Assembly: GCA_027623315.1 (NCBI GenBank)
Contig: JAQBYD010000011.1
Location: 4,108-68,107, forward strand
Reading direction: 5' to 3'
DNA from: Verrucomicrobiota bacterium
GTDB taxonomy: Bacteria > Verrucomicrobiota > Kiritimatiellia > CAJWTS01
DNA: 64,000 bases
Shown: positions 1 through 64,000 of the stretch, in pieces
How the letters are laid out: each line of letters opens with the position of its first letter
Position numbering within the stretch: position 1 is the first letter of the stretch
The notes under the pieces: model-generated
Told to the model about the DNA's origin: nothing
Database searches by the model: none
The model's input: only the letters and a program-made list of their open reading frames with translations
Position numbers and translations under genes: made by a program

Positions 1-857
1 TCGGCGGTCTCGATGTGATTCACCTTCACGTCTACCACGCCGATGCCGATGCCGATCTCGGGCCGCACGTCACGCAGAGCGTGTAGATCGTCGTCGGGCC
101 GGTGCGCCAACTCCAGCACGAGATGGTCACAGCGTAGCGTATTCAGGAAGTCGGTCAGGTTCTTCCAGTCACCGCCCTGGATCGTTTGCCCACCATAGTT
201 CCCGAAGCAAAAATGTACCGCCTTCTCGACCGCGATCGCATCGAGGACGCGGTTGAGCGCCCCGGCGGCCACGGGTCCGTCCGACGGGCTGCCCGGAATG
301 TTGGCTTCGTCCACCTGCACGCACGCGCAGTTCAGGTCGCTGACCTGCGCGGCAAGTTGATCCGCGAGCGCCATCAGCAAGGCCTCGAAATTCCCGTAAT
401 AACGATCCAGCAAGGTGCGCGCGAGCATGTAGGGGCTCGTGACCGTGAATTTCACATTAGGGCCTGCAACGGAGAGCAGGCGCTCACAGTCCGCGGGCAG
501 ATTCAAGCTTCCTTCGCCAAGCGGACCTTCGACCACACCGGCCGGCTTGGATCGGAAACCCATGCCGGACTGCTCGGAGAATGCCTTCGAGTCGCTGCGG
601 CCGACCTCGGACCGGATTCCGTCCATGGGACGGATGAAGTACTCGATCATGCCGTTCGTGTCGGGGTGATTGACGTCAAAGCGATAGAGTTCGCCATCGG
701 TGGGAAGGTCGATGCCGAGTTGCCGTTGTGTATCCACGACTACGCGCGTCGCGTCCAGGACGGCCTGTTCGCTGGGCAACGCCGCCAGCCAGTCCGGTAC
801 GGGGTACGAGCCAACGGTCGTCGTGCGGATACGCGGGGACGTGTTCTGGTTCATCAT
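1..857 (-). CDS. Cobalamin-independent methionine synthase (MetE C-terminal/UroD-like) family protein; 5' part only, gene runs off window start
   Basis: Hand translation of minus strand from ATG at 857/854 (AAGGAA Shine-Dalgarno 3-6 nt upstream): MMNQNTSPRIRTTTVGSYPVPDWL...KFTVTSPYML...HFCFGNYGG... The TTTVGSYP motif and the H-x-C-FGNY zinc-ligand motif are typical of the MetE-like family. Absent from the ORF track because no stop lies inside the window. Confidence 0.55.
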   Translation of the reverse strand, partial: MMNQNTSPRIRTTTVGSYPVPDWLAALPSEQAVLDATRVVVDTQRQLGIDLPTDGELYRFDVNHPDTNGMIEYFIRPMDGIRSEVGRSDSKAFSEQSGMGFRSKPAGVVEGPLGEGSLNLPADCERLLSVAGPNVKFTVTSPYMLARTLLDRYYGNFEALLMALADQLAAQVSDLNCACVQVDEANIPGSPSDGPVAAGALNRVLDAIAVEKAVHFCFGNYGGQTIQGGDWKNLTDFLNTLRCDHLVLELAHRPDDDLHALRDVRPEIGIGIGVVDVKVNHIETA

Positions 858-875
858 CGGTTCCTTCTTGAGGGG

Positions 876-1706
876 TTAGTCGTCGAAGTCCAGGACCGCG
901 TGTACCATCTGGTCCTGCTGGTGCTCGAGAACGATGGTGCCGGCTGCCTGGGCGCGCATGACCAAGTGTTTGTCCACGATCATGCAATGTCCCTGGTGGC
1001 AGGTTTGCCGGCCAACCGGGCCCAGGGCATTCGCTGCCGCGAAGCCGGTCGTGTGCCTGGAGTCGAATAGAATCGCTTCCGTGATGAAGACGTTCGCTCG
1101 CGATTCGGCGTAGCGCGCCGCGACCGGCGGGTCGCCAAGGTCACGCGCGTGGATCATGTCCGACAGCTTGCCGCCGCCACCGGTGGAAATGAACTGATAG
1201 TCGATGCCCTGGGCGCTGATCGCTTCGGCCAACCCCTTGATCGCGACATCCGCGCAGATCAGTATCGCGCACCTCACACCGTTGATCTCGATCGGTATCC
1301 GCTCCGGCGTGCCGGGTGAGAAACCGGCGTTCGCCTCAATCGCCGAGAGACAGTGTTTTCGTTCCACGAGAGTCTTGCCGCTCGGGAAAGCCACCAGCAC
1401 GCTGTTGTAGAAAGATTTGTCATCGCGCTCGAGGAAGCCGGCCATGACGGTGATGTTCAGTTCCGCGGCCATCTTCTGAAGCGCCTGGCACGGGTCACTT
1501 TCGCGCGGCAGGCTAATTCGTTCCGTCGTCTCACGATCGATGTCGTAGTCGTATCCCTGCAGGACGCACTCGGATAAGAGCAGGACATCGGCCCCGACGG
1601 TCGAGGCCGCCGTCGCCTGCGTGCGAATCCGCGCGAGCGTCGCCTCGACGCCGCCCCCGGAGTGGACCTGTGCAGCCGCAACGTGAATGGATCGTGAGGA
1701 TGGCAT
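876..1706 (-). CDS. Carbon-nitrogen hydrolase (nitrilase/amidohydrolase superfamily)
   Basis: 276-aa ORF. VAAAQ N-terminus, conserved CAILICADV cysteine block and E-K-C architecture of the CN-hydrolase family. Stops 18 nt before the MetE-like gene, so an operon is likely. Confidence 0.7.
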   Translation of the reverse strand: MPSSRSIHVAAAQVHSGGGVEATLARIRTQATAASTVGADVLLLSECVLQGYDYDIDRETTERISLPRESDPCQALQKMAAELNITVMAGFLERDDKSFYNSVLVAFPSGKTLVERKHCLSAIEANAGFSPGTPERIPIEINGVRCAILICADVAIKGLAEAISAQGIDYQFISTGGGGKLSDMIHARDLGDPPVAARYAESRANVFITEAILFDSRHTTGFAAANALGPVGRQTCHQGHCMIVDKHLVMRAQAAGTIVLEHQQDQMVHAVLDFDD

Positions 1707-1821
1707 TACTTGCGATGAGCCATGTGGCCGTTTGTTAATCTTGTCTTCATCTTCGTGGGCATCCAGTGATGGGTGGGGGTTGATCCGGCTGCATTGATCT
1801 ACGGGAGGACGCTACACGAGA

Positions 1822-3747
1822 TCAAGACCCGATCCGCGACCCCGTGGGCATTCGCGGCCGCCCATGAGAGGTGCGGATCTGCGTTGCCGCTCCGCCTCTC
1901 GCGGGTCGGGGCCCGGTCGTCGGGGCGACCGCGTCATCCCACGCGCTGACCGACTGGTTGGTATAGGCAATGCCTCGCACGTCGGCCGGCCGGTCGTCCA
2001 GCGTACGAATGCGCAGACCAGCCTGCCACTGGCCCTGCCATTGGTTGATCCGATACAGGATGCGGTTAAGTCCCTTGCGGAGCATAACCGGTTTGTCCAG
2101 CGCCGTGCGGATCGCCGTGCCCTCCTCGGTAATTGTCATGACCTTGTCGCCGTTGATCCAGACGATCAGGTTGTCGTCGCCCATTCCCTTCAGCAGGTAC
2201 GTCCCTGCCGCCGCGGCCGAGACTTCGGTATAGGCGTAGGCCGAAGCCTCGGGCATGGCATTGTAGGTCCGGCCCGAGAACATCTTGCCGAAGTCCATCA
2301 GCGCGAAGGGGTCGGTATTCGCCTCGTCATAGCGGGACCAGGCGGTCACCATGCTCCTGATTTCACACGGATTCTGCGGAATCTCTACCGACTCCGGTGC
2401 CGCCGTCTCCGAGACCTGCATGTAGGGCAGTGGCCCGAGTATGCGCCAGTCGTAACCGCGATACAGGACTAAGGTGCGCTCCTGCACAAGTTTGTTCTCG
2501 TGCAGCAGACGACAGCGCAGCAGGTACTCACGCTTGTCGAGCGGACGAGGCAACTGCAGGTCGTAGGGGAACCGCAAGAGCCGGTGATCGGCCGCCAGCA
2601 GTGGTAGCAGCCTTCGGCGTGTCCGCCCCCCGGGCAGATCGAGGGTCAGTTCGAGGGACGACCGTTCGAGATCTAACCGGTTGTTGAGCACATAGATCTC
2701 TACCGAAGGATCGTTCGTCGCTCCGATCGCCAGGGCATCGCAGGTCAGGCTTAGCACGGCCGGCGGAGACTCGGTCCCCGTAATCGACGTCGGTGGATCG
2801 AGCCCGATGTATGTGCGCGAGCCCGGCGGCGGGGCGGAATTCGTCGGGGTGAGCAGAACCTGATCCACTTTGACATCATCCTGGTAAACGCGAAAACCGG
2901 CGTAATTCGGTCCGTGCATGAGATGTACGGGAGGCGTTCGATGCCACAACCAGACATAGGGTGTCGACCCGTTGTGGCCGACCACGGTTTGCGCGCGACC
3001 ATTGAAATTCATATTGATCATATTCGAACACTGCGAGCGGTGCGCCATGGTGCGCACCCATACGTAGTACGTGCCGGTTTCCGGAACGATAAACCAACAT
3101 CGCGCTTCGATCGGACGGTTGTCGCCGGTGACGTTATACACGTCTCCTGCCCGCCGATCGGGATGGACCTCCTTCGCGGAGTAGTCTACGTCGCCGCGCC
3201 CTTCTTTAAGGTGAATGTATGCTCCGCCGCCGGCGTCCGCCGCTTGCCGGATCTCCCAGCCGTACGAAAGAAACTGAAAGTGCTCGGCCTCCAACACTAT
3301 TTCCTGTGGGCCGGGCCGAATCGCATCCCCGGCCTCGCTATAGATGGCTTCCCCGGTCAGGGCGTCGCGGCGAATAGGCGGCGCCGGCACCTCAAGCAGC
3401 AGCGGCTGATCATGACGAATCAATCCGCGGATCGGAAACGGCCCGGGCCAACTCAGTACACCCGTGGTCGGATCCCAGAGCAACGGCGCCTGCGGCGCCC
3501 GATCGTTGGCGGGCCCGCACCGTATCAGAGATGCCGGCAGGTAGCCGTCGACGAGTTCAATGAGTTCTTGAGGGAACCGCGCCTGGTCCAAACGGAAACG
3601 TAGGATCGCGTCGCGTACCTCCCAGACGTGCCGCCGTTCCGCGTCCAGTCGGATGCGGTCGGAGCGCGCGAGCCAGCGGTCGGCAACCCAGCCTGAGGCG
3701 GCGAGCCCGGCGAGAAGTATAAAGACGATGGCCACTCTCTTAATCAT
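1822..3747 (-). CDS. Membrane-anchored/secreted hypothetical protein with a T2SS GspG-like (pseudopilin) fold segment and two lectin/CBM-like repeats
   Basis: 641-aa ORF. N-terminal hydrophobic anchor MIKRVAIVFILLAGLAASGWVA. ILRFRLDQARFPQELIELVDGYLP resembles the GspG C-domain motif (LDxxRLDNGxYPTxxQGLxAL). Repeated GTYYVWVRT / GTYLLKG...IVWINGD beta-sandwich-like segments. No classical prepilin leader. Confidence 0.5.
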   Translation of the reverse strand: MIKRVAIVFILLAGLAASGWVADRWLARSDRIRLDAERRHVWEVRDAILRFRLDQARFPQELIELVDGYLPASLIRCGPANDRAPQAPLLWDPTTGVLSWPGPFPIRGLIRHDQPLLLEVPAPPIRRDALTGEAIYSEAGDAIRPGPQEIVLEAEHFQFLSYGWEIRQAADAGGGAYIHLKEGRGDVDYSAKEVHPDRRAGDVYNVTGDNRPIEARCWFIVPETGTYYVWVRTMAHRSQCSNMINMNFNGRAQTVVGHNGSTPYVWLWHRTPPVHLMHGPNYAGFRVYQDDVKVDQVLLTPTNSAPPPGSRTYIGLDPPTSITGTESPPAVLSLTCDALAIGATNDPSVEIYVLNNRLDLERSSLELTLDLPGGRTRRRLLPLLAADHRLLRFPYDLQLPRPLDKREYLLRCRLLHENKLVQERTLVLYRGYDWRILGPLPYMQVSETAAPESVEIPQNPCEIRSMVTAWSRYDEANTDPFALMDFGKMFSGRTYNAMPEASAYAYTEVSAAAAGTYLLKGMGDDNLIVWINGDKVMTITEEGTAIRTALDKPVMLRKGLNRILYRINQWQGQWQAGLRIRTLDDRPADVRGIAYTNQSVSAWDDAVAPTTGPRPARGGAATQIRTSHGRPRMPTGSRIGS

Positions 3748-3847
3748 GGTGATTTCGATTCCGTTGAACTCCTCGCGCCAGCCTTCGACAGCGCCGGACT
3801 AAATCTGATTGTTTTAGACCAATTCGCGCGGCTGAACAGGTGCTTGC

Positions 3848-4309
3848 CTACCGGCGTTGCATGCGGAACGTACCGTGGTCGCGCTCGCATTGGTAGTTGG
3901 CACGGAAGCTGGTGCCGGTCACCCCGCCGCTGTAGGTGTACACTCCTCCCGCCAGGGCGCCCAGGTCGGCCTGGCCGGTGAAGGAGTAGGCGCCCGCGCT
4001 TCCCTCGACGTCTACCGGAAGGGAGTATTCGAATCGCAGGATTCCCATGTACGTCGCGCGGTATCGGGTCTCGAGCCTGGAATCCTGCATTGGGCTAATG
4101 ATACAGCGCAGGCCGCCGTGATGCCCATTGGCGTCGCTTTGCCAGGATCCCTGCCAGAGGCCGGCCAGTTCATCGTGGGCCGCGTCTGCGTGGTGGCGCC
4201 AGTCCCGGTTGAAGGTAGAACAACCGCCGGCAAGCAAGCCCGCAAGAGCCAACGCCAGGGTCACTGGGGTCATAGGTCCCGCTGCAAGACTACGAATACC
4301 GCGTTTCAT
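3848..4309 (-). CDS. Hypothetical lipoprotein
   Basis: ORF 3848..4366. A likely start is the internal MKRGIRS followed by the LAGLLAGGCS lipobox. No recognisable family. Confidence 0.4.
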   Translation of the reverse strand: MKRGIRSLAAGPMTPVTLALALAGLLAGGCSTFNRDWRHHADAAHDELAGLWQGSWQSDANGHHGGLRCIISPMQDSRLETRYRATYMGILRFEYSLPVDVEGSAGAYSFTGQADLGALAGGVYTYSGGVTGTSFRANYQCERDHGTFRMQRR

Positions 4310-4594
4310 TTTACAATGCAGTAGCCATGTTTGTTCTCTCTGTATTGCGTGTGAAGTGCGGCTCACTCGCTGTCATCGATCATTCAACACTAGTAGAAGA
4401 CATTCCGCACTACGATTCAATTTCGCACCTTTTTCCTTGTATTCACACGCCTGTCAGCTACGGTTGTAGACGAGTGTCGCGGAGGAGCTTACCGCGCATC
4501 TGTCCGCGCTGGGGAGCGCGTTCTTTCATTGGCAGCCCCGCGAACGCGCCGACAGATTGAATCTACGATTAGAGAAACAGGGGATCGACCAAAG

Positions 4595-6814
4595 ATGAAT
4601 CGCACTAATGTATCGTTGTTGGGCGTCGGGCTTGGCGTCTTGATGGTGGCCACCTTCATCGAAGCCGCCGACTCGCCGCATTGGCGCGGTCCGGGTCAGA
4701 ACGGCGCTTCCGCAGAGTCCGGCTTGCCGGAGACCTGGTCCCCGGACGGAGAGAACCTGCTGTGGAAGGCCGCTGTCGGTTGCCGGTCAACGCCGGTGAT
4801 TCTGAACGACCGCGTCTACCTGATTAACCGTGTGGGCGAAGGGGCGCATCGGCAGGAACGTGTGATGGCGCTCGATCTCAACACGGGCGAAATCGTGTGG
4901 GAACATCGCTTCAACGTGTTTCTGACCGACGTCGTGTTTCATCGCGTGGGCTGGGCGAACATCGTTGCCGATCCTGAGACCGGGTACGTGTACGCTCACG
5001 GTATCCAGGGCATGCTCTTTTGCTTCGACAAGGATGGTAAGATCATCTGGAAACGTTCGCTGACCGAGGAACTCGGCCGAATATCGGGGTATGGCGGGCG
5101 TACGAACTCGCCCATTCTTGAGAACAACCTGCTGATCATTAGTTCGCTGACCAGTGGGTGGGGTCCGCATGGCCGGGGACTGCATCGCTTCGTCGCCATG
5201 GATAAGCGCACCGGGGAGATTCAGTGGTGGTCGGCGCCAAGTGGGGCGCCGCTGGATACAACGTATTCGGTTCCGATCACGACGACTTTGGACGGTCGGC
5301 GTGTCATGTTGACCGGCCTGGCCGACGGTACGATCGTCGCGATGCGTCCGAGTACCGGCGAGAGACTGTGGCAGTTCGAGTTGAGCAAGCGCGGAATCAG
5401 CAGTTCCGTAGTCTATGGCGACGGCCGTGTGTATGGCGCGCACAGCGAGGAGAATCTGGATTCGGTGCTGATGGGTCGCGTGGTCTGCCTTGATGCGCGC
5501 ACCGGTAAAGAGATCTGGCGGGTGGATGGCCTGGCTTGCGGGTACGCCTCGCTCTCGCTTGCTGACGGGTTGCTCTACGTGCCCGAGAACGCAGCCAACC
5601 TGCACTGCATCGACGCCGTGTCCGGAGAACGCCTTTGGCAATTTAACTACGGAAACGAAGCCAAGGGCTCGCCGATGATCGCCGACGGCAAAGCGTACGT
5701 GGGCGACGGGCACGGGTCCTGGAGCATCCTCAAGGTGTCCCGCGAGGGGTGTGAGTCGTTGAGCAAAGTGCACTTCGAGCTTCCCGATGGGTCCCCTGAC
5801 GAGGTCTACGCGACGCCCGCGATCGCCCATGGGCGGGTGATCATGCCCACGATGCACAATCTCTACTGCGCGTCCGGAAAAGCGGCGGACTTTCGATCAC
5901 CGGGCGAGGCGGTCCGATTTGGAGCCGACGCAAAGATCGAGGCGGGGCCCCTTGCGCATGTGCAAATCGTGCCGGCCGAGGCATGGGCGGCGCCCGGAGA
6001 GCAGCTGTCTTTCAGCCTGCAGGGATTCGACGCCGACGGGAATGCCCTCGGGTCCGTCGAGGGCGCATCGTTTTCTACCAAGGACTTGGCCGGTTCGGTC
6101 GCGCCCGACGGTACCTTCACGGCGGCCGGCGATCGGATCCTGGCTGGCGCTGTCATCGGAAAGTCCGGCGACTCGACATCCAGCGCACGGGTTCGCGTCG
6201 TGCCGCCGTTTCCTTATAAGGAGGATTTCGAGAATGGGAAGCCGGGACTTCCTCCATCGGGCTGGATCACGTCCAAACTAAAATGCCAGGTCACCGAGCA
6301 TGAAGGCGGCAAAGTTCTGCGCAAGCTCGCCGACCGCCCTGCGCCGCCGTTCGCCCGGCTGCGCTGCTACATCACCCCGCCCGTAGCGAGTGGATATACA
6401 ATACAGAGCGACATCCTGGGCGTACCCAAGAAAAAACGGCTTTTGCCCGACATGGGTCTGATCAACAGCAGGTACCTGCTGATTCTGACCGGCACCTCCG
6501 AGCGCACGCGGACGTTGCGCCTGGTTTCGTGGGCTCCGGTGCCGCGGGTCATTAGCGAAATCGACTTTCCATGGATCGGCGACACCTGGTATACGGCGCG
6601 GCTAAGTGTCGACGTCGCTGAGGGCAAGGGCGTCGTGCGCGCAAAGGTCTGGGCGCGCGGAGAGGATGAACCCGAAGCCTGGTCCCTCGAGATGACCGAC
6701 CCCGTTCCGAATCTAGAAGGAAGTCCGGGCCTGTATGCCTATTCCGTCGGCGTGACGGAGAAATCGAAAGGAACGGAAGTCCTGTTCGATAACGTTCTTA
6801 TCGAGCGGAACTAG
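4595..6814 (+). CDS. PQQ-like beta-propeller repeat protein (BamB/YVTN type) with signal peptide and a C-terminal non-propeller domain
   Basis: ORF 4529..6814. The start was moved to MNRTNVSLLGVGLGVLMVATFIEA, a signal peptide. Repeated blades of the G.L.A.D..TG...W type throughout. Paralogue of 6912..8333 and 55788..57047. Confidence 0.7.
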   Translation: MNRTNVSLLGVGLGVLMVATFIEAADSPHWRGPGQNGASAESGLPETWSPDGENLLWKAAVGCRSTPVILNDRVYLINRVGEGAHRQERVMALDLNTGEIVWEHRFNVFLTDVVFHRVGWANIVADPETGYVYAHGIQGMLFCFDKDGKIIWKRSLTEELGRISGYGGRTNSPILENNLLIISSLTSGWGPHGRGLHRFVAMDKRTGEIQWWSAPSGAPLDTTYSVPITTTLDGRRVMLTGLADGTIVAMRPSTGERLWQFELSKRGISSSVVYGDGRVYGAHSEENLDSVLMGRVVCLDARTGKEIWRVDGLACGYASLSLADGLLYVPENAANLHCIDAVSGERLWQFNYGNEAKGSPMIADGKAYVGDGHGSWSILKVSREGCESLSKVHFELPDGSPDEVYATPAIAHGRVIMPTMHNLYCASGKAADFRSPGEAVRFGADAKIEAGPLAHVQIVPAEAWAAPGEQLSFSLQGFDADGNALGSVEGASFSTKDLAGSVAPDGTFTAAGDRILAGAVIGKSGDSTSSARVRVVPPFPYKEDFENGKPGLPPSGWITSKLKCQVTEHEGGKVLRKLADRPAPPFARLRCYITPPVASGYTIQSDILGVPKKKRLLPDMGLINSRYLLILTGTSERTRTLRLVSWAPVPRVISEIDFPWIGDTWYTARLSVDVAEGKGVVRAKVWARGEDEPEAWSLEMTDPVPNLEGSPGLYAYSVGVTEKSKGTEVLFDNVLIERN

Positions 6815-6831
6815 TTGCTCCGCAGAGGATT

Positions 6832-6887
6832 TTGACAGGACGATTACTCGACAGGACGATTATCTGAGTACCCCTTACCCCCTTACC
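6832..6887 (+). promoter_or_regulatory. Direct-repeat motif pair (gacaggacgatta x2 with 16-nt period, then ccttacc x2) plus a TTGACA hexamer in the 97-bp spacer upstream of the second PQQ-propeller gene
   Basis: Read directly from the sequence at 6834-6846 and 6850-6862. TTGACA lies at 6832-6837. AGGAGA Shine-Dalgarno before ATG 6912. Confidence 0.3.
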
Positions 6888-6911
6888 ACTCGCCATAACA
6901 GGAGACCACCC

Positions 6912-8333
6912 ATGCACAAGCACCTCACCTACCTGACGTGTACCGTCCTATGCTCCACCGCGCTCAACGCCGCCGATGTTCCTCAGTGGGGCGCCGGGCC
7001 GAATCGTAACATGGTCAATACGGTCGAGAAGGGGCTGCCGACGGAATGGGATATCAAGTCTGGTAAGAATGTTAAGTGGTCGGTCAAGCTCGGATCCCAG
7101 TCGTATGGAAATCCCGTGATTGCGGATGGTAGCGTTTTTGTGGGAACGAACAACGAGGGAGGGTACGACCCGGAGGTCAAGGGGGACAAGGGCAACATCC
7201 TCTGCTTCGCCGAGAAGGACGGCGCCTTTCTCTGGCAGGCGGTGCACGACAAACTGAGCGCAGGCCGCGTGAATGATTGGCCGTACCAGGGCATCTGCTC
7301 AACGATCTGTATCGAGGGCGATCGCGGCTGGTACCTGAATAACCGCTGCGAGGTCGTCTGCATCACCACACGCGGCATGGTCGATGGAAAGAACGAGGGC
7401 GTTCAGGACGAGACGTACTCGGGGGCCAAGAAAGCCGATGTGATCTGGCGCTACGATATGATCGAAGAACTCGGCGTATTTCCGCATAACCTCGCAACCT
7501 CGTCGCCAATTGTTCACGGAGACCTGGTGTTTGTCGTCACCGGGAACGGCGTGGATGAAGGGCACCTCAATCTTCCTTCCCAGGTGTCGCCGAGCTTCGC
7601 GGCATTCAATAAGAAGACCGGTGAACTGGCCTGGGAGTACGCCGTCGAAGGCAGGATCCTGCACGGGCAATGGTCGTCGCCATCCATCGGGATTGTGAAT
7701 GGAAAGGCACAGGCTATATTTCCGGGTGGTGATGGTTGGATCTACTCCCTCGAGCCCGCGACCGGGGAACTAATCTGGAAGTTCAACTGTAACCCCGTCG
7801 ACGCCACGTGGGAACTCGGGGGCTACGGGACGAAGAACAATCTGATCGCGACGCCAGTCGTTCTCGACGACAAGGTCTACATCGGGGTCGGTCAGGATCC
7901 GGAGCACGGGACCGGTACGGGGCACCTTTACGCGATTGACGCGACCGGCAAGGGAGACGTCACGCAGTCCCACCAGGCGTGGCATCTCGGTGGCGATGAC
8001 TTTGGGCGTACGATGAGCACCGTCGCGATTCACGAGGGCCTGCTCTACGTGTCGGAATTGTCCGGCGTTCTCTTCTGCATCGAGGCCGCCACGGGAAAAG
8101 TGATATGGAAACACGATCAGCAGGCCTCGGTTTGGGGATCGAGCATGGTTGTGGATGGCCACGTTTACATCGGCGACGAAGACGGTGATGTGACGGTGCT
8201 TGAGCAGGGCCGGGAGCTTAAAGTCATAAACACGATCAATATGGGCGAGTCGGTCTATACCACGCCCACCGCAGCTAATGGCGTGCTTTACATCACCACG
8301 AAGTCGCATCTATATGCGATCGCGAGTGAGTAA
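6912..8333 (+). CDS. PQQ-like beta-propeller repeat protein (BamB/YVTN type), secreted
   Basis: 473-aa ORF. Signal peptide MHKHLTYLTCTVLCSTALNAA. Propeller blade repeats (LYAIDA.TGK..W, LYVS...G.L.C.EA.TGK..W). Confidence 0.7.
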   Translation: MHKHLTYLTCTVLCSTALNAADVPQWGAGPNRNMVNTVEKGLPTEWDIKSGKNVKWSVKLGSQSYGNPVIADGSVFVGTNNEGGYDPEVKGDKGNILCFAEKDGAFLWQAVHDKLSAGRVNDWPYQGICSTICIEGDRGWYLNNRCEVVCITTRGMVDGKNEGVQDETYSGAKKADVIWRYDMIEELGVFPHNLATSSPIVHGDLVFVVTGNGVDEGHLNLPSQVSPSFAAFNKKTGELAWEYAVEGRILHGQWSSPSIGIVNGKAQAIFPGGDGWIYSLEPATGELIWKFNCNPVDATWELGGYGTKNNLIATPVVLDDKVYIGVGQDPEHGTGTGHLYAIDATGKGDVTQSHQAWHLGGDDFGRTMSTVAIHEGLLYVSELSGVLFCIEAATGKVIWKHDQQASVWGSSMVVDGHVYIGDEDGDVTVLEQGRELKVINTINMGESVYTTPTAANGVLYITTKSHLYAIASE

Positions 8334-8409
8334 GCCGCTTTCAATGATGGTTACCGGCCCCAGCAGGCGTAGCCTAACCGCACGAGAGGAGACCCGCGTT
8401 ACCGCGTCC

Positions 8410-10455
8410 ATGAAATTCATTCCAATGCTCTGCTTCCTTGCCGTCGCCACGTCGCTCCTGGCCGAAGAGCCCGGCAATCTTCCCAGGATTATCGTCGAAG
8501 CGGAGGCCCTGCCGCCGGGGCCGGATATCTCCGCGAGTTGGAACTTCGACCTGGCCCCGCTGTCGACGCCGATCCAGGCAACCGTGCTTGGTGAAGAACT
8601 GATTAAGGCCCAGGGGGCTGAGAGCCTCGAGGATGTGCTCTGGAACTCGGCGGGGATCACAACCGCGACCGGTAACGGAATTCACGACTTCTTTGTCGTT
8701 CGAGGAGTCGACTCGCTTAACGGCGGGCTGACACTGGTCGACGGCATCCCCGAGCCCGAGTCCACGGTCTACCCCATGCAGCTCTACGAGGCGATTCACA
8801 TTCTCAAGGGGCCGATTGCGTTTGCGCACGGACCGAACGCACTGGCGGGATCGGTGAACCTTCTGCGGCGGCAGCCGGTCTCGGATCCGTTTGCCAGGCT
8901 CGATTTGACGGCGGGCAGCGAGGATAAGCTGCGTGCGGTGATCGACGCGGGACGCCCCTTAAGTGATGACGCCAACGCCCGGATCACCGCGCTTTACCAG
9001 GACGCGGAGAGTTATCGAGACGGTATCGAGAGCGAGATTCTCGCAGTGAGTCCGTCGGTACTTCTACAGCTCTCCGACGACCAGACCCTGCGTATTCACT
9101 ATGACTACCTGCGCAGTGACGTGATTCCCGATGCGGGGGTCCCGGTTTTTGGCGACCGACTCGTTGTGGACTCGCGCTCCGCGACGTTCCATCTGCCCGG
9201 CGACGATTCCGAGCAGGATGTCCATCGGATTCTCGTGGAGTATAAGGACTCACTCAACGAGCAGGTTGACCTCCGAAGTCGCACCTATTATACGCGCCTG
9301 GATTGGCAGAGCCAGGGCACCATTCTGGCCAGCTTCCCGCTCGCCTTGACGGGGCTGGAGGCGGAACCGTCCACGCTCGCGCGGCTGCGCGGCGTGCTCG
9401 ATGATGACCAGAACATCTTTGGCCAGGAGCTGGAGCTCAGCACGCAGATTGAGGCAGCGGGGCTCGAGCATGAGTTCGTGCTGGGGCTCGAGGCCATGCG
9501 CTTTACGGACGAGTTCACGATTCTGATCGAAGAGGCGCCCGCGATCGCCCTTGCGAGCGGATTCACCTTTCCGCTTCCACTACCGGGTCCGCCACCGAAC
9601 ACCGGCGATGCCAAGTCCGAGATCTATAGCGCGTACCTGCATGACCACGTGGTGATCGATGACCGCTGGTCCCTGGTCGCCGGCGGCCGAGTGGACGCCC
9701 TGGACTTCGAGGATGATGCGCGGGGCACCAGTCGCTCGGATACGGAATTCAGTCCGTTCGGCGGATTGGTGATGCGAGCATCCGATCAGCTCGCCGTTTT
9801 TGTGAACGGTGGGGTCGGGTTCGCGCCGCCATCGACGCAGGTCGTTGGGCCGCGCGGTGAGCCGGAAGAGAGCCTGCAGGTCGAGGCTGGGCTCAAGATG
9901 AGATCGGAAGACGCCGACTGGTTCTGCCAGCTATCAATCTACCACTTGGAGCGTGACCATATTTCCATCCCTGAGTCGGTCGGAATCTTTACGCGTAACG
10001 GCTCGCAGGAATCGCGCGGCGTCGAGATCGAGGTGCAGGGCGAAGTCGGTCCGGGTGTTCGAGTCCTCGCGGCCTATGCGTATCTCGATAGCGAACTCGA
10101 GACGTTCGCCGAAATGCTTGGGCCGTTCGTGAGTGACCGGAGCGGCAACACGACTCCGTTTGCGCCTGAACATACCTTGCGCCTGTGGGGCATACTGGAC
10201 GTCTCCGACAGCCTTGCCCTCGCGCTCGGGGTGCGCGCGGTGGACGACCAGTTTATCGCACCGGACAATGCGTACCAGATCGATTCGTATGCCACGTTCG
10301 ATGCGGCGATTCATTATACGACGGAACGCTGGAGTCTTTCCGTGCACGTAGAGAATCTCTTCGGCGAGGATTACGCCACGCGCGGCACCGCCAGTACCTC
10401 GGTTATTCCTGAGGATGATCTGTCCGCCTACGCCACCCTCGCGCTCACGTTGTGA
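8410..10455 (+). CDS. TonB-dependent outer-membrane receptor
   Basis: ORF 8278..10455. Start moved to MKFIPMLCFLAVATSLLA, a signal peptide. Plug-domain motifs (IIVEAEALPP..., VLGEELIKAQGAESLEDVLWNSAGI, GGLTLVDGIP) and a long C-terminal beta-barrel region. Confidence 0.8.
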   Translation: MKFIPMLCFLAVATSLLAEEPGNLPRIIVEAEALPPGPDISASWNFDLAPLSTPIQATVLGEELIKAQGAESLEDVLWNSAGITTATGNGIHDFFVVRGVDSLNGGLTLVDGIPEPESTVYPMQLYEAIHILKGPIAFAHGPNALAGSVNLLRRQPVSDPFARLDLTAGSEDKLRAVIDAGRPLSDDANARITALYQDAESYRDGIESEILAVSPSVLLQLSDDQTLRIHYDYLRSDVIPDAGVPVFGDRLVVDSRSATFHLPGDDSEQDVHRILVEYKDSLNEQVDLRSRTYYTRLDWQSQGTILASFPLALTGLEAEPSTLARLRGVLDDDQNIFGQELELSTQIEAAGLEHEFVLGLEAMRFTDEFTILIEEAPAIALASGFTFPLPLPGPPPNTGDAKSEIYSAYLHDHVVIDDRWSLVAGGRVDALDFEDDARGTSRSDTEFSPFGGLVMRASDQLAVFVNGGVGFAPPSTQVVGPRGEPEESLQVEAGLKMRSEDADWFCQLSIYHLERDHISIPESVGIFTRNGSQESRGVEIEVQGEVGPGVRVLAAYAYLDSELETFAEMLGPFVSDRSGNTTPFAPEHTLRLWGILDVSDSLALALGVRAVDDQFIAPDNAYQIDSYATFDAAIHYTTERWSLSVHVENLFGEDYATRGTASTSVIPEDDLSAYATLALTL

Positions 10456-10679
10456 GGCTCGTCGTTGTCATAGCGGGGCTCATCCTCTTCGTTCTGCACC
10501 AGGACTTCTGGAACTGGAACGAGAGCCGCCTGGTCTTGGGGTACATGCCCATCGGTTTGGCCTATCACGCGCTCTATTCGATCGCGGCCTCCCTTTTCTG
10601 GGCGTTCGCGATCCGTTTCGCGTGGCCGAAGGATCTTGAAGAGTGGGCGGAACAGGCCGACGGGACGGGCGCCGAATGA
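10452..10679 (+). CDS. DUF3311-like small membrane protein (sodium:solute symporter companion)
   Basis: 75-aa two-TM ORF with a GTG start overlapping the receptor stop (GTGA). Its stop overlaps the symporter ATG (ATGA). This position immediately upstream of an SSS transporter is characteristic of DUF3311. Confidence 0.55.
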   Translation: MRLVVVIAGLILFVLHQDFWNWNESRLVLGYMPIGLAYHALYSIAASLFWAFAIRFAWPKDLEEWAEQADGTGAE

Positions 10680-12208
10680 CGGCACTGGTGGTCATTCTGC
10701 TCTACCTGGCGCTGCTGCTGACGTTGGGATTTGCCAGCCAGCGATTCTTTCGGGGCACCAGCCAGGACTACTTTGTGGCCAGTCGTAGCATCGGTCCGTT
10801 CCTGCTGCTGATGTCCGTCTTCGGAACCACCATGACCGCCTTCGCGCTGGTGGGCTCTACCGGTGAGGCGTACCGCCACGGCATCGGAACCTACGGCATG
10901 TTGGCATCCTATTCAGGGCTGATCCACTCAGCCGTGTTCTTCGTGATCGGGATCCGCGTCTGGGCGATATCGAAGCGCAACGGCTACGTGACCCAGATCC
11001 AGTACTTCCGCGACCGCTTCGAGAGTAGTGGACTCGGCTATGTTCTGTTCCCGATCCTGGTCGGGCTGGTGATTCCCTATCTTCTGATCGGGTTGCTCGG
11101 CGCGGGGAGCGTCGTGCGCTCCATCACGATCGATCCGGGTCGTGAGTGGCTGAACGCCGGCGTCCCGCCCTGGCTCACGGGTCTGGTGATCAGCTCCATC
11201 GTGCTGACCTATATCTTTCTTGGCGGCCTGCGCTCGGCGGCCTGGGCCAATACGTTCCAGACGATTGTCTTCATGGCGACGGGACTCATCACGATCTGGG
11301 TCATCTCATCCAAGCTCGGCGGGGCATCGGCCGCTAGCGAGGCCGTGCTGGCCAACATGGCGCAGAAGGCCAAGTTGAGTCGTGAGAACATTCCGCCCAT
11401 GCAGTTCTTATCGTACGCCATCATTCCGCTTTCGGTCGGGATGTTTCCGCATATCTTCCAGCACTGGCTCACCGCACGCAGCGCCAAATCATTTCGCCTG
11501 GCACTGATTGCGCATCCGCTCTGCATTATGATCGTCTGGGTGCCCTGCATCCTGATCGGTGTCTGGGCCACGAGTGCGGTGTTCCCTGTGGGCCACGTAC
11601 GGGCCGGCGACTTGATTGTGCCGCTGAAGCATCCGCCCAACGCCGAACTCGCGATCATGGTCAAGGCGCTCACCACGCCGGCGCTGGCGGGACTCCTCGC
11701 CGCCGGCATCCTCGCGGCGATTATGTCGTCACTGGACTCCCAGTTTCTCTGTCTCGGCACCATGTTCACGAACGACGTGGTGTTCCACGCCTGCGGAGAG
11801 AGCCGCTTCTCGGAGAAGCAGAAGATCCTCATGGCGCGTGGCTTCGTGGTGGCGATCGTGATCGTGACATACCTGTTGTCCCTGCTTGAACCGCGCCAGG
11901 TATTCAAGATGGGCGTATGGTGTTTTACCGGCTTCGGGAGTCTCTTTCCGCTCGTCTTTGCCGCACTCTACTGGCGGCGCACGACCGCCGCCGCCGCGTA
12001 TGCCTGTGTGATTCTAACCGCCGCGACGTGGCTCGCGCTCTTCGCGAAATCCGGATGGGGCAAGACCTATCTCCTCCTGACCGACCTCAAGCTGATGCCG
12101 GCGACCTTGACCTTCGCGGTCGCCGTCGTGAGTATCGTGGTGGTCTCTCTCGTCACGCGGCCGCCTTCTGACGCGACCCTCGATCGATTCTTTCGGCGAA
12201 CGGGATGA
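10676..12208 (+). CDS. Sodium:solute symporter (SSS) family transporter
   Basis: ORF 10643..12208. Start MTALVVILLYLALL. Multi-TM protein with SSF-like segments (GTSQDYFVASRSIGPF..., GLRS..WANTFQ). Confidence 0.85.
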   Translation: MTALVVILLYLALLLTLGFASQRFFRGTSQDYFVASRSIGPFLLLMSVFGTTMTAFALVGSTGEAYRHGIGTYGMLASYSGLIHSAVFFVIGIRVWAISKRNGYVTQIQYFRDRFESSGLGYVLFPILVGLVIPYLLIGLLGAGSVVRSITIDPGREWLNAGVPPWLTGLVISSIVLTYIFLGGLRSAAWANTFQTIVFMATGLITIWVISSKLGGASAASEAVLANMAQKAKLSRENIPPMQFLSYAIIPLSVGMFPHIFQHWLTARSAKSFRLALIAHPLCIMIVWVPCILIGVWATSAVFPVGHVRAGDLIVPLKHPPNAELAIMVKALTTPALAGLLAAGILAAIMSSLDSQFLCLGTMFTNDVVFHACGESRFSEKQKILMARGFVVAIVIVTYLLSLLEPRQVFKMGVWCFTGFGSLFPLVFAALYWRRTTAAAAYACVILTAATWLALFAKSGWGKTYLLLTDLKLMPATLTFAVAVVSIVVVSLVTRPPSDATLDRFFRRTG

Positions 12209-12243
12209 CTTGACGTCGGTTCCTTTGCGCAAGGGCACACGCC

Positions 12244-13671
12244 ATGAGCATTCCACTGATTCCCGCATATCGGTTTGGCGAGACGTACGAGAGTCTTGAC
12301 GTCACCGAGATCACGAATTTCCGATCCGGAGATCCGCTGGCGCGCGTTGGAAGTGTGAACGCGGGAGTCATTCGGCGTGATCTGCGCCGGATCGATGCGG
12401 CGTTCACCGAATTCCAGAAATCATCTGTAGGACAGATGCTGGCGATCTGTGCCCGTGCTGCCGATCTGTTCATGCAGGGCGATGTGCCCGTGTCGGAGGG
12501 TGCCTTGCAGTCGCCGCAGGACTACGTTGAGATGCTCTCGGCAACGGGTGGCCTTCCGCATGCCCTCGTTCGCGGTAACATGGAAAAGATCGCGCATGTC
12601 CTGAGGGAAATGCCCACCGTCTTGAAAGGGCTGACGCGCGGACTCGACGTCGAGCAGTTGCAGGAGGGGGTGTGGCAGCAGGACGGTTTGACGCTCAGTT
12701 ATGCGCCGTCGACGACCCATCTCGGCGTGGTGTTGCCCAGCAATTCGCCCGGCGTGAACTCGTTGTGGCTTCCCGCGGTGGCCCTGCGCGTGCCCGTTCT
12801 GCTCAAGCCCGGGCGGGAGGACCCATGGACGCCGTGGCGAATCATCAACGCATTGCTCGCCGCCGGTTGTCCGGGCAGCGCCTTTGGGTTTTATCCAACC
12901 GATCACGAAGGTGCGGATGTGGTCAGCTCAAGCTGTAAACGGGTCATTCTTTTCGGGGATGCCAAGACCGTGGAGCGCCACACCGCGAACCCGAACGTGA
13001 GCGTTCACGGCCCGGGCTACAGCAAGGTGATTCTTGGTGCTGATGAGGCGGAGAACTGGGAGTCGCACATCGACTTGATGGCCGACTCGGTCGTGCACAA
13101 CGGCGGGCGCAGTTGCGTGAACGCGTCGACCATCGTGGTTCCGGCTCACGGCCGCGATGTGGCGCGGCGCCTCGCCGAGCGCCTCGCCGAGGTGAAGCCC
13201 ACGTCGCAGGACGACCCCGCAGCGCAACTCGCCGCGTTTCTCAACCTCCAGGTTGCCGATGCCATTGAGGCCATGCTCAACCAGGGGCTCGGGACGCCCG
13301 GAGCGGAAGATGTGTCGGAACCGCTGCGCGGTTCACGCGTCGTGGACTGCGATGGGCTGCGCTACCTGCTGCCCACCGTCGTGTACTGCGAGAAGTTGGA
13401 TCATCCCCTGGCAAAATCGGAATATCTCTTTCCGTATGTATCGGTTGTCGAGATCGCACAGGACGAGGTGCTCGACTGGATAGGTCCAACCCTCGTCGGC
13501 ACGGTGATCAGTTCCGATGAGACCTTCCGGCGCGCGTCGGCCGCGTGCGCGGACATCGACCGCTTGAACCTTGGCGCGGTTCCCACACCCACTGTACAAT
13601 GGGATCAGCCACACGAAGGCAACCTCTTCGAATGGCTGTACCATCGCCGTGCGATTCAGGTAGTTTCGTGA
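12244..13671 (+). CDS. ALDH-superfamily acyl-CoA/acyl-protein reductase, LuxC-like
   Basis: 475-aa ORF. ALDH-like core with non-canonical motifs that parallel LuxC rather than classical ALDH: NSP (PSNSPGVN), KPGREDPWTP, AGCPGSAFGFYP, VILFGDAKTV (LuxC VIVAWGGPDA), HGPGYSKVILG (LuxC KFGSKKSLCII), and catalytic Cys in NGGRSCVNAS (LuxC DQRACFSAQ). Confidence 0.55.
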   Translation: MSIPLIPAYRFGETYESLDVTEITNFRSGDPLARVGSVNAGVIRRDLRRIDAAFTEFQKSSVGQMLAICARAADLFMQGDVPVSEGALQSPQDYVEMLSATGGLPHALVRGNMEKIAHVLREMPTVLKGLTRGLDVEQLQEGVWQQDGLTLSYAPSTTHLGVVLPSNSPGVNSLWLPAVALRVPVLLKPGREDPWTPWRIINALLAAGCPGSAFGFYPTDHEGADVVSSSCKRVILFGDAKTVERHTANPNVSVHGPGYSKVILGADEAENWESHIDLMADSVVHNGGRSCVNASTIVVPAHGRDVARRLAERLAEVKPTSQDDPAAQLAAFLNLQVADAIEAMLNQGLGTPGAEDVSEPLRGSRVVDCDGLRYLLPTVVYCEKLDHPLAKSEYLFPYVSVVEIAQDEVLDWIGPTLVGTVISSDETFRRASAACADIDRLNLGAVPTPTVQWDQPHEGNLFEWLYHRRAIQVVS

Positions 13672-13711
13672 GGGCTCTAACCAAACCGTTCTTTCGAAAA
13701 GGAGATCGATT

Positions 13712-14251
13712 ATGAATTCAACGCAAGGTCCCCCCGGGATGATGTGGCTCGCCTTTGCTTTTATGACGGTCGTCATGTGGGGCCTCTACGGTATTTGCCT
13801 TCATAGCGGACAACTCGGCATGAGCGATCCGGAGAATGGCCGCTACAAAGCGTTTCTGATGGTCGGAGTTGCGTATTTCGTGACCGCGGTGCTCGCGCCC
13901 GCCTTGCTGCTGATTCTGCGCGACGCCACCTGGGCATTTCCTGCCAAGGGTCTCGTTTGGTCTTTGGTCGCGGGGCTTGTAGGCGCGGGGGGTGCGTTCT
14001 GCGTGCTTCTCGCCTTCGGCGCCAAAGGATCTCCGGCAGTCGTGATGACCATCGTCTTTGCCGGCGCTCCGATTGTGAACGCCATCGTCGCCATGTCAAT
14101 GCATCCGCCGGCGGGCGGCCTGAAGTCGGTACCCAAGCTCTTCTTCGTCGGCATCCTGATGGCCGCGCTGGGCGGCGCGCTGGTTACCCTCTTCAAGCCC
14201 AATCCGGCGCCGAAAGGATCCGCGCCGGCACCGTCGCAGGAGGTCCGATAG
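13712..14251 (+). CDS. Small polytopic membrane protein (EamA/DMT half-domain-like)
   Basis: 179-aa ORF with 4-5 predicted TM helices. Inserted between the LuxC-like and LuxE-like genes. Its stop overlaps the next start by 1 nt. Confidence 0.5.
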   Translation: MNSTQGPPGMMWLAFAFMTVVMWGLYGICLHSGQLGMSDPENGRYKAFLMVGVAYFVTAVLAPALLLILRDATWAFPAKGLVWSLVAGLVGAGGAFCVLLAFGAKGSPAVVMTIVFAGAPIVNAIVAMSMHPPAGGLKSVPKLFFVGILMAALGGALVTLFKPNPAPKGSAPAPSQEVR

Positions 14252-15297
14252 TGCCCGAAGCGCTCGACCAGCACGTGCGCGAGATGATGGCCTGGCATTT
14301 CGGGCCGGATACCGGGTGCCCTTTCTGGTTGGCCTGGGCCGGCAAGCAGGGCTGGGATCCCCGCGAGGAGGTGCAGGGGTTCGACGATCTCGCCAGGTTT
14401 CCGAACTTCGATGGTGAATGGTTGCGTTTCGAGCAGCCCGAACAGTGGGTGCCACAAGCGTTCGTGGGCCGGCCCTACAACATCTTTGAGACCGGTGGCA
14501 CGACAGGCATGCCGAAACAGCGTATCGGTTGGGACGACTACAAAGTCGACTACGAGTCGTTTGGCGACACGCTCAGCGATGACGAGTTTCCACGCGGTCG
14601 CAACTGGCTGATGATGGGGCCCACCGGGCCGCGCCGTCTGCGCCTGTCCATCGAGCATCTCGCGAACTACCGCGGCGGCAGTTGCTACTTCGTTGACCTT
14701 GATCCGCGCTGGGTCAAGCGCCTCATCGTCAACGGCGACCTCGATCAAGCCAAGGCCTACATGGAGCATGTGATAGATCAGGCCGTCATGATTCTTGAAC
14801 ATCGCGACGTTGCCGCGGTATTCACCACGCCGCGACTGCTGGAGTCGCTTGGCGAGAAGGTTTCGATTCCCGATGCGGGCATCAAGGGGGTGTTTTGCGG
14901 CGGCACCGAGATGAGCCCGCAGAATGTGCGCTTCCTCGTCGAAGAGGTGCTGGAGGGGCGGGTCGCCTTCAAGCCCGTGTATGGCAATACACTCATGGGG
15001 CTTGCACATAGTAAGCCTCTCGTTGCACAGGACAACTTCTCCGTAACCTACTATGCGCCGCAACCCCGCGCCGTGACTCGAGTGGTCGATCCGAATCGTA
15101 CGGACCAAGTCGTCGATTACGACACGTGGGGACGCGTGGAGTTGACCACGATGACGAAGGAGTTCTTCATGCCTTGCTTCCTTGAGCGTGATGAAGCGAT
15201 CCGCCGCGGCCCTGCCGATGGCTATGCCTGGGACGGAGTGGGGGAGGTGCGCCCCTTCGGCGCCTCAGAGACCAAGATTGTGGAAGGGGTGTATTGA
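14251..15297 (+). CDS. Adenylate-forming acyl-protein synthetase/ligase, LuxE/PaaK-like
   Basis: Within ORF 13957..15297. Start chosen at GTG 14251, 7 nt after a perfect AGGAGG. P-loop-like FETGGTTGMPKQ (compare PaaK SSGTTGKP and LuxE SSGTRG). About 348 aa, similar to LuxE size. Confidence 0.5.
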   Translation: MPEALDQHVREMMAWHFGPDTGCPFWLAWAGKQGWDPREEVQGFDDLARFPNFDGEWLRFEQPEQWVPQAFVGRPYNIFETGGTTGMPKQRIGWDDYKVDYESFGDTLSDDEFPRGRNWLMMGPTGPRRLRLSIEHLANYRGGSCYFVDLDPRWVKRLIVNGDLDQAKAYMEHVIDQAVMILEHRDVAAVFTTPRLLESLGEKVSIPDAGIKGVFCGGTEMSPQNVRFLVEEVLEGRVAFKPVYGNTLMGLAHSKPLVAQDNFSVTYYAPQPRAVTRVVDPNRTDQVVDYDTWGRVELTTMTKEFFMPCFLERDEAIRRGPADGYAWDGVGEVRPFGASETKIVEGVY

Positions 15298-15360
15298 GTC
15301 CGCGCCGCCGCCCACCACTCACTACTCACTACCCACTTCCTGACTCGTAACTGCTGAACC

Positions 15361-16518
15361 ATGAATCTCGACGCCTCCAACCTCCCCGTCCCCCTCGTCC
15401 AGGGCGAGGGCACGCTGTCCCAACTCGGTTCCCGGGTTGCAGGGCTGGGCGTATCGCGTGTCCTGCTGGTGACGGACAAGGGTGTCAGCGCCGCGGGTCA
15501 TCTGGAACCGGCACTGGACTCTCTCAAGGCATGCGGGTGTGACGTATCCGTTTTCGACAACGTGCATGCAAACCCCACGGAACTGGATGTTCTCGCCTGC
15601 GTGGCCGCGGCGAAGAATCACGGTGCGGAGGCATTGATCGGATTCGGCGGCGGGAGCAGCATGGATGCTGCCAAGGGATGTAATTTCATCCTTACGAATG
15701 GTGGCGCGATGAGTGACTACTGGGGCGTCGATAAGGCGACGCAGCCGATGTTGCCGTTCGTTGCCGTTCCGACCACGGCCGGAACCGGCAGTGAGTGCCA
15801 GCGATTCGCATTGATCTCCGATTCCACGACCCATCGCAAGATGGCGTGCGGAGATATCAAGGCGCGCGCACGCTTTGCGATTCTCGATCCACGCACGACG
15901 TTGACCCAGCCGCCGTTTGTCGCCGCTTGCACGGGCGTGGATGCGGTGGCGCATGCCGTTGAAACCGCTGTCACCGTGAAGCGCAACTCGCAATCACTTG
16001 AGTTCTCATATGATGCGTTCCGGCGATTGTCCGCCAATATCCACGCCATTATGCGTGACCCGGGCAACGTGATCGCGCGAGCGGAGATTCAACTCGGCGC
16101 TTCGCTGGCGGGTGCGGCGATCGAGTGTAGCATGCTCGGCGCGGCACATGCCGCAGCCAATCCCCTGACGGCGATGTGCGGCACGATTCACGGCCAGGCC
16201 GTTGGGATCATGTTGCCCGGAGTGGTGCGTCTTAATGGGGAAGACGGCGACGCGGCGGCGGCCTACCGTGATCTGACGGCGGCGGCAGGACTTCCGTTCG
16301 ACGGAACGGACAGGGGAGCTGTGACCGCCCTGGCCGATTGGCTCAGCGCCTTGCTCCATGATCTCGATCTGCATCGCCCGCTCCGCACCTTGGGCGTGAC
16401 CCGCGAGATGATTCCCCGGCTCAGCGCGGGTGCCGCCGAAGAGTGGACCGGAACCTTCAATCCGAGACGGTTGACGTCCGACGACTTTGCGCGCCTCTAC
16501 AGTCAAGTGCTCGATTAG
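15361..16518 (+). CDS. Iron-containing (group III) alcohol dehydrogenase
   Basis: 385-aa ORF. GFGGGSSMDAAK motif, GTGSE, and the His-rich metal-site region of Fe-ADH. Confidence 0.85.
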   Translation: MNLDASNLPVPLVQGEGTLSQLGSRVAGLGVSRVLLVTDKGVSAAGHLEPALDSLKACGCDVSVFDNVHANPTELDVLACVAAAKNHGAEALIGFGGGSSMDAAKGCNFILTNGGAMSDYWGVDKATQPMLPFVAVPTTAGTGSECQRFALISDSTTHRKMACGDIKARARFAILDPRTTLTQPPFVAACTGVDAVAHAVETAVTVKRNSQSLEFSYDAFRRLSANIHAIMRDPGNVIARAEIQLGASLAGAAIECSMLGAAHAAANPLTAMCGTIHGQAVGIMLPGVVRLNGEDGDAAAAYRDLTAAAGLPFDGTDRGAVTALADWLSALLHDLDLHRPLRTLGVTREMIPRLSAGAAEEWTGTFNPRRLTSDDFARLYSQVLD

Positions 16519-17197
16519 CTCCACTCGCGGGAGTCGGGGACGTTCATCCACGCCCCTTCCACGACGCCGGATACCGCGGCACCATCGTCCCGGTTCATGT
16601 TCCGCAGATGGACTACAACGTTCACGAAGACGATATTGTCGCCACCGCGCATGCGATCGGGTATATGCAGGCGCTGCTGGAGCAGGCCCAGACGCAATAG
16701 TCGCACCCCTGTGCCGAAAGCCGCACCGATAATCTCCGAGACCCGTAGACGACGGTAAGGATTGGGGTAAAGACGAAGAACGGAATCAGCACACAGCGAG
16801 CTAGCAATTCTCCTTGCGCGCCTCCCGTATCCCTATATGATCGCCACCGTTCGGGCGCATGCGCGCTATCCGTGAATAAGCAGCGTTGTCGGCAATGGCG
16901 AACATTGAAATAGAATGCCCCCACTGCGGAGTCCTCGCGAAGGCCCCTGATGAATTTGCGGGTCATTGCCGTCGGTGCTCATCCCTCCACGACCAACACT
17001 GAGCAACCGCTGGGCGAGAAGCGAATGGGGCTCTAGACCAATAGAGCAATTCCCGCCGATAGAGACGCGCCAGCATGGGTCTAAGGTCGTCGTAATCAGA
17101 TTTCCGGCCGGACTTCCAAAGTTTGCTTCGATTTGTCATAGTCAGTCGTCCCGTAGATGGCGTAAGAATACGGAAGAATTTCCAGAGAGAGATCGAA

Positions 17198-17356
17198 ATG
17201 CAATCGTTTAGCGAAAATCTGAATCTAGTCGTGCTCTTCGCGTTCGTTGTGTTGATCGTCATGGTGGTCATCTCGGAAGTCGTTGAGAAGATCAAGGATC
17301 GGCGAAAGGACCGGCCTGCCCCCCGCGAGACTGAGGAGGGTGACCCGCCCGACTGA
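17198..17356 (+). CDS. Small single-TM hypothetical protein (52 aa)
   Basis: Internal ATG of ORF 17123..17356, preceded by GAGAGAGA. Hydrophobic stretch LVVLFAFVVLIVMVVI. Lies in a lower-GC region. Confidence 0.3.
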   Translation: MQSFSENLNLVVLFAFVVLIVMVVISEVVEKIKDRRKDRPAPRETEEGDPPD

Positions 17357-17358
17357 TC

Positions 17359-17916
17359 GTGTCATCGCCCATCAAAAAATGCGTCAAGAGAATCGTGCCG
17401 CGGCGGTTCTGGCATTGGTTTATGGCGAATAATGACCGCCGCTTCTGGCCGTTCATGGGCGTGCCCGAAACGATGAAAGGCCTGCTGGATCCCGTCGGCT
17501 ACGACCTCGCGGACGGGTGCTTGCTGGAGGCGTTTTGGGTCGACCGGACGGACTCGATTGGCAACCGGGATCTCGGCCCCTCGGCGGTCGTCGTGGTGCA
17601 TGGCTCCGAGATCCTCAAATTCGACTGCTATGGCGAGTTGGGCGGCCACTACCACGTCTCGACGCCGTACCCCAGGTTGAGCCGCAACGGGCTTCACGGT
17701 CGAATCCAGATGCCGGAGAAGACGGTTGGAGATCAGATCGACCGGGCGATCTTTGAGTTGGAGAACAACCTGACCTACTACTTGCAGACCCATCCCCGGG
17801 CGAAGGTTTGTAACGCCCGCATCGACCCGGCGAGACTCGCCACGGTCTGCGGCCAGATGAAAGCGAAGATGCTGGCCGATGAAAAGACGTACAGGAAAAG
17901 GGGGCGGCGCCATTAG
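17359..17916 (+). CDS. Hypothetical protein
   Basis: 185-aa ORF with no recognised family. The opposite-strand ORF 17362..17913 is its shadow. Confidence 0.45.
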   Translation: MSSPIKKCVKRIVPRRFWHWFMANNDRRFWPFMGVPETMKGLLDPVGYDLADGCLLEAFWVDRTDSIGNRDLGPSAVVVVHGSEILKFDCYGELGGHYHVSTPYPRLSRNGLHGRIQMPEKTVGDQIDRAIFELENNLTYYLQTHPRAKVCNARIDPARLATVCGQMKAKMLADEKTYRKRGRRH

Positions 17917-18166
17917 CTCTATCTGGTCCGGACTGTCTTGAGTTCGGGTTCCTTGAATGACTCCTTAATCGTCATGCGCAAAGCATAGGAAGTCCAAGGT
18001 AGGGCGTGGTCTGCTCCGCGTCACGCGATTGTAAGAATTGCCTTCGACTCGCCTATAAATGACGCACGGGATTGTAATGGTCACCTCGAGAAGTGGGCCG
18101 GGGCGGTGGGTGGAGAGAATCTAGCCCGGACATCTCACACTTTTTCGTAGCGAGAGCGCGAAGAGC

Positions 18167-18257
18167 CCGTCAGGCTTGATCGAAACAGGGCTTTGCCGAT
18201 GAAACGGTATGGACATACTGTGAATTGGCGAAGCCCTGTTTCGATCAAGCCTGACGG
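18167..18257. repeat. 31-bp near-perfect inverted repeat (one G-U compatible mismatch) with a 29-nt loop. Nested inside a longer imperfect inverted repeat 18132..18293 (atctcacacttttt ... aaaagtgtgagat).
   Basis: Arm 1 is ccgtcaggcttgatcgaaacagggctttgcc and arm 2 is ggcgaagccctgtttcgatcaagcctgacgg, read directly from the sequence. Sits immediately upstream of ORF 18308. Confidence 0.8.
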
Positions 18258-18307
18258 AGCTATCCGTGTTCGTAGTAGGAAAAGTGTGAGATATCCTGGC
18301 ACAGGGA

Positions 18308-18748
18308 ATGATGACGTATACCCCGGTTGGTAGCGACGCCGACATTGAGCTGACCACCGCGGTGGATATCACCGTCAAGAAGGTCGACAACGAAGTCAAG
18401 CGGACGCCAAACGCGGTTACCTGGAATAGTGACAGGTACACGCGCATCGACCTCGAGGGAAAAATCACCCTGACGAACTACAAGGACAAGCCCGTTGTCG
18501 TCGAAATCGTGCGTCATGTGCTTGGCAATATTGATGACACGGGGCAGGGCGGTAAAAGGGAGATGGTGAACCCGTTTGAGGACACGAGCTTCCTTCCGGA
18601 TGAGCATACCTCCACATGGTGGTACGGCCATTCCTGGCCGTGGTGGTGGTATCATTTCAACGGTGTCGGCAGGATCACGTGGACCACGACCCTCGACCCC
18701 GCCACATCGGCTGACCACGAGTATCGCTGGCACTACTTCTGGAGATAG
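18308..18748 (+). CDS. Hypothetical protein with Trp-rich C-terminus
   Basis: 146-aa ORF ending ...WWYGHSWPWWWYHFNGVGRITW... No recognised family. Confidence 0.45.
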   Translation: MMTYTPVGSDADIELTTAVDITVKKVDNEVKRTPNAVTWNSDRYTRIDLEGKITLTNYKDKPVVVEIVRHVLGNIDDTGQGGKREMVNPFEDTSFLPDEHTSTWWYGHSWPWWWYHFNGVGRITWTTTLDPATSADHEYRWHYFWR

Positions 18749-18993
18749 CCTCTGAATTCAGATTGTCCGTAAAACCGGCGTTTCCGGTGGTCAAATGGCC
18801 GTTATTCCTTTGCTTGATTCCGATTCGAGAACCCTATAAATCTCACCAGCAACAGTATCGACGCAGGCGCCGCTACGAGACGGCAAGGAGGTCCCATCGG
18901 CTAGAAAGGATCACTTAAGGGGTCTACCGTATCCCCTTGTGCAAGTTGCGGCGCCCCATGGCGCATCGGATAAATCGAAAAGGAGGAACCTAC

Positions 18994-19395
18994 ATGAGTA
19001 TGATGAAGGAGTTCAAAGAGTTCGCCATTAAGGGGAACATGGTGGACATGGCAGTCGGCATCATCATTGGCGGCGCGTTTGGCAAGATCATCAGTTCGCT
19101 GGTGAGCGATGTCATCATGCCGCCCATAGGCATGCTGATGGGTGGAGTGGATTTCGCGGATAAGGCCGTGATACTCAAAGAGGCTGCGGGAGAGGTCGAG
19201 GCGGTTGCGCTGAGTTACGGCGTATTCACAAACCACGTCCTCGACTTCCTGATTGTAGCCTTCGCGATCTTCATGGTGGTCAAGGGAATCAACTCCATGA
19301 AACGCAAGGAAGCCGCAGCCCCGGCCGCGCCGCCGGAGCCGTCCAAAGAAGAAGTACTGCTTACAGAGATTCGGGATCTACTCAAAAAATCCTGA
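18994..19395 (+). CDS. mscL: Large-conductance mechanosensitive channel MscL
   Basis: Start [33 protein letters not shown]... is a canonical MscL N-terminus. AAGGAGG Shine-Dalgarno 7 nt upstream. Confidence 0.9.
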
Positions 19396-19438
19396 AGCCA
19401 GACCGAGAGTTAAATCCAAACCAACAAAAGGAATACAT

Positions 19439-20173
19439 ATGTACCGAACAAACACAGTAACATTCGCCGCCGTGGCGGCGCTCGCCGTATCGACCGTAGC
19501 GTTTGCACAGGACACCGATGGTTGGACGTCCGGCCTGAATGCCGGGCTGTCGCTGACTGAAGGAAACAGCGAGACGCTGCAGGCCAACCTGGGCGTCGCG
19601 ACCAAGAGGGTCGAGGGTGACAAAGAGTGCACCGCCGGCCTGAACGTCAACTACGGCGAGAATGGCCCCGTGACGACGACCGAATCGGCGGACGCCAATG
19701 CGAAGCACAGGCAGGCCATTAACGATCGCACGTTTGGCTACGTGGGCGTGGATGCGCTCTACGACGATATCGCACAGGTGGATCACCGCGTCGCGATCGG
19801 ACCCGGTGTCGGCATGAACCTGATGAAAGACGGTGCCGCCACGCTGGACGTAGAGGCGGGCGTCGTGTGGGTCGATGAAGACGTGGCCAACGTTTCGGAC
19901 GACTACGCCGGCTTCCGCGCAGCCGAGTACTACACGCGTCAGCTCAGTGAGACCGCGCGCGTCTGGCAGTCGCTGGAGTTCGTGCCGGAGTTTGACGACT
20001 TCGACAACTTCAACCTGGTTGTGGAGATCGGGGTTGAGGCGACCATGACCGACAGCGTGAACCTGCGCGTCGTGCTCAAGGACCGCTACGACAACACCCC
20101 CGGAATCGTGGCGGGCAAGGAGCTTGATGAGAACGACCTCACGCTCATCGCGGGCGTCGGCATAAAGCTCTAA
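19439..20173 (+). CDS. DUF481-type outer-membrane beta-barrel protein
   Basis: 244-aa ORF with signal peptide and alternating amphipathic beta-strands. Resembles the DUF481/YdiY-like family. Confidence 0.65.
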   Translation: MYRTNTVTFAAVAALAVSTVAFAQDTDGWTSGLNAGLSLTEGNSETLQANLGVATKRVEGDKECTAGLNVNYGENGPVTTTESADANAKHRQAINDRTFGYVGVDALYDDIAQVDHRVAIGPGVGMNLMKDGAATLDVEAGVVWVDEDVANVSDDYAGFRAAEYYTRQLSETARVWQSLEFVPEFDDFDNFNLVVEIGVEATMTDSVNLRVVLKDRYDNTPGIVAGKELDENDLTLIAGVGIKL

Positions 20174-20201
20174 ACGTCAAGTTAGTCTGTTTGATTCTGA
20201 G

Positions 20202-20237
20202 AAGCCCCCGGGATTCCCCCGGGGGCTTTTCTTTTTC
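20202..20237 (+). terminator. Rho-independent terminator
   Basis: agcccccgg-gattc-ccgggggct hairpin followed by ttttcttttt, directly after the DUF481 gene. Confidence 0.8.
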
Positions 20238-20375
20238 GGCGCAAAGCGCTCTTTGCGTTGCTTGTGCTCTTTGTGCTTTAATCGCCTTCGCTGGCAGCAG
20301 GTACTTCAGAACAGGCGGCAGCCAAAGGACGTAGCATTGGTGAAAGATTAGGCGGTTGAAACGGAGGATAGCGCG

Positions 20376-20618
20376 ATGACGATAGAAGTGCTTACGTCGT
20401 TCTTCATGTGGTGCACCATAATGAACGGTGCACTGTTGACACTTTGGGTCGGGTTCTTCATGGCGGCACCGGATTTGGTGTACCGCACGCAGAGCCGGTT
20501 CTTTTCGATTCCACGGGACGCGTTCGATGTGGTGATGTACTGCTTTCTCGGGATGTTTAAGATATTCTTCCTGGTCTTTAACCTCATTCCTTACCTGGCT
20601 TTGCTGATTATCGGATAA
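20376..20618 (+). CDS. Small two-TM hypothetical membrane protein
   Basis: 80-aa hydrophobic ORF in lower-GC DNA. Confidence 0.4.
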   Translation: MTIEVLTSFFMWCTIMNGALLTLWVGFFMAAPDLVYRTQSRFFSIPRDAFDVVMYCFLGMFKIFFLVFNLIPYLALLIIG

Positions 20619-20653
20619 CGAAGCGGGGCTTGAAGAATTCCCGGCGCCCGCGC

Positions 20654-20695
20654 GTGCCCTGAAAGTAGAAGCGGCGTCCCGCCGCTTTCGGGCAC
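20654..20695. repeat. Palindromic element copy 1 (gtgccctgaaAGTAGAAGCGGCGTCCCGCCGCTTTCgggcac). The 26-nt core is repeated exactly at 53662..53687.
   Basis: The exact 26-mer agtagaagcggcgtcccgccgctttc occurs twice in the window. It forms the hairpin aagcggc-gtccc-gccgctt. Confidence 0.6.
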
Positions 20696-20865
20696 TGGTC
20701 GGGAGTTTGGGTGGAGTAAGCGGCGAGACGCCACGTCTGCAGTATGAATCATCCAAATCCAGTCGTGTTTGAGAGCAACGCGACGGGCCAGTCTACAAGA
20801 TCATCGGGGATCTCAGCCTGGGGCCTCTCTGAGGAGTCTGGAAGGAACCCGTAGCAGCCGGAGGG

Positions 20866-21336
20866 TTGGACCGAATGATCAAGATTGAGAGAATGAAACC
20901 GGCTTCGAAGAAGCTGATCCCGACCCTTGTATTTCTCGCGCTCGCCTGCCTGCTGTGGGTCGAACGGGAACGTTCAGACGATCCCGGGGGCTCCTCCGGT
21001 CATAGTGATGACGCGCTGGCAACGGCTTTCGAGCATCGCCGCAGCAATCTTGACGTAGAAGCCGAGGGGGTCGTGATCAAGGTTCTGCCGGATGACAACG
21101 AGGGAAGTCGGCATCAGCGCTTCATCGTGAAGTTGCGCTCCGGTCAAACCCTCATCATCGCGCACAATATAGACTTAGCGCGTCGGATTTTGTCACTCGC
21201 GGAAGGGGATAGCGTTGCCTTCCGTGGTGAATACGAGTGGAACCCACAGGGGGGTGTCATTCATTGGACGCATCATGACCCGGGTGGTCGTCACGTGGCA
21301 GGTTGGCTGATGCACGATGGAAAGAAGTACCAATAG
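20866..21336 (+). CDS. DUF3465-like protein
   Basis: C-terminal segment VLPDDNEGSRHQRFIVKLRSGQTLIIAHNIDLA...GEYEWNPQGGVIHWTHHDPGGRHVAGWL matches my recollection of DUF3465. N-terminal signal anchor. Confidence 0.55.
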   Translation: MDRMIKIERMKPASKKLIPTLVFLALACLLWVERERSDDPGGSSGHSDDALATAFEHRRSNLDVEAEGVVIKVLPDDNEGSRHQRFIVKLRSGQTLIIAHNIDLARRILSLAEGDSVAFRGEYEWNPQGGVIHWTHHDPGGRHVAGWLMHDGKKYQ

Positions 21337-21419
21337 CTTCCACTTCGCCGAGTCTGGTGGTAGAGAGTTGGACGCGAATGCCTGATTGCGATAGGGGCTA
21401 ACACAGAAAGGAAATCACG

Positions 21420-22007
21420 ATGCATGACGTGCTGAGTAAGAATCTCTACCTCGTTAAGGAACATGTTGGGATGTTCAAGGCGGCGAATAATTACGATATC
21501 CATGATCCGGAGACCGGGGAGATCATGATGGAGTGTCGGGAGGATAATCTGGGCGTCATGACCAAGCTGTTCAGGTTCACGGACTACAGGCGGATGACGC
21601 CCTTCGACGTCCAGGTCAGGACGCCCGCCGGAGAGCAAGTCGTTCGCGTGAAGCGCGGCATTTCCGTATTCCTGTCAAAGGTGGAGGTTTTCGATGAAGC
21701 GGACCGTGCCATCGGCAGTTTCTCCCAGAAGCTATTCTCGATCGGTGGAGCCTTTACGGTGCTCGATGCCGGCGCGAACGCGGTGTGTCAGCTCAAGGGG
21801 AAGTGGACCGGCTGGGACTTCCGGTTCCTCGCGGGCGAAGCCGAGCTCGCGCATGTTACGAAGAAATGGGCCGGCCTCGGAAAAGAGATGTTCACCAGCG
21901 CGGACAACTACGTGTTGCAGATATCCGACAGTGTGCCTGCCGACAACGTGGCGCGCCAACTGATCCTCGCCGCCGTGATGTGCATCGACATGGTGCTTAA
22001 GGAGTAG
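21420..22007 (+). CDS. LOR/YxjI-like (Tubby C-terminal-like, DUF567) family protein
   Basis: 195-aa ORF whose segment order parallels Bacillus YxjI/LURP-one-related proteins (YDIHDPETGE..., ...QLILAAVMCIDMV). Confidence 0.5.
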   Translation: MHDVLSKNLYLVKEHVGMFKAANNYDIHDPETGEIMMECREDNLGVMTKLFRFTDYRRMTPFDVQVRTPAGEQVVRVKRGISVFLSKVEVFDEADRAIGSFSQKLFSIGGAFTVLDAGANAVCQLKGKWTGWDFRFLAGEAELAHVTKKWAGLGKEMFTSADNYVLQISDSVPADNVARQLILAAVMCIDMVLKE

Positions 22008-22237
22008 TCGACGGGAATTCATCGTCAAGCGTGACCGTCGTATTCATCGGAGAAGACAGTACTGCAGAGGCCAAGAACGTGCAATTCCAGGGCAAATTAG
22101 CGGTTGCATTCGCGGCATGCCCCGATCATAGTTCGGCGTCGGTCAGTTAGGACCGGCCCCGATCCTCACTTGGTGTCGTCGTGGCGTAGTCGGGATGCGA
22201 GAGACGTGACACAAATACATAAGCAAGGAGATATCGA

Positions 22238-22606
22238 ATGGATATCTATGTCGGCAATCTGCCCTACCAGGTGGACGATCAAGCGCTGCAGGATCTGTTT
22301 GCGCAACACGGTACGGTTAGTTCAGCGCGAGTGATCACGGACAAGTTTTCGGGTGACTCCAAGGGGTTCGGCTTCGTTGAGATGCCGGACAAGACCGAAG
22401 CACTCGCGGCGATCAAGGCCACGAGCGAGCAGGACTTCATGGGGCGCAACTTGCGCGTCAACGAATCGCAGCCCAAACCTCGAGACGGCGGCGGCGGCGG
22501 TGGTCGTGGTGGCGGCGGCGGCGGCGCCGGTGGTGGCCGCGGTGGCCGCGGTGGTCGTGGCGGCGGCGGTGGCGGCGGTGGTGGAGGACGTGACCGTCGT
22601 TGGTAG
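22238..22606 (+). CDS. RRM-type RNA-binding protein with Gly/Arg-rich (RGG) tail
   Basis: MDIYVGNLPYQVDDQALQDLF...KGFGFVEM (RNP2/RNP1 motifs) followed by GGGGRGG repeats. Long 230-nt 5' leader. AAGGAG Shine-Dalgarno. Confidence 0.85.
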   Translation: MDIYVGNLPYQVDDQALQDLFAQHGTVSSARVITDKFSGDSKGFGFVEMPDKTEALAAIKATSEQDFMGRNLRVNESQPKPRDGGGGGGRGGGGGGAGGGRGGRGGRGGGGGGGGGGRDRRW

Positions 22607-22644
22607 GCGGATCAAGTTCAGACACTTGACCAGTTTGCACTAGC

Positions 22645-22677
22645 AAAAGGCGCGCTTCGGCGCGCCTTTTGTTTTTC
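22645..22677 (+). terminator. Rho-independent terminator
   Basis: aaaaggcgcgc-ttcg-gcgcgcctttt followed by gttttt, after the RRM gene. Confidence 0.8.
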
Positions 22678-22696
22678 CAGGAGAGTTCTGAGAGGT

Positions 22697-22772
22697 GGGC
22701 GAGTGACGGGACTCGAACCCGCGACTTTCAGGATCACAACCTGACGCTCTAACCAACTGAGCTACACCCGCC
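22697..22772 (-). tRNA. tRNA-His (anticodon GTG)
   Basis: Reverse complement folds as a cloverleaf: GGCGGGTG-TA-GCTC-AGTTGGTTA-GAGC-G-TCAGG-TTGTGAT-CCTGA-AAGTC-GCGGG-TTCGAGT-CCCGT-CACTCGCC. Anticodon GTG. The extra G at -1 pairs with C73, which is the His identity element. CCA is not encoded. Confidence 0.85.
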
Positions 22773-22818
22773 ATCGGTAAGCTGCATATTCTATGGGTTC
22801 AGCTGGTTGGAGAAAAGC

Positions 22819-23607
22819 TCAAACTTTCCCCGGGGGTTCGGGGAAGCGCCCCTCCTGGGCTTCGCGGACGATCTGGATGGTATCGACGGGAAAGTCGCTG
22901 CGCGTCATCCACTTGGTGAATCCAGGGTCATTGGCGATGAGATCCTTAAGCAACACGCCCTTGTTCTTGCCGAAATTCAGGGCGACGTCTGCGGCGACCC
23001 ACTTCAGGCGGCCGGCGCGGTCGACCCAGGTGGGGTCGCGTGGATCGGAATAGTCAGCCAGCGCTGGAATATCCTGCGGGAGATCCGGATACTTTCGGAA
23101 CTGGCCCTCAAAGACGCTGATCGTGGCTTCCACATCGGCCACTGCTCCGTGTGCGCCGTCGTGTATCTCGTCGCAATAGAATGCCAGCGCGGCGGTCAGG
23201 TCGCGCGGCTCGCGCTTGTGGTAAATTCGCTGCGCATCGATGATTCTGCGCTCCGCGACGGAAAACCGTATTTTGGCGCGAAGGAACTCCGCCTCGAGCA
23301 ACGGGATGTCGTAGCGGATCAAGTTGTAGCCGCCAAGGTCGCAGCCTTCGAAGATCTGCTCGATCTCGTGAGCAACGGATTCGAAGAGTGGCGCGTCGGC
23401 GACGTCGGCGTCGTAGATTCCGTGAATCGCGGTCGTCTCAGCAGGAATCGGGACTCCCGGGTTTACCCGGTAAAAGTAGGACTCACGCTCATTCGCGGGC
23501 GTCAACTTGATCATGGCGAGGTCGATAAGACGGTCGCGGTGCGGGTTTGCACCCGTTGCCTCGATGTCGAAGAAGAGGATGGGACGGGTAATATTCCACT
23601 GGAACAT
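22819..23607 (-). CDS. DnaQ-like 3'-5' exonuclease (DEDDh) with C-terminal extension
   Basis: FFDIEATG (Exo I), HGIYDADV, and the YH...D Exo III region. The last roughly 90 aa are not exonuclease-like. Confidence 0.75.
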   Translation of the reverse strand: MFQWNITRPILFFDIEATGANPHRDRLIDLAMIKLTPANERESYFYRVNPGVPIPAETTAIHGIYDADVADAPLFESVAHEIEQIFEGCDLGGYNLIRYDIPLLEAEFLRAKIRFSVAERRIIDAQRIYHKREPRDLTAALAFYCDEIHDGAHGAVADVEATISVFEGQFRKYPDLPQDIPALADYSDPRDPTWVDRAGRLKWVAADVALNFGKNKGVLLKDLIANDPGFTKWMTRSDFPVDTIQIVREAQEGRFPEPPGKV

Positions 23608-23744
23608 GGGGCAGATTTCCTTAGGTTACCGACTCTCTTGTTTCGGTTTCAGGTAGAAAAGAGGTCGTTTTATCAGAAATCCTTTGACATGCAATCCGAT
23701 TCTGAACATAGTTAGCGGCCTTATTTTTCTACAAGGAGAAAAAG

Positions 23745-23897
23745 ATGTCCCAACACGCTAGTCTCAAAGCGGCAAAGAAAATCGTCGCGAAACGTAATGT
23801 CTTGAAGCGATTCGAGCGAATCGATCTGCTTCGTACGCGAGGTCTTTGGAAACAGGGGGACCGAGGTCATGGGCTCCCCAAAACCAAGGCCGAATGA
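23745..23897 (+). CDS. Small basic protein (50 aa) with strong Shine-Dalgarno. Not in the ORF track (<60 aa).
   Basis: aaggagaaaaag ATG... translates to MSQHASLKAAKKIVAKRNVLKRFERIDLLRTRGLWKQGDRGHGLPKTKAE. AAGGAG sits 8 nt upstream. The 3' end overlaps the annotated rluB start by 29 nt. Confidence 0.4.
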   Translation: MSQHASLKAAKKIVAKRNVLKRFERIDLLRTRGLWKQGDRGHGLPKTKAE

Positions 23898-24636
23898 CCC
23901 GGATCGCTGCCGACTTCAAAAGCACCTCGCCCAATGCGGAATTGGATCGCGACGCGCCTGTGAAGAGCTGATCGCGGGCGGCAGCGTGAGCGTGAACGAT
24001 CAGATCGTCACGCAACTGGGAACCTCGATCGACCCGAACGAGGACGTCGTATGTGTTGATGGGCGGCGTGTGCGCCGCGAGCGTCACGTCTATATTCTGC
24101 TGAACAAGCCCAGGGATGTGCTCTGCACCGCAAGCGATCCGCAGGGGCGAAAGATCTTTAAGGACCTGCTGCAGGCGGTTCCGGTACGAACGTACACGGT
24201 GGGGCGCCTGGACCGTGATAGTGAAGGGATGCTGATTGTGACAAACGACGGCCGACTGGCGCAGCATCTGACCCATCCTCGCTACCATGTGAAGAAGCAT
24301 TACCGGGTATGGACGGAGGGCCGGCTGTCGAAGGAGCAGATTCGCAGAATGCGCGACGGAATCGAATCGGACGGCGAGATGTTGGTCGCCGCGGACATAC
24401 GCCTCGAGGGCGATCGCGATGGACTGCAGCGGTATCACATGGAATTGCAAGAGGGCCGCAAGCGGCAGATTCGCCGAATGTTTGCGGCGTGTGGACAGAA
24501 GCTTTGGCGCTTGCAGCGTATCGCGATCGGTGGAATGAAGCTCGGTGCCTTGAAGCCGGGCGATTGGAGATATCTAGAGGACGCGGAGATTCGGCAATTG
24601 TGTCGCGAGGCACAATGCCCGGAGCTAACCCCATGA
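23869..24636 (+). CDS. rluB: 23S rRNA pseudouridine synthase, RluB/RsuA family
   Basis: S4 domain (LQKHLAQCGIGSRRACEELI) and the catalytic RLDRDSEG/HYRV motifs. The start may be slightly downstream. Confidence 0.85.
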   Translation: MGSPKPRPNDPDRCRLQKHLAQCGIGSRRACEELIAGGSVSVNDQIVTQLGTSIDPNEDVVCVDGRRVRRERHVYILLNKPRDVLCTASDPQGRKIFKDLLQAVPVRTYTVGRLDRDSEGMLIVTNDGRLAQHLTHPRYHVKKHYRVWTEGRLSKEQIRRMRDGIESDGEMLVAADIRLEGDRDGLQRYHMELQEGRKRQIRRMFAACGQKLWRLQRIAIGGMKLGALKPGDWRYLEDAEIRQLCREAQCPELTP

Positions 24637-25562
24637 GCGTGAAGTCCCAGCCCCGTGCCGGAGATCTGCGCACGATCGCGGTATTCCTTCTTTTAGGTCT
24701 GGTTGCCACACCGGGCGTGGCGCTCGATAAAGTGTACGAGGTCACGGGCAACCGCGTGAATCTGCGCGCATCGGCCACCCTGGAGAGCGAAATCGTGGGC
24801 GTCGCATCGCGCGGTGATCGTGTGATCGTTCGCCGCATCGTCGGCAAGTGGGCGCAGATTCGCCCGCCGGAACATGTCAGTTTCTGGATACACGGCGCGT
24901 TCGTGCAGGATGACCTGGTGACGGCCGCGCAGTTGAACGTCCGCGCATCTCCCGATATTCGAGCCGCCACGCTGGGTAAGATTGACCGCGGGCAAAAGGT
25001 CAAGGTTCGTACGCGCGAGGATGATTGGCTGGAGATCGCCGCCCCGGAAGGCATCACGGCATGGATCAATCTTCCTTTTATCGCCGAGCCGAGCGTGGCA
25101 CACGAGCAATATTCGGCGGCCCCGGTTGCCGTTTTGAAGGAACCCCCCGCGAAGCCGGTGCAAGCGGTGCCCGTGGCGCCAGTGCAGAGCCCGCAAGCGG
25201 CGCATGCTTCCGCGAAGAAGCCACCCCGGCTTTCGCTGACACCGGGCGTCATCCCGAAGCGCGAGGTGAATCGGCCGGGGCCGGAGTCCACGCAGAGCCT
25301 GGGATCGGAATCGCCGCGTGGACGCGCTGCGCAGTATGAAGGAGTCGTGCAAAAGGCCGCGTGGGTTCTGCGCCGGCCGAGCGAGTACAAACTGGTCGGC
25401 AGGGCGGGTGGCCGTGCTCACACGATTTGCTACCTGAAGTTCGACTCGACCAGGTTGGAGCCGCTGGTGGGGCGTGCCGTCCTGGTGACGGGACGTGAAT
25501 ACCTGGTCGACGGCGTGCGACACAGCGTGCTTGAAGCGAGCCGCGTCGAGGAGCAGCCATGA
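24633..25562 (+). CDS. Secreted protein with two bacterial SH3 (SH3b) domains and a Pro-rich linker
   Basis: Internal start MSVKS of ORF 24309..25562, overlapping the rluB stop as ATGA. Signal peptide. Two SH3b-like segments of the form ...VNLRAS..E.VG...GD.V.V.....W..I. Confidence 0.6.
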   Translation: MSVKSQPRAGDLRTIAVFLLLGLVATPGVALDKVYEVTGNRVNLRASATLESEIVGVASRGDRVIVRRIVGKWAQIRPPEHVSFWIHGAFVQDDLVTAAQLNVRASPDIRAATLGKIDRGQKVKVRTREDDWLEIAAPEGITAWINLPFIAEPSVAHEQYSAAPVAVLKEPPAKPVQAVPVAPVQSPQAAHASAKKPPRLSLTPGVIPKREVNRPGPESTQSLGSESPRGRAAQYEGVVQKAAWVLRRPSEYKLVGRAGGRAHTICYLKFDSTRLEPLVGRAVLVTGREYLVDGVRHSVLEASRVEEQP

Positions 25563-26914
25563 GGGTATTGATCGTCGGAGCAGGGGTTACCGGAACCACG
25601 TTGGCGGCGCGATTGTGCGAGGAGCAGCACGACGTGGTCATTATTGATTGCGACCCAAAAGCGCTGGACGAAGTCACCCAGCGCTCCGACGTGATGACCG
25701 TGGTCGGGTCCGGAACCAATCCAGTGACGCTCAGCGAAGCCGGTATTGCTAAGACCGATCTCCTGGTAGCCGTCACCGATAATGACGAACGAAATATGCT
25801 GGCATGCGCGATGGCCAAGCGCGCAGGCGTTGCGCGCACGGTCGCGCATGTCACGGACATGAGCCACGCCGCCGTCACCGATTGGTACACGCATGAATTG
25901 CTGGGCGTGGACGTTATCGTGAGCCAGAGCGAAGAGGCCGCGCGCGAGTTGTTCAATATTCTCCAACTGCCGAGCGCCAGCGAAGTGGTTCGAATGCTCG
26001 ACGGTCGCGTGCAGGTCGTGGGCGTGCGCGTGGGCGCCGAGAGTGTTCTGTTCGGTGCCACGCCCGCCGCATTCCCCAAACCGGAGTTCCTGGAATCGAT
26101 TCGATTTGTTGCCATCATGCGCGGCGGTAAATTGATCGTGCCGCGGGGTGACACCGTGTTCATTGAGGACGACCAGCTCTACGTGCTGGGTACGCCGTCG
26201 AAGACGCTCGAATTCGTGCAGTGGGCGTGTCCTCTGCAGCATGAGACGATGAAGGTGATTATTGCCGGCGGAGGGGGCACTGGATTTCCCCTCGCGCGGC
26301 GACTTGAGCAGACCAATACGAATATCGTTCTGATCGAGCCCGATAGCGAGCGCGCTTCGTTTTGCTCCTCCGAACTCGGCCGGACCCTCGTGTTGCAGGC
26401 GGATGTGTTGAACGAGGATACGTTGCGGGACGTTGGCATTACGGAACAGACAACATTCGTTGCCGTGACGGGAAGCGATGAGAGGAATATCCTGTCCGGG
26501 ATCCTGGCCAAAAAACTTGGGGCGCCCTTCGTGTTGTCACAGGTCAGCCTGCCCGGGATTGTTTCCATTGCCGAAAGTATCGATGCGTTGGATCGCGTCA
26601 TCAGTTTGAAGAAATCAACCACCGACGCGATTCTGCACCTCGCACGCTGGCGTAATATCGAGCACTACGCATTTCTGCGTACGGTACCCGGACAACTGCT
26701 CGAGTTTCACGTCGAGGAGACGTCCAAGTGGAAAGGCAGCGAGATTCGGGACGTGCCGATGCCCCACGATGCCATCATCGCGGCCGTTGTTCGCGGCCCC
26801 AACGTGATGGTGGCTACCGGAACGTTAGCCCTCGAAGTGGATGATCGAGTGGTTGTCTTTGCGCATCCGGACGTCGTGGATAAGGTGGAGACCACGGTGA
26901 ATGTGACCGTGTAG
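25559..26914 (+). CDS. trkA: Trk potassium uptake system NAD-binding subunit TrkA
   Basis: Two RCK_N Rossmann motifs (MRVLIVGAGVTG, VIIAGGGGTG) and two RCK_C domains. Overlaps the upstream stop (ATGA). Confidence 0.9.
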   Translation: MRVLIVGAGVTGTTLAARLCEEQHDVVIIDCDPKALDEVTQRSDVMTVVGSGTNPVTLSEAGIAKTDLLVAVTDNDERNMLACAMAKRAGVARTVAHVTDMSHAAVTDWYTHELLGVDVIVSQSEEAARELFNILQLPSASEVVRMLDGRVQVVGVRVGAESVLFGATPAAFPKPEFLESIRFVAIMRGGKLIVPRGDTVFIEDDQLYVLGTPSKTLEFVQWACPLQHETMKVIIAGGGGTGFPLARRLEQTNTNIVLIEPDSERASFCSSELGRTLVLQADVLNEDTLRDVGITEQTTFVAVTGSDERNILSGILAKKLGAPFVLSQVSLPGIVSIAESIDALDRVISLKKSTTDAILHLARWRNIEHYAFLRTVPGQLLEFHVEETSKWKGSEIRDVPMPHDAIIAAVVRGPNVMVATGTLALEVDDRVVVFAHPDVVDKVETTVNVTV

Positions 26915-26958
26915 ACGTCGGCGACTCCGATTCTGTAGTCTCGATCCATTTTGGGTTC

Positions 26959-28410
26959 ATGAATTTTCGATCCGTCATTCACATCATTGCGATTCCAGCC
27001 TTGCTGATGGGCGTTGCCCTGGCGGTCTGCTGGGGCGTATCCGTTCTGCAGGGCGATCCGGCGCAGGTCCAGTCGGGCATGGTCTGGTCGGCCGGCATCG
27101 GCCTGGTCTGCGGACTTTTGATGTGGGTGACGACGTTGGGGGCCGTAGAGCTTAAACGCCGTGACGGCTTCGCGATCGTGACCCTGGGCTGGATCGGAAT
27201 GACATTGATCGGATCGGTGCCTTACATGCTCACCGGCGTCTTGACCGATCCCGTCGACGCGATCTTCGAGACGATGTCCGGGCTGACGACAACCGGGGCC
27301 TCCGTCCTTTCCGATCTCGAGTCTGTTCCGGCGACGATTCTGTTCTGGAGATCGCTCACGCAGTGGTTTGGAGGGATGGGCGTGCTGGTGCTGTGCGTAG
27401 CGATTTTGCCGTTTCTCGGTGTGGGTGGGATGCAGATCTACCAGGCTGAAATGCCCGGGCCGTCCGCCGATCGTTTGACACCCCGTATTGCCTCGACGGC
27501 GAAGCTGCTATGGGGCGTCTACGTGCTCCTGACGCTCGTGGAAGCGCTCTTGTTGATGGCAGGTCCGATGGGGTGGTTCGATGCGCTCTGTCATGCGTTC
27601 ACGACGATGTCTACGGGCGGATTCAGCACGCGAAGCGATAGCATTGCTGCGTTTGACAGCGTCTACATCGAGACGATTGTGACGATTTTCATGTTCGTGG
27701 CCGGCGTGAATTTCGTACTTCATTTTCGAGCCCTGTCCGGGCGCCCGGTTCACTATGTGCGCGACCGTGAGTTCGTCTTCTATTTCGCGGTCTGGGGCGT
27801 CGTCGTCATCTTCACGACATTGAACAACTGGTCGTCGATGTCGTACGGAAGTTTTGTCGATTCTTTTCGCGCGTCTGCGTTTACGGTGACGTCGATTCTG
27901 ACGACGACCGGATTCTGCACGGCGGATTTCGACCGGTGGCACACCGCCTCGCGAATCTGCCTGATCGTCCTGATGTTCCTGGGCGGATGCGCAGGGTCGA
28001 CCTCGGGCGGGATCAAGATGCTACGCATTTATATCGTGTGGAAGAAGCTGGTGCGCGACGTGCGTCGCTTCGTGCAGCCGCAGGGCGTGTATCACGTGAA
28101 GCTCGGGGAGACGACTATTCCGCAGGAAGTCGTGACGCATGTGACCGGTTTCGTTTTGATCTTTGTAGCGCTTTTCACCCTGGCAACCCTGCTCATGTCC
28201 TTCTGGACTCCAGACCTGATCACCGCGTTTTCGTCGGTAGCGGCGACGCTGGGGAACATCGGCCCGGGCCTGGGTGAGGTGGGTCCGACGCGCAATTACG
28301 CCGCCATAGCGTCCGAGGGGAAGATTCTGCTGGTGATGTGCATGTTGCTCGGCCGCCTTGAGTTGTATACCGTATTGGTGTTCTTTCTCCCGAGTTTCTG
28401 GCGCAAATAG
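26959..28410 (+). CDS. trkH: Trk/Ktr potassium transporter membrane subunit TrkH
   Basis: 483-aa polytopic protein with repeated selectivity-filter-like GxGG/TTTG segments (MSGLTTTGAS, TMSTGGFST, LTTTGFCT, GCAGSTSGGIK). Confidence 0.9.
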   Translation: MNFRSVIHIIAIPALLMGVALAVCWGVSVLQGDPAQVQSGMVWSAGIGLVCGLLMWVTTLGAVELKRRDGFAIVTLGWIGMTLIGSVPYMLTGVLTDPVDAIFETMSGLTTTGASVLSDLESVPATILFWRSLTQWFGGMGVLVLCVAILPFLGVGGMQIYQAEMPGPSADRLTPRIASTAKLLWGVYVLLTLVEALLLMAGPMGWFDALCHAFTTMSTGGFSTRSDSIAAFDSVYIETIVTIFMFVAGVNFVLHFRALSGRPVHYVRDREFVFYFAVWGVVVIFTTLNNWSSMSYGSFVDSFRASAFTVTSILTTTGFCTADFDRWHTASRICLIVLMFLGGCAGSTSGGIKMLRIYIVWKKLVRDVRRFVQPQGVYHVKLGETTIPQEVVTHVTGFVLIFVALFTLATLLMSFWTPDLITAFSSVAATLGNIGPGLGEVGPTRNYAAIASEGKILLVMCMLLGRLELYTVLVFFLPSFWRK

Positions 28411-28412
28411 AA

Positions 28413-29219
28413 ATGCAGCGAAACACTCCATATCGCCTGCTTGTGGCTGCCGCCGCGATCATCATCGCGCATGCGGGTGATGCCCAGATCGCTTTGGAGA
28501 TGACGACGAAGCACCGCGAGTACCTCCAGTACGAATCCATGCCGGCGACGCTGACGCTGCAGAACCAGTCCGGTCTGGATATCGAATTCGGGCGCTACGA
28601 TAACGAGGCGAACTTGAGATTGAACGTTGAGTTCGATCGGGGCCAGATCGAGGAGCGGATAGTGGACACCCGCGAGGTCCTCGAGACGACTGTGCGTCCG
28701 GGAGAATCAGCCCGCTTTACCGTTGACCTGTCACGCCTGTTCGACCTGCGCACCCCGCGCCGCTACTTGTTCTCGGCCGCGGTCGTGTGGAGGAGCCGTG
28801 ACTATCCCTCCAAGCCCCGGTTCGTTTCTGTCGTGAATGGATTCAAGATCGCCGGCGAGCGGCGTGGCCTCCCGATGTCGCCAGAGACGGTGCGCGAGTA
28901 CGAGCTTCGCTACCAGAGCCGGTCCGAGACGGAGCACCTGTTTCTAACCATTAACGGCGAGACGGAGGATGTCTGCTTCGGTGTCTTTGACCTGGGCCCG
29001 CTTATTCGGGTCTACGAGCCGATTATGAAGTTCGACCACGTCGGGAATGTTCGCGTCATTCATCATTCGGGTCGCGGAGTCAACACACACAACTACCTGA
29101 TCTCGGACGAGAAGGGCGTACGGCACCTTGAGGCGCTGTTCAAGACCCTGGAGGATATCGAGATCACGGGAGACGGACTGAAAGATAAAGCGCCGCCCGG
29201 GTTCGAGCTCGACCGATAG
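28413..29219 (+). CDS. Hypothetical secreted protein
   Basis: 268-aa ORF starting 3 nt after trkH. N-terminal signal-like segment. No recognised family. Confidence 0.5.
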   Translation: MQRNTPYRLLVAAAAIIIAHAGDAQIALEMTTKHREYLQYESMPATLTLQNQSGLDIEFGRYDNEANLRLNVEFDRGQIEERIVDTREVLETTVRPGESARFTVDLSRLFDLRTPRRYLFSAAVVWRSRDYPSKPRFVSVVNGFKIAGERRGLPMSPETVREYELRYQSRSETEHLFLTINGETEDVCFGVFDLGPLIRVYEPIMKFDHVGNVRVIHHSGRGVNTHNYLISDEKGVRHLEALFKTLEDIEITGDGLKDKAPPGFELDR

Positions 29220-29335
29220 TTCGAGGCAGTTCCGGGCCGAGGCGGCCCCGCAAGGCTCGACGTGTTGTTCCCTTGCCCGGTCGATGTTTCGAGCGCTGGC
29301 GGGCCGCCGAGGGGCAGGAGCACTTTCCGGGTGTG

Positions 29336-31276
29336 CTATGCACTCGCGGCGGGGAGTAGGGGTGGTACCGGGCAATCCATCGCGTCGGCGATGGAACGGA
29401 TCAGTTCGGCCTCCTCGAGCGTGGCGCGGCCGTCGGCCGCCACGCAGGCGATCGAGGCTCCAAGAATGGTCTTCTTAATCTGAGGTGATGCTTCGGCGAG
29501 CGTCTCGAGCGCTGAATCCACGGCGTCGAGAGAACACTCCGATATGGGGAGTAGATCGGGGCGGTTGCCCGGCGGCAGGGACGCCACGCTGCTCGCGTAG
29601 GCGCGCTCGGCGACCGCGACTTCGTCGTGGCCGAAGTACGCCAGCGATGAGAGCAGTTGTGCGCACTGCGGTAGAATACCGACGAGGTTCCGGAATCGAA
29701 CTCGAGACGGCGCAGTCGTGATGAAGTTGGGCTCCACGTGGCGCGCCATGACGTGCCTCAGGCAATACTCGAAGAGGTCGATTTCACCGTCGGCTTCGAT
29801 GAGGTGCTGTACATTCTGCTCGAACGCGGTGTATTGATCCATGGTTTGCATGCGAAGTGCCGGAATCGCAATGTCAACCAGGGGAAGTCGCAGGTGACGG
29901 TCGAGGGCGTCTACGGTAGGAGCCAGTCGCAGGGCCTCGCCAAACACGGCAGCGTCGGCATGCGCCTCGAGTCGCGCCAGTTGACCCGACCGAAGCGACG
30001 GATCGCGATGCAGTAGCACGGCATAGACCACGGCGCGCGCGCCGTAGGCTTCGTGCGCGGCATCGACCAGCACCGAGGGCAAGCGGCGGCGCATCTCGCC
30101 GGCGTAGGCGATGTGTTCGGCATCCAACGTGCCCACGCTGGCGAGTACTCTCTCGGGCACGGCATCAAGCTTGGGCGAGGGATGCGGTGCGGATGGGGCA
30201 AATGCCGCGACGGCGGCCGTCTCGTCGTCCCCCCAGTTTTGCGCAGCGTCCTGGATCATCTCTCCGTCGAAGGTGCCTTCGATGCGGCGGATGCGCTCGG
30301 GGAGGGGCGGGTGCGTTGCGAGAAGTTGGACAAACGAACGATTCAGGGCGTTCGAGAAGAAAAGATGACTCGCCTGCTCAGCATTGGGGTGTTGGATTCT
30401 TGAGCCGGATGCGTAGCCGCCAATTCGCTTCAGCGCGCCGGCAATCCCATCGGGATCTCGTGTGAACTGCACGGCCGAGGCGTCGGCAAGAAACTCGCGT
30501 TGCCGTGAGATGGCTGCCTTGATCAGTTTTCCGAAGAAAACTCCGATGTATCCGATCGCAAAGATGGCCAGTCCCAGGAGAACAAGCGGAAGCTGATTTC
30601 CCTCACTGCGGTTGCTGGAGCGACGGTGCGAGGTGAACATCGTCGATCGGAAGATGAAATAACCCACCATGCCGATCACGAGGATGCCGTGCAGGATCCC
30701 GATCAGCCTGATGTTGATGCGCATGTCGCCGTTCAGGATGTGACTGAACTCGTGTGCCAACACGCCCTGCAGTTCGGCCCGCGAGAGGCGAGTCATGCAT
30801 CCCTCGGTCACGCCGATGACGGCATCGCCTAGGGAAAAGCCGGCGGCAAAGGCATTAATCGCGCTTTCGTTAAGGAGGAAGACCGGCGGTACGGGAGTCC
30901 CCGCGGCGATGGCTATCTCCTCAACCACGTTGAGCAGGCGCCGTTCCTTGACGTTGGTGGTGCCGGGGTCGAGCCGGCGCCCGCCGAGTTGCTCGGCCAC
31001 GGCCTTGCCCCCTTCGGCAAGACCGGCGATCTTGGACAGGCTCCCGATCACGACGATCGAGATCGTGATACCGGCGACCCACACGAAGAGTCTGAAGTTC
31101 CAGAGCGACGCCCAGTCGATCTCGTTGTTGGCTTTGACCTTAACGCCGACGATGGCGGCACTGCACGCGACATAGATCGACGCGATGATCAGGATGACCG
31201 CGAGAATGAAGTACGTGATGAGCAGGCCGGTCTTCCGACGCGCAACATCCTGGTGCTGAAAGAAGTCCATGGCCAT
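29336..31276 (-). CDS. M48-family zinc metallopeptidase (HtpX-like) with long C-terminal extension
   Basis: HEFSHILNGD (HExxH) motif, TM segments, and about 350 aa of extra C-terminal sequence. Confidence 0.8.
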   Translation of the reverse strand: MAMDFFQHQDVARRKTGLLITYFILAVILIIASIYVACSAAIVGVKVKANNEIDWASLWNFRLFVWVAGITISIVVIGSLSKIAGLAEGGKAVAEQLGGRRLDPGTTNVKERRLLNVVEEIAIAAGTPVPPVFLLNESAINAFAAGFSLGDAVIGVTEGCMTRLSRAELQGVLAHEFSHILNGDMRINIRLIGILHGILVIGMVGYFIFRSTMFTSHRRSSNRSEGNQLPLVLLGLAIFAIGYIGVFFGKLIKAAISRQREFLADASAVQFTRDPDGIAGALKRIGGYASGSRIQHPNAEQASHLFFSNALNRSFVQLLATHPPLPERIRRIEGTFDGEMIQDAAQNWGDDETAAVAAFAPSAPHPSPKLDAVPERVLASVGTLDAEHIAYAGEMRRRLPSVLVDAAHEAYGARAVVYAVLLHRDPSLRSGQLARLEAHADAAVFGEALRLAPTVDALDRHLRLPLVDIAIPALRMQTMDQYTAFEQNVQHLIEADGEIDLFEYCLRHVMARHVEPNFITTAPSRVRFRNLVGILPQCAQLLSSLAYFGHDEVAVAERAYASSVASLPPGNRPDLLPISECSLDAVDSALETLAEASPQIKKTILGASIACVAADGRATLEEAELIRSIADAMDCPVPPLLPAASA

Positions 31277-31381
31277 GGGACTGGGGTCCTCTACATCGCT
31301 CGATTCAATGACAAGCGGCGTGGCGGCCGCGCCTGCGTCCTGGTAAACGCGCCGTCTCCAGCGGTAGCTCCGGCACGGAAC

Positions 31382-31969
31382 CTAAAACTGAACCGTGGGA
31401 GCCTCGCGCTGTGCTTCCTCTTCGATTTCGAAGAGTTGCGCGGGAACAAACCCGAACGCGCCGGCAAAGATCACGTCGGGGAATGTCTCGCGGCTGGTGT
31501 TGTACGACGTTACGGCGTCGTTAAAGGCCTGCCGGGAGAAGGAGACCTTGTTCTCGGTGCTGGTGAGCTCTTCCATGAGCTGGGCCATGCTCTCATTGGC
31601 CTTGAGCTCGGGATACCGCTCGACCGTGACCAGCAGGCGTCCGAGTGACCCGCCCAGGGCCGACTCGGCCGCCATCAGCTTCTGCATGGCGGCAGGATCA
31701 CCGGGCGCCCCGGCGGCGGCTTCGGCGGCCGAGAAGGCCTGGTTGCGCGCCTTGATCACGTTCTCGAGAGTCTCCGATTCGTGCTTCATGTACCCTTTGG
31801 CCGTTTCGACGAGATTGGGAATCAGGTCGTAGCGACGCTTGAGCTGCACATCGATCTGGGCAAATGCGTTCTTGTAGCGGTTCCGCAGGACGACGAGTTT
31901 GTTGTAGATGCCCGCGACGATGGCGACGAGGACGACGATGACGACAATGGTGACGATCAGGCCTGTCAT
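31382..31969 (-). CDS. LemA family protein
   Basis: N-terminal TM helix followed by LRNRYKNAFAQIDVQLKRRYDLIPNLVETAKGY, typical of LemA. Classic pairing with a downstream M48 peptidase. Confidence 0.85.
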   Translation of the reverse strand: MTGLIVTIVVIVVLVAIVAGIYNKLVVLRNRYKNAFAQIDVQLKRRYDLIPNLVETAKGYMKHESETLENVIKARNQAFSAAEAAAGAPGDPAAMQKLMAAESALGGSLGRLLVTVERYPELKANESMAQLMEELTSTENKVSFSRQAFNDAVTSYNTSRETFPDVIFAGAFGFVPAQLFEIEEEAQREAPTVQF

Positions 31970-32127
31970 GAGATGCCTCCTAGCATGCTGAGTTCATAAG
32001 CGGTTTTCAAGGGGATCAGAGTCGGAATTTCCGTGGACCCCGTCAAGACCAAACCCGCTCTCCTGACTCGACCCCCATTGTCGCATGGGTTTTCGCCGGG
32101 GAGGTGTTCTGCCGGACCGTCGGGGTG

Positions 32128-33375
32128 CTACCGTGCCACCGCCTGGATGGCGCGGATCCGATCGATCACGGGGGGATGGCTGTACTCCAGGAAGACCTTC
32201 AGCGGGTGGGGCGTCAGGTTCGACAGGTTGTCGACACTGAGTTTCTTCAAGGCCGTGACCATGGCGCCCGGGTGTCCGTGCGTGTCCACGGCGTAGCGGT
32301 CCGCTTCAAACTCGTGGCGTCGCGAGAGGCTATTGACGGCGACGGAGATCACGGAGGAGATCGGCGAGTAGAGGATGCCGAAAAAGAAGAGACTGGCGTA
32401 GATCGACGTCGATTCCATCTTGAAAGCAGCGAAGAGTCCGGGGTTTTCGATAAAGAAGGAGAGCAGAAAGAACATCAAACCCGTGGTGGCCATTGAGACG
32501 AGCATGAATTTGAGAATGTGCAGCTTCTTGTAGTGTCCCATCTCGTGGGCGACCACCGCCGTGAGTTCCTCGGTACTATGTTGCGCGATCAGGGTGTCGA
32601 ATAGAACGATGCGGCGGAAGCGGCCGAACCCGGTGAAGAAGGCGTTACTCTTGCTCGAGCGCCGCGACCCGTCCATCCTGTAGACGCCCTTCAATTTGAA
32701 ATCCTGCGCGTGTGCGTACGTTTCGATGGACGAACGAAGGTCTCCCTGCGCCAGCGGTTCGTACTTGTTGAAGAGGGGCATGATCAAGACGGGTGCGACG
32801 AACATGATGACCAGCTGGAAGACCGTCAGTGCACCCCAGCAGTAAAGCCAGGCCAGGCTGCCGGCGGCACCGAAGAACCATAGGATTGCGGCGAGCACGG
32901 GCACCCCGATGATCGCGGAGAGCAACCATCCCTTGAGCAGGTCGGTTACGAACGTCTTGACCGATGTGCGATTGAATCCGAAGCGCTCTTCAATCACAAA
33001 CGTGTGATAGGCGCTGATCGGAATCTGCAGCAGGCTGCTACCCCATAGGAGCAACCCGGAGAAAATCAGCCCGGTCGCGATCGGACCGAGGTTGAACGAC
33101 CGGGCGAAATCGTCGACAAGATTAAAGCCGCCCAGCAGGATGAAAATGATCATCAAGGGGGTCGTGATCGACGAGATCAGTTGTCCGAACCGCGTATTGA
33201 CCTTCAGGTAGTCTTGCGAACGAGCATACCGATCGGCGTCGTAGGAGTCCTCGAAGTCGGGCGGCAGCTTCGGGTCAAGATGCCGAACATTGAGGAACTC
33301 GACAACAAGATCGCGCACGTAGTCGGCGACCAGAATGCACAGAACCACGACGAGGTAGGTGTTCACACAGGACAC
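32128..33375 (-). CDS. M48-family Ste24/CAAX-protease-like zinc metallopeptidase
   Basis: Multi-TM N-terminal half, HEMGHYKKLH (HExxH) and the downstream EFEADRYA glutamate motif. Confidence 0.8.
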   Translation of the reverse strand: MSCVNTYLVVVLCILVADYVRDLVVEFLNVRHLDPKLPPDFEDSYDADRYARSQDYLKVNTRFGQLISSITTPLMIIFILLGGFNLVDDFARSFNLGPIATGLIFSGLLLWGSSLLQIPISAYHTFVIEERFGFNRTSVKTFVTDLLKGWLLSAIIGVPVLAAILWFFGAAGSLAWLYCWGALTVFQLVIMFVAPVLIMPLFNKYEPLAQGDLRSSIETYAHAQDFKLKGVYRMDGSRRSSKSNAFFTGFGRFRRIVLFDTLIAQHSTEELTAVVAHEMGHYKKLHILKFMLVSMATTGLMFFLLSFFIENPGLFAAFKMESTSIYASLFFFGILYSPISSVISVAVNSLSRRHEFEADRYAVDTHGHPGAMVTALKKLSVDNLSNLTPHPLKVFLEYSHPPVIDRIRAIQAVAR

Positions 33376-33383
33376 GACCTTGG

Positions 33384-35366
<1,983 letters not shown>

Positions 35367-35504
35367 GATTGGCCCTTTGTGAGGTGTCGGTAGTGGGTTC
35401 GAGGTGCGCCCGCGGACAGTGGACACGATGAGCAACGGGTATCACAGCCCGAAGCGTGCACGCAATACTAAACCGCCTGTGGAGGGGGTGAGGCAACCGG
35501 GCGT

Positions 35505-36626
35505 CTAAGCCTGCGGAGGAGTCTCGCGGATCTGGCGATGGCGGCTCGCACGCTCGACGGCGTACAGCAGGTGACCGCTGGTCAGTGGTTTGGTCAGAAC
35601 GTCGAGCGCCCCGGCGGCCACGGCGCGCGTCGTGAGATCGGACCCGGGGTCGGATGTGACCGCGAGCACAGCGGCCGCTGTGGAGGCGCAAAAGTCGGGA
35701 AGCACACCGCCCTCTTTCCTCACGAGGTCCAAGTCGACCAGGACGATGTCGAGCCGCGCGCCGTCCGACGCGAGTTTCTCCTCGGCCTCGGCGAGGCTGC
35801 CGGCCAAGATCGTTTCGATGCGAGAATCCTCCGCCAGGACCAGGATCTCGGATGCCTCGGTAGAGCCCTCGATCACGAGAATACGCGTCCGTTGCCGTTC
35901 GGCGTCGGCGCTGAGATCAAAGTCAACGATCCGCAGGTCGGGTGTGCCCTCGGTGTACGGTTCGTCAACGAACTCGCGCAGTTGCTGGGCCTTGGCTAAT
36001 TTCTCCGAGCAGAGGTTGGCTTGTTCCAGGATATCCGCGAGGCCGGCGGTGAGTTCGTCAGGCGCAAGCGAGCCGTCCGCGTGCGCCATGCGCAGGAGAT
36101 TGGCGCGCACCATGATGACGGTGAGCGGCTGGTTCAATTCATGGAGCATCGCGGCGATAATGGCGCGGCTGGCGGCGGTGCGATGCTCCCGCTCGCGCAC
36201 GAGTTCGGCCTGCTTGCGGTCGGTGATGTCCTCAATCATGACGACGATGAGCTCGTTGGCGGGGCCGGTCGATGAGAGCAGCGTGAAGTTCAGTACGCAC
36301 GGGCCGCGTCCGGCGAGGCTGAATTCGACCTCGTGCGAGACCTGCGTGGGAGACGCGAGCACGGACTCGAGAAGTCCGCTTACAAATCCCGCCTCGGATG
36401 GGTTGGGAGAGGGGAAGAGACCGGTGATGGGCTGTCCCAGGACGTCGGCGAAGGAGTCTTTATTGAGCAGGTTGAGCAGGCTCTGGTTGACGCGCATGAC
36501 GGTGCCGGTGAGGTCGGTGAGGAGAATGCCCTGCGGGCTGGCGTCGATGATATGCTCTAGCTGGGTCTTGGCATTCTCGATGAGGCGGCCGAGGTCGTCG
36601 GGAGTTTCTGGAGGTGTGGTGCTCAT
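35505..36626 (-). CDS. PAS - HisKA(DHp) - receiver(REC) signalling protein lacking an HATPase_c domain
   Basis: ORF 35505..36701 with start probably MSTTPPE. PAS region, DHp with phospho-His (AAMLHELNQPLT), and a C-terminal REC with DIVLVDLDL Asp, T/S and K positions. No G1/G2 ATP-lid boxes are present. Confidence 0.65.
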   Translation of the reverse strand: MSTTPPETPDDLGRLIENAKTQLEHIIDASPQGILLTDLTGTVMRVNQSLLNLLNKDSFADVLGQPITGLFPSPNPSEAGFVSGLLESVLASPTQVSHEVEFSLAGRGPCVLNFTLLSSTGPANELIVVMIEDITDRKQAELVREREHRTAASRAIIAAMLHELNQPLTVIMVRANLLRMAHADGSLAPDELTAGLADILEQANLCSEKLAKAQQLREFVDEPYTEGTPDLRIVDFDLSADAERQRTRILVIEGSTEASEILVLAEDSRIETILAGSLAEAEEKLASDGARLDIVLVDLDLVRKEGGVLPDFCASTAAAVLAVTSDPGSDLTTRAVAAGALDVLTKPLTSGHLLYAVERASRHRQIRETPPQA

Positions 36627-36823
36627 CGTAGGCGCGCCGTGGCAACCCCGAGGATAGTAGGGCCCTGTAACCGCAAGCGTCAAGCGGCGGGCGACGTGCA
36701 TTCAACCGCTTGGGGCGCTAACCTGACTCGATCCAGGGCCATCTGCAGGGGAATGACGGGCCGTCTCCGCTTCAGGAGCTCAATTTCCGGTCGGTGAGCC
36801 CCTCCACGACGGGCCCCCTCCGG

Positions 36824-37660
36824 CTACTCGCCGATCTGGTATCGGACGAAGCGGCGGATCGTGAGGGTGTCGTCGAGCGCCTTGCCGGCATCCGTGAGTA
36901 AGTCGGTAATGGACTTGTCGGGATCCTTGACAAAGGACTGGTTGACGAAGCAGACCTCGGAGTAGAACTTCCGAATCTTACCATCGACAATCTTGTCGAT
37001 GATCTCTGCCGGTTTATCGCTCATTTGCTTGGCGTAGATTTCGCGTTCGCTGTCGACGAGTTCGGCCGGAATCTCGTCGCTCGTCAGAAAGCGCGGGCTG
37101 CAAGCCGCGATGTGCAGGGTGAGGTCACGCACGAGTTCCTTAAACGCATCCTGCAATACGGTCTCGGCCTTCTCGCAGCCGACTTCGATCAGGACGCCGA
37201 TCGCGTTGCCGAGGTGGATATAGGAACCGACTACACCGGCACCATCGAGGACAAACCGTGTATTGCGGGGCACGACGATGTTTTCGCCGAGCTCGGTTAC
37301 CATCGCTGTGACGTCGTCCTTCACGGATTCCGCGATCGGATCGTCCGTCTCGGTGGCGCGGCGTGCCACCGAGTCGGCGAAGGTACGGAAGGTCTCGTTG
37401 CGCGCAACGAAGTCCGTTTCGCAATTCACTTCGACCAGCGAGCAGATCGTGCCATCGCCCGCTTCCGCGGTAAGGATCAGGCCCTCGTTCGTCTCGCGTG
37501 AGGCCTTCTTGCTCGCGATGGCAATGCCGCGCTCGCGCAGCAATCTGATCGCGGCGTCCTTGTCGCCGTCCGCCTCCTGGAGGGCCCTCTTGCACTCCAT
37601 CATGCTGATATTCGTTTCCTCCCGTAATTCTTTTACGGCAGACGCTGTGATCTGGGCCAT
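36824..37660 (-). CDS. tsf: Elongation factor Ts
   Basis: MAQITASAVKELREETNISMMECKRALQEADGDKDAAIRLLRE is a canonical EF-Ts N-terminus. Lies downstream of rpsB. Confidence 0.9.
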   Translation of the reverse strand: MAQITASAVKELREETNISMMECKRALQEADGDKDAAIRLLRERGIAIASKKASRETNEGLILTAEAGDGTICSLVEVNCETDFVARNETFRTFADSVARRATETDDPIAESVKDDVTAMVTELGENIVVPRNTRFVLDGAGVVGSYIHLGNAIGVLIEVGCEKAETVLQDAFKELVRDLTLHIAACSPRFLTSDEIPAELVDSEREIYAKQMSDKPAEIIDKIVDGKIRKFYSEVCFVNQSFVKDPDKSITDLLTDAGKALDDTLTIRRFVRYQIGE

Positions 37661-37689
37661 GGTTCAGTCTCCTGGAAAATCTCTGTGTA

Positions 37690-38769
37690 CTATTCTGCTT
37701 TGGTTTCTGGTGCCGCTGCAACCGGTTCCGCCGGCTCCGGCTCGACGGTCTCGGCCACCGCTTCAGGCGCGGGTTCAGGCGCGGCCTTGGGCGCGGCCTT
37801 GGGTGCGGCCTTGGGTGCGGCCCCGGGCTTGGGTGCCGAGGCGGGAGCCCGAGGCGCTGCCGCCTTCTTGGGCGCGGCGCGCGGTGCGGGAGTCTCTTCG
37901 GATTTGGCCAGTTCAGGCATGCTTTCCTCAAGAGCCGCTGCGGTGGCGGCCTCTGCCGCTACGGCTACTTTGGCGGTGGCCTCAGCCTTGGCTTCGGCTT
38001 CGGCGCGGGCCTTCTCTTCTTCCTTCTGGCGTTGCTTCTCAAGCTCCACGGCTTTCTTCAAGTAGACTTCGTGTGCCTGGGCTGCAGTCTCTGCGAGGGC
38101 ACCGGCGACCAGTCGAATCGCGCGGATCGCATCGTCATTCGCGGGAATTACGTAGTCGACAGGATCCGGATCACAGTTGCTATCCACCATCGCGATGACC
38201 GGGATGTGCAGACGATTGGCTTCGGCGACGGCAATCGCTTCGCGTTTGACGTCTACCACGAAGAGCGCACCGGGAAGTTCGTCCATGTCGGCGACACCGG
38301 TCAAGTTGCGCTGCAGCTTGGCCAGCTCGTGGCGAAGTCGTGAAACCTCCTTGTTGGGAAGGGTTTCGAATTGGCCGTCCTTGACCATCTGCTCGATTTC
38401 GCGCATGCGACGTACGCTGCGGCGAATCGTGGTGCGGTTGGTCAGCATCCCGCCAAGCCAGCGACTTGTGACGTAGAATTGCGAGGATTTCTCTGCACAT
38501 TCCTGGATGACCTCCTGGGCCTGCTTCTTGGTGCCCACAAAGAGCACTCTTTTGCCGCTGACGACAACGTCCTCGACAAACTTCGCCGCTTCCTCGAGCA
38601 GGCGCACGGTCTTAACGAGATCGATAACGTGAATTAAATTCCGTTTATCGAAGATATACGGCTTCATTTTCGGGTTCCAGCGCTTGGTCTGGTGTCCGAA
38701 ATGAAGGCCAGCGTCCAATAGATCACGCACGGTGAGCTTGGACGAGACGTCTACTTTTACTTTCGCCAC
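37690..38769 (-). CDS. rpsB: 30S ribosomal protein S2 with roughly 110-aa Ala/Lys/Pro/Glu-rich C-terminal extension
   Basis: ORF 37690..38850. Start moved to GTG 38767-38769 (VAKVKVDV), preceded by [24 protein letters not shown]2 signature. The tail contains (AAPKA)n encoded by 15-nt tandem repeats. Confidence 0.9.
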
Positions 38770-39018
38770 TGTACTTTCCTCCAGTTTAAGCCCGGCGATC
38801 GACCAAACTTGGTACATGAATCGCGTAAGGCAATCCGCTTTGGCTCCCACAAGAGGTGGGAACTACTCGCTTCCGTCCCGCGGAGCGGGACCCAAAAAGT
38901 CAATCAGGCTACCACAAGCATTTGCAGTTGCAACACAAAAAGCCCGATAAATCGGAAGGTTCACGCAGAGCCTGTGGGGCCAGGATCGGGCCTTGCCTGC
39001 CATCCCTTCCGCGAATCC

Positions 39019-39618
39019 TTACGGCTCGGGCAGGGGCGTAGGGGTGATATCGTCAGCCGTACCGACACGGCCGTCGATGCCTGCGCAGAAGAGTATGACC
39101 GTCTTGTTGGTGACGCTGTACTGGTACCGTTCGCCCCAGGGGTCAGGGCGCATGAGGGTGACGTAGGGGCCCTCCCAGCCCCAGGTGCCGGGGTCTCTAA
39201 CCAACGCCAGCAGGCCATCTTCAACCGGGGGGTAATGACCGCAGTCTTCCTTGTACAGTTCCAGCGCCTTGGCCAGTACGTTGAGCTCGTCCTGGGCGTG
39301 GGCTGGCCGCCAATCCACCGGCGCGGCGGCGCCGGACGGGTTTGTGCTGCGGATCAACAGTCCCCCCAGCACGAGAAACACGGCCAGGATCGCGGAGATG
39401 GTCAGGGAACTGCGTCCGCCGCCCAACCCGCGTGCGGGGGTCGTGGTGAGTCCGGGTCGGCGCGCGCTCTTTCTGCGCCGTTGGGTCCGTTCCGCTGCGT
39501 CCTCTCTCAGTTTGCCCGGAACGCGGACATGCTTCCCGCAACGTGGACATCGGCTGCGCTTCGCGTTCTCGAACGTGCCGCGGCAATATGGACATCGAAG
39601 TTTCACGGCGTGACCCAC
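39019..39618 (-). CDS. Zinc-ribbon / single-TM / T2SS GspG-like (pseudopilin-fold) domain protein
   Basis: N-terminal CPYC...CPRC zinc ribbon, TM helix LTISAILAVFLVLGGLLI, then LELYKEDCGHYPPVEDGLLALV...WGWEGPYV...DPWGERYQY...GIDGRVGTADDI matching the GspG C-domain pattern. Confidence 0.55.
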   Translation of the reverse strand: MGHAVKLRCPYCRGTFENAKRSRCPRCGKHVRVPGKLREDAAERTQRRRKSARRPGLTTTPARGLGGGRSSLTISAILAVFLVLGGLLIRSTNPSGAAAPVDWRPAHAQDELNVLAKALELYKEDCGHYPPVEDGLLALVRDPGTWGWEGPYVTLMRPDPWGERYQYSVTNKTVILFCAGIDGRVGTADDITPTPLPEP

Positions 39619-39688
39619 ACATTTCGCCGGAGAAGCGAGCGCGGCGAGCCCCGCCTGATCTTACGTCGGACGGGTTCGCACCCGCTCC

Positions 39689-40099
39689 TCACGGATCCAG
39701 GTTGTCGAGCTGCATCGTCTCTGCATTGAGACGTCGGTAATAACAGTTACGCGGCTCGCCCTGCTGATTCTTAGTGTGGCAGATGCCGCCGCGTTTCGGG
39801 CGAACGCGGTAAACAAGCGAATTCTGATCGCAGTTCGTGAGCACTTCGACAAGGTCAAAGGTTTCGCCGGAGGTCTTGCCCTTGATCCAGAGCTCGTTGC
39901 GTGAGGTGCTCCAGAAGACGGCGGTCTGCGTTTCGAGCGAAGTCTTCAGCGCCAATTCGTTGGCGTAGGCCACCAGGATCACCTCCTGGGTGTCCACGTT
40001 CTGAACGGCCACGGGAATGACGTCCGGTGCATTTTCGGCGATCTTGGCGAGTTTCGTGAAATCGAGCGTCAGCTCAATGCCTTCTTCAAGTTCGTTCAT
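39689..40099 (-). CDS. hisI: Phosphoribosyl-AMP cyclohydrolase
   Basis: PVAVQNVDTQEVILVAYANELALKTSLETQTAVFWSTSRNELWIKGKTSGETFDLV...CDQNSLVYRV is the HisI signature. Monofunctional, with no HisE part. Confidence 0.85.
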   Translation of the reverse strand: MNELEEGIELTLDFTKLAKIAENAPDVIPVAVQNVDTQEVILVAYANELALKTSLETQTAVFWSTSRNELWIKGKTSGETFDLVEVLTNCDQNSLVYRVRPKRGGICHTKNQQGEPRNCYYRRLNAETMQLDNLDP

Positions 40100-40189
40100 G
40101 GGGCCATTATCTCCTTAATTTGGTGCGAACGGCAAACCGAGTTAACACCGGCCGTGACAACGTGCAACGATATTCGATAAACTTGCAGC

Positions 40190-40612
40190 ATGGCACGCGC
40201 CCTACACCTCGTCTATCTACTGGCGGTATACTCGCTGCTGACGCCCGCCCGCGCCGAACCCGATCCTGGACCCCTGCGATGGTCATGGTGGGGCCAACTC
40301 GAAATGATGAGCTACGACGAACCCGGAGTGATGCAGGAGGAGGGAGTCCTCTACGGACTCGCCGCGGCCGTCGAGAAGGATGTCGAAGCCGGGGCATGGT
40401 CTCCGTCCGAGTGGAAGACCGGATTTCGCCTGGAGTTCGACTGGCTGATTAGGGGCCACAATGATAGTCGTACCGACCTTGGATTCGTCGATGCCAGCGT
40501 CACGCAGGATTCGGGGTACGGGCTGCAACTGTCGTTCACGATCCTGCGCGAGTTCGCGGGCGCCGGCCGTCACGGTCAACCGCTTCGCCTGACGCTTGAA
40601 CCCTTCGTTTAA
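40190..40612 (+). CDS. Hypothetical secreted protein
   Basis: 140-aa ORF with signal peptide MARALHLVYLLAVYSLLTPARA. Confidence 0.45.
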   Translation: MARALHLVYLLAVYSLLTPARAEPDPGPLRWSWWGQLEMMSYDEPGVMQEEGVLYGLAAAVEKDVEAGAWSPSEWKTGFRLEFDWLIRGHNDSRTDLGFVDASVTQDSGYGLQLSFTILREFAGAGRHGQPLRLTLEPFV

Positions 40613-40835
40613 GCAGCCTTAAGAGAAATTGCCATGCATGCCCGTCGGTTCAGGGCTATAATGCGGGCAGTCAAGTGGGAACTGGGGGGAGGAAAGGCAA
40701 AACACCATGAAACGTTGAACCCACTCCCGATGACACCACTTCCGGTACCGCCAACCATCCCGACGATAGCGGGAGCACGCCGGCGCGGATAAAGAATCGC
40801 GCCCACACGTGGCGGGGTTGTAGGATCGGGCTCCG

Positions 40836-41615
40836 ATGGATGCCCATGAGTTCAGCGTCGATACCCGCCGCACCGTGCGCAACCTGATTCTCGCCTGTGC
40901 CGCGGTTGAGATCGTGTTGGTGCTGCTCGACGCCTTTCTCAACGTGGAGCGTATGGCGTCGAGTCGCGCGATTCGGCGTCTCGTCAATATCACGCGCGAA
41001 GATGGGCTGCCGTCGTTCTTCGGAGTGAGCCAGACGGTGATCACCGCGTTGGTCTTGTGGGGCATCTGGGCCCTCGTGCGTCGGCAGCCGGGCCGCGCAC
41101 GCGAGGCGATCGGATGGTTGATCCTGGCGCTGTTTTTCTCCTGTTTGGCGATCGACGACGGTTCAAAGCTGCATGAGCGGGTGGGTACCGCTTTTCGAAC
41201 CTATAGCAGCCAGAGCGCAGACGGTGGGTGGGGCACGAGGCTGTGGAACTTCTTTCCGAGCTATGCCTGGCAGGTGGTGTTCGGCCCGCCGCTGGCCGTG
41301 ATGGGAGTCTTCATGGTGGTCTTTCTGTACCGGTCGCTGGCGACGCGAATGCAGTTCGTGATGGTTGGTTCGGCACTGGCGCTGCTCGCGTCGGCGGTGG
41401 GGTTGGATTTTGTTGAGGGGATCAAGGATGGCCACGTGTGGCTCGTGGAGGCCCTGCATTCGAGTCCGTACAAAGTGCGGCACTATTCCAAGTCGCTCGA
41501 GGAGACGATTGAGATGTTCGCAATGACGCTGTTCCTCGCCGCGTTCATGCTGCAGGCCGCCGCCATCGCCCCGACCATCACGCTACGATTCGAAAACGGG
41601 TCCGAAGGATGCTGA
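40836..41615 (+). CDS. Hypothetical polytopic membrane protein
   Basis: 259-aa ORF with about 6 hydrophobic helices. Confidence 0.5.
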   Translation: MDAHEFSVDTRRTVRNLILACAAVEIVLVLLDAFLNVERMASSRAIRRLVNITREDGLPSFFGVSQTVITALVLWGIWALVRRQPGRAREAIGWLILALFFSCLAIDDGSKLHERVGTAFRTYSSQSADGGWGTRLWNFFPSYAWQVVFGPPLAVMGVFMVVFLYRSLATRMQFVMVGSALALLASAVGLDFVEGIKDGHVWLVEALHSSPYKVRHYSKSLEETIEMFAMTLFLAAFMLQAAAIAPTITLRFENGSEGC

Positions 41616-41974
41616 GACGGGCGGGACCCGTGTTCGAGTTTCGGAGTGTGTGAGTTCGTGGGACGAATCCATGTCCGGTCCTGGTTTCCGGTTGTCACAT
41701 CTTGACTGGCCGCCCCTATTCCCAAAGCGTCAACCGGAGCGGCGTGAGTGCACTCCGTCTCCAAAGCTTGATGATGGATCAATAGTCCTCTGAGCATACA
41801 GGCCGATCAGTGTCCCCGGTTGAAGCCATGGAGACGGGGTGCCCTCACCGCGCACAGGGAGAATGAGCAAGTGACGCCGCGTGGTACGGCCCAAGTCTTG
41901 TGGGTGACGACCAATTTCAGGACGGGACCCCACACTCACACACCCACGCACTCCGCCACGTTCGCCGCCTCCGC

Positions 41975-42221
41975 CTACTTCCCATCCGTGGGCAACCTGA
42001 CGATGACTTTGACCCCGTCCGTGTCGTAGCAGGGGGATTGAATCTGGATGCTGCCGCCGTGGGAGTCGGCCGCCATGCGGCAGAAGGCCAGTCCCAGACC
42101 GGTGCCGCCTCTTGCGGCCTGCGTACAGACCCGCGAACATGAGCACCAGAACAATGAGTACCAGCCCGCTCGCGGAGAAGTGTAAGGTAGAATGCCGCAG
42201 GTATAGATGGAAGCGTTCCAT
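41975..42221 (-). pseudogene. Remnant of a sensor histidine kinase: an N-terminal TM segment fused (with a frame change) to the last roughly 45 aa of an HATPase_c domain
   Basis: Minus-strand ATG at 42221 gives MERFHLYLRHSTLHFSASGLVLIVLVLMFAGLYAG. The adjacent frame reads ...ARGGTGLGLAFCRMAADSHGGSIQIQSPCYDTDGVKVIVRLPTDGK*, which is the G2 box plus C-terminal end of a histidine kinase. No DHp or N/G1 boxes are present. Confidence 0.45.
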
Positions 42222-42361
42222 GCCGGGAGGATTTCTCCCCGTTGTGCTCCGTGCTTGACCGCCGCCACCGACTCGGGTAACCAAATGGCTGACGCGGGGT
42301 GCTCTGCCGGGGCAGAACGCGCGAGCGCCTCGCGGAAGATTCGAGTACGGCCGGCGACTAA

Positions 42362-44629
<2,268 letters not shown>

Positions 44630-44837
44630 GATAGATCTGATTTCAGCCGCGTAGGGCGGCCTGGATTGCATCGGTTCGTGTCGGTAAGGGCGGTAGCCGC
44701 CGGCGGAACTCGCTCCATTCTGTGCGTCCCGGCTGGACAGAAGCCCGCCCTTGCAATCCGGCCGAAAATAGTCTCCAATCCATCTCTTCATGGTTTCGCA
44801 AGACAGACCCGTTGCCCATGGGAAACTCCCGCCAGGA

Positions 44838-45605
44838 ATGCGCGCCGCGCTTGCGGTATATGCCGCAATCCTCGCAGCCGCAATGAGTTCAGGCTGCGTC
44901 AGCACCGGACCGGTCACGGACGTGGCCAGTCGAGAGGCCGCCAGCAAGGCATGGGAGGCCGGCAGACGCGCTGCGGAAGCCGACTGCGCCGAGGAACGGG
45001 CGCTCTACGCCAAGGAACGGGCGCTCTACGCCAAGGAACGGGCGCTCGTCCCGAAAAGAATCGACGCGGCCCTGCAGCAGGGGCGTGTGCAGGGCGATGC
45101 CGCTGCCGTCAAACGCATTGAAGCTGAACAACTTGCCGCAGAGAAGGCAGCGGCCGCGCGGGATGCCGCGGCCCTGACCGCCTTCATGAGCACGCTCGCC
45201 GAGACTCCCGTGCTCGGGGACCGCAAACTCCGAACGGACAAGGGCCGGACACTCGAGGCCCGCCATTTGGTGGACATGATCCAGACCCAACTCGAGAAAC
45301 TCGAATGTGAGCTTGTCCTCTCAGTCCCACTCCAGGCCATGCCGAGGGTTCAGGACTACGGCGAGCAGAAGATTCTGCTGACCATGTCTTCCGAATTCAA
45401 CGAGTCTTTCTTCGAGAACATCGAGAAGCTGTCGATCCTGGACGCGCTCAACCTGCTCAACAAGCTCTACGGGTTCAGCGCATGGATCTCGGGTGACAAG
45501 ACGACTATCTGCCTCGGCTTTGCCGTACACCCGCCCTCCTCACACCCCAATACGAAGATCGATCTCTACTTCAGCGAGAGAGAGTTCAGGGAGCGCGTCC
45601 GGTAG
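44838..45605 (+). CDS. Hypothetical lipoprotein with internal tandem repeat (EERALYAK)n
   Basis: ORF 44790..45605 with probable start MRAALAVYAAILAAAMSSGCVS (lipobox). A/E-rich coiled-coil-like middle. The tandem 21-bp repeat lies at 44994..45047. Confidence 0.5.
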   Translation: MRAALAVYAAILAAAMSSGCVSTGPVTDVASREAASKAWEAGRRAAEADCAEERALYAKERALYAKERALVPKRIDAALQQGRVQGDAAAVKRIEAEQLAAEKAAAARDAAALTAFMSTLAETPVLGDRKLRTDKGRTLEARHLVDMIQTQLEKLECELVLSVPLQAMPRVQDYGEQKILLTMSSEFNESFFENIEKLSILDALNLLNKLYGFSAWISGDKTTICLGFAVHPPSSHPNTKIDLYFSEREFRERVR

Positions 45606-45821
45606 AACGTATTCGGAACACAGACGGGAGAAACGCGGACATGACTATGGATTCCTGGCCCGTGTTTCCCCATTTCAAGCTGACCACCGCGAAATCCTAC
45701 TTCGAGCGGATCGAATCCCACGCCGACGAGTTGCCGCTGCCCGCATTGCCTTCAGCAGCCACCGGTCCCGGATGTTGATCGCGGTTGACCTCACGCACGG
45801 ATTCGGCGACAAAGTTCCGGC

Positions 45822-47363
45822 ATGAAGCAACCCAACATAGTCTATATTCTCGCCGACGACCTGGGGTGGTGTGACCTAGGGGGTCTGGGCGGCAGCGAAT
45901 TCTACGAGAGCCCGCATATCGACCGCATTGCGACGGAGGGTATGCATTTCACCCAGGCGTACGCATCCAGCCAGGTGTGCAGCCCTTCGCGTGCGAGCAT
46001 CATGACGGGCAAGTATCCGCCCCGGCACGGCATTACGGACTACCTGGGCGCGCCCTGCGGCGAGGCCTGGCGCTCGATGGGCCGATGCGACAGGATGCTG
46101 CCGCCCGACAACGCGCCCGGCTTACGCGCTGACGAAATCACCTTTGCCGAGGCGTTGCGTCGCGGGGGCTATCGTACCTTCTTTGCGGGGAAGTGGCATC
46201 TTGGCGAAGCGGGTGCGGACCCGGAGGATTTCGGGTTCGAGATCAACAAGGGCGGATGGGCAAACGGGGGACCGGCCGGCGGGTACTTCGCGCCTTGGGA
46301 GAATCCGAAGCTCGAGTCCGGACCCGATGGAGAGTCGTTGCCCTTGAGGCTGGGCCGAGAGACCGTGAAGTTTATCGAGGCGCACGCTTCGGCAGGCTCA
46401 GCGCAGGACAAAGACGAGCCCTTCCTGGCCTACCTCTCGTTCTATTCCGTGCACGGTCCCATCCAGACCAGCCGGGGCCGCTGGGAGAAGTACCGGCAGA
46501 AGGCGGTTGCACAAGAAGTGGCGGATAAACGCTTTATCTTCGACCGCAAACTGCCCGTGAGGCAGGTGCAGGACTGCCCCATCTACGCCGGTATGATCGA
46601 GGCCATGGACGACGCCGTGGGCCTGGTGCTGGACGCACTCGACAGGCTTGGGCTCACCGAAAATACGATCGTGTGTTTCACCTCGGACAACGGCGGCGTC
46701 TCGGCGGGCGACAGCTATTCCTCATCCATGCTGCCGCTGCGCGGTGGCAAGGGCCGCCAATGGGAAGGCGGTATTCGCGAGCCGCTCTATTTCCGGTTTC
46801 CGGGTCGCATCCCATCCGGTTCATCCTGCGATGTGCCGGTGTCCGGGATCGATTTCTATCCGACGTTGCTCGAGCTTGCCGGGCTGGAGGTGCCGCCCGG
46901 GCAGGAGGTCGACGGCCAAAGCATGGTTAAGCTGCTGGGCGGTGCGGACGACCCCGCTATCGCCGGTCGCGACCTGTTCTGGCATTACCCGCACTACGGA
47001 AACCAGGGAGGGGATCCGTCATCCACCATCCGGCGCGGTGACTGGAAGCTGATTCACTACCACGAGGACGGGCACGACGAACTCTACAACCTCGCGCAGG
47101 ATCCCGGGGAACAGGACGACGTGCATGTAGCGAACGCCGCGCTGGCCATCGCCCTGCGTGAGACCCTCGACCAGTGGTTGGACGACACGGGCGCCGCGTT
47201 CCCCGCTCCGGACCCCGAATACGATTCAGAAAAGCATGCCGCCTACCTGCAGCGCCAGGAGCATGTGTTGATGCCGCGGCTCGAGGCCGAACACGCCCAA
47301 TACCTCGATCTGGACTGGCAGCCGAACGCAGACTGGTGGGGCAGCCAGGTCATAAACGACTGA
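45822..47363 (+). CDS. Sulfatase (arylsulfatase family); no signal peptide apparent
   Basis: MKQPNIVYILADDLGWCDLG... with the CSPSRAS formylglycine motif, and the C-terminal sulfatase segment ELYNLAQDPGEQDD. Confidence 0.9.
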   Translation: MKQPNIVYILADDLGWCDLGGLGGSEFYESPHIDRIATEGMHFTQAYASSQVCSPSRASIMTGKYPPRHGITDYLGAPCGEAWRSMGRCDRMLPPDNAPGLRADEITFAEALRRGGYRTFFAGKWHLGEAGADPEDFGFEINKGGWANGGPAGGYFAPWENPKLESGPDGESLPLRLGRETVKFIEAHASAGSAQDKDEPFLAYLSFYSVHGPIQTSRGRWEKYRQKAVAQEVADKRFIFDRKLPVRQVQDCPIYAGMIEAMDDAVGLVLDALDRLGLTENTIVCFTSDNGGVSAGDSYSSSMLPLRGGKGRQWEGGIREPLYFRFPGRIPSGSSCDVPVSGIDFYPTLLELAGLEVPPGQEVDGQSMVKLLGGADDPAIAGRDLFWHYPHYGNQGGDPSSTIRRGDWKLIHYHEDGHDELYNLAQDPGEQDDVHVANAALAIALRETLDQWLDDTGAAFPAPDPEYDSEKHAAYLQRQEHVLMPRLEAEHAQYLDLDWQPNADWWGSQVIND

Positions 47364-47387
47364 TCCCGCCCGGGATTCAACCGCGGG

Positions 47388-47831
47388 TTATCCGCCCAGT
47401 TCCACGCAGCGTTTGCGGTAGTGCAGGTAGTTCTCGTAGGGGACCTCTTCGGGTACGCCGTGGTCGCAGGTGGGTGTGTATCCGCTCCCGATCGCCACGA
47501 CATCGCAACCGGACGCGACTTCGAAGGGATCCATCATATCCATGCCGATCGCCTCCTGGTAGAGCGGAATGACCGGCATGGCCCGGCCGTCGGTATCGAT
47601 GTGTACGTACAGGTGACGCGAACGGTCGATCTGCCGTGACTTCACGTTGTTGATCAGTTGCTGATAGTACGGGAACAGGAATTCCTTGTCTTCAGGCAGT
47701 AGTATCCAAACTCGCGTCTGAACAACGGCGCGCCCGGTTGTAAGATCCCCTGCCGACGACCGCTGATGCCGGGTCGCTACGTTCGACAACATAGTACGAT
47801 ACTTCTCCCTCCTCTGCCGGCATTTTGTCAC
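47388..47831 (-). CDS. Hypothetical protein
   Basis: 147-aa ORF with no recognised family. The start is uncertain. Confidence 0.4.
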   Translation of the reverse strand: MTKCRQRREKYRTMLSNVATRHQRSSAGDLTTGRAVVQTRVWILLPEDKEFLFPYYQQLINNVKSRQIDRSRHLYVHIDTDGRAMPVIPLYQEAIGMDMMDPFEVASGCDVVAIGSGYTPTCDHGVPEEVPYENYLHYRKRCVELGG

Positions 47832-47984
47832 GTAGTCTGAGAAAATCTTCGCGCACGCGGCATCCGCCGCTCCTCAAATTGGATACAAATCGGCACGGAG
47901 ATGGGAAGACCCATGGGCGGGTCGACACGAATGAAGATGGGTGATTCGCGGGCCACTCGTCGATGGATCGAGAACGACCGAAGA

Positions 47985-48737
47985 TCAGACGCGGTTCCCG
48001 TCGCGAAGGACGGGGACAAGATCGCCCCAGGGCTTGCCGCTGTCCGCCGCGATCGCGTTGGGGACATGATATTGCGGCACGTAGCCGTAGCGCGCGCGGT
48101 CGCGGCTGAGGTTGGGGCCGCTCTTGTGCAGCATGAGTGAACTGAATATGGCCACCTGCCCGGCTTTCATCTCCACGGGTACCTGGCCGCTGTCGTCGCT
48201 GAACTGGGCCGTCAGTCCGCCGTAGCTCTCCGCGGTCTCTTCTTCCGGCAGATGCTCCAGCAGTCCCCAGCTAGGCGACCCGGGGATGATCCAGATGCAG
48301 CCGTTGTCGAGATCCGAATCGCCGATGGCCGTCCAGCAGGTGATGTAGGTCAGCGGCTCGGTGCGCTGGTAGCCTGAATCCTGGTGCCAGGCGAAGGTCT
48401 TGCTGTGCCCGGCTGGCGGTTTCACCGCCGCCTGGTTGTAGTACAGGTCCGCATCGCCGCCAATCAGTTTGCGACAGGCTTCCATGTAGACCGGTTTGCG
48501 CGCGAAGGCAGCGGCGACATCGCTGTGCGTGTGGAACTGACCGTAGGCGCGTTGGCCGCGCAGGCGGTCGGCTTCCGCGGCGTCGCCGCGCGCTTCGGCA
48601 GCGGCGACGTGCTCGGCATACACCCGGTCGAACTCCTCGCGCATGGGGCGCAATTCGTCGTCGGTGAACACTACGCCGGTCACGAAGTAACCGAGTTCGT
48701 GAAACTGGTCGATGTCCTTATCCGAAATCTGGTTCAT
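47985..48737 (-). CDS. Phytanoyl-CoA dioxygenase (PhyH) family Fe(II)/2-oxoglutarate oxygenase
   Basis: 250-aa ORF with the WHQDSGY His-x-Asp motif and a distal His (LMLHKSGPN), in the typical PhyH-family layout. Confidence 0.75.
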   Translation of the reverse strand: MNQISDKDIDQFHELGYFVTGVVFTDDELRPMREEFDRVYAEHVAAAEARGDAAEADRLRGQRAYGQFHTHSDVAAAFARKPVYMEACRKLIGGDADLYYNQAAVKPPAGHSKTFAWHQDSGYQRTEPLTYITCWTAIGDSDLDNGCIWIIPGSPSWGLLEHLPEEETAESYGGLTAQFSDDSGQVPVEMKAGQVAIFSSLMLHKSGPNLSRDRARYGYVPQYHVPNAIAADSGKPWGDLVPVLRDGNRV

Positions 48738-49050
48738 GTATGGCTCCCGTTCTGGTTGATCGGTTCCTATCGTTTTTGAGGAGACGGCGTCAAGGGGTAT
48801 GTGTTTAGGAGTGTGTGGGCCACGCCTGCGGCGTGGTAAATGTGTGAGAGTTTGTGGGTATGTGGGGGTGGGGGCAAGACCCCGGAAGGGCTTGACCGGT
48901 CCCTGCCCACGCCGGAACTCGTAAAGGCAGCGCTTGTGGGGGGCAAGCTGTCGGCTTGATCAGCCGTGCATGCGCCGCCAAATGGTGTCCAGAACGGCGG
49001 CGTTGCCGACGTCGTAGAGGCCACCGCCGCGTAAGGCGCGATCGGGTGCT

Positions 49051-50580
49051 TCACAAGTCGAGTTCGGTGAGCTGTCGTTTGTAGTCCTCCAGACATGGCG
49101 GGCACAGCCCATGCGTGAAGTCGGCGTCGGAGTGGTCCGTAATGTATTCCTCTATCTGGTGCCAGTAACCCCCGTCATCACGAATACTCTTGCACGCCGC
49201 ACAGATAGGCAGCAGGCCATGCAAGGTGCGGATGCTGGATGCGGCATCTTGCAGGTCGCCGATCAATCTTTCCTTTTCGGTCTCCATACGCTTCCGTTGC
49301 GTAATGTCGTGGAAAAACCAGATTCTGCCGTGGTAGGTGCCGTCCTTGCCGCGCAGCGGTGACGAGTAGCGCTCGAGCGTGCTGCCGTCCTTGAATTCGA
49401 TTTCGTCGCTGCTTGCGGCGTCCTTGTGCTCGTACAGGTAAGCGACTTTCTCGATAAACGCATCGGGGTCTTTGATTTGGGCGATCACATGCTGCAGTCT
49501 TTCATCCTCACGCTCTTCCAGTAGATGCGGAGGAATGTTCCAAAGCTCGCCGAAGCGTTTGTTGAATAGGATCGCTTTGCCTTCGTTGTCGACGGCGAGG
49601 ATACCGTCAATCGTCGTCTCGGACTGCGCTTCGAGAAGCGTCGTCTTGAACTGGAGATCCAGCGCGGTCGCGCGCGCCCGCTCACTCGCGAGATCACGCT
49701 CAGAGATGGCCGCCGCGGTGATCAGGCCGATCAAGCTCGCTGCCATCAGGAATCCGTGCAGCGTCGCAAGACTTTCGTGGGGGGTCGCGCGGATGAACGG
49801 GCCCACGCCACTGGCGGTACCACAGACAGCGATGACGGCGAGCAGAAATGTGACCACAGTCACGCCCTTGGGACCCCCGCGGATTGCCGTTCCAAGCACG
49901 AACACAATGGGCAGATAGGCGAAGATGGTGCCGTGTTCGCCGAGAGCCGGCGAGGCGGAGAATGCAAGTGTCGTCATCAGGGCGATCAGGGCGCCGAACC
50001 CCAGGATTTCGACCCCCTCCCGCGCGCGCACCCGGTCTGCCGCAGGAGCGCATCAGCTCAGAATCAGCGGTGCGAACACGATGACGCCGAGCGTGTCGCC
50101 CAACCACCAGTCGGTCCAGATGCCCAACGCATCGGCGCTGGGGGCCACGCCGCCGAGGATGAGCGCAACGGTGCCGATCGTGGCGCTGATCACGGTGGCC
50201 GCGCCGCCGCCCAGAAACGCAAGCGTCAGCACGTCGCGGGTGCGCAGAAGGGCCGGTTCGAACTGACTCTTGCGCAGCACGAGGGCCCCGGCGACGGCGG
50301 CCGCCGTGTTGCCGGCGGCGATCCCGGCCGCCGTCCCAATAGAAAGGTCGGTCGTCAGGTTTACGGCGAGTGCGCCCAACGCGGCGACCGGCCACATTCT
50401 TTGCCCACCGAGGACCAACAGGGCCAGGGCGATACCGGAGGGCGGTCAGATCAACGTAACGTTCGCATGCGCGTCGGCCAGGGAAAGGCCGACTCGACCC
50501 GTCAGGTAGTAGGCGGCCGCTCCTGCCGCGATGTGAAGCAGGTAGCGGGGAATGGATTTGGGTACGGCGGCCGTCTTCAT
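49051..50580 (-). pseudogene. MASE1 - PAS - Cys-rich C-terminal sensor gene interrupted by two in-frame TGA codons (complement 50446..50448 and 50053..50055)
   Basis: A single continuous minus-strand frame reads MKTAAVPKSIPRYLLHIAAGAAAYYLTGRVGLSLADAHANVTLI*PPSGIALALLVLGG...VIVFAPLILS*CAPAADRVRAREGVEILGFG...PAS...LLPICAACKSIRDDGGYWHQIEEYITDHSDADFTHGLCPPC. The first TGA occupies the conserved Trp of the MASE1 (IW)PPSGIALA motif. The ORF track splits this into 50053..50418 and 49051..50031. Confidence 0.55.
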
Positions 50581-50589
50581 GGATGCCTG

Positions 50590-51132
50590 CTATCCGATCA
50601 GTTTCCTGGTGAACTCCACGTCTCTCTTGATGTCATCGACGTTGTCACGGGTGAGCATGGTTTCAATGATGAACGTGTCGACGCCCGTGTCGACTGCTGC
50701 CCGGATGGCTTCCTCGGCGCCACATGATCCTTCGCCCAGGCGCGTGGACGCGACCTCGGCGTTGGCATCATTGACGTGCAGGGAACAGACCCGGCCTTCG
50801 TACTTCTTGATCCAGTCCGCAAGCACAATGCCCCGTTCAGGGCCGAAATCCTTCAAGAGATCGCGCCACGCTTCGTACCGGTTGTCGAACTCGTCCACGG
50901 TCAGGTGCCCGCACGTGAGTTGCATGCCGGTATTGGACAGGGCTTGCCGCATGTCGTCCAATGACGTCGAGGCGTTCGGGTCGTCCGGCACCGCGCCGCA
51001 CCACGCTTCGATGTGGTCGATACCCAGTCCCTTGACCGCCTCGAAGGCGGCTTCCATTCCCCCTTCGAATTTCTGAAGCGTGTAGAGCTGGTATCCGAGT
51101 ATGTTCGTCATATTCCCTCCGTTTCTAGACAT
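50590..51132 (-). CDS. Xylose-isomerase-like TIM-barrel (sugar phosphate isomerase/epimerase) family protein, unusually short (180 aa)
   Basis: The N-terminal (ILGYQLYTLQKF...GIDHIEAW) and C-terminal (SLHVNDANAEV...GEGSCGAEEAIRAAVDTGVDTFIIE) segments match the family, but about 100 aa of the middle seem absent. An intact paralogue lies at 58174..59127. Confidence 0.5.
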   Translation of the reverse strand: MSRNGGNMTNILGYQLYTLQKFEGGMEAAFEAVKGLGIDHIEAWCGAVPDDPNASTSLDDMRQALSNTGMQLTCGHLTVDEFDNRYEAWRDLLKDFGPERGIVLADWIKKYEGRVCSLHVNDANAEVASTRLGEGSCGAEEAIRAAVDTGVDTFIIETMLTRDNVDDIKRDVEFTRKLIG

Positions 51133-51870
51133 CGACAGCCGTAGACACCGAAGCCGTCCTCACCTCATCCGCTGTCACTTCCACGTCTCGCTCGCTGGAC
51201 AGGTAGACGCCTTGCTGGATCAGCATGGTGTTCAGGGCGAGTTCCGCGCTGGGCAGGAGCTCGACACGGCCGTGCAGGGCCGCGGCCCAGTGGCGCTGCG
51301 ACGACGATACGTCCTGACTGCCTTGCGGATTCATCAGGGAGCGTCTGCCCATGACTGCATCCACGCTGGCCTTCATGTCGAAGTCGATGTCGGCGATCGT
51401 TTTGTGGAAGCTGAAAGGATCGACCCTAAGGCCTCCCTGCGACCCCACGATATAGCTCGGGGAGAACTCGTTGAGATTGATCGCCCAGGCGGAGACGATA
51501 TCCATCGTCAGACCTCCTTCAAAAAACACGCATCCGGTTGCGAACTCTTCGACATCAAATTCACGTCCGCGTAGGATCCGGCGATAGGTTTCTGGCAATA
51601 GACGTGCTTGCCTGATTGCAGCGCCGCGATCGTCACCGGCGCGTGCAGGTTGTTGTGCAGGCAGACGTCCACGGCGTCGATGTCGTCCCGCGCGAGCAAC
51701 TCACGGAAATCGCTGCAACGCTCGGGAATGTTAAAGGTGCTGCAGGTCGTGGCGAGCGCATCGCTATCGGTGTCGCATGCCGACACCACCTCGATCTCCT
51801 CGATTTCGCCCCACTCCCGCAAGTGGTGCTGCGCGATCTGGCCGGTTCCAATGATTCCGATTCGTTTCAA
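51125..51870 (-). pseudogene. Gfo/Idh/MocA-family oxidoreductase with a frameshift at an A6/T6 homopolymer (about 51521-51526)
   Basis: N-terminal Rossmann part KRIGIIGTGQIAQHH...HVYCQKPIAGSYADVNLM (ORF 51508..52047 frame; TTG start at 51870 after AAGGAG). It continues in another frame as GCVFFEGGLTMDIVSAW...VDPFSFHK... (ORF 51125..51598). The frame switch maps to gtgttttttgaagg. Total length is only about 248 aa. Confidence 0.55.
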
Positions 51871-51923
51871 TGCCTTCTCCTTCTTCCTGCTACCCCTGCT
51901 TGTAACTCCAGGCACCGATCCGC

Positions 51924-52290
51924 TCAACGGGAATCTGGCAATTCGTCCGAATAGATGGATGGGGCCATGGGGAAGAGGGCCGTCTTCCCGAATTCGGAAC
52001 CCTCGACTTGCCATGGCCGCACTTCGCCGACATTCTCGTATGCCCATACCGCATATCCACCGAGTTCATGGACGTGCCAGTAGTCCGATGGTGCGACTAT
52101 GCCGCCGTGAGCCTGCGCCAGTCGCACGAGGATACCGTGCGCCTTTAGAGCGTCCAATCCCACGGCGCTGCGCGGGCCATGCGGCTCGCACAAGCCAGAG
52201 GGAAAATTACACTGCCGGACAAGCAGCAAAGGCTGCTTCCAGTTGGTGCGGAAACATGCGTTCCCAACGCACTTCGTGCAAGTCGGTCAT
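51924..52290 (-). pseudogene. Creatininase-family-like gene fragment, frameshifted and C-terminally truncated (tentative)
   Basis: Minus-strand ATG at 52290 after GAGGATGAGGA gives MTDLHEVRWERMFPHQLEAAFAACPAV*, a creatininase-like N-terminus. The +1 frame continues ...PSGLCEPHGPRSAVGLDALKAHGILVR... (compare LPVGSTEQHGPHLPLGTD). Only about 120 aa before the stop. Confidence 0.35.
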
Positions 52291-52294
52291 GGGT

Positions 52295-52430
52295 GAATCC
52301 TCATCCTCGTGCTCGTGCTCACTCTTTCGCTTTCACCCAATCCCATTTCCACGCTGATTCCAGATAACCGGGGTTCTCGAGGATCGCTTCGCTCCGAGCA
52401 CGAGAACGAGCACGAGGACGAGCACGATTC
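52295..52430. repeat. Imperfect inverted repeat built from GAGCACGAG units (2 inverted copies on the left, 3 tandem copies on the right) flanking a 75-nt spacer
   Basis: gaatcctcatcctcgtgctcgtgctc ... gagcacgagaacgagcacgaggacgagcacgattc. The region is intergenic or part of a decayed gene. The plus-strand ORF 52309..52593 (HENEHEDEHD) is probably spurious. Confidence 0.6.
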
Positions 52431-52624
52431 AGGGCGGCACGCCGTTGTGTGTCTACCGTGCGCTGGCCCGTATGCGGCGGGTTCGCAGATAACTCGCCAT
52501 ACCTCGACAGTTTCGCGCATGGGGTCGAGGGGTGGAATGAGACCTGGACCTGTCCGCGGTTTCTCTTCTCCGCATTCGTGTAGATGCGAGTGATTCGTGG
52601 GCCCCAAATCTGGGACGTTTCAGG

Positions 52625-53608
52625 TCAGTGCATCTCCACGTCGCAGGTTCCCAGTCCGGGTAACAGGTAGTTGAACTGGACGTTGGGGTGATCGGCGAGC
52701 AGGGACATGGGCACGGAACTGTCGGGGATCTGCTTTGAGATCATCAACGCCGATAGTCGCATGCCGAACGGGTTGTCGTGATGGCCGGGGTGCCAGATCG
52801 AAACCTTCTCTGCCTGCCATGTCTCGACGGGGCCAACCGTGACGGCATTGTGCGGGACGTTCTGAACCACGCCGCCGCCGGACGTGCGTGCGTTTTGGAT
52901 CAAGGTCATCGGGTGCAGGTCCACCACGCGCGTCGCCAGCTTGCGGAACGCTTCGGGTGGTGGGGGCTCGTCCATGTAAGGCTCTTTGCGGTGCGGCGGG
53001 TCATTGAAGGCCCAATGCTTCACCTCGCCCTGGCCGCCCTGCATCGTGACGCAGCGCGCGCTGTCCCAGCTTGCGATGTACTCTGCCGCGTCGGCGGCCG
53101 GGAAGTGAATGTTCTCGCGAGGCATGCGCAGGTCTTCGCGAATGCGATTGAAGCACAGGTCCATGTCTGCCTTCGCGAAGCTGAGCGGAAAGGACTCGGG
53201 TGCTTCTCTGCCGTCGATGACCCACTCGTCCATGCCCCAGAAGTGCGCGTTGGACAGATCAAGGTCCATCGCATTCACGAGACGCGCGACGAGCGGAAGC
53301 TGCTCGGTGGGTCCGATCGGGCCGCAGATCCCGGCCGGCTGCTCCGGCGTGGCCTGCTTCCATGCGTCGATATACTCCAGGGCCTCGGCCAGGAAAAAAT
53401 CTTCAACGGTGTCGTAGAACTCGATCTTGAACCCGTCCCTGGCGAGGCCCGCGATATCGTCAGGCCCCAAACGGGCCGCTTCATCCAGGATCTCCCGGTC
53501 AAGCGTGGTGTAGTCCCACCACTCCGGCGCTATCTTGCTCATCGCTCGCATAGTCTCGCTCCTTAAATAGGGTTGCTGATAGTCTAGCGGCGGTGCTTGG
53601 CGGGGCAA
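52625..53608 (-). CDS. Glucosamine-6-phosphate deaminase (NagB)-like sugar-phosphate isomerase/deaminase family protein
   Basis: [14 protein letters not shown]...[11 protein letters not shown]...ENIHFP...[21 protein letters not shown] parallels NagB LGLPTGGTP...FNMDEY...ENI...LFMGGVGNDGHIAFNEP. The start is possibly the internal MRAMSK. Confidence 0.65.
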
Positions 53609-53657
53609 GTCTGATGTTGGTTATCTGTTATCGGTTGTTGGAGCGATCCTCGACGGC

Positions 53658-53912
53658 TCAGAGTAGAAGCGGCGTCCCGCCGCTTTCTGTGACAGAAAGT
53701 GACAAGCAGGGAGCCCCGTCCTTGCCTTTTACCTCCCTCGCTAACTCCAACAGGCGACACCGCAGGACGTCAATCCGATCCGCATGGACCCGGTCATCCG
53801 TAAGGTTGTAGCACTCGCCCGGATCGTTCCGCAAATCGAAGAGTTCCTCGTAGACGGGTTGCTCGGTGAGGGCCGCCACGCTGAGAATATAGATAATGTT
53901 GGGACGTTGCAT
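53658..53912 (-). pseudogene. Sulfatase remnant with internal deletion (N-terminal 11 aa fused directly to the C-terminal roughly 40 aa)
   Basis: MQRPNIIYIL (sulfatase N-terminus) followed by YEELFDLRNDPGECYNLTDDRVHADRIDVLRCRLLELAREV (sulfatase C-terminal motif). The 3' end is formed by the repeated palindromic element at 53662..53687. Confidence 0.5.
53662..53687. repeat. Palindromic element copy 2 (AGTAGAAGCGGCGTCCCGCCGCTTTC)
   Basis: Exact 26-nt match to 20664..20689. Followed by the near-palindrome tttctgtgacagaaa. Confidence 0.6.
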
Positions 53913-55156
53913 CAGTTTCTCGCGCCGCGACTCGGAAACAGATCGTATCCTTCGGCACTCAGAACAGATCCGGCGACAGCCCAGTCCACGGCGGGGGTGT
54001 CGGAGGGCAGGACGCCGTGGTCATAGCACTCTTGAAGGGCGGAGCGTAGCCCTTCTACGCTGGTCAGTGCGGTATCCGAATCGATCCGGATCATGCTCTT
54101 GGGGAAATCGACGATCTCGCGGGCCGACTCCTGGGCGAGGTTGACGCACAGTGTGAGGGGCGTCGCCGTTTCGATCTCGCACGCAAGTGGCGTGTTATTT
54201 CGAATGGCTTCGGCAGCGCTGCATACCGCGTAGCGTTGCCCGGTGTTGGGACAACCATACTCGCGGGTTTCGCCGTTGCTGAAGCGGGCCACGAACGGCT
54301 GGCCGGCCTGCAGGCCGTAGGTCACGGTCGCATCGTCAAACTCATAGATCATGGTCGGCCCGGTCGCTGTCGAGACGGCATGTGTCGCATAGTAGAGAAC
54401 CTCAACGCCGGCCGTTGTGTGAACCCGGAGGGCGGCCGTGTCGTAGTTCGTGATCGGGTTCGCCCGGTAGAGTTCCGCCTGCACGTCCGCGAGGGCGGCG
54501 CTGGTGTGCGGCTGATCTCCGAGCACGAAGAAACTGTTGTGAAGGTAGTGGGAGGTTGCGTTGCTGACCGGACTGTCGAGAACCCAGTCTCCGGCCGCCG
54601 TCTGCAGTTGGCCCGCCCAACTGCTGCGACCGTAATACGATGCGTCACGCGGCCAGCAGACGAGCGTACGAAAACGGCGCGGTTGTCCCATGTCTCCGGC
54701 CATGATGTCTTTCTTGAGTTGTCGTATAGGATCGGAGTAGGACCACTGGTAGCCGATCGCGGCCCGCCGGCCGGACTGGTCGCGCGCCTTCGCCATGGCG
54801 TGGGCGTCCTGGATCCTGGCGGCTGCGGGCTTTTCGCAGTAGACGTGCGAACCGTGCTGCAGGGCCTTGATGGTGTGCTCGCAGTGCAGGTGGATCGGCG
54901 TGGAGACGATCACGAGATCGGCCGCGGTGCCGCGGAGATAATCGTCAAGCGATGTATGAATCTGAACGGCGCGCTCGTTAAGCTCTGCGAGATGTTCGCA
55001 CCGGGAGGGATCCGGATCGATGGCGGCAACCAGTTCCAACTCTTGACGGGAGGCGCCTTGCAGGAGCTGCGAAAGATGAGAGTTCGCAAATCCGCCCATT
55101 CCGATCACGGCCGTCCTAAGGCGGGCCGCGGTTGCCTGATCCACGAGTTCACTCAT
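53912..55156 (-). CDS. Gfo/Idh/MocA-family oxidoreductase
   Basis: ORF 53912..55198 with probable start MSELVDQATAARLRTAVIGMGGFANSH. EKP motif (HVYCEKPAA). Long C-terminal alpha/beta domain. Confidence 0.8.
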   Translation of the reverse strand: MSELVDQATAARLRTAVIGMGGFANSHLSQLLQGASRQELELVAAIDPDPSRCEHLAELNERAVQIHTSLDDYLRGTAADLVIVSTPIHLHCEHTIKALQHGSHVYCEKPAAARIQDAHAMAKARDQSGRRAAIGYQWSYSDPIRQLKKDIMAGDMGQPRRFRTLVCWPRDASYYGRSSWAGQLQTAAGDWVLDSPVSNATSHYLHNSFFVLGDQPHTSAALADVQAELYRANPITNYDTAALRVHTTAGVEVLYYATHAVSTATGPTMIYEFDDATVTYGLQAGQPFVARFSNGETREYGCPNTGQRYAVCSAAEAIRNNTPLACEIETATPLTLCVNLAQESAREIVDFPKSMIRIDSDTALTSVEGLRSALQECYDHGVLPSDTPAVDWAVAGSVLSAEGYDLFPSRGARN

Positions 55157-55301
55157 TCGCGAGCCGCCCGGCGGGTTGCCAAGCGGAGATCCGTCCACTG
55201 TTGCGGGCAGGCTGGACGTTCCCGGTCGCGAACGCGCGGGGAAGAGAACCCGGAGCCCTTCGCTCGGGGAGAAGGGCCCGGGTTATAATGCGGTTGTCGG
55301 A

Positions 55302-55499
55302 TTACTCGCCCGGGCGGCGCACGTTTGTGGCGCAGGGCCCTTTGCGGCCTTCACCGATATCAAACTCCACGTCTTCGCCGTCTTGCAACGAGTCGCCGCG
55401 AATCTCGGAATGATGAACGAACAGATCGCCACCTTCCTCTTGTTCGATAAAACCGTAGCCCTTTTCCGAGTTGAACCATTTTACTTTGCCTTGAGGCAT
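55302..55499 (-). CDS. cspA: Cold-shock protein (CspA family)
   Basis: [33 protein letters not shown] with RNP1/RNP2 motifs. 65 aa. Confidence 0.9.
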
Positions 55500-55761
55500 T
55501 GTTTGCTCTCCGATAGTATTGTGTTCCGGTATTCGAGGACAACATTGCCCCTCGTCGATGGGACTAGACTAGTCAGCCGCGGAAAAAGCGCAAGTCGCGA
55601 CTTGAGGGTTTTGAGCTTTTTTTTTAGACCGGTTTTGAGTGACCCCGCGAAGGGGTCATTGCCTGATGATTCCAGACCGGGCGGTTTGCCGGGGATGACC
55701 CCGGCGGCGGGGGGTGGTGTTGGTGGTGACAGGAGAGGACGTCCGACGAGGAGGATAGAAA

Positions 55762-55791
55762 ATGGCTATGGACGGTGTGATTTTCCGATGA
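55762..55791 (+). CDS. Nine-codon upstream ORF (MAMDGVIFR) translationally coupled to the PQQ-propeller gene
   Basis: GAGGAGGA Shine-Dalgarno 6 nt before ATG 55762. Its TGA stop overlaps the downstream ATG (cgATGAgc). The main gene has no Shine-Dalgarno of its own. Confidence 0.3.
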   Translation: MAMDGVIFR

Positions 55792-57047
55792 GCGCGGCAT
55801 TACGAAGAACGTTTACCCTGGGCATGATCCTCGCCGCCGCGGGGGCGCACGCGGCGGAGACGTCTCCGGGCACCGCATTTCGTGGAGCCCTCGGCTCCGC
55901 GGTGTACGACGTGCCTGGCCTGCCGACCTCGTGGAGCGAGGCGGACCACGAGAACATTCGTTGGAAAGCTGACCTCGCCGTGCCCGGCTGGGCCTCGCCG
56001 GTGACCTGGAAGGATAAGGTGATTGCGACCGGGGCGGATTCCGAACATCGCTATGCGTGGTGTTTCGCCGAGGCTGACGGGAAGCGTGTCTGGGCCACGG
56101 AGGTGCCTGCGGTCGAAGGTGCGACGGAGGGCTATGCCACCGACACGATGGACCCCGAGTGGGATGCCCGAATGTATGCGGCTTCCACGCCCGTGACCGA
56201 CGGCCGCCGCGTCTACGTTCTGTTTTCGAACGGACAGTTGGCCGCGCTGGAACTCGCCGACGGAAAAATTGCGTGGAATATTCCGTTGGGCGATACATCG
56301 CCGAATACGTACGGCCTCTCCGGCTCATTGCGACTCCACGACGGTAAGTTAATCGTCGTATTCCAAGGAGATAAGAAGTCTATTGCCGGCTACGATGCCG
56401 AATCCGGCAAACCATTGTGGACGGCGCAGCGCCCATCCTCGACGTGGGCTTCGGCGGCTCTGGTAAAGACGTCGAAGGGCAGAGATCGGCTGGTCCTGCT
56501 GGGTGACCCCGATCTCACCGCCTGGGATCCGGCCACGGGAAAGCAGGCGTGGTCCATCGACATTCTCAGCGGAAAACCGGACTACAACGTCGGGCCCTCG
56601 CCGGTCTTTGACGGGAAATCGATCTATGTCAATTGCCAGGGATCGGGAATCTATGCGGTCGATCCCGATACGGGCGCGAAGCGTTGGGGCGTTGAAGAAC
56701 TCCCCGTGGGGTATGGTTTTGCAGATGGCGTCAGCATGGTTGCCGGCGGTGGAAGGGTGTACCAGTACTACGGCTACGTTTTGAGTTGCCTGGACGCGGT
56801 GACCGGCAAGGTGCTCAGGGAGCGCGAGATGGATGATGCGGCGAGTTACGCGTCACCCTTTCTGAATGGTCGGCATCTCTACCTCGTCTCGGTGAATGGC
56901 GTACGCGTCGTTGACGCCGATCCGGGCAAGGGGCTTTCCGCGATCGGGACGGGATCTCTGGATGGTCGCATCGAGGCGAGTCCCACCGTCGCCGGTGATG
57001 CCATCTTCATACGCACCGACAAAGCGCTCTATTGTATCGGCAAGTGA
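55788..57047 (+). CDS. PQQ-like beta-propeller repeat protein (BamB/YVTN type), secreted
   Basis: Internal start MSAALRRTFTLGMILAAAGAHA (signal peptide) of ORF 55176..57047. Blade repeats such as LAALELADGKIAW, AGYDAESGKPLW, TAWDPATGKQAW. Confidence 0.7.
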   Translation: MSAALRRTFTLGMILAAAGAHAAETSPGTAFRGALGSAVYDVPGLPTSWSEADHENIRWKADLAVPGWASPVTWKDKVIATGADSEHRYAWCFAEADGKRVWATEVPAVEGATEGYATDTMDPEWDARMYAASTPVTDGRRVYVLFSNGQLAALELADGKIAWNIPLGDTSPNTYGLSGSLRLHDGKLIVVFQGDKKSIAGYDAESGKPLWTAQRPSSTWASAALVKTSKGRDRLVLLGDPDLTAWDPATGKQAWSIDILSGKPDYNVGPSPVFDGKSIYVNCQGSGIYAVDPDTGAKRWGVEELPVGYGFADGVSMVAGGGRVYQYYGYVLSCLDAVTGKVLREREMDDAASYASPFLNGRHLYLVSVNGVRVVDADPGKGLSAIGTGSLDGRIEASPTVAGDAIFIRTDKALYCIGK

Positions 57048-57097
57048 ACCCGACGCTCTTGATGGAGCCAGGAGCCCGTGGGACTTAGCCATCCCGG

Positions 57098-58225
57098 CTA
57101 TTGTCGATCTGCAGGGCCACCTGGTGATTCTTGTGCATCGGTGTCCGCTGTTTCGTCTTCGGTGTGCTGTAGTTGATCGAGTTCTTCACTCAACTTGTGT
57201 CCGGATCCGGATGTGTAGAGCACAAAAACGGCTCCTCCGATCAGGCTCCAGAGCGTCATGCTGGTCGTGAGTAGAAGGGACATGACGAGCGCGTGACCGT
57301 CGCTGACGGCGAACTCGGGGAGCAGAAGCACATATGCGCCTTCGCGAATCCCAATGCCTCCCGGCGTGAGTGGCATGGCGCCGAGGATATTGGCGATAGG
57401 GATGATCGCATAGTAGACGGCGAGATCGAGAGAGACGCCCAGGCTGTACCCGAAGGCAACGGTCATCATGACGAGCACGCCTTGATTGATTGTGGAGTAC
57501 GCGAGGGAGGCAAGTAGAGCGCCGGGGTGATCGCGATAGAGATAGAACGCATCGTAAACGCGATGAATGATCTCACCCACGCGCTGCATCTTGCCAAGGA
57601 TGCGCCGGAACAGGGGGACCTTCTCCAGCAGGTTCTGAGAGAACGCCGCGATCAGTGCGAGGTAAGCCGTCGCGCTTATGGCCAGTGTCCACCAGTAAAC
57701 CTGGCGTAAGACCGGGGTCGCCATGAACAGGCGGGTCTGCGCGAGCATCATAACGTCGGCGATCATGATCATCGTGATCAAGCCCGTGATGCGATCGACG
57801 AGGATTGTGGCGATCGCCTCCGTGCGTTGTCCGCCGACTTCGCGGGACACGTAGTAGGCTTTGGCAATGTCACCTCCCGTGCCGCCGAGCATGAGGGCGT
57901 TAAAGAAGTGACCGATGAACGAGAGGCTGATCACGCGCCGCAGTTGCAGACGCACGCCCTGCGCGACGAGCAGCGCTTGCCATCGCAGCGAGATGGCGAT
58001 CAGGCAGACGATGAATCCCGAGAAACCCGCAAGGACCCATGGCCAGTTTGCCATGGCGCTACGCAGCTGGTCCCAGATGTCCTGTTCGTCCAGGCGAACC
58101 AGAATCCACGCAACGATCCCGATGCCGGCCGCTGCCTTCAGCGATCCGACGACGATCTTCTGGCGCTTCTTGTTCAATCCGACGTCGCGTGCACCGGCTC
58201 CTCCGAGCTGGGCTCGAGGGCCCAC
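57098..58225 (-). CDS. Lysylphosphatidylglycerol-synthase-TM-region / flippase-like (UPF0104) membrane protein
   Basis: FFNALMLGGTGGDIAKAYYV and PLTPGGIGIREGA motifs, polytopic. The N-terminus overlaps the upstream gene by about 50 nt, so the true start is probably internal. Confidence 0.7.
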   Translation of the reverse strand: MGPRAQLGGAGARDVGLNKKRQKIVVGSLKAAAGIGIVAWILVRLDEQDIWDQLRSAMANWPWVLAGFSGFIVCLIAISLRWQALLVAQGVRLQLRRVISLSFIGHFFNALMLGGTGGDIAKAYYVSREVGGQRTEAIATILVDRITGLITMIMIADVMMLAQTRLFMATPVLRQVYWWTLAISATAYLALIAAFSQNLLEKVPLFRRILGKMQRVGEIIHRVYDAFYLYRDHPGALLASLAYSTINQGVLVMMTVAFGYSLGVSLDLAVYYAIIPIANILGAMPLTPGGIGIREGAYVLLLPEFAVSDGHALVMSLLLTTSMTLWSLIGGAVFVLYTSGSGHKLSEELDQLQHTEDETADTDAQESPGGPADRQ

Positions 58226-59127
58226 GCTTCCTTGATGATTCGGATGCCCTCCTTCAGTTGGTCGGGGTCGATTCGCCGGCTGGGCTCGAATACAAGGGGC
58301 ACATCGCGGCGAATAATCGTCCGAAAGACGGAGAAATCCATATCCCCGAGCGGCGGCATCAGGTGGTCCATGCCGGGAGTCGCCACATCGTGGATATGGG
58401 TGCCGCCCAGGTGTGGAGACAGGCGTTCAAGCCAGCGCGGGTGGTTGATCAGACCCAGGTTCTGACGAATCTGCGAGTGACCGAAATCATGCCAATAGGT
58501 CAGATGCGGCGAATCGAAAGTCTTCAGCAATGTCTCGAGTTCGATCTCGGTTGGGAAGGCCTCCCACGTGGGCAGAATTTCGATGCCGAGCTTCATGTTG
58601 CTCTGCTCGAGAATAGGAATCAGTTTCTCGACGCCTTCGTAAAGGTAGCGGCGCTGCTTCTCCGACTTCTTGTCGCGTTTCGTCAGCAGCTTGATCTTAA
58701 GTTTGTCGAACTTGGGCTCGTGTTGTTTGCCATCTTCGTAAAGACCTATCAGTTCGCGCGTATAGCCGCGCATCTTCACATTTCCGACATGCGTCACCAC
58801 AATCGGCGCGCCCATTTCCGCCGCGAATTCAATTGTTTTGCGTGTATGCCAGACGGCGTTCTCGCGTACGCGCGAGTCTGGATCGGCGAGCGTGAAGAGT
58901 TCGGGGTGGCCCATCGGCGCGCCCACCGGAACAGGGCAATAGTTATGAACAGAGCTTATGCTGACGGCGTTCTGGCGGACCATCTTCTGAACGCCGGGAA
59001 GCAGGTCGACCGTGAAGTCGTAGCCGAGCTCGATTTGGTCGAGGCCGAGTTCGAGCGCCTCTTCGACGAGTGTTTCGCCGTCGGCATGACGGAACGTATG
59101 CCAGCGAGTAGAAAGGCTGTAGCTCAT
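58174..59127 (-). CDS. Sugar phosphate isomerase/epimerase (xylose-isomerase-like TIM barrel)
   Basis: ORF 58174..59175 with start MSYSLSTRWHTF. The metal-site pattern H...D...E is spread over 317 aa. Confidence 0.7.
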   Translation of the reverse strand: MSYSLSTRWHTFRHADGETLVEEALELGLDQIELGYDFTVDLLPGVQKMVRQNAVSISSVHNYCPVPVGAPMGHPELFTLADPDSRVRENAVWHTRKTIEFAAEMGAPIVVTHVGNVKMRGYTRELIGLYEDGKQHEPKFDKLKIKLLTKRDKKSEKQRRYLYEGVEKLIPILEQSNMKLGIEILPTWEAFPTEIELETLLKTFDSPHLTYWHDFGHSQIRQNLGLINHPRWLERLSPHLGGTHIHDVATPGMDHLMPPLGDMDFSVFRTIIRRDVPLVFEPSRRIDPDQLKEGIRIIKEAWALEPSSEEPVHATSD

Positions 59128-59212
59128 GCAAGCAGAGTTCGGTAAGCGACGCTGTCGCAAGCGTGCGAAACACATTGACGCGCAGACTCCGGCGTCGAAC
59201 GCACGGGTACGT

Positions 59213-59249
59213 TAAAAAAGCCCCCTGCTAAACCCAGGGAGCTTGCTAG
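59213..59249 (-). terminator. Rho-independent terminator downstream of rpsU (minus strand)
   Basis: Minus strand reads agctccctg-ggtttag-cagggggct followed by ttttttaac. Confidence 0.7.
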
Positions 59250-59279
59250 TGAATTCGGAAAACTGAGTAGAGAACGGGA

Positions 59280-59546
59280 TTAGAAATCCCGCATGCGGCT
59301 GCGAGCGGCCTTGCGACGTTTCTTCTCGCTCGGCTTTTCGAAATAACGATGGGCTCGAAGGTCCTTGAGGGTCCCCTCCTTGTCCATGATCTTCTTCAAA
59401 CGGCGCAGGGCCTTCTCAACTGATTCGCCTCTTTTTACTCTTACTGAAACCACGGTCTCTCTCACGCTCCCTTCTTTTTGGTTGAAATATCGAGCCAATA
59501 TATCCATACCTGTGCGCTCCGTCAATTCGATTGTGATTTCGGACAT
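59280..59546 (-). CDS. rpsU: 30S ribosomal protein S21
   Basis: ...VSVRVKRGESVEKALRRLKKIMDKEGTLKDLRAHRYFEKPSEKKRRKAARSRMR matches the S21 pattern. The true start is probably the internal GTG (VVSVRV, about 59453) after GAGAGAG. The annotated N-terminal 30 aa are likely not translated. Confidence 0.75.
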   Translation of the reverse strand: MSEITIELTERTGMDILARYFNQKEGSVRETVVSVRVKRGESVEKALRRLKKIMDKEGTLKDLRAHRYFEKPSEKKRRKAARSRMRDF

Positions 59547-59585
59547 ATTTTCTGGATGTCGCCCCAGCCATTCTCAATTCTGATA

Positions 59586-61322
59586 ATGAGTGATTCAACC
59601 CAGCAGCCGATCAGTACGCAGCTCACGCAACTGGCCCGCGACGCCTTTCAGGAGGTCTTTAGTGGGACGGAGCTAGACCTGGCGTCGATCGAGGTCGTGC
59701 AGGCCACCAGTTCGGAATTCGGTGACTACCAGTGCAATTCCTCTCTTTCGCTGGCAAAGGCGCTGAAGCGGCCGCCGCGGGCGATCGCCGAAGCCGTTGT
59801 GGGGCTGCTGGAGGCCGACGAGCGAGTATCTGGCATCGAGATCGCAGGCCCGGGCTTCATTAACTTTCATCTGGAGGATGCGTGGCTGGCGCGCCACGTG
59901 AATGCGGCGGCGGCGGCGCCGCACATGGGCGTCCCACAGATTGGGGAGGGGGAGCGCATCCTGATGGATTACGGATCTCCGAACATCACCAAGCCGCTTC
60001 ATATCGGCCATTTGCGTTCGCACAATATCGGTTCCACACTTGATCGCGTTCTGCGTTTTCTTGGTTACGCGGTGACGGCGGACAATCATCTGGGAGATTG
60101 GGGTACGCAATTCGGGATCACGCTTCGAGGATGGCTTGAATCTGGAGATGAAGATCGTCTGAAGCATGAGCCGATGGAGGAGCTGGAGCGCGTTTACGTC
60201 GCCAGCTACGAGCGCAGCCGTGAAGACAAGGACTGGCTGACGGAATGTCGTGAGACGCTGGTCCGTTTACAGTCCGGCGACGCGGAGTGCCTCCGAATCT
60301 GGCAACGGTTCGTGGATTTAAGTATCGAGGAGCTTGACCGGATCTACGCGCGCATCGGCGTGACTTACGATCTCGTGCGGGGAGAAAGCCATTATCACGA
60401 GAAGCTGGAACCGATGGTTGGAAAGCTTATCGATGCCGGGCTTGCACAGCCCAGCGAAGGTGCACTCGTCGTGTTTCTCGAAGAGGAGAAGCTTGCGCCT
60501 TGCATGGTGCGCAAGAGCGATGGCGGGTTCAACTACGCGACGACGGACCTGGCGACGTTGGAGAGCCGGGTCGCCGAGTTCAATCCCAGCAAGATTATCT
60601 ATGTGACGGATGACCGGCAGAAACTTCACTTTCAGCAGGTGTTCGCGATCAGTCGCAGACTGGGCCATACGGTTGAGCTGATCCATGTCGCGTTCGGCCT
60701 GATGCGGCTTCCCGAGGCGACGTTCTCCACGCGCGAGGGGAACGTGATCAAGCTTGAGGCGCTGCTGGACGAAGCGGAGCGGCGGGCGGGTGATGTCGTG
60801 CGCGAGTCGAGCACCGATCTCGACAGCGCCGAGCAGGCCCGGATTGCGGCGATGGTTGGCGTCGGCGCCGTGAAGTACGCTGACTTGAGCCAGAACCCAC
60901 AGAGCCTCGTCACCTTCACCTGGGAGAAAGCGCTGAGTCTGGATGGAAACTCCGCGCCGTACCTTCAGTACGCCCACGCCAGGATCTGCAGTGTTCTCAG
61001 GAAGTTCGAGGAACGGTTTCCGGAGGCGGATCTGACGGGGGTCGTGCCGTCGTTAGGCGAGCCCACGGAGAGGGATATTGCGGTACACCTGGCGCGCTTT
61101 CCCGAGTGCCTGGTGAGCGTCGCTGAAACGTATCGCCCGAATCTTCTGGCTGATTACTTGTTCGAATTGGCAGGGAGGTATAGTCGCTTCTACCAGAATG
61201 TGCCCTTTCTCAAGGCTCCCGAGGGTGTGCGCGAAAGTCGCCTGCGGCTTTGTCAGCTTGTGCTCTCAACCTTGCGCACGGGTCTCGAGCTGCTCGGGAT
61301 TCAAGCGCCGGATCGTATTTAG
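59586..61322 (+). CDS. argS: Arginine--tRNA ligase
   Basis: Internal start MSDSTQQPIS of ORF 59478..61322. HIGH-type motif PNITKPLHIGHLRS. DALR anticodon-binding C-terminal domain. Confidence 0.95.
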   Translation: MSDSTQQPISTQLTQLARDAFQEVFSGTELDLASIEVVQATSSEFGDYQCNSSLSLAKALKRPPRAIAEAVVGLLEADERVSGIEIAGPGFINFHLEDAWLARHVNAAAAAPHMGVPQIGEGERILMDYGSPNITKPLHIGHLRSHNIGSTLDRVLRFLGYAVTADNHLGDWGTQFGITLRGWLESGDEDRLKHEPMEELERVYVASYERSREDKDWLTECRETLVRLQSGDAECLRIWQRFVDLSIEELDRIYARIGVTYDLVRGESHYHEKLEPMVGKLIDAGLAQPSEGALVVFLEEEKLAPCMVRKSDGGFNYATTDLATLESRVAEFNPSKIIYVTDDRQKLHFQQVFAISRRLGHTVELIHVAFGLMRLPEATFSTREGNVIKLEALLDEAERRAGDVVRESSTDLDSAEQARIAAMVGVGAVKYADLSQNPQSLVTFTWEKALSLDGNSAPYLQYAHARICSVLRKFEERFPEADLTGVVPSLGEPTERDIAVHLARFPECLVSVAETYRPNLLADYLFELAGRYSRFYQNVPFLKAPEGVRESRLRLCQLVLSTLRTGLELLGIQAPDRI

Positions 61323-61405
61323 CCTTTTCGAGTCGATGCACCAGGTCTAGACTCCCGGGCTTACTCTATGGAAATGGTATGGGACGAACTAAGGAGGAGC
61401 GTGGA

Positions 61406-61987
61406 ATGAAAGATGGACATAGTCAACGTGGTGGTTTGCGATGGTACGAGATCCTGTATGCCCTGGTCCTGCTGATCTTGCTGTTCTTCGGGCTCGTCGT
61501 GAATAAGCCGGCGCGAGTCGGTGTGGTCGACATCGGGGAGGTCATGAGCGAGTTGGGTATCAGCGCCGCATTGACCCAGGCCAGCAAGGATATTCAGGGC
61601 GATATCGGTCGCGAGATGCAGGAGATGCAGAAGGAATATGCGGCCGCCTACGAGGCGCTGTCCAGCCAGGCCGAAGCCGCCGAAGGCGACGAGGGCGCTC
61701 TGCAAGGCCAGATCAATACGCTTCAGGCTGATATGCGGCGCGCGACGTCCACGCTGGTCGCCGACAGCCAGCGACGTCAGCAGCATATGCTGGCGGAGTA
61801 TCGCGCACGATTGCAGCGGTATATCAACCAGGTTGCGGAGAAGGAGGGCGTCTCGCTGGTGGCGACGAAGGGTTCGCACCTGGCGTACTACCGGTCCTCG
61901 ATTGGGTTGACCGATGCCGTGATCGAGGCCGCCCGGCCCGACGCGGCGAAGCTGGCGCAGTCGCTTGATCCGGAGGATGCCGAGTAG
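61406..61987 (+). CDS. OmpH/Skp-like periplasmic chaperone
   Basis: Internal start MKDGHS after AAGGAGG. Signal anchor, VGVVDIGEV (compare Skp KIAVVD), and a long coiled-coil Q/A/E-rich body. Confidence 0.65.
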   Translation: MKDGHSQRGGLRWYEILYALVLLILLFFGLVVNKPARVGVVDIGEVMSELGISAALTQASKDIQGDIGREMQEMQKEYAAAYEALSSQAEAAEGDEGALQGQINTLQADMRRATSTLVADSQRRQQHMLAEYRARLQRYINQVAEKEGVSLVATKGSHLAYYRSSIGLTDAVIEAARPDAAKLAQSLDPEDAE

Positions 61988-62077
61988 ATCGTAAGACGTG
62001 GGTTGTTAGGCGATTGAACGGAACTCCTGCGTCGTGCGTCGTGCGGCGGTGGCGCTGTCGCGGAGTCGTATACGGTA

Positions 62078-62731
62078 TTGATGAGAATACTAGTTACAGC
62101 TGGACCGACTCGAGAGGCCATCGATCCGGTACGCTTTATCAGTAACCGTTCGTCGGGCAAGATGGGTTATGGTCTCGCGCGGGCCGCGCTGGATGCGGGG
62201 CATGAGGTCGTGCTGGTGAGCGGACCAGTTGCGATCGAGCCCCCGGCCGAAGCGAGGACGATCAACGTGGTTTCGGCCACTGAGATGCTGCAGGCAGTTC
62301 GTGCGGAGCTGCCGTCCTGCGACACGTTGATCATGGTCGCCGCGGTTTCGGACTGGCGTCCGCGCCGCGCGAGTGCCGAGAAGCTCAAGAAGTCCGAGAT
62401 GAGCGACCGACTCGAGTTGGAGCGGACGCCCGACATTCTGAGCGAAGTTTCCGATCTCAAGGGCGACCGGCTTTTCGTCGGCTTCGCCGCCGAAACCGAG
62501 GACCTGCTGGTGGAGGCCGAACGGAAATTGCGGGACAAGAATCTAGACTACATCGTGGCCAACGATGTCAGCCATCCCGAATGGGGCATGGAGAGCGAGT
62601 TCAACAAGGTCGTGCTGATCGGCGCGGATGGCACCCGTGAATCGATGCCCGTACTGCCCAAGCCCGAGGTAGCGCGCCTGCTTATCGAGCGCATCGGAGC
62701 CTATCGCGCCGCCTGCGTGTCGGGTTCATAG
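62078..62731 (+). CDS. coaB: Phosphopantothenate--cysteine ligase (CoaB, stand-alone DFP C-terminal domain)
   Basis: ILVTAGPTREAIDPVRFISNRSSGKMG, KK..E, and the ...AAVSDW... motifs. No fused CoaC flavoprotein domain. Confidence 0.8.
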   Translation: MMRILVTAGPTREAIDPVRFISNRSSGKMGYGLARAALDAGHEVVLVSGPVAIEPPAEARTINVVSATEMLQAVRAELPSCDTLIMVAAVSDWRPRRASAEKLKKSEMSDRLELERTPDILSEVSDLKGDRLFVGFAAETEDLLVEAERKLRDKNLDYIVANDVSHPEWGMESEFNKVVLIGADGTRESMPVLPKPEVARLLIERIGAYRAACVSGS

Positions 62732-62740
62732 ACGGGTTGC

Positions 62741-63481
62741 TTACTCGAATCCGGCTTCGCGATCGGATTGCGCGATAAACGCATTGACTGTCTCGTAGGC
62801 GCTGCCGAGATATTCGATCGTGCCGTCGTACATGGGGAGGGCGAAGACCACGACGAACAGGCTAAAGACGACACGCACGACTTGATTGTCGGATCGCGTG
62901 TAGAGATAGACGAACGAGTAGAGCGGAACGATCGTCGACATCACGCCGAAGAAGAACTCGTCCCGGTATGCCTCAAGCAGAATGATGATGTGAAAGGCGA
63001 GAAGGATGGGCGGCCCCCAGGTGTCCCCGAAGCGGTCGAGGGACGCGGCCATGCCGGGGTCGATCGGGCCCGCGTAGCGGTACCACGCCAGGGGCAAGCC
63101 GATGATGAGCAGGATGATCGCGCTGATAACCCCCGGTCCGAGGATGCGGGTTCGACTTTTTCTGGCCTTTTCGGAATCGACCTGAACTTCGGCAACCACG
63201 CGCGCGCCAGCGCCGGCGGCGGCATCGCCGGCCGCGGCCGAGCGGGCAGGGCGCCTGGCCACGCTGGCGCGCCGCCGGGATGGATCCGGTGGCTCGATGA
63301 CGACATTCCCGCTGGATTCGCCTTTCGGCATCTCTGCGTCAGCAGGGCCTGTCGCCTCGGCGCGGTTGGACAGCGCCATATCCGCGCCACACGATGGACA
63401 CTTCAAGTTCTCCGGTGTGGCGTACTCGGAGATCGTCAGCGTGTTGTCGCACGCGGCACAGGTGAGTTCTATGTCGGGCAT
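62741..63481 (-). CDS. Zinc-ribbon-containing hypothetical membrane protein
   Basis: ORF 62741..63598 with probable start MPDIELTCAACDNTL...CPSCGADM (CxxC...CxxC), then Ala-rich linker and 3-4 TM helices. Confidence 0.5.
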   Translation of the reverse strand: MPDIELTCAACDNTLTISEYATPENLKCPSCGADMALSNRAEATGPADAEMPKGESSGNVVIEPPDPSRRRASVARRPARSAAAGDAAAGAGARVVAEVQVDSEKARKSRTRILGPGVISAIILLIIGLPLAWYRYAGPIDPGMAASLDRFGDTWGPPILLAFHIIILLEAYRDEFFFGVMSTIVPLYSFVYLYTRSDNQVVRVVFSLFVVVFALPMYDGTIEYLGSAYETVNAFIAQSDREAGFE

Positions 63482-63500
63482 AACGTTGCCGAGGACAGGG

Positions 63501-64000
63501 CTACTTTCGCCTCGCATCGTGCGAGACGAGAAGGACGCGCGCGTGATCCGGTTCGTAGTGATGCGACAGAAGGGCATCGAGTGGGCGGTTGGGAGCATCC
63601 GCCGGCAACGTGATCAAGGTGATGGCGTCTTCGTACTCGCGAAACAAGTCGTGTTCGCCCATATTCTGGACCTCGTAGTTCCGCCATCCGGGTACAGGAT
63701 TCTCCGGCGCACACTGGACCGCAACGACCGCACATCCGGCGCCGCCGAATACGCGGTGTAGCCCGATCGCGGTGGCACCGGTACCGAAACCGGTGACCAC
63801 CGTGCGAATCTCCGATCGGGAGGGTAGTTGGTCGAGCAGGGCCGTTGCCCATGCCCCGACGCAGTCCACCATGGCGGGGTTGATCATCTGCTGCGGCCAG
63901 CGCCATCCGTCGGCGACGCGGCTCTGACAAACGGAGAATGCCTCCTCGATCGAGGCCGGCACCAGGATTTCGCCGCGGAATCCCTGCGCACCCAGGTACG
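63501..64000 (-). CDS. PLP-dependent enzyme (Trp-synthase-beta/cysteine-synthase fold) C-terminal part; gene continues beyond window end
   Basis: The frame is open to the window edge: ...FRGEILVPASIEEAF...VVTGFGTGATAIGL... (Gly-rich PLP phosphate loop), with stop at 63501. Confidence 0.4.
   Translation of the reverse strand, partial: YLGAQGFRGEILVPASIEEAFSVCQSRVADGWRWPQQMINPAMVDCVGAWATALLDQLPSRSEIRTVVTGFGTGATAIGLHRVFGGAGCAVVAVQCAPENPVPGWRNYEVQNMGEHDLFREYEDAITLITLPADAPNRPLDALLSHHYEPDHARVLLVSHDARRK

Follow-up and report, generated by a model that had tools for sequence, protein, structure and literature searches.

Relation to described carboxylate reductase systems

The closest described relatives of the enzymes considered here are EhpF and EhpG, from the phenazine pathway leading to D-alanylgriseoluteic acid in Pantoea agglomerans. 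The activity of this pair was reportedly only proposed by Bera et al. in 2010. EhpF, like g8 of the locus described here (Table 1), lacks the C-terminal domain of ANL enzymes, and g6 is the EhpG-type, ALDH-fold partner, being 28% identical (E 5e-39) to the product of the ALDH gene adjoining an EhpF homologue in a phenazine cluster. Furthermore, ehpF and ehpG are adjacent, as are their counterparts in the clusters of many relatives. However, the proteins encoded in the window (the whole 64-kb stretch of DNA analyzed) are only 28 to 34% identical to EhpF and EhpG, and the pair is accompanied by importers, secreted propellers, and an iron-containing alcohol dehydrogenase (Fe-ADH), with no phenazine-core genes. 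The window type is also about 70% conserved across phyla, and the order in the window is ALDH-g7-ANL.

In the arylcarboxylate reductase GriC/GriD of grixazone biosynthesis in Streptomyces griseus, an AMP-binding protein forms the acyl-AMP, from which an ALDH-like protein produces the aldehyde by reduction (PMC10179220). We liken g8/g6 to this system by the described chemistry, which follows the same two-protein logic, although the GriC/GriD substrate, 3-amino-4-hydroxybenzoate, is made by the cell, whereas the acid handled by the window genes is proposed to be imported.

The fatty-acid reductase LuxC/LuxE is likewise a split system, consisting of an ANL-type acyl-protein synthetase and an ALDH-fold reductase of sizes similar to those of g8 and g6. 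Assignment of g6 and g8 to LuxC/LuxE was rejected, as neither protein matched PF05893 or PF04443 at E values up to 1, and, unlike the lux system, the window cluster has no LuxD and no lipid context. Single-chain reductases of the Nocardia Car type (A-PCP-R) also use ATP and NADPH to convert an acid to an aldehyde via an acyl-adenylate, as is proposed here. In contrast to Car, no carrier-protein domain, SDR-type reductase domain, or phosphopantetheinyl transferase was detected in the block.

Organization and conservation of the nine-gene block

Nine open reading frames, all on the plus strand, occupy positions 4595-16518 (Table 1), confirming a preliminary description of the locus as nine consecutive plus-strand genes with short gaps and three stop/start overlaps. 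Reading of the sequence showed that g3 and g4 overlap in GTGA (10452-10455) and g4 and g5 in ATGA (10676-10679), and that the TAG of g7 and the GTG of g8 have base 14251 in common; the remaining gaps are, in gene order, 97, 76, 35, 40, and 63 nt. The block may well be co-transcribed, and no terminator-like site falls within its intergenic gaps. Neither promoter-like sites (6, versus 3.8 ± 2.1 in shuffled sequence) nor terminator-like sites (12, versus 9.9 ± 2.7) are enriched, and a weak promoter-like site upstream of g7, at 13571-13600, counts against the block being a single unit. Pfam and NCBIfam searches identified PQQ_2 propellers, Plug and TonB barrel, DUF3311, SSF, Aldedh, and Fe-ADH domains, in agreement with the propellers, receptor, DUF3311/SSS pair, and reductive genes assigned previously; g7 and g8 had been left unassigned.

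Table 1. Genes of the block at positions 4595-16518 of the window
Gene	Coordinates	Strand	Predicted product	Domain matches
g1	4595..6814	+	Secreted propeller protein, 739 aa, signal peptide	PF13360, 114 bits
g2	6912..8333	+	Secreted 8-bladed PQQ_2-type beta-propeller, 473 aa	PF13360, 91 bits
g3	8410..10455	+	TonB-dependent outer-membrane receptor, siderophore-receptor subfamily	PF07715, PF00593
g4	10452..10679	+	DUF3311 small membrane protein, SSS permease partner	PF11755, 40.7 bits
g5	10676..12208	+	Sodium:solute symporter family permease	PF00474, 129 bits
g6	12244..13671	+	EhpG-like nonhydrolytic aldehyde-dehydrogenase-fold protein	Aldedh PF00171, 60 bits (cutoff 23)
g7	13712..14251	+	Orphan membrane protein, 179 aa, five predicted helices	
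g8	14251..15297	+	EhpF-like ANL adenylating enzyme, 348 aa, GTG start, no C-terminal domain	
g9	15361..16518	+	Group III iron-containing alcohol dehydrogenase	PF00465, 165 bits; PF25137, 102 bits

Co-direction alone is insufficient to set the block apart from chance; it is set apart by its conservation in relatives. Synteny was assessed in 80 genome loci, with informative subsets of 56 for the propellers and 63 for the ALDH-like and Fe-ADH genes. The order across these loci is propeller-L, propeller-S, (DUF3311-SSS or MFS), ANL, ALDH-like, Fe-ADH. In 47 of 56 loci, the ANL gene is preceded on its own strand by both propeller genes; they are its most constant partners, a pair to which the earlier model had assigned no role. 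An ALDH-like gene directly follows the ANL gene in 30 of 63 loci, as it also does in phenazine and Streptomyces clusters, and in 28 of the 63 an Fe-ADH gene lies downstream of ANL and ALDH. In half of the informative loci, no ALDH-like or Fe-ADH gene occurs within 10 kb of the ANL gene, and therefore the reductase partner may be elsewhere, or the role of the ANL protein may differ, in these organisms.

The genes flanking the cluster are not conserved. In a metagenome contig, L086, all nine window genes are present (52-87% identity) between different flanks and in a rearranged order (ANL-ALDH-FeADH...g7), and in Sulfidibacter the two halves of the cluster are divergent but still adjacent. The preliminary description had proposed conservation of the block in related genomes as a check and had named the absence of conserved co-localization as evidence against it; since the genes are co-localized in relatives, that objection does not apply. 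In line with the earlier remark that the combination was not recognized as described, a literature search for propeller, importer, reductase, and alcohol dehydrogenase together found no description.

Carriers of the cluster, numbering hundreds of species, belong to the Verrucomicrobiota, the Planctomycetota, and some species of Acidobacteriota. A MarR regulator gene lies divergently upstream in 25 loci, and neighbors in relatives encode chorismate-lyase-like, PaaK-like, 4HBT, and flavin hydroxylase/halogenase-like proteins. MacB-type ABC genes adjoin several versions of the cluster, and in Sulfidibacter a gene for a HupE_UreJ_2 membrane protein follows the propellers.

The adenylating enzyme g8 and its partner g6

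A g8 profile matched EhpF (PDB 3l2k, 3hgu) with an E value of 4e-55 over EhpF residues 12-366 of 366, and g8 is 34% identical to an EhpF homologue in another locus (L084). It has the ANL N-terminal domain and a phosphate-binding loop, ETGGTTGMPK, that is invariant in relatives; the Pfam AMP-binding match is partial, and AMP-binding_C was not detected by Pfam, an architecture that is EhpF-type. All 8000 scored candidates in a homology search matched g8, the best 120 of the 8000 being at least 70% identical, and at least 590 stretches in a one-genome-per-species collection encode a relative. Identity between phyla is about 70%. Relatives are labeled “PaaK-like” or “hypothetical,” and some homologues are called “arylcarboxylate reductase” at NCBI.

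The catalytic Cys291 and oxyanion Asn167 of g6 are invariant in 46 sequences, placing it, with its Aldedh match, in the aldehyde dehydrogenase superfamily. It scores no more than 35 bits against ordinary ALDHs in the PDB. The position of the general base (Glu268 in ALDH2 numbering) is occupied by His255 in 45 of the 46 sequences and by Gln in the EhpG-type sequence, and assignment of g6 as a hydrolytic NAD(P)+-dependent ALDH was rejected because of this substitution. The g6 gene sits 40 nt plus g7 upstream of g8, as an EhpG-type partner near its adenylating enzyme. In distant members of the family, the fusion partner is an enzyme that uses aldehydes: a class-III aminotransferase in P0178 and a Zn-ADH in P0228.

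On sequence evidence, g8 and g6 are homologues of an ATP-dependent carboxylate-to-aldehyde reductase pair, in which we propose that g6 is the thioester/acyl reductase subunit. The pair may reduce aryl carboxylates at the expense of ATP and NAD(P)H, a proposal on which homology and the fusion partners bear. The ties of g8 to both EhpF/EhpG and GriC/GriD provide testable chemistry, and a two-protein carboxylate reductase that works without phosphopantetheinylation would be of interest to biocatalysis.

Downstream, g9 has both the N- and the C-terminal Fe-ADH domains and belongs to group III; it reached no substrate-specific NCBIfam equivalog, and in the PDB it comes closest to methanol dehydrogenase, FucO, and DhaT. 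The g7 protein, encoded between g6 and g8, had no match in Pfam, NCBIfam, or PDB searches. It was found in 11 loci at variable positions, accompanying the cluster in Planctomycetota-type versions, and is 59% identical to L083:18327-18878 and 85% identical to L086:16106-16633 (tblastn; 82% over the whole MAFFT alignment).

The receptor and the importers

The g3 reading frame is open from 8278, with the ATG at 8410 preceding a signal peptide. Its product has Plug and 22-strand barrel domains and scores 237.9 bits against TIGR01783 (cutoff, 223.5), placing it in the siderophore-receptor subfamily of TonB-dependent receptors; among solved structures it is closest to FetA, FptA, FhuA, Fiu, and CntO. 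The receptor occupies the same slot in the contigs most closely related to the window, L086 (63% identity) and L091. It is missing from the other loci, although a different part of L060 gave a weak partial match (26% identity, 35% coverage). Thus, g3 is an accessory gene of the window's sub-lineage and lies outside the widely conserved core.

The g4 and g5 genes form an SSS-DUF3311 pair, with the PF11755 gene immediately 5' of the PF00474 gene. The curated families closest to g5 are PutP, PanF, and MctP, each below its cutoff, and no equivalog was reached; the best scores are to PutP and PanF rather than to any known aromatic-acid carrier. An orthologue in L086 is 87% identical. Like g5, whose gene is directly preceded and overlapped by a DUF3311 gene, rhizobial MctP has a DUF3311 partner, but g5 scores 63 bits on the MctP model, against a cutoff of 625. 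In S. fredii, the DUF3311 gene is co-regulated with that for the monocarboxylate permease MctP (PMC9100948). This is the sole studied DUF3311-SSS pair, and by analogy we count it in favor of acid import.

Among 75 loci, the position directly before the ANL gene is taken by an SSS permease gene in 29, an MFS transporter gene in at least 10, the propeller-S gene in 22, and some other gene in 13. The slot holds DUF3311 plus SSS, an MFS transporter, or no transporter, and in most relatives its occupant is an importer. The alternative MFS proteins are closest to aromatic-acid:H+ symporters but fall well under the cutoff, and a TAXI-TRAP importer lies near the cluster in L090 and L001. The SSS stop codon touches or overlaps the ANL start codon in L086, L091, and L083, and transport may be coupled to adenylation.

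The secreted propellers

The g1 protein (AlphaFold pLDDT, 90.5) comprises an 8-bladed PQQ_2/BamB-type beta-propeller (residues ~30-430), an Ig-like beta-sandwich (~455-535), and a C-terminal beta jelly-roll (~540-739), the last region having no Pfam or PDB sequence match. Its Foldseek matches were to propellers only (BamB, tetrathionate hydrolase, and PedH/XoxF), and the g2 model (pLDDT, 87.7) matched BamB, tetrathionate hydrolase, YxaL, and XoxF with TM scores of ~0.6. These structure searches returned generic 8-blade matches and nothing more specific. Both proteins therefore share the fold of BamB, tetrathionate hydrolase, and the PQQ/lanthanide alcohol dehydrogenases (TM ~0.6), but they score far under the family cutoffs and carry no lipoprotein signal. 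They were rejected as BamB (TIGR03300, 58-68 bits versus a cutoff of 285; PRK11138, 48-50 versus 423), and by eye their signal peptides have no lipobox Cys in register. They were likewise rejected as PQQ-dependent dehydrogenases (TIGR03075, 34-59 bits versus 480; TIGR03074, 19-24 versus 833).

Mean column identity of g2 across 39 sequences is 65%, well above expectation for a scaffold protein; the names in the alignment place some of the proteins in Planctomycetota, Verrucomicrobiota, and Acidobacteriota. Residues invariant in the 39 sequences include H192, H218, H251, H332, H338, and H358, together with D215, E216, D329, and E331.

A proposed uptake and reduction route and its alternatives

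Overall, we see an even chance that the block is one functional unit in which an external organic acid is taken up and its carboxyl group is reduced in the cytoplasm. The imported acid is probably aromatic and would be reduced to the aldehyde and then to the alcohol. An aromatic or heteroaromatic acid is favored because aryl carboxylates are the substrates of all relatives of the g8/g6 pair that have been studied, and the MarR regulator, the MFS type, and the neighboring enzymes offer hints in the same direction. The substrate or a conjugate would pass the outer membrane, in this lineage via g3, and would be bound or processed in the periplasm by g1 and g2, the least understood step. The g4/g5 pair would carry it inward, where g8, which has no domain for handling CoA or phosphopantetheine, would form the acyl-AMP from ATP and the carboxylate. 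With its Cys nucleophile and no hydrolytic Glu, g6 would accept the acyl group and, using NAD(P)H, reduce it to the aldehyde, which g9 would convert to the alcohol; g7 would be an accessory membrane protein. Uptake followed by cytoplasmic reduction, as put forward in the preliminary description, thus gains from the reductase-pair homology, the Fe-ADH, and the importer slot, while its outer-membrane step, the TonB receptor, is confined to the window, L086, and L091. Against this route, ATP and NAD(P)H would be spent on an imported acid with no obvious physiological pay-off, and the characterized relatives EhpF/G and GriC/D are all biosynthetic, none catabolic.

The latter point favors a different reading, possible but on balance doubtful, in which g8, g6, and g9 build an aryl aldehyde or alcohol unit of an exported endogenous metabolite, the receptor and symporter recapture this metabolite or a precursor, and the propellers act periplasmically. 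The model products would be grixazone and D-alanylgriseoluteic acid, and clusters in relatives extend to a third propeller, a HemN-like radical SAM protein, a chorismate-lyase-like protein, a CmlS/QhpG-like flavoprotein, a GT4 glycosyltransferase, a 4HBT thioesterase, and a PaaK-like ligase, with a MacB-type ABC exporter alongside. However, none of these extra genes lies within the window, and the ANL gene is directly preceded by an importer-type gene; to our knowledge, no SSS or TRAP carrier is an exporter. Conservation of the ANL protein across phyla at the identity given above, in that many species, would also be unusual for secondary metabolism. Metallophore handling, in which the siderophore-type receptor takes up a metal chelate, the propellers and symporter relay it, and reduction of a carboxylate ligand frees or recycles the metal, appears improbable. 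It draws on the g3 score above the siderophore-receptor cutoff and on the pyochelin, ferrichrome, catecholate, and pseudopaline receptors as nearest structures, as well as on the HupE_UreJ_2 protein and the MacB-type genes, but the receptor is present in three contigs only, the window included, and most carriers have none in the cluster. Furthermore, as far as we know, siderophores do not usually cross the inner membrane through SSS, MFS-AAHS, or TRAP carriers.

The weak partial matches of g1 and g2 to models of PQQ-dependent dehydrogenases, and the frequency of Fe-ADH and ALDH folds in alcohol oxidation, might instead point to oxidative catabolism, with the propellers as periplasmic quinoprotein-like dehydrogenases and g9 and g6 oxidizing alcohol to aldehyde to acid. 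We consider this highly improbable: 34-59 bits compare with quinoprotein-family cutoffs of 480-650, g6 lacks the general-base Glu for hydrolytic aldehyde oxidation and groups with EhpG, and the scheme would leave no role for the adenylating enzyme, which uses ATP and is encoded by the best conserved of these genes. That the nine genes are merely chance neighbors on one strand is barely credible; co-direction by itself is weak evidence of a link, but the genes are kept together across phyla while their flanks change, the synteny counts contradict chance, and L086 retains all nine despite rearrangement.

Within the uptake and reduction reading, we tentatively advance a more specific and rather unlikely possibility: g1 and g2, His-rich look-alikes of an “empty quinoprotein,” might be a new kind of enzyme, possibly metal or cofactor dependent, that frees or transforms an abundant environmental acid, perhaps aromatic, which a dedicated importer would deliver to the conserved two-protein reductase in a widespread, unrecognized pathway of Verrucomicrobiota, Planctomycetota, and Acidobacteriota. 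If true, primary metabolism would here employ a pair of enzymes that has so far been known from antibiotic and pigment pathways alone. The conserved neighbors, comprising two secreted propellers, swappable importers, and an alcohol dehydrogenase, point to a physiological function in bacteria that abound in soil, freshwater, and sediment and whose metabolism is poorly known. Cultured carriers of the cluster are Fontisphaera persica and Sulfidibacter corallicola.

Organization of the block

Reading of the ORFs confirmed the claim of the preliminary description that nine consecutive plus-strand genes, here termed g1 to g9, occupy 4595-16518 (see the table), and the three stop/start junctions that it had listed are exact in the sequence: GTGA at 10452-10455, ATGA at 10676-10679, and a TAG/GTG pair sharing base 14251. 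The other gaps between genes of the block measure 97, 76, 35, 40, and 63 nt. Consensus scans of the block for promoters and terminators gave signals at background level, with zero terminator-like sites within its internal intergenic gaps, and Rfam searches detected no riboswitch or other RNA leader in 3700-17500 at E values up to 1; across the whole window, the sole Rfam element is tRNA-His. The genes of the block are predicted to be cotranscribed. G+C content is 0.60 to 0.63 as far as ~16.5 kb and 0.54 to 0.59 thereafter. That the low-GC stretch might be an island or prophage at tRNA-His was considered and rejected, as it carries ordinary genes and nothing phage- or integrase-like.

Coordinates of the block genes and of other features in the window
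Feature	Coordinates	Strand	Remarks
g1, secreted propeller	4595-6814	+	739 aa
g2, secreted propeller	6912-8333	+	473 aa
g3, TonB-dependent receptor	8410-10455	+	ORF open from 8278; ATG 8410 precedes signal peptide
g4, DUF3311	10452-10679	+	
g5, SSS permease	10676-12208	+	
g6, ALDH-like	12244-13671	+	
g7, membrane protein	13712-14251	+	179 aa
g8, short ANL enzyme	14251-15297	+	
g9, Fe-ADH	15361-16518	+	
Divergent gene upstream of g1	1822-3747	-	641 aa; no family match
Divergent gene upstream of g1	3848-4366	-	172 aa; no family match
Antisense ORF artifact	4787-5857	-	
Antisense ORF artifact	13843-15108	-	
MscL, DUF481 outer-membrane protein, DUF3465, scramblase-like protein	16519-24000		After the G+C drop
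tRNA-His	22697-22771	-	
Acetyl-CoA synthetase	33384-35435	-	Context gene
KatG	42428-44629	+	Catalase-peroxidase-like heme peroxidase; context gene
Sulfatase	45822-47363	+	Context gene
PQQ_2-type propeller paralogue	55176-57047	+	623 aa; 39 kb from the cluster
TrkAH			Also in the window

The ANL enzyme and its proposed reductive partners

A profile built from g8 and 12 relatives matched EhpF (PDB 3l2k and 3hgu) at an E value of 4e-55, from EhpF residue 12 to the last, and no other solved ANL enzyme matched it better than 0.4. EhpF, in the work of Bera et al. of 2010, is said to be an ANL enzyme without the C-terminal domain, and EhpF and EhpG were reportedly proposed there to turn phenazine-1,6-dicarboxylate into the 6-formyl compound via an acyl-adenylate. 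Directly after ehpF comes ehpG, annotated as "aldehyde dehydrogenase family" (PMC11278526), and the two are likewise adjacent in L084, a phenazine-cluster locus. The EhpF homologue of that locus shares 34% identity with g8, and its EhpG-type protein shares 28% with g6 (E = 5e-39). The corresponding protein of Streptomyces goshikiensis also matches g6 (E = 4e-25), and among ordinary ALDHs in the PDB none scores above 35 bits against g6. The experimentally studied analogue of the g8/g6 module is GriC/GriD: a passage of PMC10179220, citing Suzuki et al. 2007, states that GriC makes the acyl-AMP of 3-amino-4-hydroxybenzoate and that GriD reduces this acyl-AMP to the aldehyde. Some homologues are named "arylcarboxylate reductase" by NCBI. 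Membership in LuxC/LuxE was rejected, there being no Pfam match.

An alignment of g6 with 45 relatives shows no variation at Cys291 and Asn167. Where hydrolytic ALDHs have the general-base Glu, 45 of the 46 sequences have His (His255 in g6), and the EhpG-type sequence has Gln. These residues fit an enzyme whose acyl-enzyme is reduced and not hydrolyzed. In a 50%-representative library, 223 clusters belong to the EhpF-like family at E values of ≤1e-30. Two of its distant members carry the ANL domain fused to a second enzyme, a class-III aminotransferase in P0178 (824 aa) and a Zn-dependent ADH in P0228 (725 aa), and these proteins are putative natural acid-to-amine and acid-to-alcohol fusions, respectively. 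They support the logic of acid to aldehyde to alcohol (or amine) and thus the assignment of g9, a generic group III iron alcohol dehydrogenase.

Conservation in relatives

All 8000 scored candidates matched g8, the best 120 of the 8000 being at least 70% identical, and source names on its relatives include Verrucomicrobiota and Planctomycetota. In a 13-sequence sample, 133 of the 348 positions are invariant. At least 590 stretches in a one-genome-per-species collection encode a g8 relative, and the closest genome locus among the matches listed is a Sedimentisphaerales (Planctomycetota) MAG, with g8 77% identical. Synteny was counted by tblastn of the window proteins against 80 fetched loci. 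In 47 of the 56 loci with enough flank, both propeller genes lie upstream of the ANL gene and share its strand, and an ALDH-like gene directly follows the ANL gene in 30 of 63 loci (Fe-ADH, 28 of 63). The gene immediately upstream of the ANL gene encodes an SSS permease in 29 of 75 loci, a g2-type propeller in 22, an MFS protein in at least 10, and something else in 13. The upstream MFS proteins are closest to aromatic-acid:H+ symporters, under the cut-off, and L090 and L001 have a TAXI-TRAP importer. A MarR regulator lies divergently upstream in 25 loci, chiefly from Verrucomicrobiota; flanking genes are otherwise unrelated from locus to locus. The divergent slot upstream of g1 holds MarR in the Verrucomicrobiota versions and a MacB/FtsX gene in L086 and L091.

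All nine genes are present in L086, in the order ANL-ALDH-FeADH...g7 and with flanks different from those of the window; identities are 73, 78, 63, 68, and 87% for g1 to g5, 60% for g6, 85% for g7, 76% for g8, and 52% for g9. L091 reads FtsX, g1-type propeller, g2-type propeller, TonB-dependent receptor, DUF3311, SSF, and ANL, followed at the place of the ALDH gene by a cut gene with no Pfam assignment, and L088 has an ANL protein 97% identical to g8 in the order ALDH-g7-ANL, as in the window. Among cultured carriers, Fontisphaera persica has MarR followed by genes for the g1-type and g2-type propellers, DUF3311, SSF, ANL, Aldedh, Fe-ADH, and a further PQQ propeller, and Sulfidibacter corallicola (Acidobacteriota) has ANL-Aldedh-FeADH-propeller-rSAM divergent from the two propellers and HupE_UreJ_2. 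The last, a member of a metal-permease-like family (L093:11543-12637), directly follows the two propeller genes, in the slot of the SSS or MFS importer of other genomes. Retention of these genes together tolerates rearrangement. The conserved colocalization by which the preliminary description had proposed to check the block is therefore borne out, and this synteny excludes a chance neighborhood of nine genes.

Receptor, transporters, and g7

g3 has Plug and barrel domains and scores above the TIGR01783 siderophore-receptor cut-off, and among solved structures it is closest to the receptors for pyochelin, ferrichrome, catecholates, and pseudopaline. By tblastn, the receptor is missing from the 80 genome loci save for one weak partial match in L060, yet it occupies the identical slot in two closer relatives, L086 and L091, and is therefore a lineage-specific addition to the cluster. 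g4 and g5 form a DUF3311-SSS pair, and the one such pair that we found discussed in the literature is that of the monocarboxylate/pyruvate permease MctP (PMC9100948). g7 is a five-helix membrane protein without a family; sequence searches gave no Pfam, NCBIfam, or PDB match. Homologues of g7 (54 to 85% identical) are present in 11 loci, placed differently from one locus to another, so that g7 counts as a mobile part of the cluster in its Planctomycetota-type form. Kinship of g7 with the Sulfidibacter HupE_UreJ_2 protein was rejected, the two being unrelated.

Secreted propellers

Both g1 and g2 have signal peptides and PQQ_2-type repeats, and both score far under the curated cut-offs for BamB and PQQ-dependent dehydrogenases. 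Confident AlphaFold models (pLDDT of 90.5 for g1 and 87.7 for g2) show an 8-bladed propeller in each, to which g1 adds an Ig-like domain and a C-terminal jelly-roll. Foldseek returned generic 8-blade matches only (BamB, tetrathionate hydrolase, YxaL, and XoxF/PedH; TM ~0.6), for g1 ranking the propeller ahead of the jelly-roll, and sequence searches with the C-terminal domain of g1 gave no Pfam, NCBIfam, or PDB match. Conservation of g2 is unusually high: mean column identity is 65% over 39 sequences, and g2 is 58 to 87% identical to the other 38 in the alignment (A2). Residues invariant in all 39 include H192, H218, H251, H332, H338, H358, D215, E216, D329, and E331, and in most blades those directly ahead of the innermost strand are invariant. 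This conservation would suit a pocket better than a scaffold, and as judged from the alignment the invariant His, Asp, and Glu residues suggest a site for a metal or cofactor more than a scaffold of the BamB type.

The propeller paralogue elsewhere in the window matches the third-propeller family of the relatives only weakly. Together with the sulfatase, KatG, TrkAH, and acetyl-CoA synthetase of the window, it is compatible with an origin in the Planctomycetota-Verrucomicrobiota group.

A model for the cluster

In the best-supported model, an organic acid would be imported into the cell, reduced to the aldehyde in an ATP-dependent manner by g8 together with g6, and converted to the alcohol by g9. 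The secreted propellers g1 and g2 would act upstream, in the periplasm, and in this lineage the TonB-dependent receptor g3 would act at the outer membrane. We infer the direction of flux, the coupling of transporter to enzymes, and the class of substrate; an aromatic acid is favored, because the known relatives act on aryl carboxylates, MarR is frequent, and neighbors of aromatic type occur in relatives.

Beyond Fe-ADH, many loci have extra genes (e.g., L083:13792-17697, L089:13952-19646, L031:13596-18073, and L093:194-2747). These encode a third PQQ_2 propeller (22 loci), a HemN-like radical SAM protein (12 loci), a cytoplasmic protein of 180 to 200 aa with faint resemblance to chorismate lyase (10 loci), a flavoprotein closest to CmlS, QhpG, and LodB, under their cut-offs (10 loci), a GT4 glycosyltransferase (7 loci), 4HBT (7 loci), and a PaaK-like ligase (5 loci), along with MacB-type ABC genes; none of them was found anywhere in the 64-kb window. 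They suggest an aromatic flavor and keep alive a rival reading, in which the cluster would serve biosynthesis or recycling. Metallophore handling, to be set beside the siderophore-receptor score of g3, and oxidative catabolism are further rivals to acid import and reduction, which is the better supported.

Every component is of a known fold or family. The preliminary description had not recognized the combination of genes as described, and our full-text literature searches likewise found no description of the cluster, so that the combination, its breadth, and its conservation appear undescribed so far.

Clustering of longest ORFs was confounded by long antisense ORFs, which shadow real genes in GC-rich DNA (families F4, F9, F10, F12, and F13) and, lying over conserved genes, take on a semblance of conservation between loci.

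Follow-up and report, generated by a model that had tools for sequence, protein, structure and literature searches.

Three colinear genes and a small membrane-protein gene at 12244-16518 of the window, i.e. the whole 64,000-nucleotide stretch of Verrucomicrobiota DNA analysed here, raise the question of what an aldehyde dehydrogenase (ALDH)-like protein, an adenylate-forming enzyme and an iron alcohol dehydrogenase would accomplish together. An earlier note had likened the first two to LuxC and to LuxE/PaaK, respectively, and suggested a carboxylate-to-alcohol reduction system. Based on sequence comparisons, we propose that the adenylase and the ALDH-like protein represent an EhpF/EhpG-type two-protein carboxylate reductase, which would operate free of carrier and CoA and be followed by alcohol formation, a reading to which we assign a probability of roughly 0.55. 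The carboxylate-to-alcohol idea is upheld by EhpF/EhpG homology, gene co-occurrence and domain fusions, and the right relatives are EhpF/EhpG of phenazine clusters, as well as GriC/GriD by annotation and literature.

The positions and plus-strand orientation proposed earlier for the four genes are confirmed (Table 1). Public gene calls made independently on nearly identical contigs show identical genes, and homologues numbering in the thousands for each protein rule out chance ORFs. Of the 1-nt overlaps described previously, the one at the membrane-protein/adenylase junction (TAGTG) stands, while the remaining junctions have gaps of 35, 40 and 63 nt. The adenylase gene uses a GTG start, located 7 nt after AGGAGG. 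The unit reaches further upstream, comprising nine plus-strand genes at 4595-16518 with gaps of at most 97 nt, and the conserved cluster to which the module belongs also encodes a symporter, a TonB-dependent receptor and two secreted beta-propeller proteins. This larger cluster had been overlooked in the earlier note. The DUF3311 gene, missed in the mechanical ORF list, overlaps each neighbour by 4 nt. The first beta-propeller protein, PQQ1, has a signal-peptide-like N-terminus and an extra C-terminal domain, and its start (MNRTNV) agrees with the public gene call; the start of the TonB-dependent receptor (MKFIPML) was set by the public call and the signal peptide. Promoter and terminator counts in a scan of 3800-17500 were not above those of shuffled sequence.

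Table 1 Genes of the cluster, with window coordinates and the matches on which the assignments are based.
Feature	Length (aa)	Coordinates	Strand	Evidence
PQQ1, secreted beta-propeller protein	739	4595..6814	+	Pfam PQQ_2 113.9 bits
PQQ2, secreted beta-propeller protein	473	6912..8333	+	Pfam PQQ_2 91 bits, Beta-prop_ACSF4 77.6 bits
TonB-dependent outer-membrane receptor	681	8410..10455	+	Pfam Plug 56 bits, TonB_dep_Rec_b-barrel 141 bits
DUF3311 small membrane protein	75	10452..10679	+	Pfam DUF3311 40.7 bits (cutoff 30)
Sodium:solute symporter (SSF) family transporter	510	10676..12208	+	Pfam SSF 129 bits
EhpG-type ALDH-fold protein (putative thioester reductase)	475	12244..13671	+	Pfam Aldedh 60 bits; BLASTP to Pantoea EhpG
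Five-helix (predicted) membrane protein	179	13712..14251	+	Conserved in homologues; no Pfam/NCBIfam match
EhpF-type adenylating enzyme (predicted activity)	348	14251..15297	+	phmmer to PDB EhpF 3HGU/3L2K
Group III iron-dependent alcohol dehydrogenase (Fe-ADH)	385	15361..16518	+	Pfam Fe-ADH 165 bits, ADH_Fe_C 102 bits

As judged by homology, the adenylase is an EhpF-type ANL enzyme comprising the N-terminal domain only, with a predicted adenylating activity. It matches EhpF (PDB 3HGU/3L2K) with a phmmer E-value of 1.2e-46 and 32% identity, residues 7-348 aligning with 22-366, the chain end of EhpF. Both the adenylase and the EhpF crystal-structure sequence terminate in EGVY, a family-wide end, and profile scans of the 348-aa protein detected no AMP-binding_C domain. 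The previously reported FETGGTTGMPK P-loop is indeed present at residues 79-89, with G82, G83, T84, G86 and P88 invariant in 16 family sequences, as are Y244, G245 and T247 of YGNT (244-247) and E312, R313 and D314 of ERD (312-314). Membership in the PaaK family was rejected: the PaaK C-terminal domain is missing and scores fall far below the family cutoffs, with NCBIfam F390_ftsA at 28 bits (E 8.6e-7) against a cutoff of 458.7. The only other NCBIfam match of the protein is to the DVU1553 family, at 15 bits. The clade of the adenylase spans at least 575 species-level genomes and at least 8000 protein clusters at 90% identity, and is approximately 70% identical across phyla among PVC bacteria. 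Public records for it mostly read 'hypothetical' or 'AMP-binding', and the NCBI annotation pipeline labels some EhpF-type proteins, including Streptomyces ones, 'arylcarboxylate reductase'. Distant EhpF-like domains are also found fused to a Zn-ADH (P0348) and to a class-III aminotransferase (P0298), and, both partners being aldehyde-using enzymes, the fusions support aldehyde production.

The ALDH-like protein is best described as an EhpG-type ALDH-fold putative thioester reductase. It aligns with Pantoea EhpG up to the C-terminus (BLASTP E 4e-35, 27% over 384 residues), and Cys291 at the nucleophile position is invariant together with Asn167 across 18 family members, in which the general-base Glu is never present. 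Here, His255 occupies the general-base site (VHGPG for ELGG), the catalytic Cys being kept in GGRSC, and non-PVC members have Gln, Arg or Tyr at this position. The motifs are hence deviant, as originally remarked. The protein remains far below all NCBIfam equivalog cutoffs, and a PDB search returned ordinary ALDHs as best matches and no EhpG-type structure.

The identification of the third enzyme as an iron alcohol dehydrogenase is substantiated by both Pfam domains. Its cofactor and metal motifs are intact (GGGS96, D194, H198, H263 and H277), the closest PDB matches are methanol DH, ADH2, FucO and DhaT, and it reaches no NCBIfam equivalog cutoff. The membrane protein has homologues in other phyla that are 55-70% identical, with H31, Q34, D39, R44, K46, K105 and H131 as family invariants. 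It is possibly DMT/EamA-like, considering an EamA match in one of seven members (E 0.0025). A low-confidence AF2 single-sequence model shows five helices (pLDDT 58, pTM 0.37).

The pairing of the two enzyme families recurs far from this locus. In the window, only the membrane-protein gene parts them, and a relative with an 85% identical ALDH-like protein has the same order of ALDH-like, membrane-protein, adenylase and Fe-ADH genes, including the same 1-nt overlap. Among related genomes, the ALDH-like gene directly follows the EhpF-like gene in 30/56 loci, with Fe-ADH next in 25 of those 30. Searching from the ALDH-like gene instead, an EhpF-like gene was present in 16 of the 22 metagenome loci whose upstream sequence was long enough. 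Plasmids with an EhpG-type match carry a directly adjacent EhpF-type gene in 16/18 records; in the remaining two, one EhpF-type gene is 2.4 kb away and one record has no partner among the matches listed. Adjacency of the two types is found in Gammaproteobacteria, Betaproteobacteria, Actinomycetota, Halobacteria and PVC bacteria, and hundreds of genomes of the Planctomycetes/Verrucomicrobia type carry the gene set. In 24/56 related loci, neither an ALDH-like nor an Fe-ADH gene is near the EhpF-like gene, which is followed by non-conserved genes, and 11 Streptomyces plasmids with EhpF-type genes gave no EhpG-type match, a type I PKS adjoining the EhpF-type gene in both of those inspected. These unpartnered genes suggest that the adenylase can serve other acceptors. 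The ALDH-like homologues of Omnitrophota and Lentisphaeria sit near a PaaK-like ligase, with no EhpF-like gene within 9 kb.

Transport and secreted proteins are likewise linked to the module. In related loci, as well as in one haloarchaeal plasmid, the gene directly preceding the EhpF-like gene encodes an SSF transporter, and a DUF3311 gene also precedes the SSF gene in loci L084 and L086. DUF3311 usually accompanies SSF symporters of the MctP type, and in Sinorhizobium it is co-regulated with the pyruvate symporter MctP (PMC9100948). The symporter of the window scores far below the NCBIfam cutoffs of PutP, PanF and MctP. In most related loci, the EhpF-like gene is preceded by an orthologue of PQQ1, and an orthologue of PQQ2 (at least 38% identity) is present in 44 of the 55 loci with at least 5.5 kb upstream of that gene. 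PDB matches of both proteins are confined to generic BamB, quinoprotein and tetrathionate-hydrolase repeats. The TonB-dependent receptor is also found in loci L101 and L051, and is missing from most.

We propose that the module operates as follows. The DUF3311/SSF sodium symporter would import a carboxylate, possibly preceded by uptake via the TonB-dependent receptor and by processing in the periplasm, the latter through the two beta-propeller proteins. The EhpF-type enzyme would then use ATP to form an acyl-AMP; as the ANL C-terminal domain is missing, it likely does not perform the usual thioester-forming half-reaction. Instead, the acyl-AMP may be attacked by Cys291 of the ALDH-fold partner, yielding a thioacyl-enzyme, which presumably escapes hydrolysis because the water-activating Glu is replaced by His255. 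Reduction by NAD(P)H would release the aldehyde, i.e. the ALDH reaction in reverse, and Fe-ADH would finally turn the aldehyde into an alcohol. Regarding the substrate, the characterised relatives all use aryl carboxylates, and the symporter and Fe-ADH resemble enzymes of small polar acids and aldehydes. The EhpF/EhpG reaction of Bera and colleagues (2010) is reportedly itself a proposal from genetics and structure. Import of an acid merely for reduction, with ATP and NAD(P)H being spent, would be odd as catabolism, which speaks against a reductive reading.

Alternatively, the same chemistry may supply the tailoring steps in the conserved biosynthesis of a metabolite, lipid or cofactor, with the aldehyde or alcohol being built on by other enzymes. 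We consider this rather unlikely, while giving it some weight: outside PVC bacteria, all contexts that are characterised or annotated are secondary-metabolite clusters derived from chorismate (phenazine, PABA-like), and in fuller clusters of related genomes EhpF-ALDH-FeADH is followed by genes for a radical SAM enzyme (HemN-like), a flavoenzyme of the halogenase/QhpG-like type, a GT4 glycosyltransferase, a thioesterase of the 4HBT family, the five-helix membrane protein seen here, a PaaK-like ligase and DUF3179. However, the extra genes of these clusters are absent from the 64-kb window, the most constant neighbours are the symporter and the secreted proteins, pointing to uptake, and cross-phylum identity of the order seen for the adenylase (about 70%) is unusual in secondary metabolism.

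It is less probable still that the enzymes run in the oxidative direction, from alcohol via aldehyde to thioacyl-enzyme, with acyl transfer to AMP on the EhpF-type enzyme yielding acid and ATP from AMP and PPi, or that activation of the acid serves another type of ligation. Loss of the Glu suits any non-hydrolytic acyl transfer, reductive or not, and the fusion partners of the EhpF-like domains are silent on direction. The overall reaction, acid + ATP + NAD(P)H = aldehyde + AMP + PPi + NAD(P)+, is near equilibrium as inferred from textbook values for redox potentials and the energy of ATP hydrolysis. Conversely, the neighbouring SSF importer suits an acid substrate more than an acid product, there is no sign of a PPi supply, and the known relatives are described as reductive (PMC10179220).

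That an ordinary aldehyde-oxidising ALDH and an unrelated ligase of separate pathways are neighbours by chance appears highly improbable. Aldedh is the sole above-threshold Pfam family for the ALDH-like protein, and approximately 43% of the related loci have no ALDH-like gene beside the adenylase, as such a reading would have it. Nevertheless, the outcome named as refuting in the earlier note did not occur: a classical ALDH would retain an intact ELGG/GQxC site, which is not intact here, the general-base Glu being missing family-wide, and the two gene families co-occur strongly, adjoining each other in all five of the groups listed above.

Finally, a LuxC/LuxE-type fatty-acid reductase, in which a self-acylating acyl-protein synthetase hands a fatty acyl group to the LuxC reductase, can be set aside almost entirely: the logic of the two systems is the same and 5/18 ALDH-like family members give weak LuxC matches (best E 3.8e-4, below the gathering score of 21 bits), but HMM scans at permissive thresholds reject membership, the ALDH-like protein having no LuxC (PF05893) match and the adenylase no LuxE (PF04443) match even at E<=10, none of 16 adenylase family members matching LuxE at E<=1, and the adenylase being homologous to EhpF (E 1e-46). 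Both Lux labels are consequently withdrawn, whereas the absence of luxA/B and luxD noted earlier holds for 2243-22570, where no luciferase, LuxD or LuxE family occurs in public Pfam annotations.

Returning to the EhpF/EhpG-type reductase, the transporter-linked operon looks like primary metabolism. Tentatively, and with rather low confidence, it may be the cytoplasmic core of a strongly conserved pathway of Verrucomicrobiota, Planctomycetota, Kiritimatiellia and their relatives, as opposed to antibiotic tailoring, leading from a captured compound via a carboxylate imported by the DUF3311/SSF symporter and CoA- and carrier-free reduction to an aldehyde or alcohol. The TonB-dependent receptor and the two secreted beta-propeller proteins would then capture an extracellular compound, yielding the carboxylate, and in fuller clusters the product would feed a radical-SAM/flavoenzyme/glycosyltransferase/PaaK-like ligase route towards a conserved metabolite. 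In a bolder variant, the enzymes may run in reverse, energy being saved as ATP from AMP and PPi. To our knowledge, carrier-free two-protein carboxylate reductases come from a few antibiotic pathways only and are poorly characterised, and our literature searches returned nothing relevant on this cluster in PVC bacteria, on DUF3179 or on 'arylcarboxylate reductase'. The identity of the substrate would give a function to a very common gene set of soil, freshwater and marine PVC bacteria, and if the proposal is true, the family is a possible source of simple, phosphopantetheine-independent acid-reducing biocatalysts.

Compared with known systems, the adenylase has distant N-terminal similarity to the short ANL ligases of the PaaK/coenzyme F390 synthetase type, including the P-loop, but is devoid of their AMP-binding_C_2 C-terminal domain; a true PaaK-like ligase occurs separately in the fuller cluster versions. 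Type I CARs, as in Nocardia and Mycobacterium and the fungal Lys2-like enzymes, also convert acid, ATP and NADPH to aldehyde, AMP and PPi. They are single A-PCP-R polypeptides with a phosphopantetheinyl carrier and an SDR-type reductase domain. In contrast, the reductase here has the ALDH fold, and a Pfam scan found neither PP-binding nor NAD_binding_4 in any cluster protein. LuxC/LuxE resemble the proposed system in activating the acid with ATP, in holding it as a Cys thioester on a reductase of the ALDH superfamily and in reducing it with NADPH to the aldehyde, and differ in HMM family, in the type of adenylase and in their luxD/luxAB context. GriC/GriD, the carboxylic acid reductase of grixazone biosynthesis in Streptomyces griseus, are putative relatives, linked by published description and the 'arylcarboxylate reductase' product name: according to PMC10179220, which cites Suzuki et al. 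(2007), GriC (AMP-binding) forms the acyl-AMP and GriD converts it to the aldehyde by reduction. The substrate, 3-amino-4-hydroxybenzoate, is made inside the cell, and no transporter or Fe-ADH is described with GriC/GriD. The two Streptomyces 'arylcarboxylate reductase' loci inspected have a type I PKS neighbour and are not grixazone-like clusters. The closest likeness is to EhpF/EhpG from the D-alanylgriseoluteic acid phenazine cluster of Pantoea agglomerans (EhpF structures 3HGU, 3HGV and 3L2K), with full-length homology of both proteins, the ANL C-terminal domain missing in both adenylases, a retained Cys without the general-base Glu in both ALDH-like proteins, and an adjacent gene pair. 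Nonetheless, the order is ALDH-like/membrane protein/adenylase here and ehpF-ehpG elsewhere, the general-base site holds His here and Gln in EhpG, phenazine genes give way to a linked symporter, TonB-dependent receptor, beta-propeller proteins and Fe-ADH, and the PVC clade is far more conserved, at approximately 70% identity across phyla.

All four genes that the earlier note had placed at 12244-16518 are present on the plus strand (Table), with calls identical to those in the public annotation of two near-identical contigs, L092 and L093, one of them from GCA_027593205.1; the identical ALDH-like protein is also found in NCBI, labelled 'Verrucomicrobia bacterium' MAG. The gene of the adenylating enzyme (adenylase), which carries the P-loop FETGGTTGMPK at residues 79-89, starts with GTG downstream of AGGAGG and shares one base with the TAG of the membrane protein gene. 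This is the single 1-nt overlap where several had been claimed, the remaining junctions of the core genes being gaps of 35, 40 and 63 nt. Two antisense ORFs over the adenylase and iron alcohol dehydrogenase (Fe-ADH) genes are by-products of high G+C and not genes; such 'shadow' ORFs recur at other loci only through conservation of the genes on the sense strand.

Coordinates of features in the window
Feature	Position	Strand	Length (aa)
PQQ1, secreted beta-propeller protein	4595-6814	+	
PQQ2, secreted beta-propeller protein	6912-8333	+	
DUF3311 protein	10452-10679	+	75
Symporter ORF, mechanical call	10643-12208	+	
ALDH-like protein	12244-13671	+	475
Membrane protein	13712-14251	+	179
Adenylating enzyme	14251-15297	+	348
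Fe-ADH	15361-16518	+	385
Antisense ORF, rejected	13843-15108	-	421
Antisense ORF, rejected	15322-15993	-	223
DUF7700-like protein	within 17359-31276		
MscL	18937-19395		
DUF481 outer-membrane protein	19439-20173		
Scramblase-like protein	21420-22007		
RNase T-like exonuclease	within 17359-31276		
TrkA/TrkH	25559-28410		
M48 peptidases	within 17359-31276		
Third PQQ-like beta-propeller protein	55176-57047	+	623

The sole Pfam match of the adenylase is AMP-binding at 19.7 bits, under the cutoff of that family, and LuxE is not matched even at E<=10, nor by any of 16 adenylase family members. Among PDB sequences, EhpF (3HGU, 3L2K) is recovered at E 1e-46, with residues 7-348 aligned through the end of EhpF; Bera et al. 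2010, as listed among the references of PMC3175449, call this protein an atypical ANL adenylating enzyme in their title. For the ALDH-like protein, Pfam gives the generic Aldedh family alone (60 bits), without a LuxC match even at E<=10; sub-threshold LuxC matches occur in 5 of 18 family members, the best at E 3.8e-4. EhpG of the Pantoea agglomerans ehp cluster, which is plasmid-borne (L081) and served as reference, is annotated 'aldehyde dehydrogenase family protein' and aligns to the window protein (E 4e-35, 27% identity) as far as the C-terminus. In an alignment of 18 sequences of the family, Cys291 and Asn167 are invariant and the general-base glutamate of the ELGG motif is absent from every one, its position being taken by His255 in the clade of Verrucomicrobiota/Planctomycetota-type (PVC) bacteria and by Gln, Arg or Tyr elsewhere. 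The earlier reading of the motifs as deviant was thus correct, but the protein belongs to the EhpG type rather than to LuxC. A search for a close EhpG-type structure found none, the family profile recovering only ordinary ALDHs. The earlier interpretation holds as to kind, a two-part acid reductase plus alcohol dehydrogenase, and fails as to family, which is EhpF/EhpG and not LuxC/LuxE or PaaK. The pair is predicted to carry out the two-protein chemistry of EhpF/EhpG within a clade that is distinct, highly conserved and linked to a transporter.

The pair belongs to a larger cluster, nine genes on one strand between 4595 and 16518, no gap exceeding 97 nt. Elsewhere the conserved series begins with a divergent MarR regulator (found in 22 of 80 loci) and continues with PQQ1, PQQ2, DUF3311, sodium:solute symporter (SSF), EhpF, ALDH-like and Fe-ADH, of which the window holds all except MarR, plus a TonB-dependent receptor. 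The DUF3311 gene, in a different frame, was masked by the mechanical symporter ORF opening at a GTG at 10643; the true symporter start is the ATG at 10676, with a 4-nt overlap and in agreement with public gene calls. In Sinorhizobium, DUF3311 is the companion of MctP, a pyruvate/monocarboxylate symporter (PMC9100948). The arrangement with the ALDH-like gene first, then membrane protein and adenylase, is lineage-specific, retained in L147 (ALDH-like protein 85% identical) and L097, while the adenylase comes first everywhere else. A third propeller gene lies ~39 kb downstream in the window (21-27% identical to PQQ1/PQQ2), and in related loci such a gene often directly follows Fe-ADH. The genes at 17359-31276 seem unrelated to the cluster.

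Relatives were detected in at least 575 species-level genomes, the best 80 of which, from Verrucomicrobiota, Planctomycetota (Phycisphaerae), Kiritimatiellia and similar groups, were analysed as loci (L001-L080). One carrier that can be cultivated is Fontisphaera persica (CP116615.1, 571758-592840). Across these phyla the adenylase is 68-77% identical to that of the window, far above its neighbours (ALDH-like and Fe-ADH each ~51%, PQQ2 ~43%, PQQ1 ~32%), and at 50% clustering only 223 representatives in the protein library reach E<=1e-30. With at least 3 kb downstream (56 loci), an ALDH-like gene stands beside the adenylase in 30, accompanied by Fe-ADH in 25 of these; Fe-ADH occurs alone in two and neither gene in 24, roughly 43% of loci being without an ALDH-like gene next to the adenylase. 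In the 24, the operon appears to end at the EhpF-like gene (PQQ1-PQQ2-DUF3311-SSF-EhpF; L007, L016, L020, L021, L027, L030, L032, L033, L037, L041, L043 and L045, among others), followed by unrelated genes, none conserved across these loci. When the ALDH-like protein was the query, an EhpF-like gene was present in 16 of the 22 metagenome loci that extend far enough upstream.

On plasmids with an EhpG-type match (n=18), the EhpF-type gene directly adjoins in 16 and lies 2.4 kb away in one, the partner being absent among the matches listed for the last; such genes belong to phenazine clusters, or to others with chorismate-derived products, in Pantoea, E. coli, Burkholderia and Streptomyces. On plasmid 2 of the haloarchaeon Halalkalicoccus jeotgali (L083, 4511-8569), SSF symporter, EhpF-type and ALDH-type genes are consecutive, indicating that the transporter-linked form also exists outside PVC bacteria. 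An IclR regulator, a primary-amine oxidase and an SDR lie near this trio. Eleven further Streptomyces plasmids carry an EhpF-type gene without an EhpG-type match, adjoined by a type I PKS in both of those inspected, from which we conclude that the adenylase can serve other acceptors. Of 1370 family representatives, two are fusions, in which an EhpF-like domain is joined to a class-III aminotransferase (P0298, 824 aa) or a Zn-dependent alcohol dehydrogenase (P0348, 725 aa), both aldehyde-using enzymes. In Omnitrophota (L090, 9001-19434) and Lentisphaeria (L091, 9001-15966), no EhpF-like gene occurs within 9 kb of the ALDH-like homologues, which share 56-57% identity with the window protein and lie near a membrane-protein homologue coupled to a PaaK-like ligase. 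The reductase may there pair with another adenylating enzyme.

The five-helix membrane protein itself matches no family. Between phyla it retains 55-70% identity, and several of its charged residues are invariant. Its gene lies elsewhere directly upstream of a PaaK-like ligase, within a longer conserved set that often comes after EhpF-ALDH-FeADH: HemN-like radical SAM enzyme, 187-aa protein without family, flavin halogenase/QhpG/geranylgeranyl-reductase-like enzyme, GT4 glycosyltransferase, 4HBT thioesterase, membrane protein, ligase and DUF3179 (L001, L002, L003, L011, L012, L036, L039, L055, L076, L079, L098, L099, L105, L115, L121 and L138). Apart from the membrane protein, none of this set is present in the 64-kb window.

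We propose that the symporter would import a carboxylate, which the EhpF-type enzyme would convert to an acyl-AMP. Lacking a C-terminal domain, this enzyme could presumably not complete thioesterification by itself, and the acyl group would instead move to Cys291 of the ALDH-fold partner. As the water-activating glutamate is absent, the thioester would escape hydrolysis and be reduced by NAD(P)H to the aldehyde, which Fe-ADH, whose motifs are intact (GGGS, Asp and three His), would then turn into an alcohol. Regarding the substrate, regulators of the MarR family typically sense phenolic acids and the characterised relatives act on aryl acids; however, the nearest relatives of Fe-ADH are methanol, lactaldehyde and propanediol enzymes, and those of the symporter are of the PutP, PanF and MctP types. 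Our literature search found nothing linking carboxylic acid reductases to Verrucomicrobiota, Planctomycetota, Kiritimatiellia and similar phyla. For EhpF and EhpG, Bera and colleagues reportedly proposed an acyl-adenylate as the intermediate through which phenazine-1,6-dicarboxylate becomes the 6-formyl compound. LuxE/LuxC follow the same reaction logic as proposed here, but belong to other protein families, and the published description of GriC/GriD (PMC10179220) matches the proposed mechanism.

Follow-up and report, generated by a model that had tools for sequence, protein, structure and literature searches.

The gene for a putative MASE1-PAS sensor, located on the minus strand of a 64-kb stretch of Verrucomicrobiota DNA (the whole of which is referred to here as the window), is very probably a recently inactivated unitary pseudogene within a gene cluster that is itself decaying. 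The frame runs from an ATG at 50580 to a TGA at 49053-49051, a span of 509 codons in which no frameshifts were found, and carries two internal stops, both of them TGA, at 50446-50448 (codon 45) and 50053-50055 (codon 176). As in a nonsense pseudogene, the two TGA codons stand at sense codons of the homologues in a frame that is otherwise full-length.

49051-50580, minus strand: probable sensor pseudogene (MASE1 + PAS + Cys-rich tail), natural stop TGA at 49051-49053
50446-50448, minus strand: premature TGA #1, codon 45, at the WPPSGIALA Trp of MASE1, next base C
50053-50055, minus strand: premature TGA #2, codon 176, at the Trp of APLxLSW, next base T
49696-50520, minus strand: MASE1 membrane sensor domain, residues 21-295 of the restored protein (PF05231, E 4.8e-38)
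49282-49614, minus strand: PAS domain, residues 323-433 (PAS_7/PAS_4 Pfam match)
49093-49224, minus strand: C-terminal Cys-rich module LHGLLPICAACKSIRDDGGYW...HGLCPPC (CxxC...H...CxxC), no named family

Architecture of the sensor frame

The domain searches were run on the translation with Trp restored at codons 45 and 176. The match to MASE1 (Pfam PF05231) reached 131.4 bits against a gathering cut-off of 29.8 and covered profile positions 6-298 of 299, and it is followed by the PAS match and the CxxC...H...CxxC tail, in agreement with the preliminary description of this DNA, which had read the locus as a MASE1-PAS-Cys-rich sensor in a single frame broken by two TGA codons only. Further disruptions of the frame, which that description had named as a finding that would speak against its reading, were not seen in the sensor. 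Both premature stops fall within the MASE1 domain, the longest N-terminal product being 44 aa, and the sensor gene contains no uninterrupted frame able to yield the MASE1 membrane domain.

In having an N-terminal MASE1 domain followed by PAS, the restored protein resembles the MASE1 signalling proteins (PF05231), such as the MASE1-PAS histidine kinases and diguanylate cyclases, from which it differs in that it ends in a small Cys-rich module, has no output domain, and is encoded by a broken gene. The restored sensor has no output domain of the kinase, GGDEF, EAL or phosphatase type, and its nearest NCBIfam matches are MASE1-PAS kinases and cyclases that lie far under their cut-offs.

The C-terminal module, of ~45 aa, follows the consensus GLLPIC-x2-CK-x-IRDD-x-G-x-W...HS-x-A-x-F-[ST]-HG-x-CP-x-C, and its four Cys and the His are presumably metal-binding. 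It terminates many MASE1/PAS sensors of Verrucomicrobiota, Spirochaetota, Deltaproteobacteria and Acidobacteriota and also occurs stand-alone in proteins of 58-132 aa, the carriers being P0002, P0003, P0005, P0006, P0022 and P0243-P0288 together with L061, L067 and L069-L084. The module matched no Pfam or NCBIfam family, and a literature search with its motif strings gave nothing. An AlphaFold (AF2) model of it was moderately confident (pLDDT 77.7), and a fold search of this model against PDB structures gave no significant match (best E 2.1).

The two stops in homologues and in public assemblies

Among 5.8 billion proteins searched, two homologues proved intact and full-length: P0002, of 586 aa, and P0003, of 517 aa. 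They are 51-52% identical to the restored sensor across 97-98% of the query (E 1e-158). Full-length homology of this strength to proteins of 517-586 aa places the 1.5-kb frame far beyond chance. As to close orthologues of the sensor, only matches of <=52% identity or to PAS alone were returned by the protein search, the GTDB genomes and the JGI metagenomes, and the loci of P0002 and P0003 show no synteny with the window.

Conservation was assessed in an alignment of 21 sequences, consisting of the restored sensor and 20 MASE1 homologues. Trp occupies codon 45, in the WPPSGIALA motif, in 20/20 of the homologues and codon 176 in 17/20, and the sensor retains every other MASE1 residue that is invariant or nearly so. 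In the DNA of both P0002 and P0003 the two sites are TGG within a near-identical local codon context (ATC TGG CCG CCC; AGC TGG), so that each sensor stop corresponds to a single third-position G>A transition, and TGG would be the ancestral codon at codons 45 and 176 in the window lineage. The preliminary description had proposed that TGA #1 replaces the invariant W of WPPSGIALA through a TGG to TGA change, and had suggested a comparison with relatives; the W in 20/20 homologues and the TGG codons of P0002 and P0003, the closest homologues with an intact gene, bear this out. It had, however, tied only TGA #1 to a conserved Trp, and in this it was incomplete, as TGA #2 also falls at a conserved Trp.

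The restored sensor gene offers 30 single-transition routes to a stop, 9 of which are TGG>TGA, and the chance that two nonsense changes are both of this type is ~0.09, or lower if transversions are included, a coincidence that is at most mildly unusual. Under random scatter, the chance of the second TGG>TGA landing in the same 9-TGG sensor gene is ~3%, which favours gene-specific relaxation over errors or a diffuse change in decoding.

The sensor locus is present in four public assemblies, some of which may share one sample or read set, their independence being partly shown.

L001, JGI metagenome contig Ga0065726_12062: 100% identical to the window, holds TGA #2, ends at window position 50354
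L002, ENA scaffold: 100% identical to the window, holds both TGAs
L003, Logan contig from run SRR2027830: 100% identical to the window, holds both TGAs
L004, NCBI Verrucomicrobiota MAG contig JAQCJJ010000014.1 (GCA_027593205.1): holds both TGAs, with three differences elsewhere

TGA #2 is seen in L001-L004 and TGA #1 in L002-L004. Across 20.7 kb, L004 differs from the window by two SNPs, namely C/T at 45228 and A/G at 45878 (the latter a synonymous CTA/CTG change in a Leu codon of a sulfatase gene), and by one homopolymer indel at 55617-55625, where an intergenic tract is T9 in one and T8 in the other. The break of the JGI contig L001 within the sensor gene at 50354 is located 92 nt from TGA #1 and could reflect strain variation. 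When 15 billion proteins were queried for exact matches, the 44-aa and 114-aa fragments turned up in NCBI (two MAGs), JGI, Logan and ENA, the 44-aa fragment ending at TGA #1 being recorded also in JGI/IMG and in a second NCBI MAG, and no intact or single-stop sensor allele was found.

The comparison of the assemblies indicates that the sensor TGAs are real and makes sequencing error unlikely. An artefact of sequencing or assembly, with TGG in the true genome at one or both sites, would be compatible with both changes being single-base G>A, with the derivation of several of the public assemblies from what may be one read set, and with the JGI contig ending inside the gene, possibly at nearby strain variation. 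Against it, four assembly pipelines give identical bases, the NCBI MAG contig L004 shares the stops despite its three differences elsewhere, and the fragment proteins recur in the five records listed above with the intact allele unrecorded. Two consensus errors that both create stops in one gene, among ~270 TGG codons, are moreover improbable, and the large deletions in the adjacent genes, which are described below, cannot come from base-call errors. Taken together, this makes an artefact highly unlikely. The preliminary description had left the choice between a fresh pseudogene and a sequencing error undecided; the former part stands in view of the wrecked neighbours and the state of the relative considered below, and the latter is made unlikely by the agreement of all assemblies that cover each site.

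Upstream neighbours and a relative with 19 sensor codons

Decay extends past the sensor gene to its upstream neighbours, which corrects the preliminary description. The damaged run consists of three, perhaps four, consecutive co-oriented genes, the least damaged of which is the sensor itself. The other members are as follows.

50590-51111, minus strand: remnant of a sugar-phosphate isomerase/epimerase (TIM barrel), 173 aa, with a 228-bp in-frame deletion
51125-51870, minus strand: remnant of a Gfo/Idh/MocA (DgpA-like) oxidoreductase, ~120 aa missing and a frame change
51924-52229, minus strand: possible creatininase-like stub, ~40 aa (PF02633, E 5e-4, 19.9 bits against 31.3)

The sensor ATG is located 9 nt past the stop of the 173-aa TIM ORF (50593-51111), which is annotated in NCBI as hypothetical protein O2923_04000. 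Searches of PDB and NCBIfam with this remnant were uninformative, and its identity came from the homologue search, in which nearly all of the 120 matches listed are sugar-phosphate isomerase/epimerase TIM barrels of ~248 aa. The alignment with these shows a clean gap of 76 residues that removes the HNHHMEL core, and corresponds in the DNA to the 228-bp in-frame deletion, the junction of which lies between 50842 and 50841.

The oxidoreductase survives in two pieces. The N-terminal piece (51508-51870) retains ~110 NAD-binding residues (PF01408, E 7e-24; paralogue alignment) and then meets a stop, and the C-terminal piece (51125-51598) corresponds to the Gfo/Idh/MocA-type protein DgpA (367 aa; 7xr9_A, E 0.007) over residues 230-361, with the frame change located near 51565-51575. 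The homology of the 157-aa C-terminal piece was detected via DgpA only, as a comparison with the intact paralogue gave no similarity. Hence ~120 residues are missing and the frame has changed. Upstream of these pieces, a region of ~750 bp without a called gene (51871-52624) contains a segment of ~40 aa, FPSGLCEPHGPRSAVGLDALKAHGILVRLAQAHGGIVAPS, which may be a fourth gene remnant, the N-terminus of a creatininase-family amidohydrolase, the match being below the Pfam cut-off.

The closest homologue of the TIM ORF, P0124 (91% identity), is carried by a 1,295-bp JGI contig (3300032820, Ga0310342_100552579; L165), which is 87-90% identical to the window at the nucleotide level over a stretch that takes in the end of the Gfo gene, the TIM gene and the start of the sensor. 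In this relative the TIM gene is intact, and the sensor is represented by its first 19 codons only (MKHASGTGAALRYVIHIAA vs MKTAAVPKSIPRYLLHIAA), beyond which the contig has a stop, an inverted repeat and an unrelated gene. This repeat, in the contig region 877-1055 together with the sensor stub, is a perfect 12-bp inverted repeat, GAGCGTCCCGCT ... AGCGGGACGCTC, and may mark the scar of a deletion or rearrangement, or a terminator. Since the start of the sensor is kept in place in L165, the ancestor had the sensor there, and a second lineage has discarded it. Between the TIM remnant and its counterpart in L165, dS is 0.32 and dN/dS is 0.15, which implies that most of the divergence occurred under selection and hence that the inactivation in the window lineage is recent. 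A recent inactivation also fits the retention by the sensor of every other invariant and near-invariant MASE1 residue, and the lack of any other lesion in it likewise points to a very recent event. The neighbour deletions and the 19-codon remnant in L165 suggest that the sensor gene was dispensable or under relaxed selection.

Meaning of TGA in the window and fate of the gene

Among the 41 confident genes of the window, TAG is the stop of 18, TGA of 15 and TAA of 8. Reading through the gene-ending TGAs would append up to 163 aa without homology. In the catalase-peroxidase KatG, encoded on the plus strand at 42362-44629, the TGA falls directly at the canonical C-terminus: residues 26 to 753 of 755 align with solved KatG structures and reach target residue 727 of 728. 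No other coding frame broken by an in-frame stop was found within the 64 kb by a GC3 scan and a codon-usage log-odds scan, and the ~260 TGG codons elsewhere in the window are intact, which answers the question, raised in the preliminary description, of whether other Trp positions had become TGA. The other candidates for interrupted genes were, per Pfam, shadow frames or adjacent separate genes: CN_hydrolase next to Meth_synt_2 and LemA next to M48 are in each case two separate genes and not one interrupted gene, and the frame antisense to ribosomal protein S2 is a shadow frame. It has to be noted that TAG is the most used stop in this genome of 61% G+C, a mild oddity; at ~61% G+C composition, TGA is usually the dominant stop.

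The position of both in-frame TGAs at Trp codons is what would be expected if UGA were read as Trp genome-wide (code 4), and it is also the one observation that could be brought forward for the insertion of selenocysteine. The former is refuted within the window, in which TGA ends 15/41 genes, KatG at its canonical C-terminus included, and in which the ~260 Trp codons elsewhere are all TGG and none is TGA; the doubts expressed earlier about a genome-wide TGA=Trp code were thus well placed. A selenoprotein gene carries its UGA at a Cys or Sec position of the homologues and has a SECIS hairpin, whereas the homologues of the sensor carry Trp, not Cys, and a hairpin directly after the TGA is absent. 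Neither reassignment nor selenocysteine insertion can be given any appreciable credence. Likeness to the table 4 reassignment, or to near-cognate read-through by tRNA-Trp, is limited to the presence of UGA where Trp is expected; in contrast to the systems that convert UGA to Trp, UGA is here an ordinary stop, and the anomaly is confined to one gene of a decaying cluster.

More local alternatives would leave the gene alive. If the UGAs were sometimes read as Trp, by near-cognate tRNA-Trp or by a suppressor, the stops would act as an attenuator and a little wild-type sensor would be made, and since both stops stand at Trp positions, decoding by tRNA-Trp would give back precisely the protein of the ancestor. 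The TGA-C context of TGA #1, and the absence of frameshifts together with the retention of all other conserved MASE1 residues, as in a gene still under selection, can be read in the same sense. In E. coli, TGA followed by C is reportedly the leakiest termination context, a finding attributed to Poole, Brown and Tate in 1995. The yields of two leaky stops in series would, however, multiply to a negligible product, and no stable RNA structure that might stimulate read-through was found 3' of either TGA, the 69 nt after each folding like shuffles (z 0.0 to 1.8). The only Rfam element in the window is a tRNA-His, which was also the only result of the tRNA scan, so no suppressor tRNA was found in the window. 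Such a device occurs in no other gene of the 64 kb, the stops are not conserved (TGG stands at these sites in the homologues, and the sensor is deleted in the nearest relative), and the partner genes of the cluster have been destroyed by deletions. Programmed read-through is likewise contradicted by the missing 3' element, the TGG codons of the homologues and a relative without the gene. Local read-through as an attenuating device is therefore highly improbable, in line with the earlier judgement that local recoding was the less likely reading, and it is extremely unlikely that tRNA-Trp or an unseen suppressor yields a trace of wild-type sensor from an attenuated but living gene that would represent an ambiguous-decoding intermediate. 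Intermediates of this kind have been proposed to explain how UGA=Trp codes arose, and if the reading were true, one would exist in a GC-rich, free-living Verrucomicrobiota bacterium. It is also very unlikely that the gene has been remodelled rather than killed, with the 326-aa ORF that starts at GTG 50031 being expressed alone and retaining some signalling. This ORF, which comprises the last MASE1 helices, the PAS domain and the Cys module, is predicted by gene callers (P0001/P0122), neither its PAS nor its Cys module is damaged, and the Cys module does occur stand-alone in nature. Yet no Shine-Dalgarno-like sequence precedes either GTG 50031 or ATG 49977, whereas a GGAGGG stands ahead of the ATG of the adjacent TIM gene; the ORF begins in the middle of MASE1, its architecture is found in no homologue, and the gene is dispensed with in a relative.

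In the model favoured here, that of a recently inactivated pseudogene, the ancestor would have encoded a 509-aa inner-membrane sensor, in which a MASE1 transmembrane domain was followed by PAS, a coiled-coil linker and a small Cys4/His module. Its gene would have been the last of a tightly packed, co-oriented cluster with the order creatininase-like stub (the weak match), Gfo/Idh/MocA oxidoreductase, TIM-barrel isomerase and sensor, the function of which was presumably lost as a whole, leaving the sensor as the least damaged member. Two independent G>A transitions would have converted the Trp codons 45 and 176 from TGG to TGA, and with TGA read as stop, translation from the ATG would halt after 44 residues, so that no functional sensor is likely to be produced. 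Once the first stop was in place, the second would have been neutral. This order of events, and the view of the cluster as one functional unit, are what the pattern of damage suggests.

As a nonsense pseudogene of a MASE1-PAS sensor the locus is ordinary, and it shows nothing at odds with known biology. Nonsense unitary pseudogenes have been catalogued in many free-living and host-restricted bacteria, and Shigella is said to provide an example in its degenerate MASE1/GGDEF sensors. The present gene shares with such bacterial pseudogenes the premature stops at sense codons of relatives, the degraded neighbours and the loss in a relative, and shows no mechanistic difference from them, the notable point being that both changes are TGG>TGA at conserved Trp. 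For annotation, this means that the ORFs of 44, 114/121 and 326/227 aa, deposited as "hypothetical" or "PAS-domain" proteins, represent one pseudogene, and that the upstream 173-aa "hypothetical protein" is a deletion remnant. It also means that an in-frame TGA at a conserved Trp is insufficient to suggest recoding. Beyond annotation the significance is small, the wider interest lying in the unnamed C-terminal Cys-rich module, and the locus provides a clean case of the joint decay of a whole small cluster of genes in an environmental bacterium.
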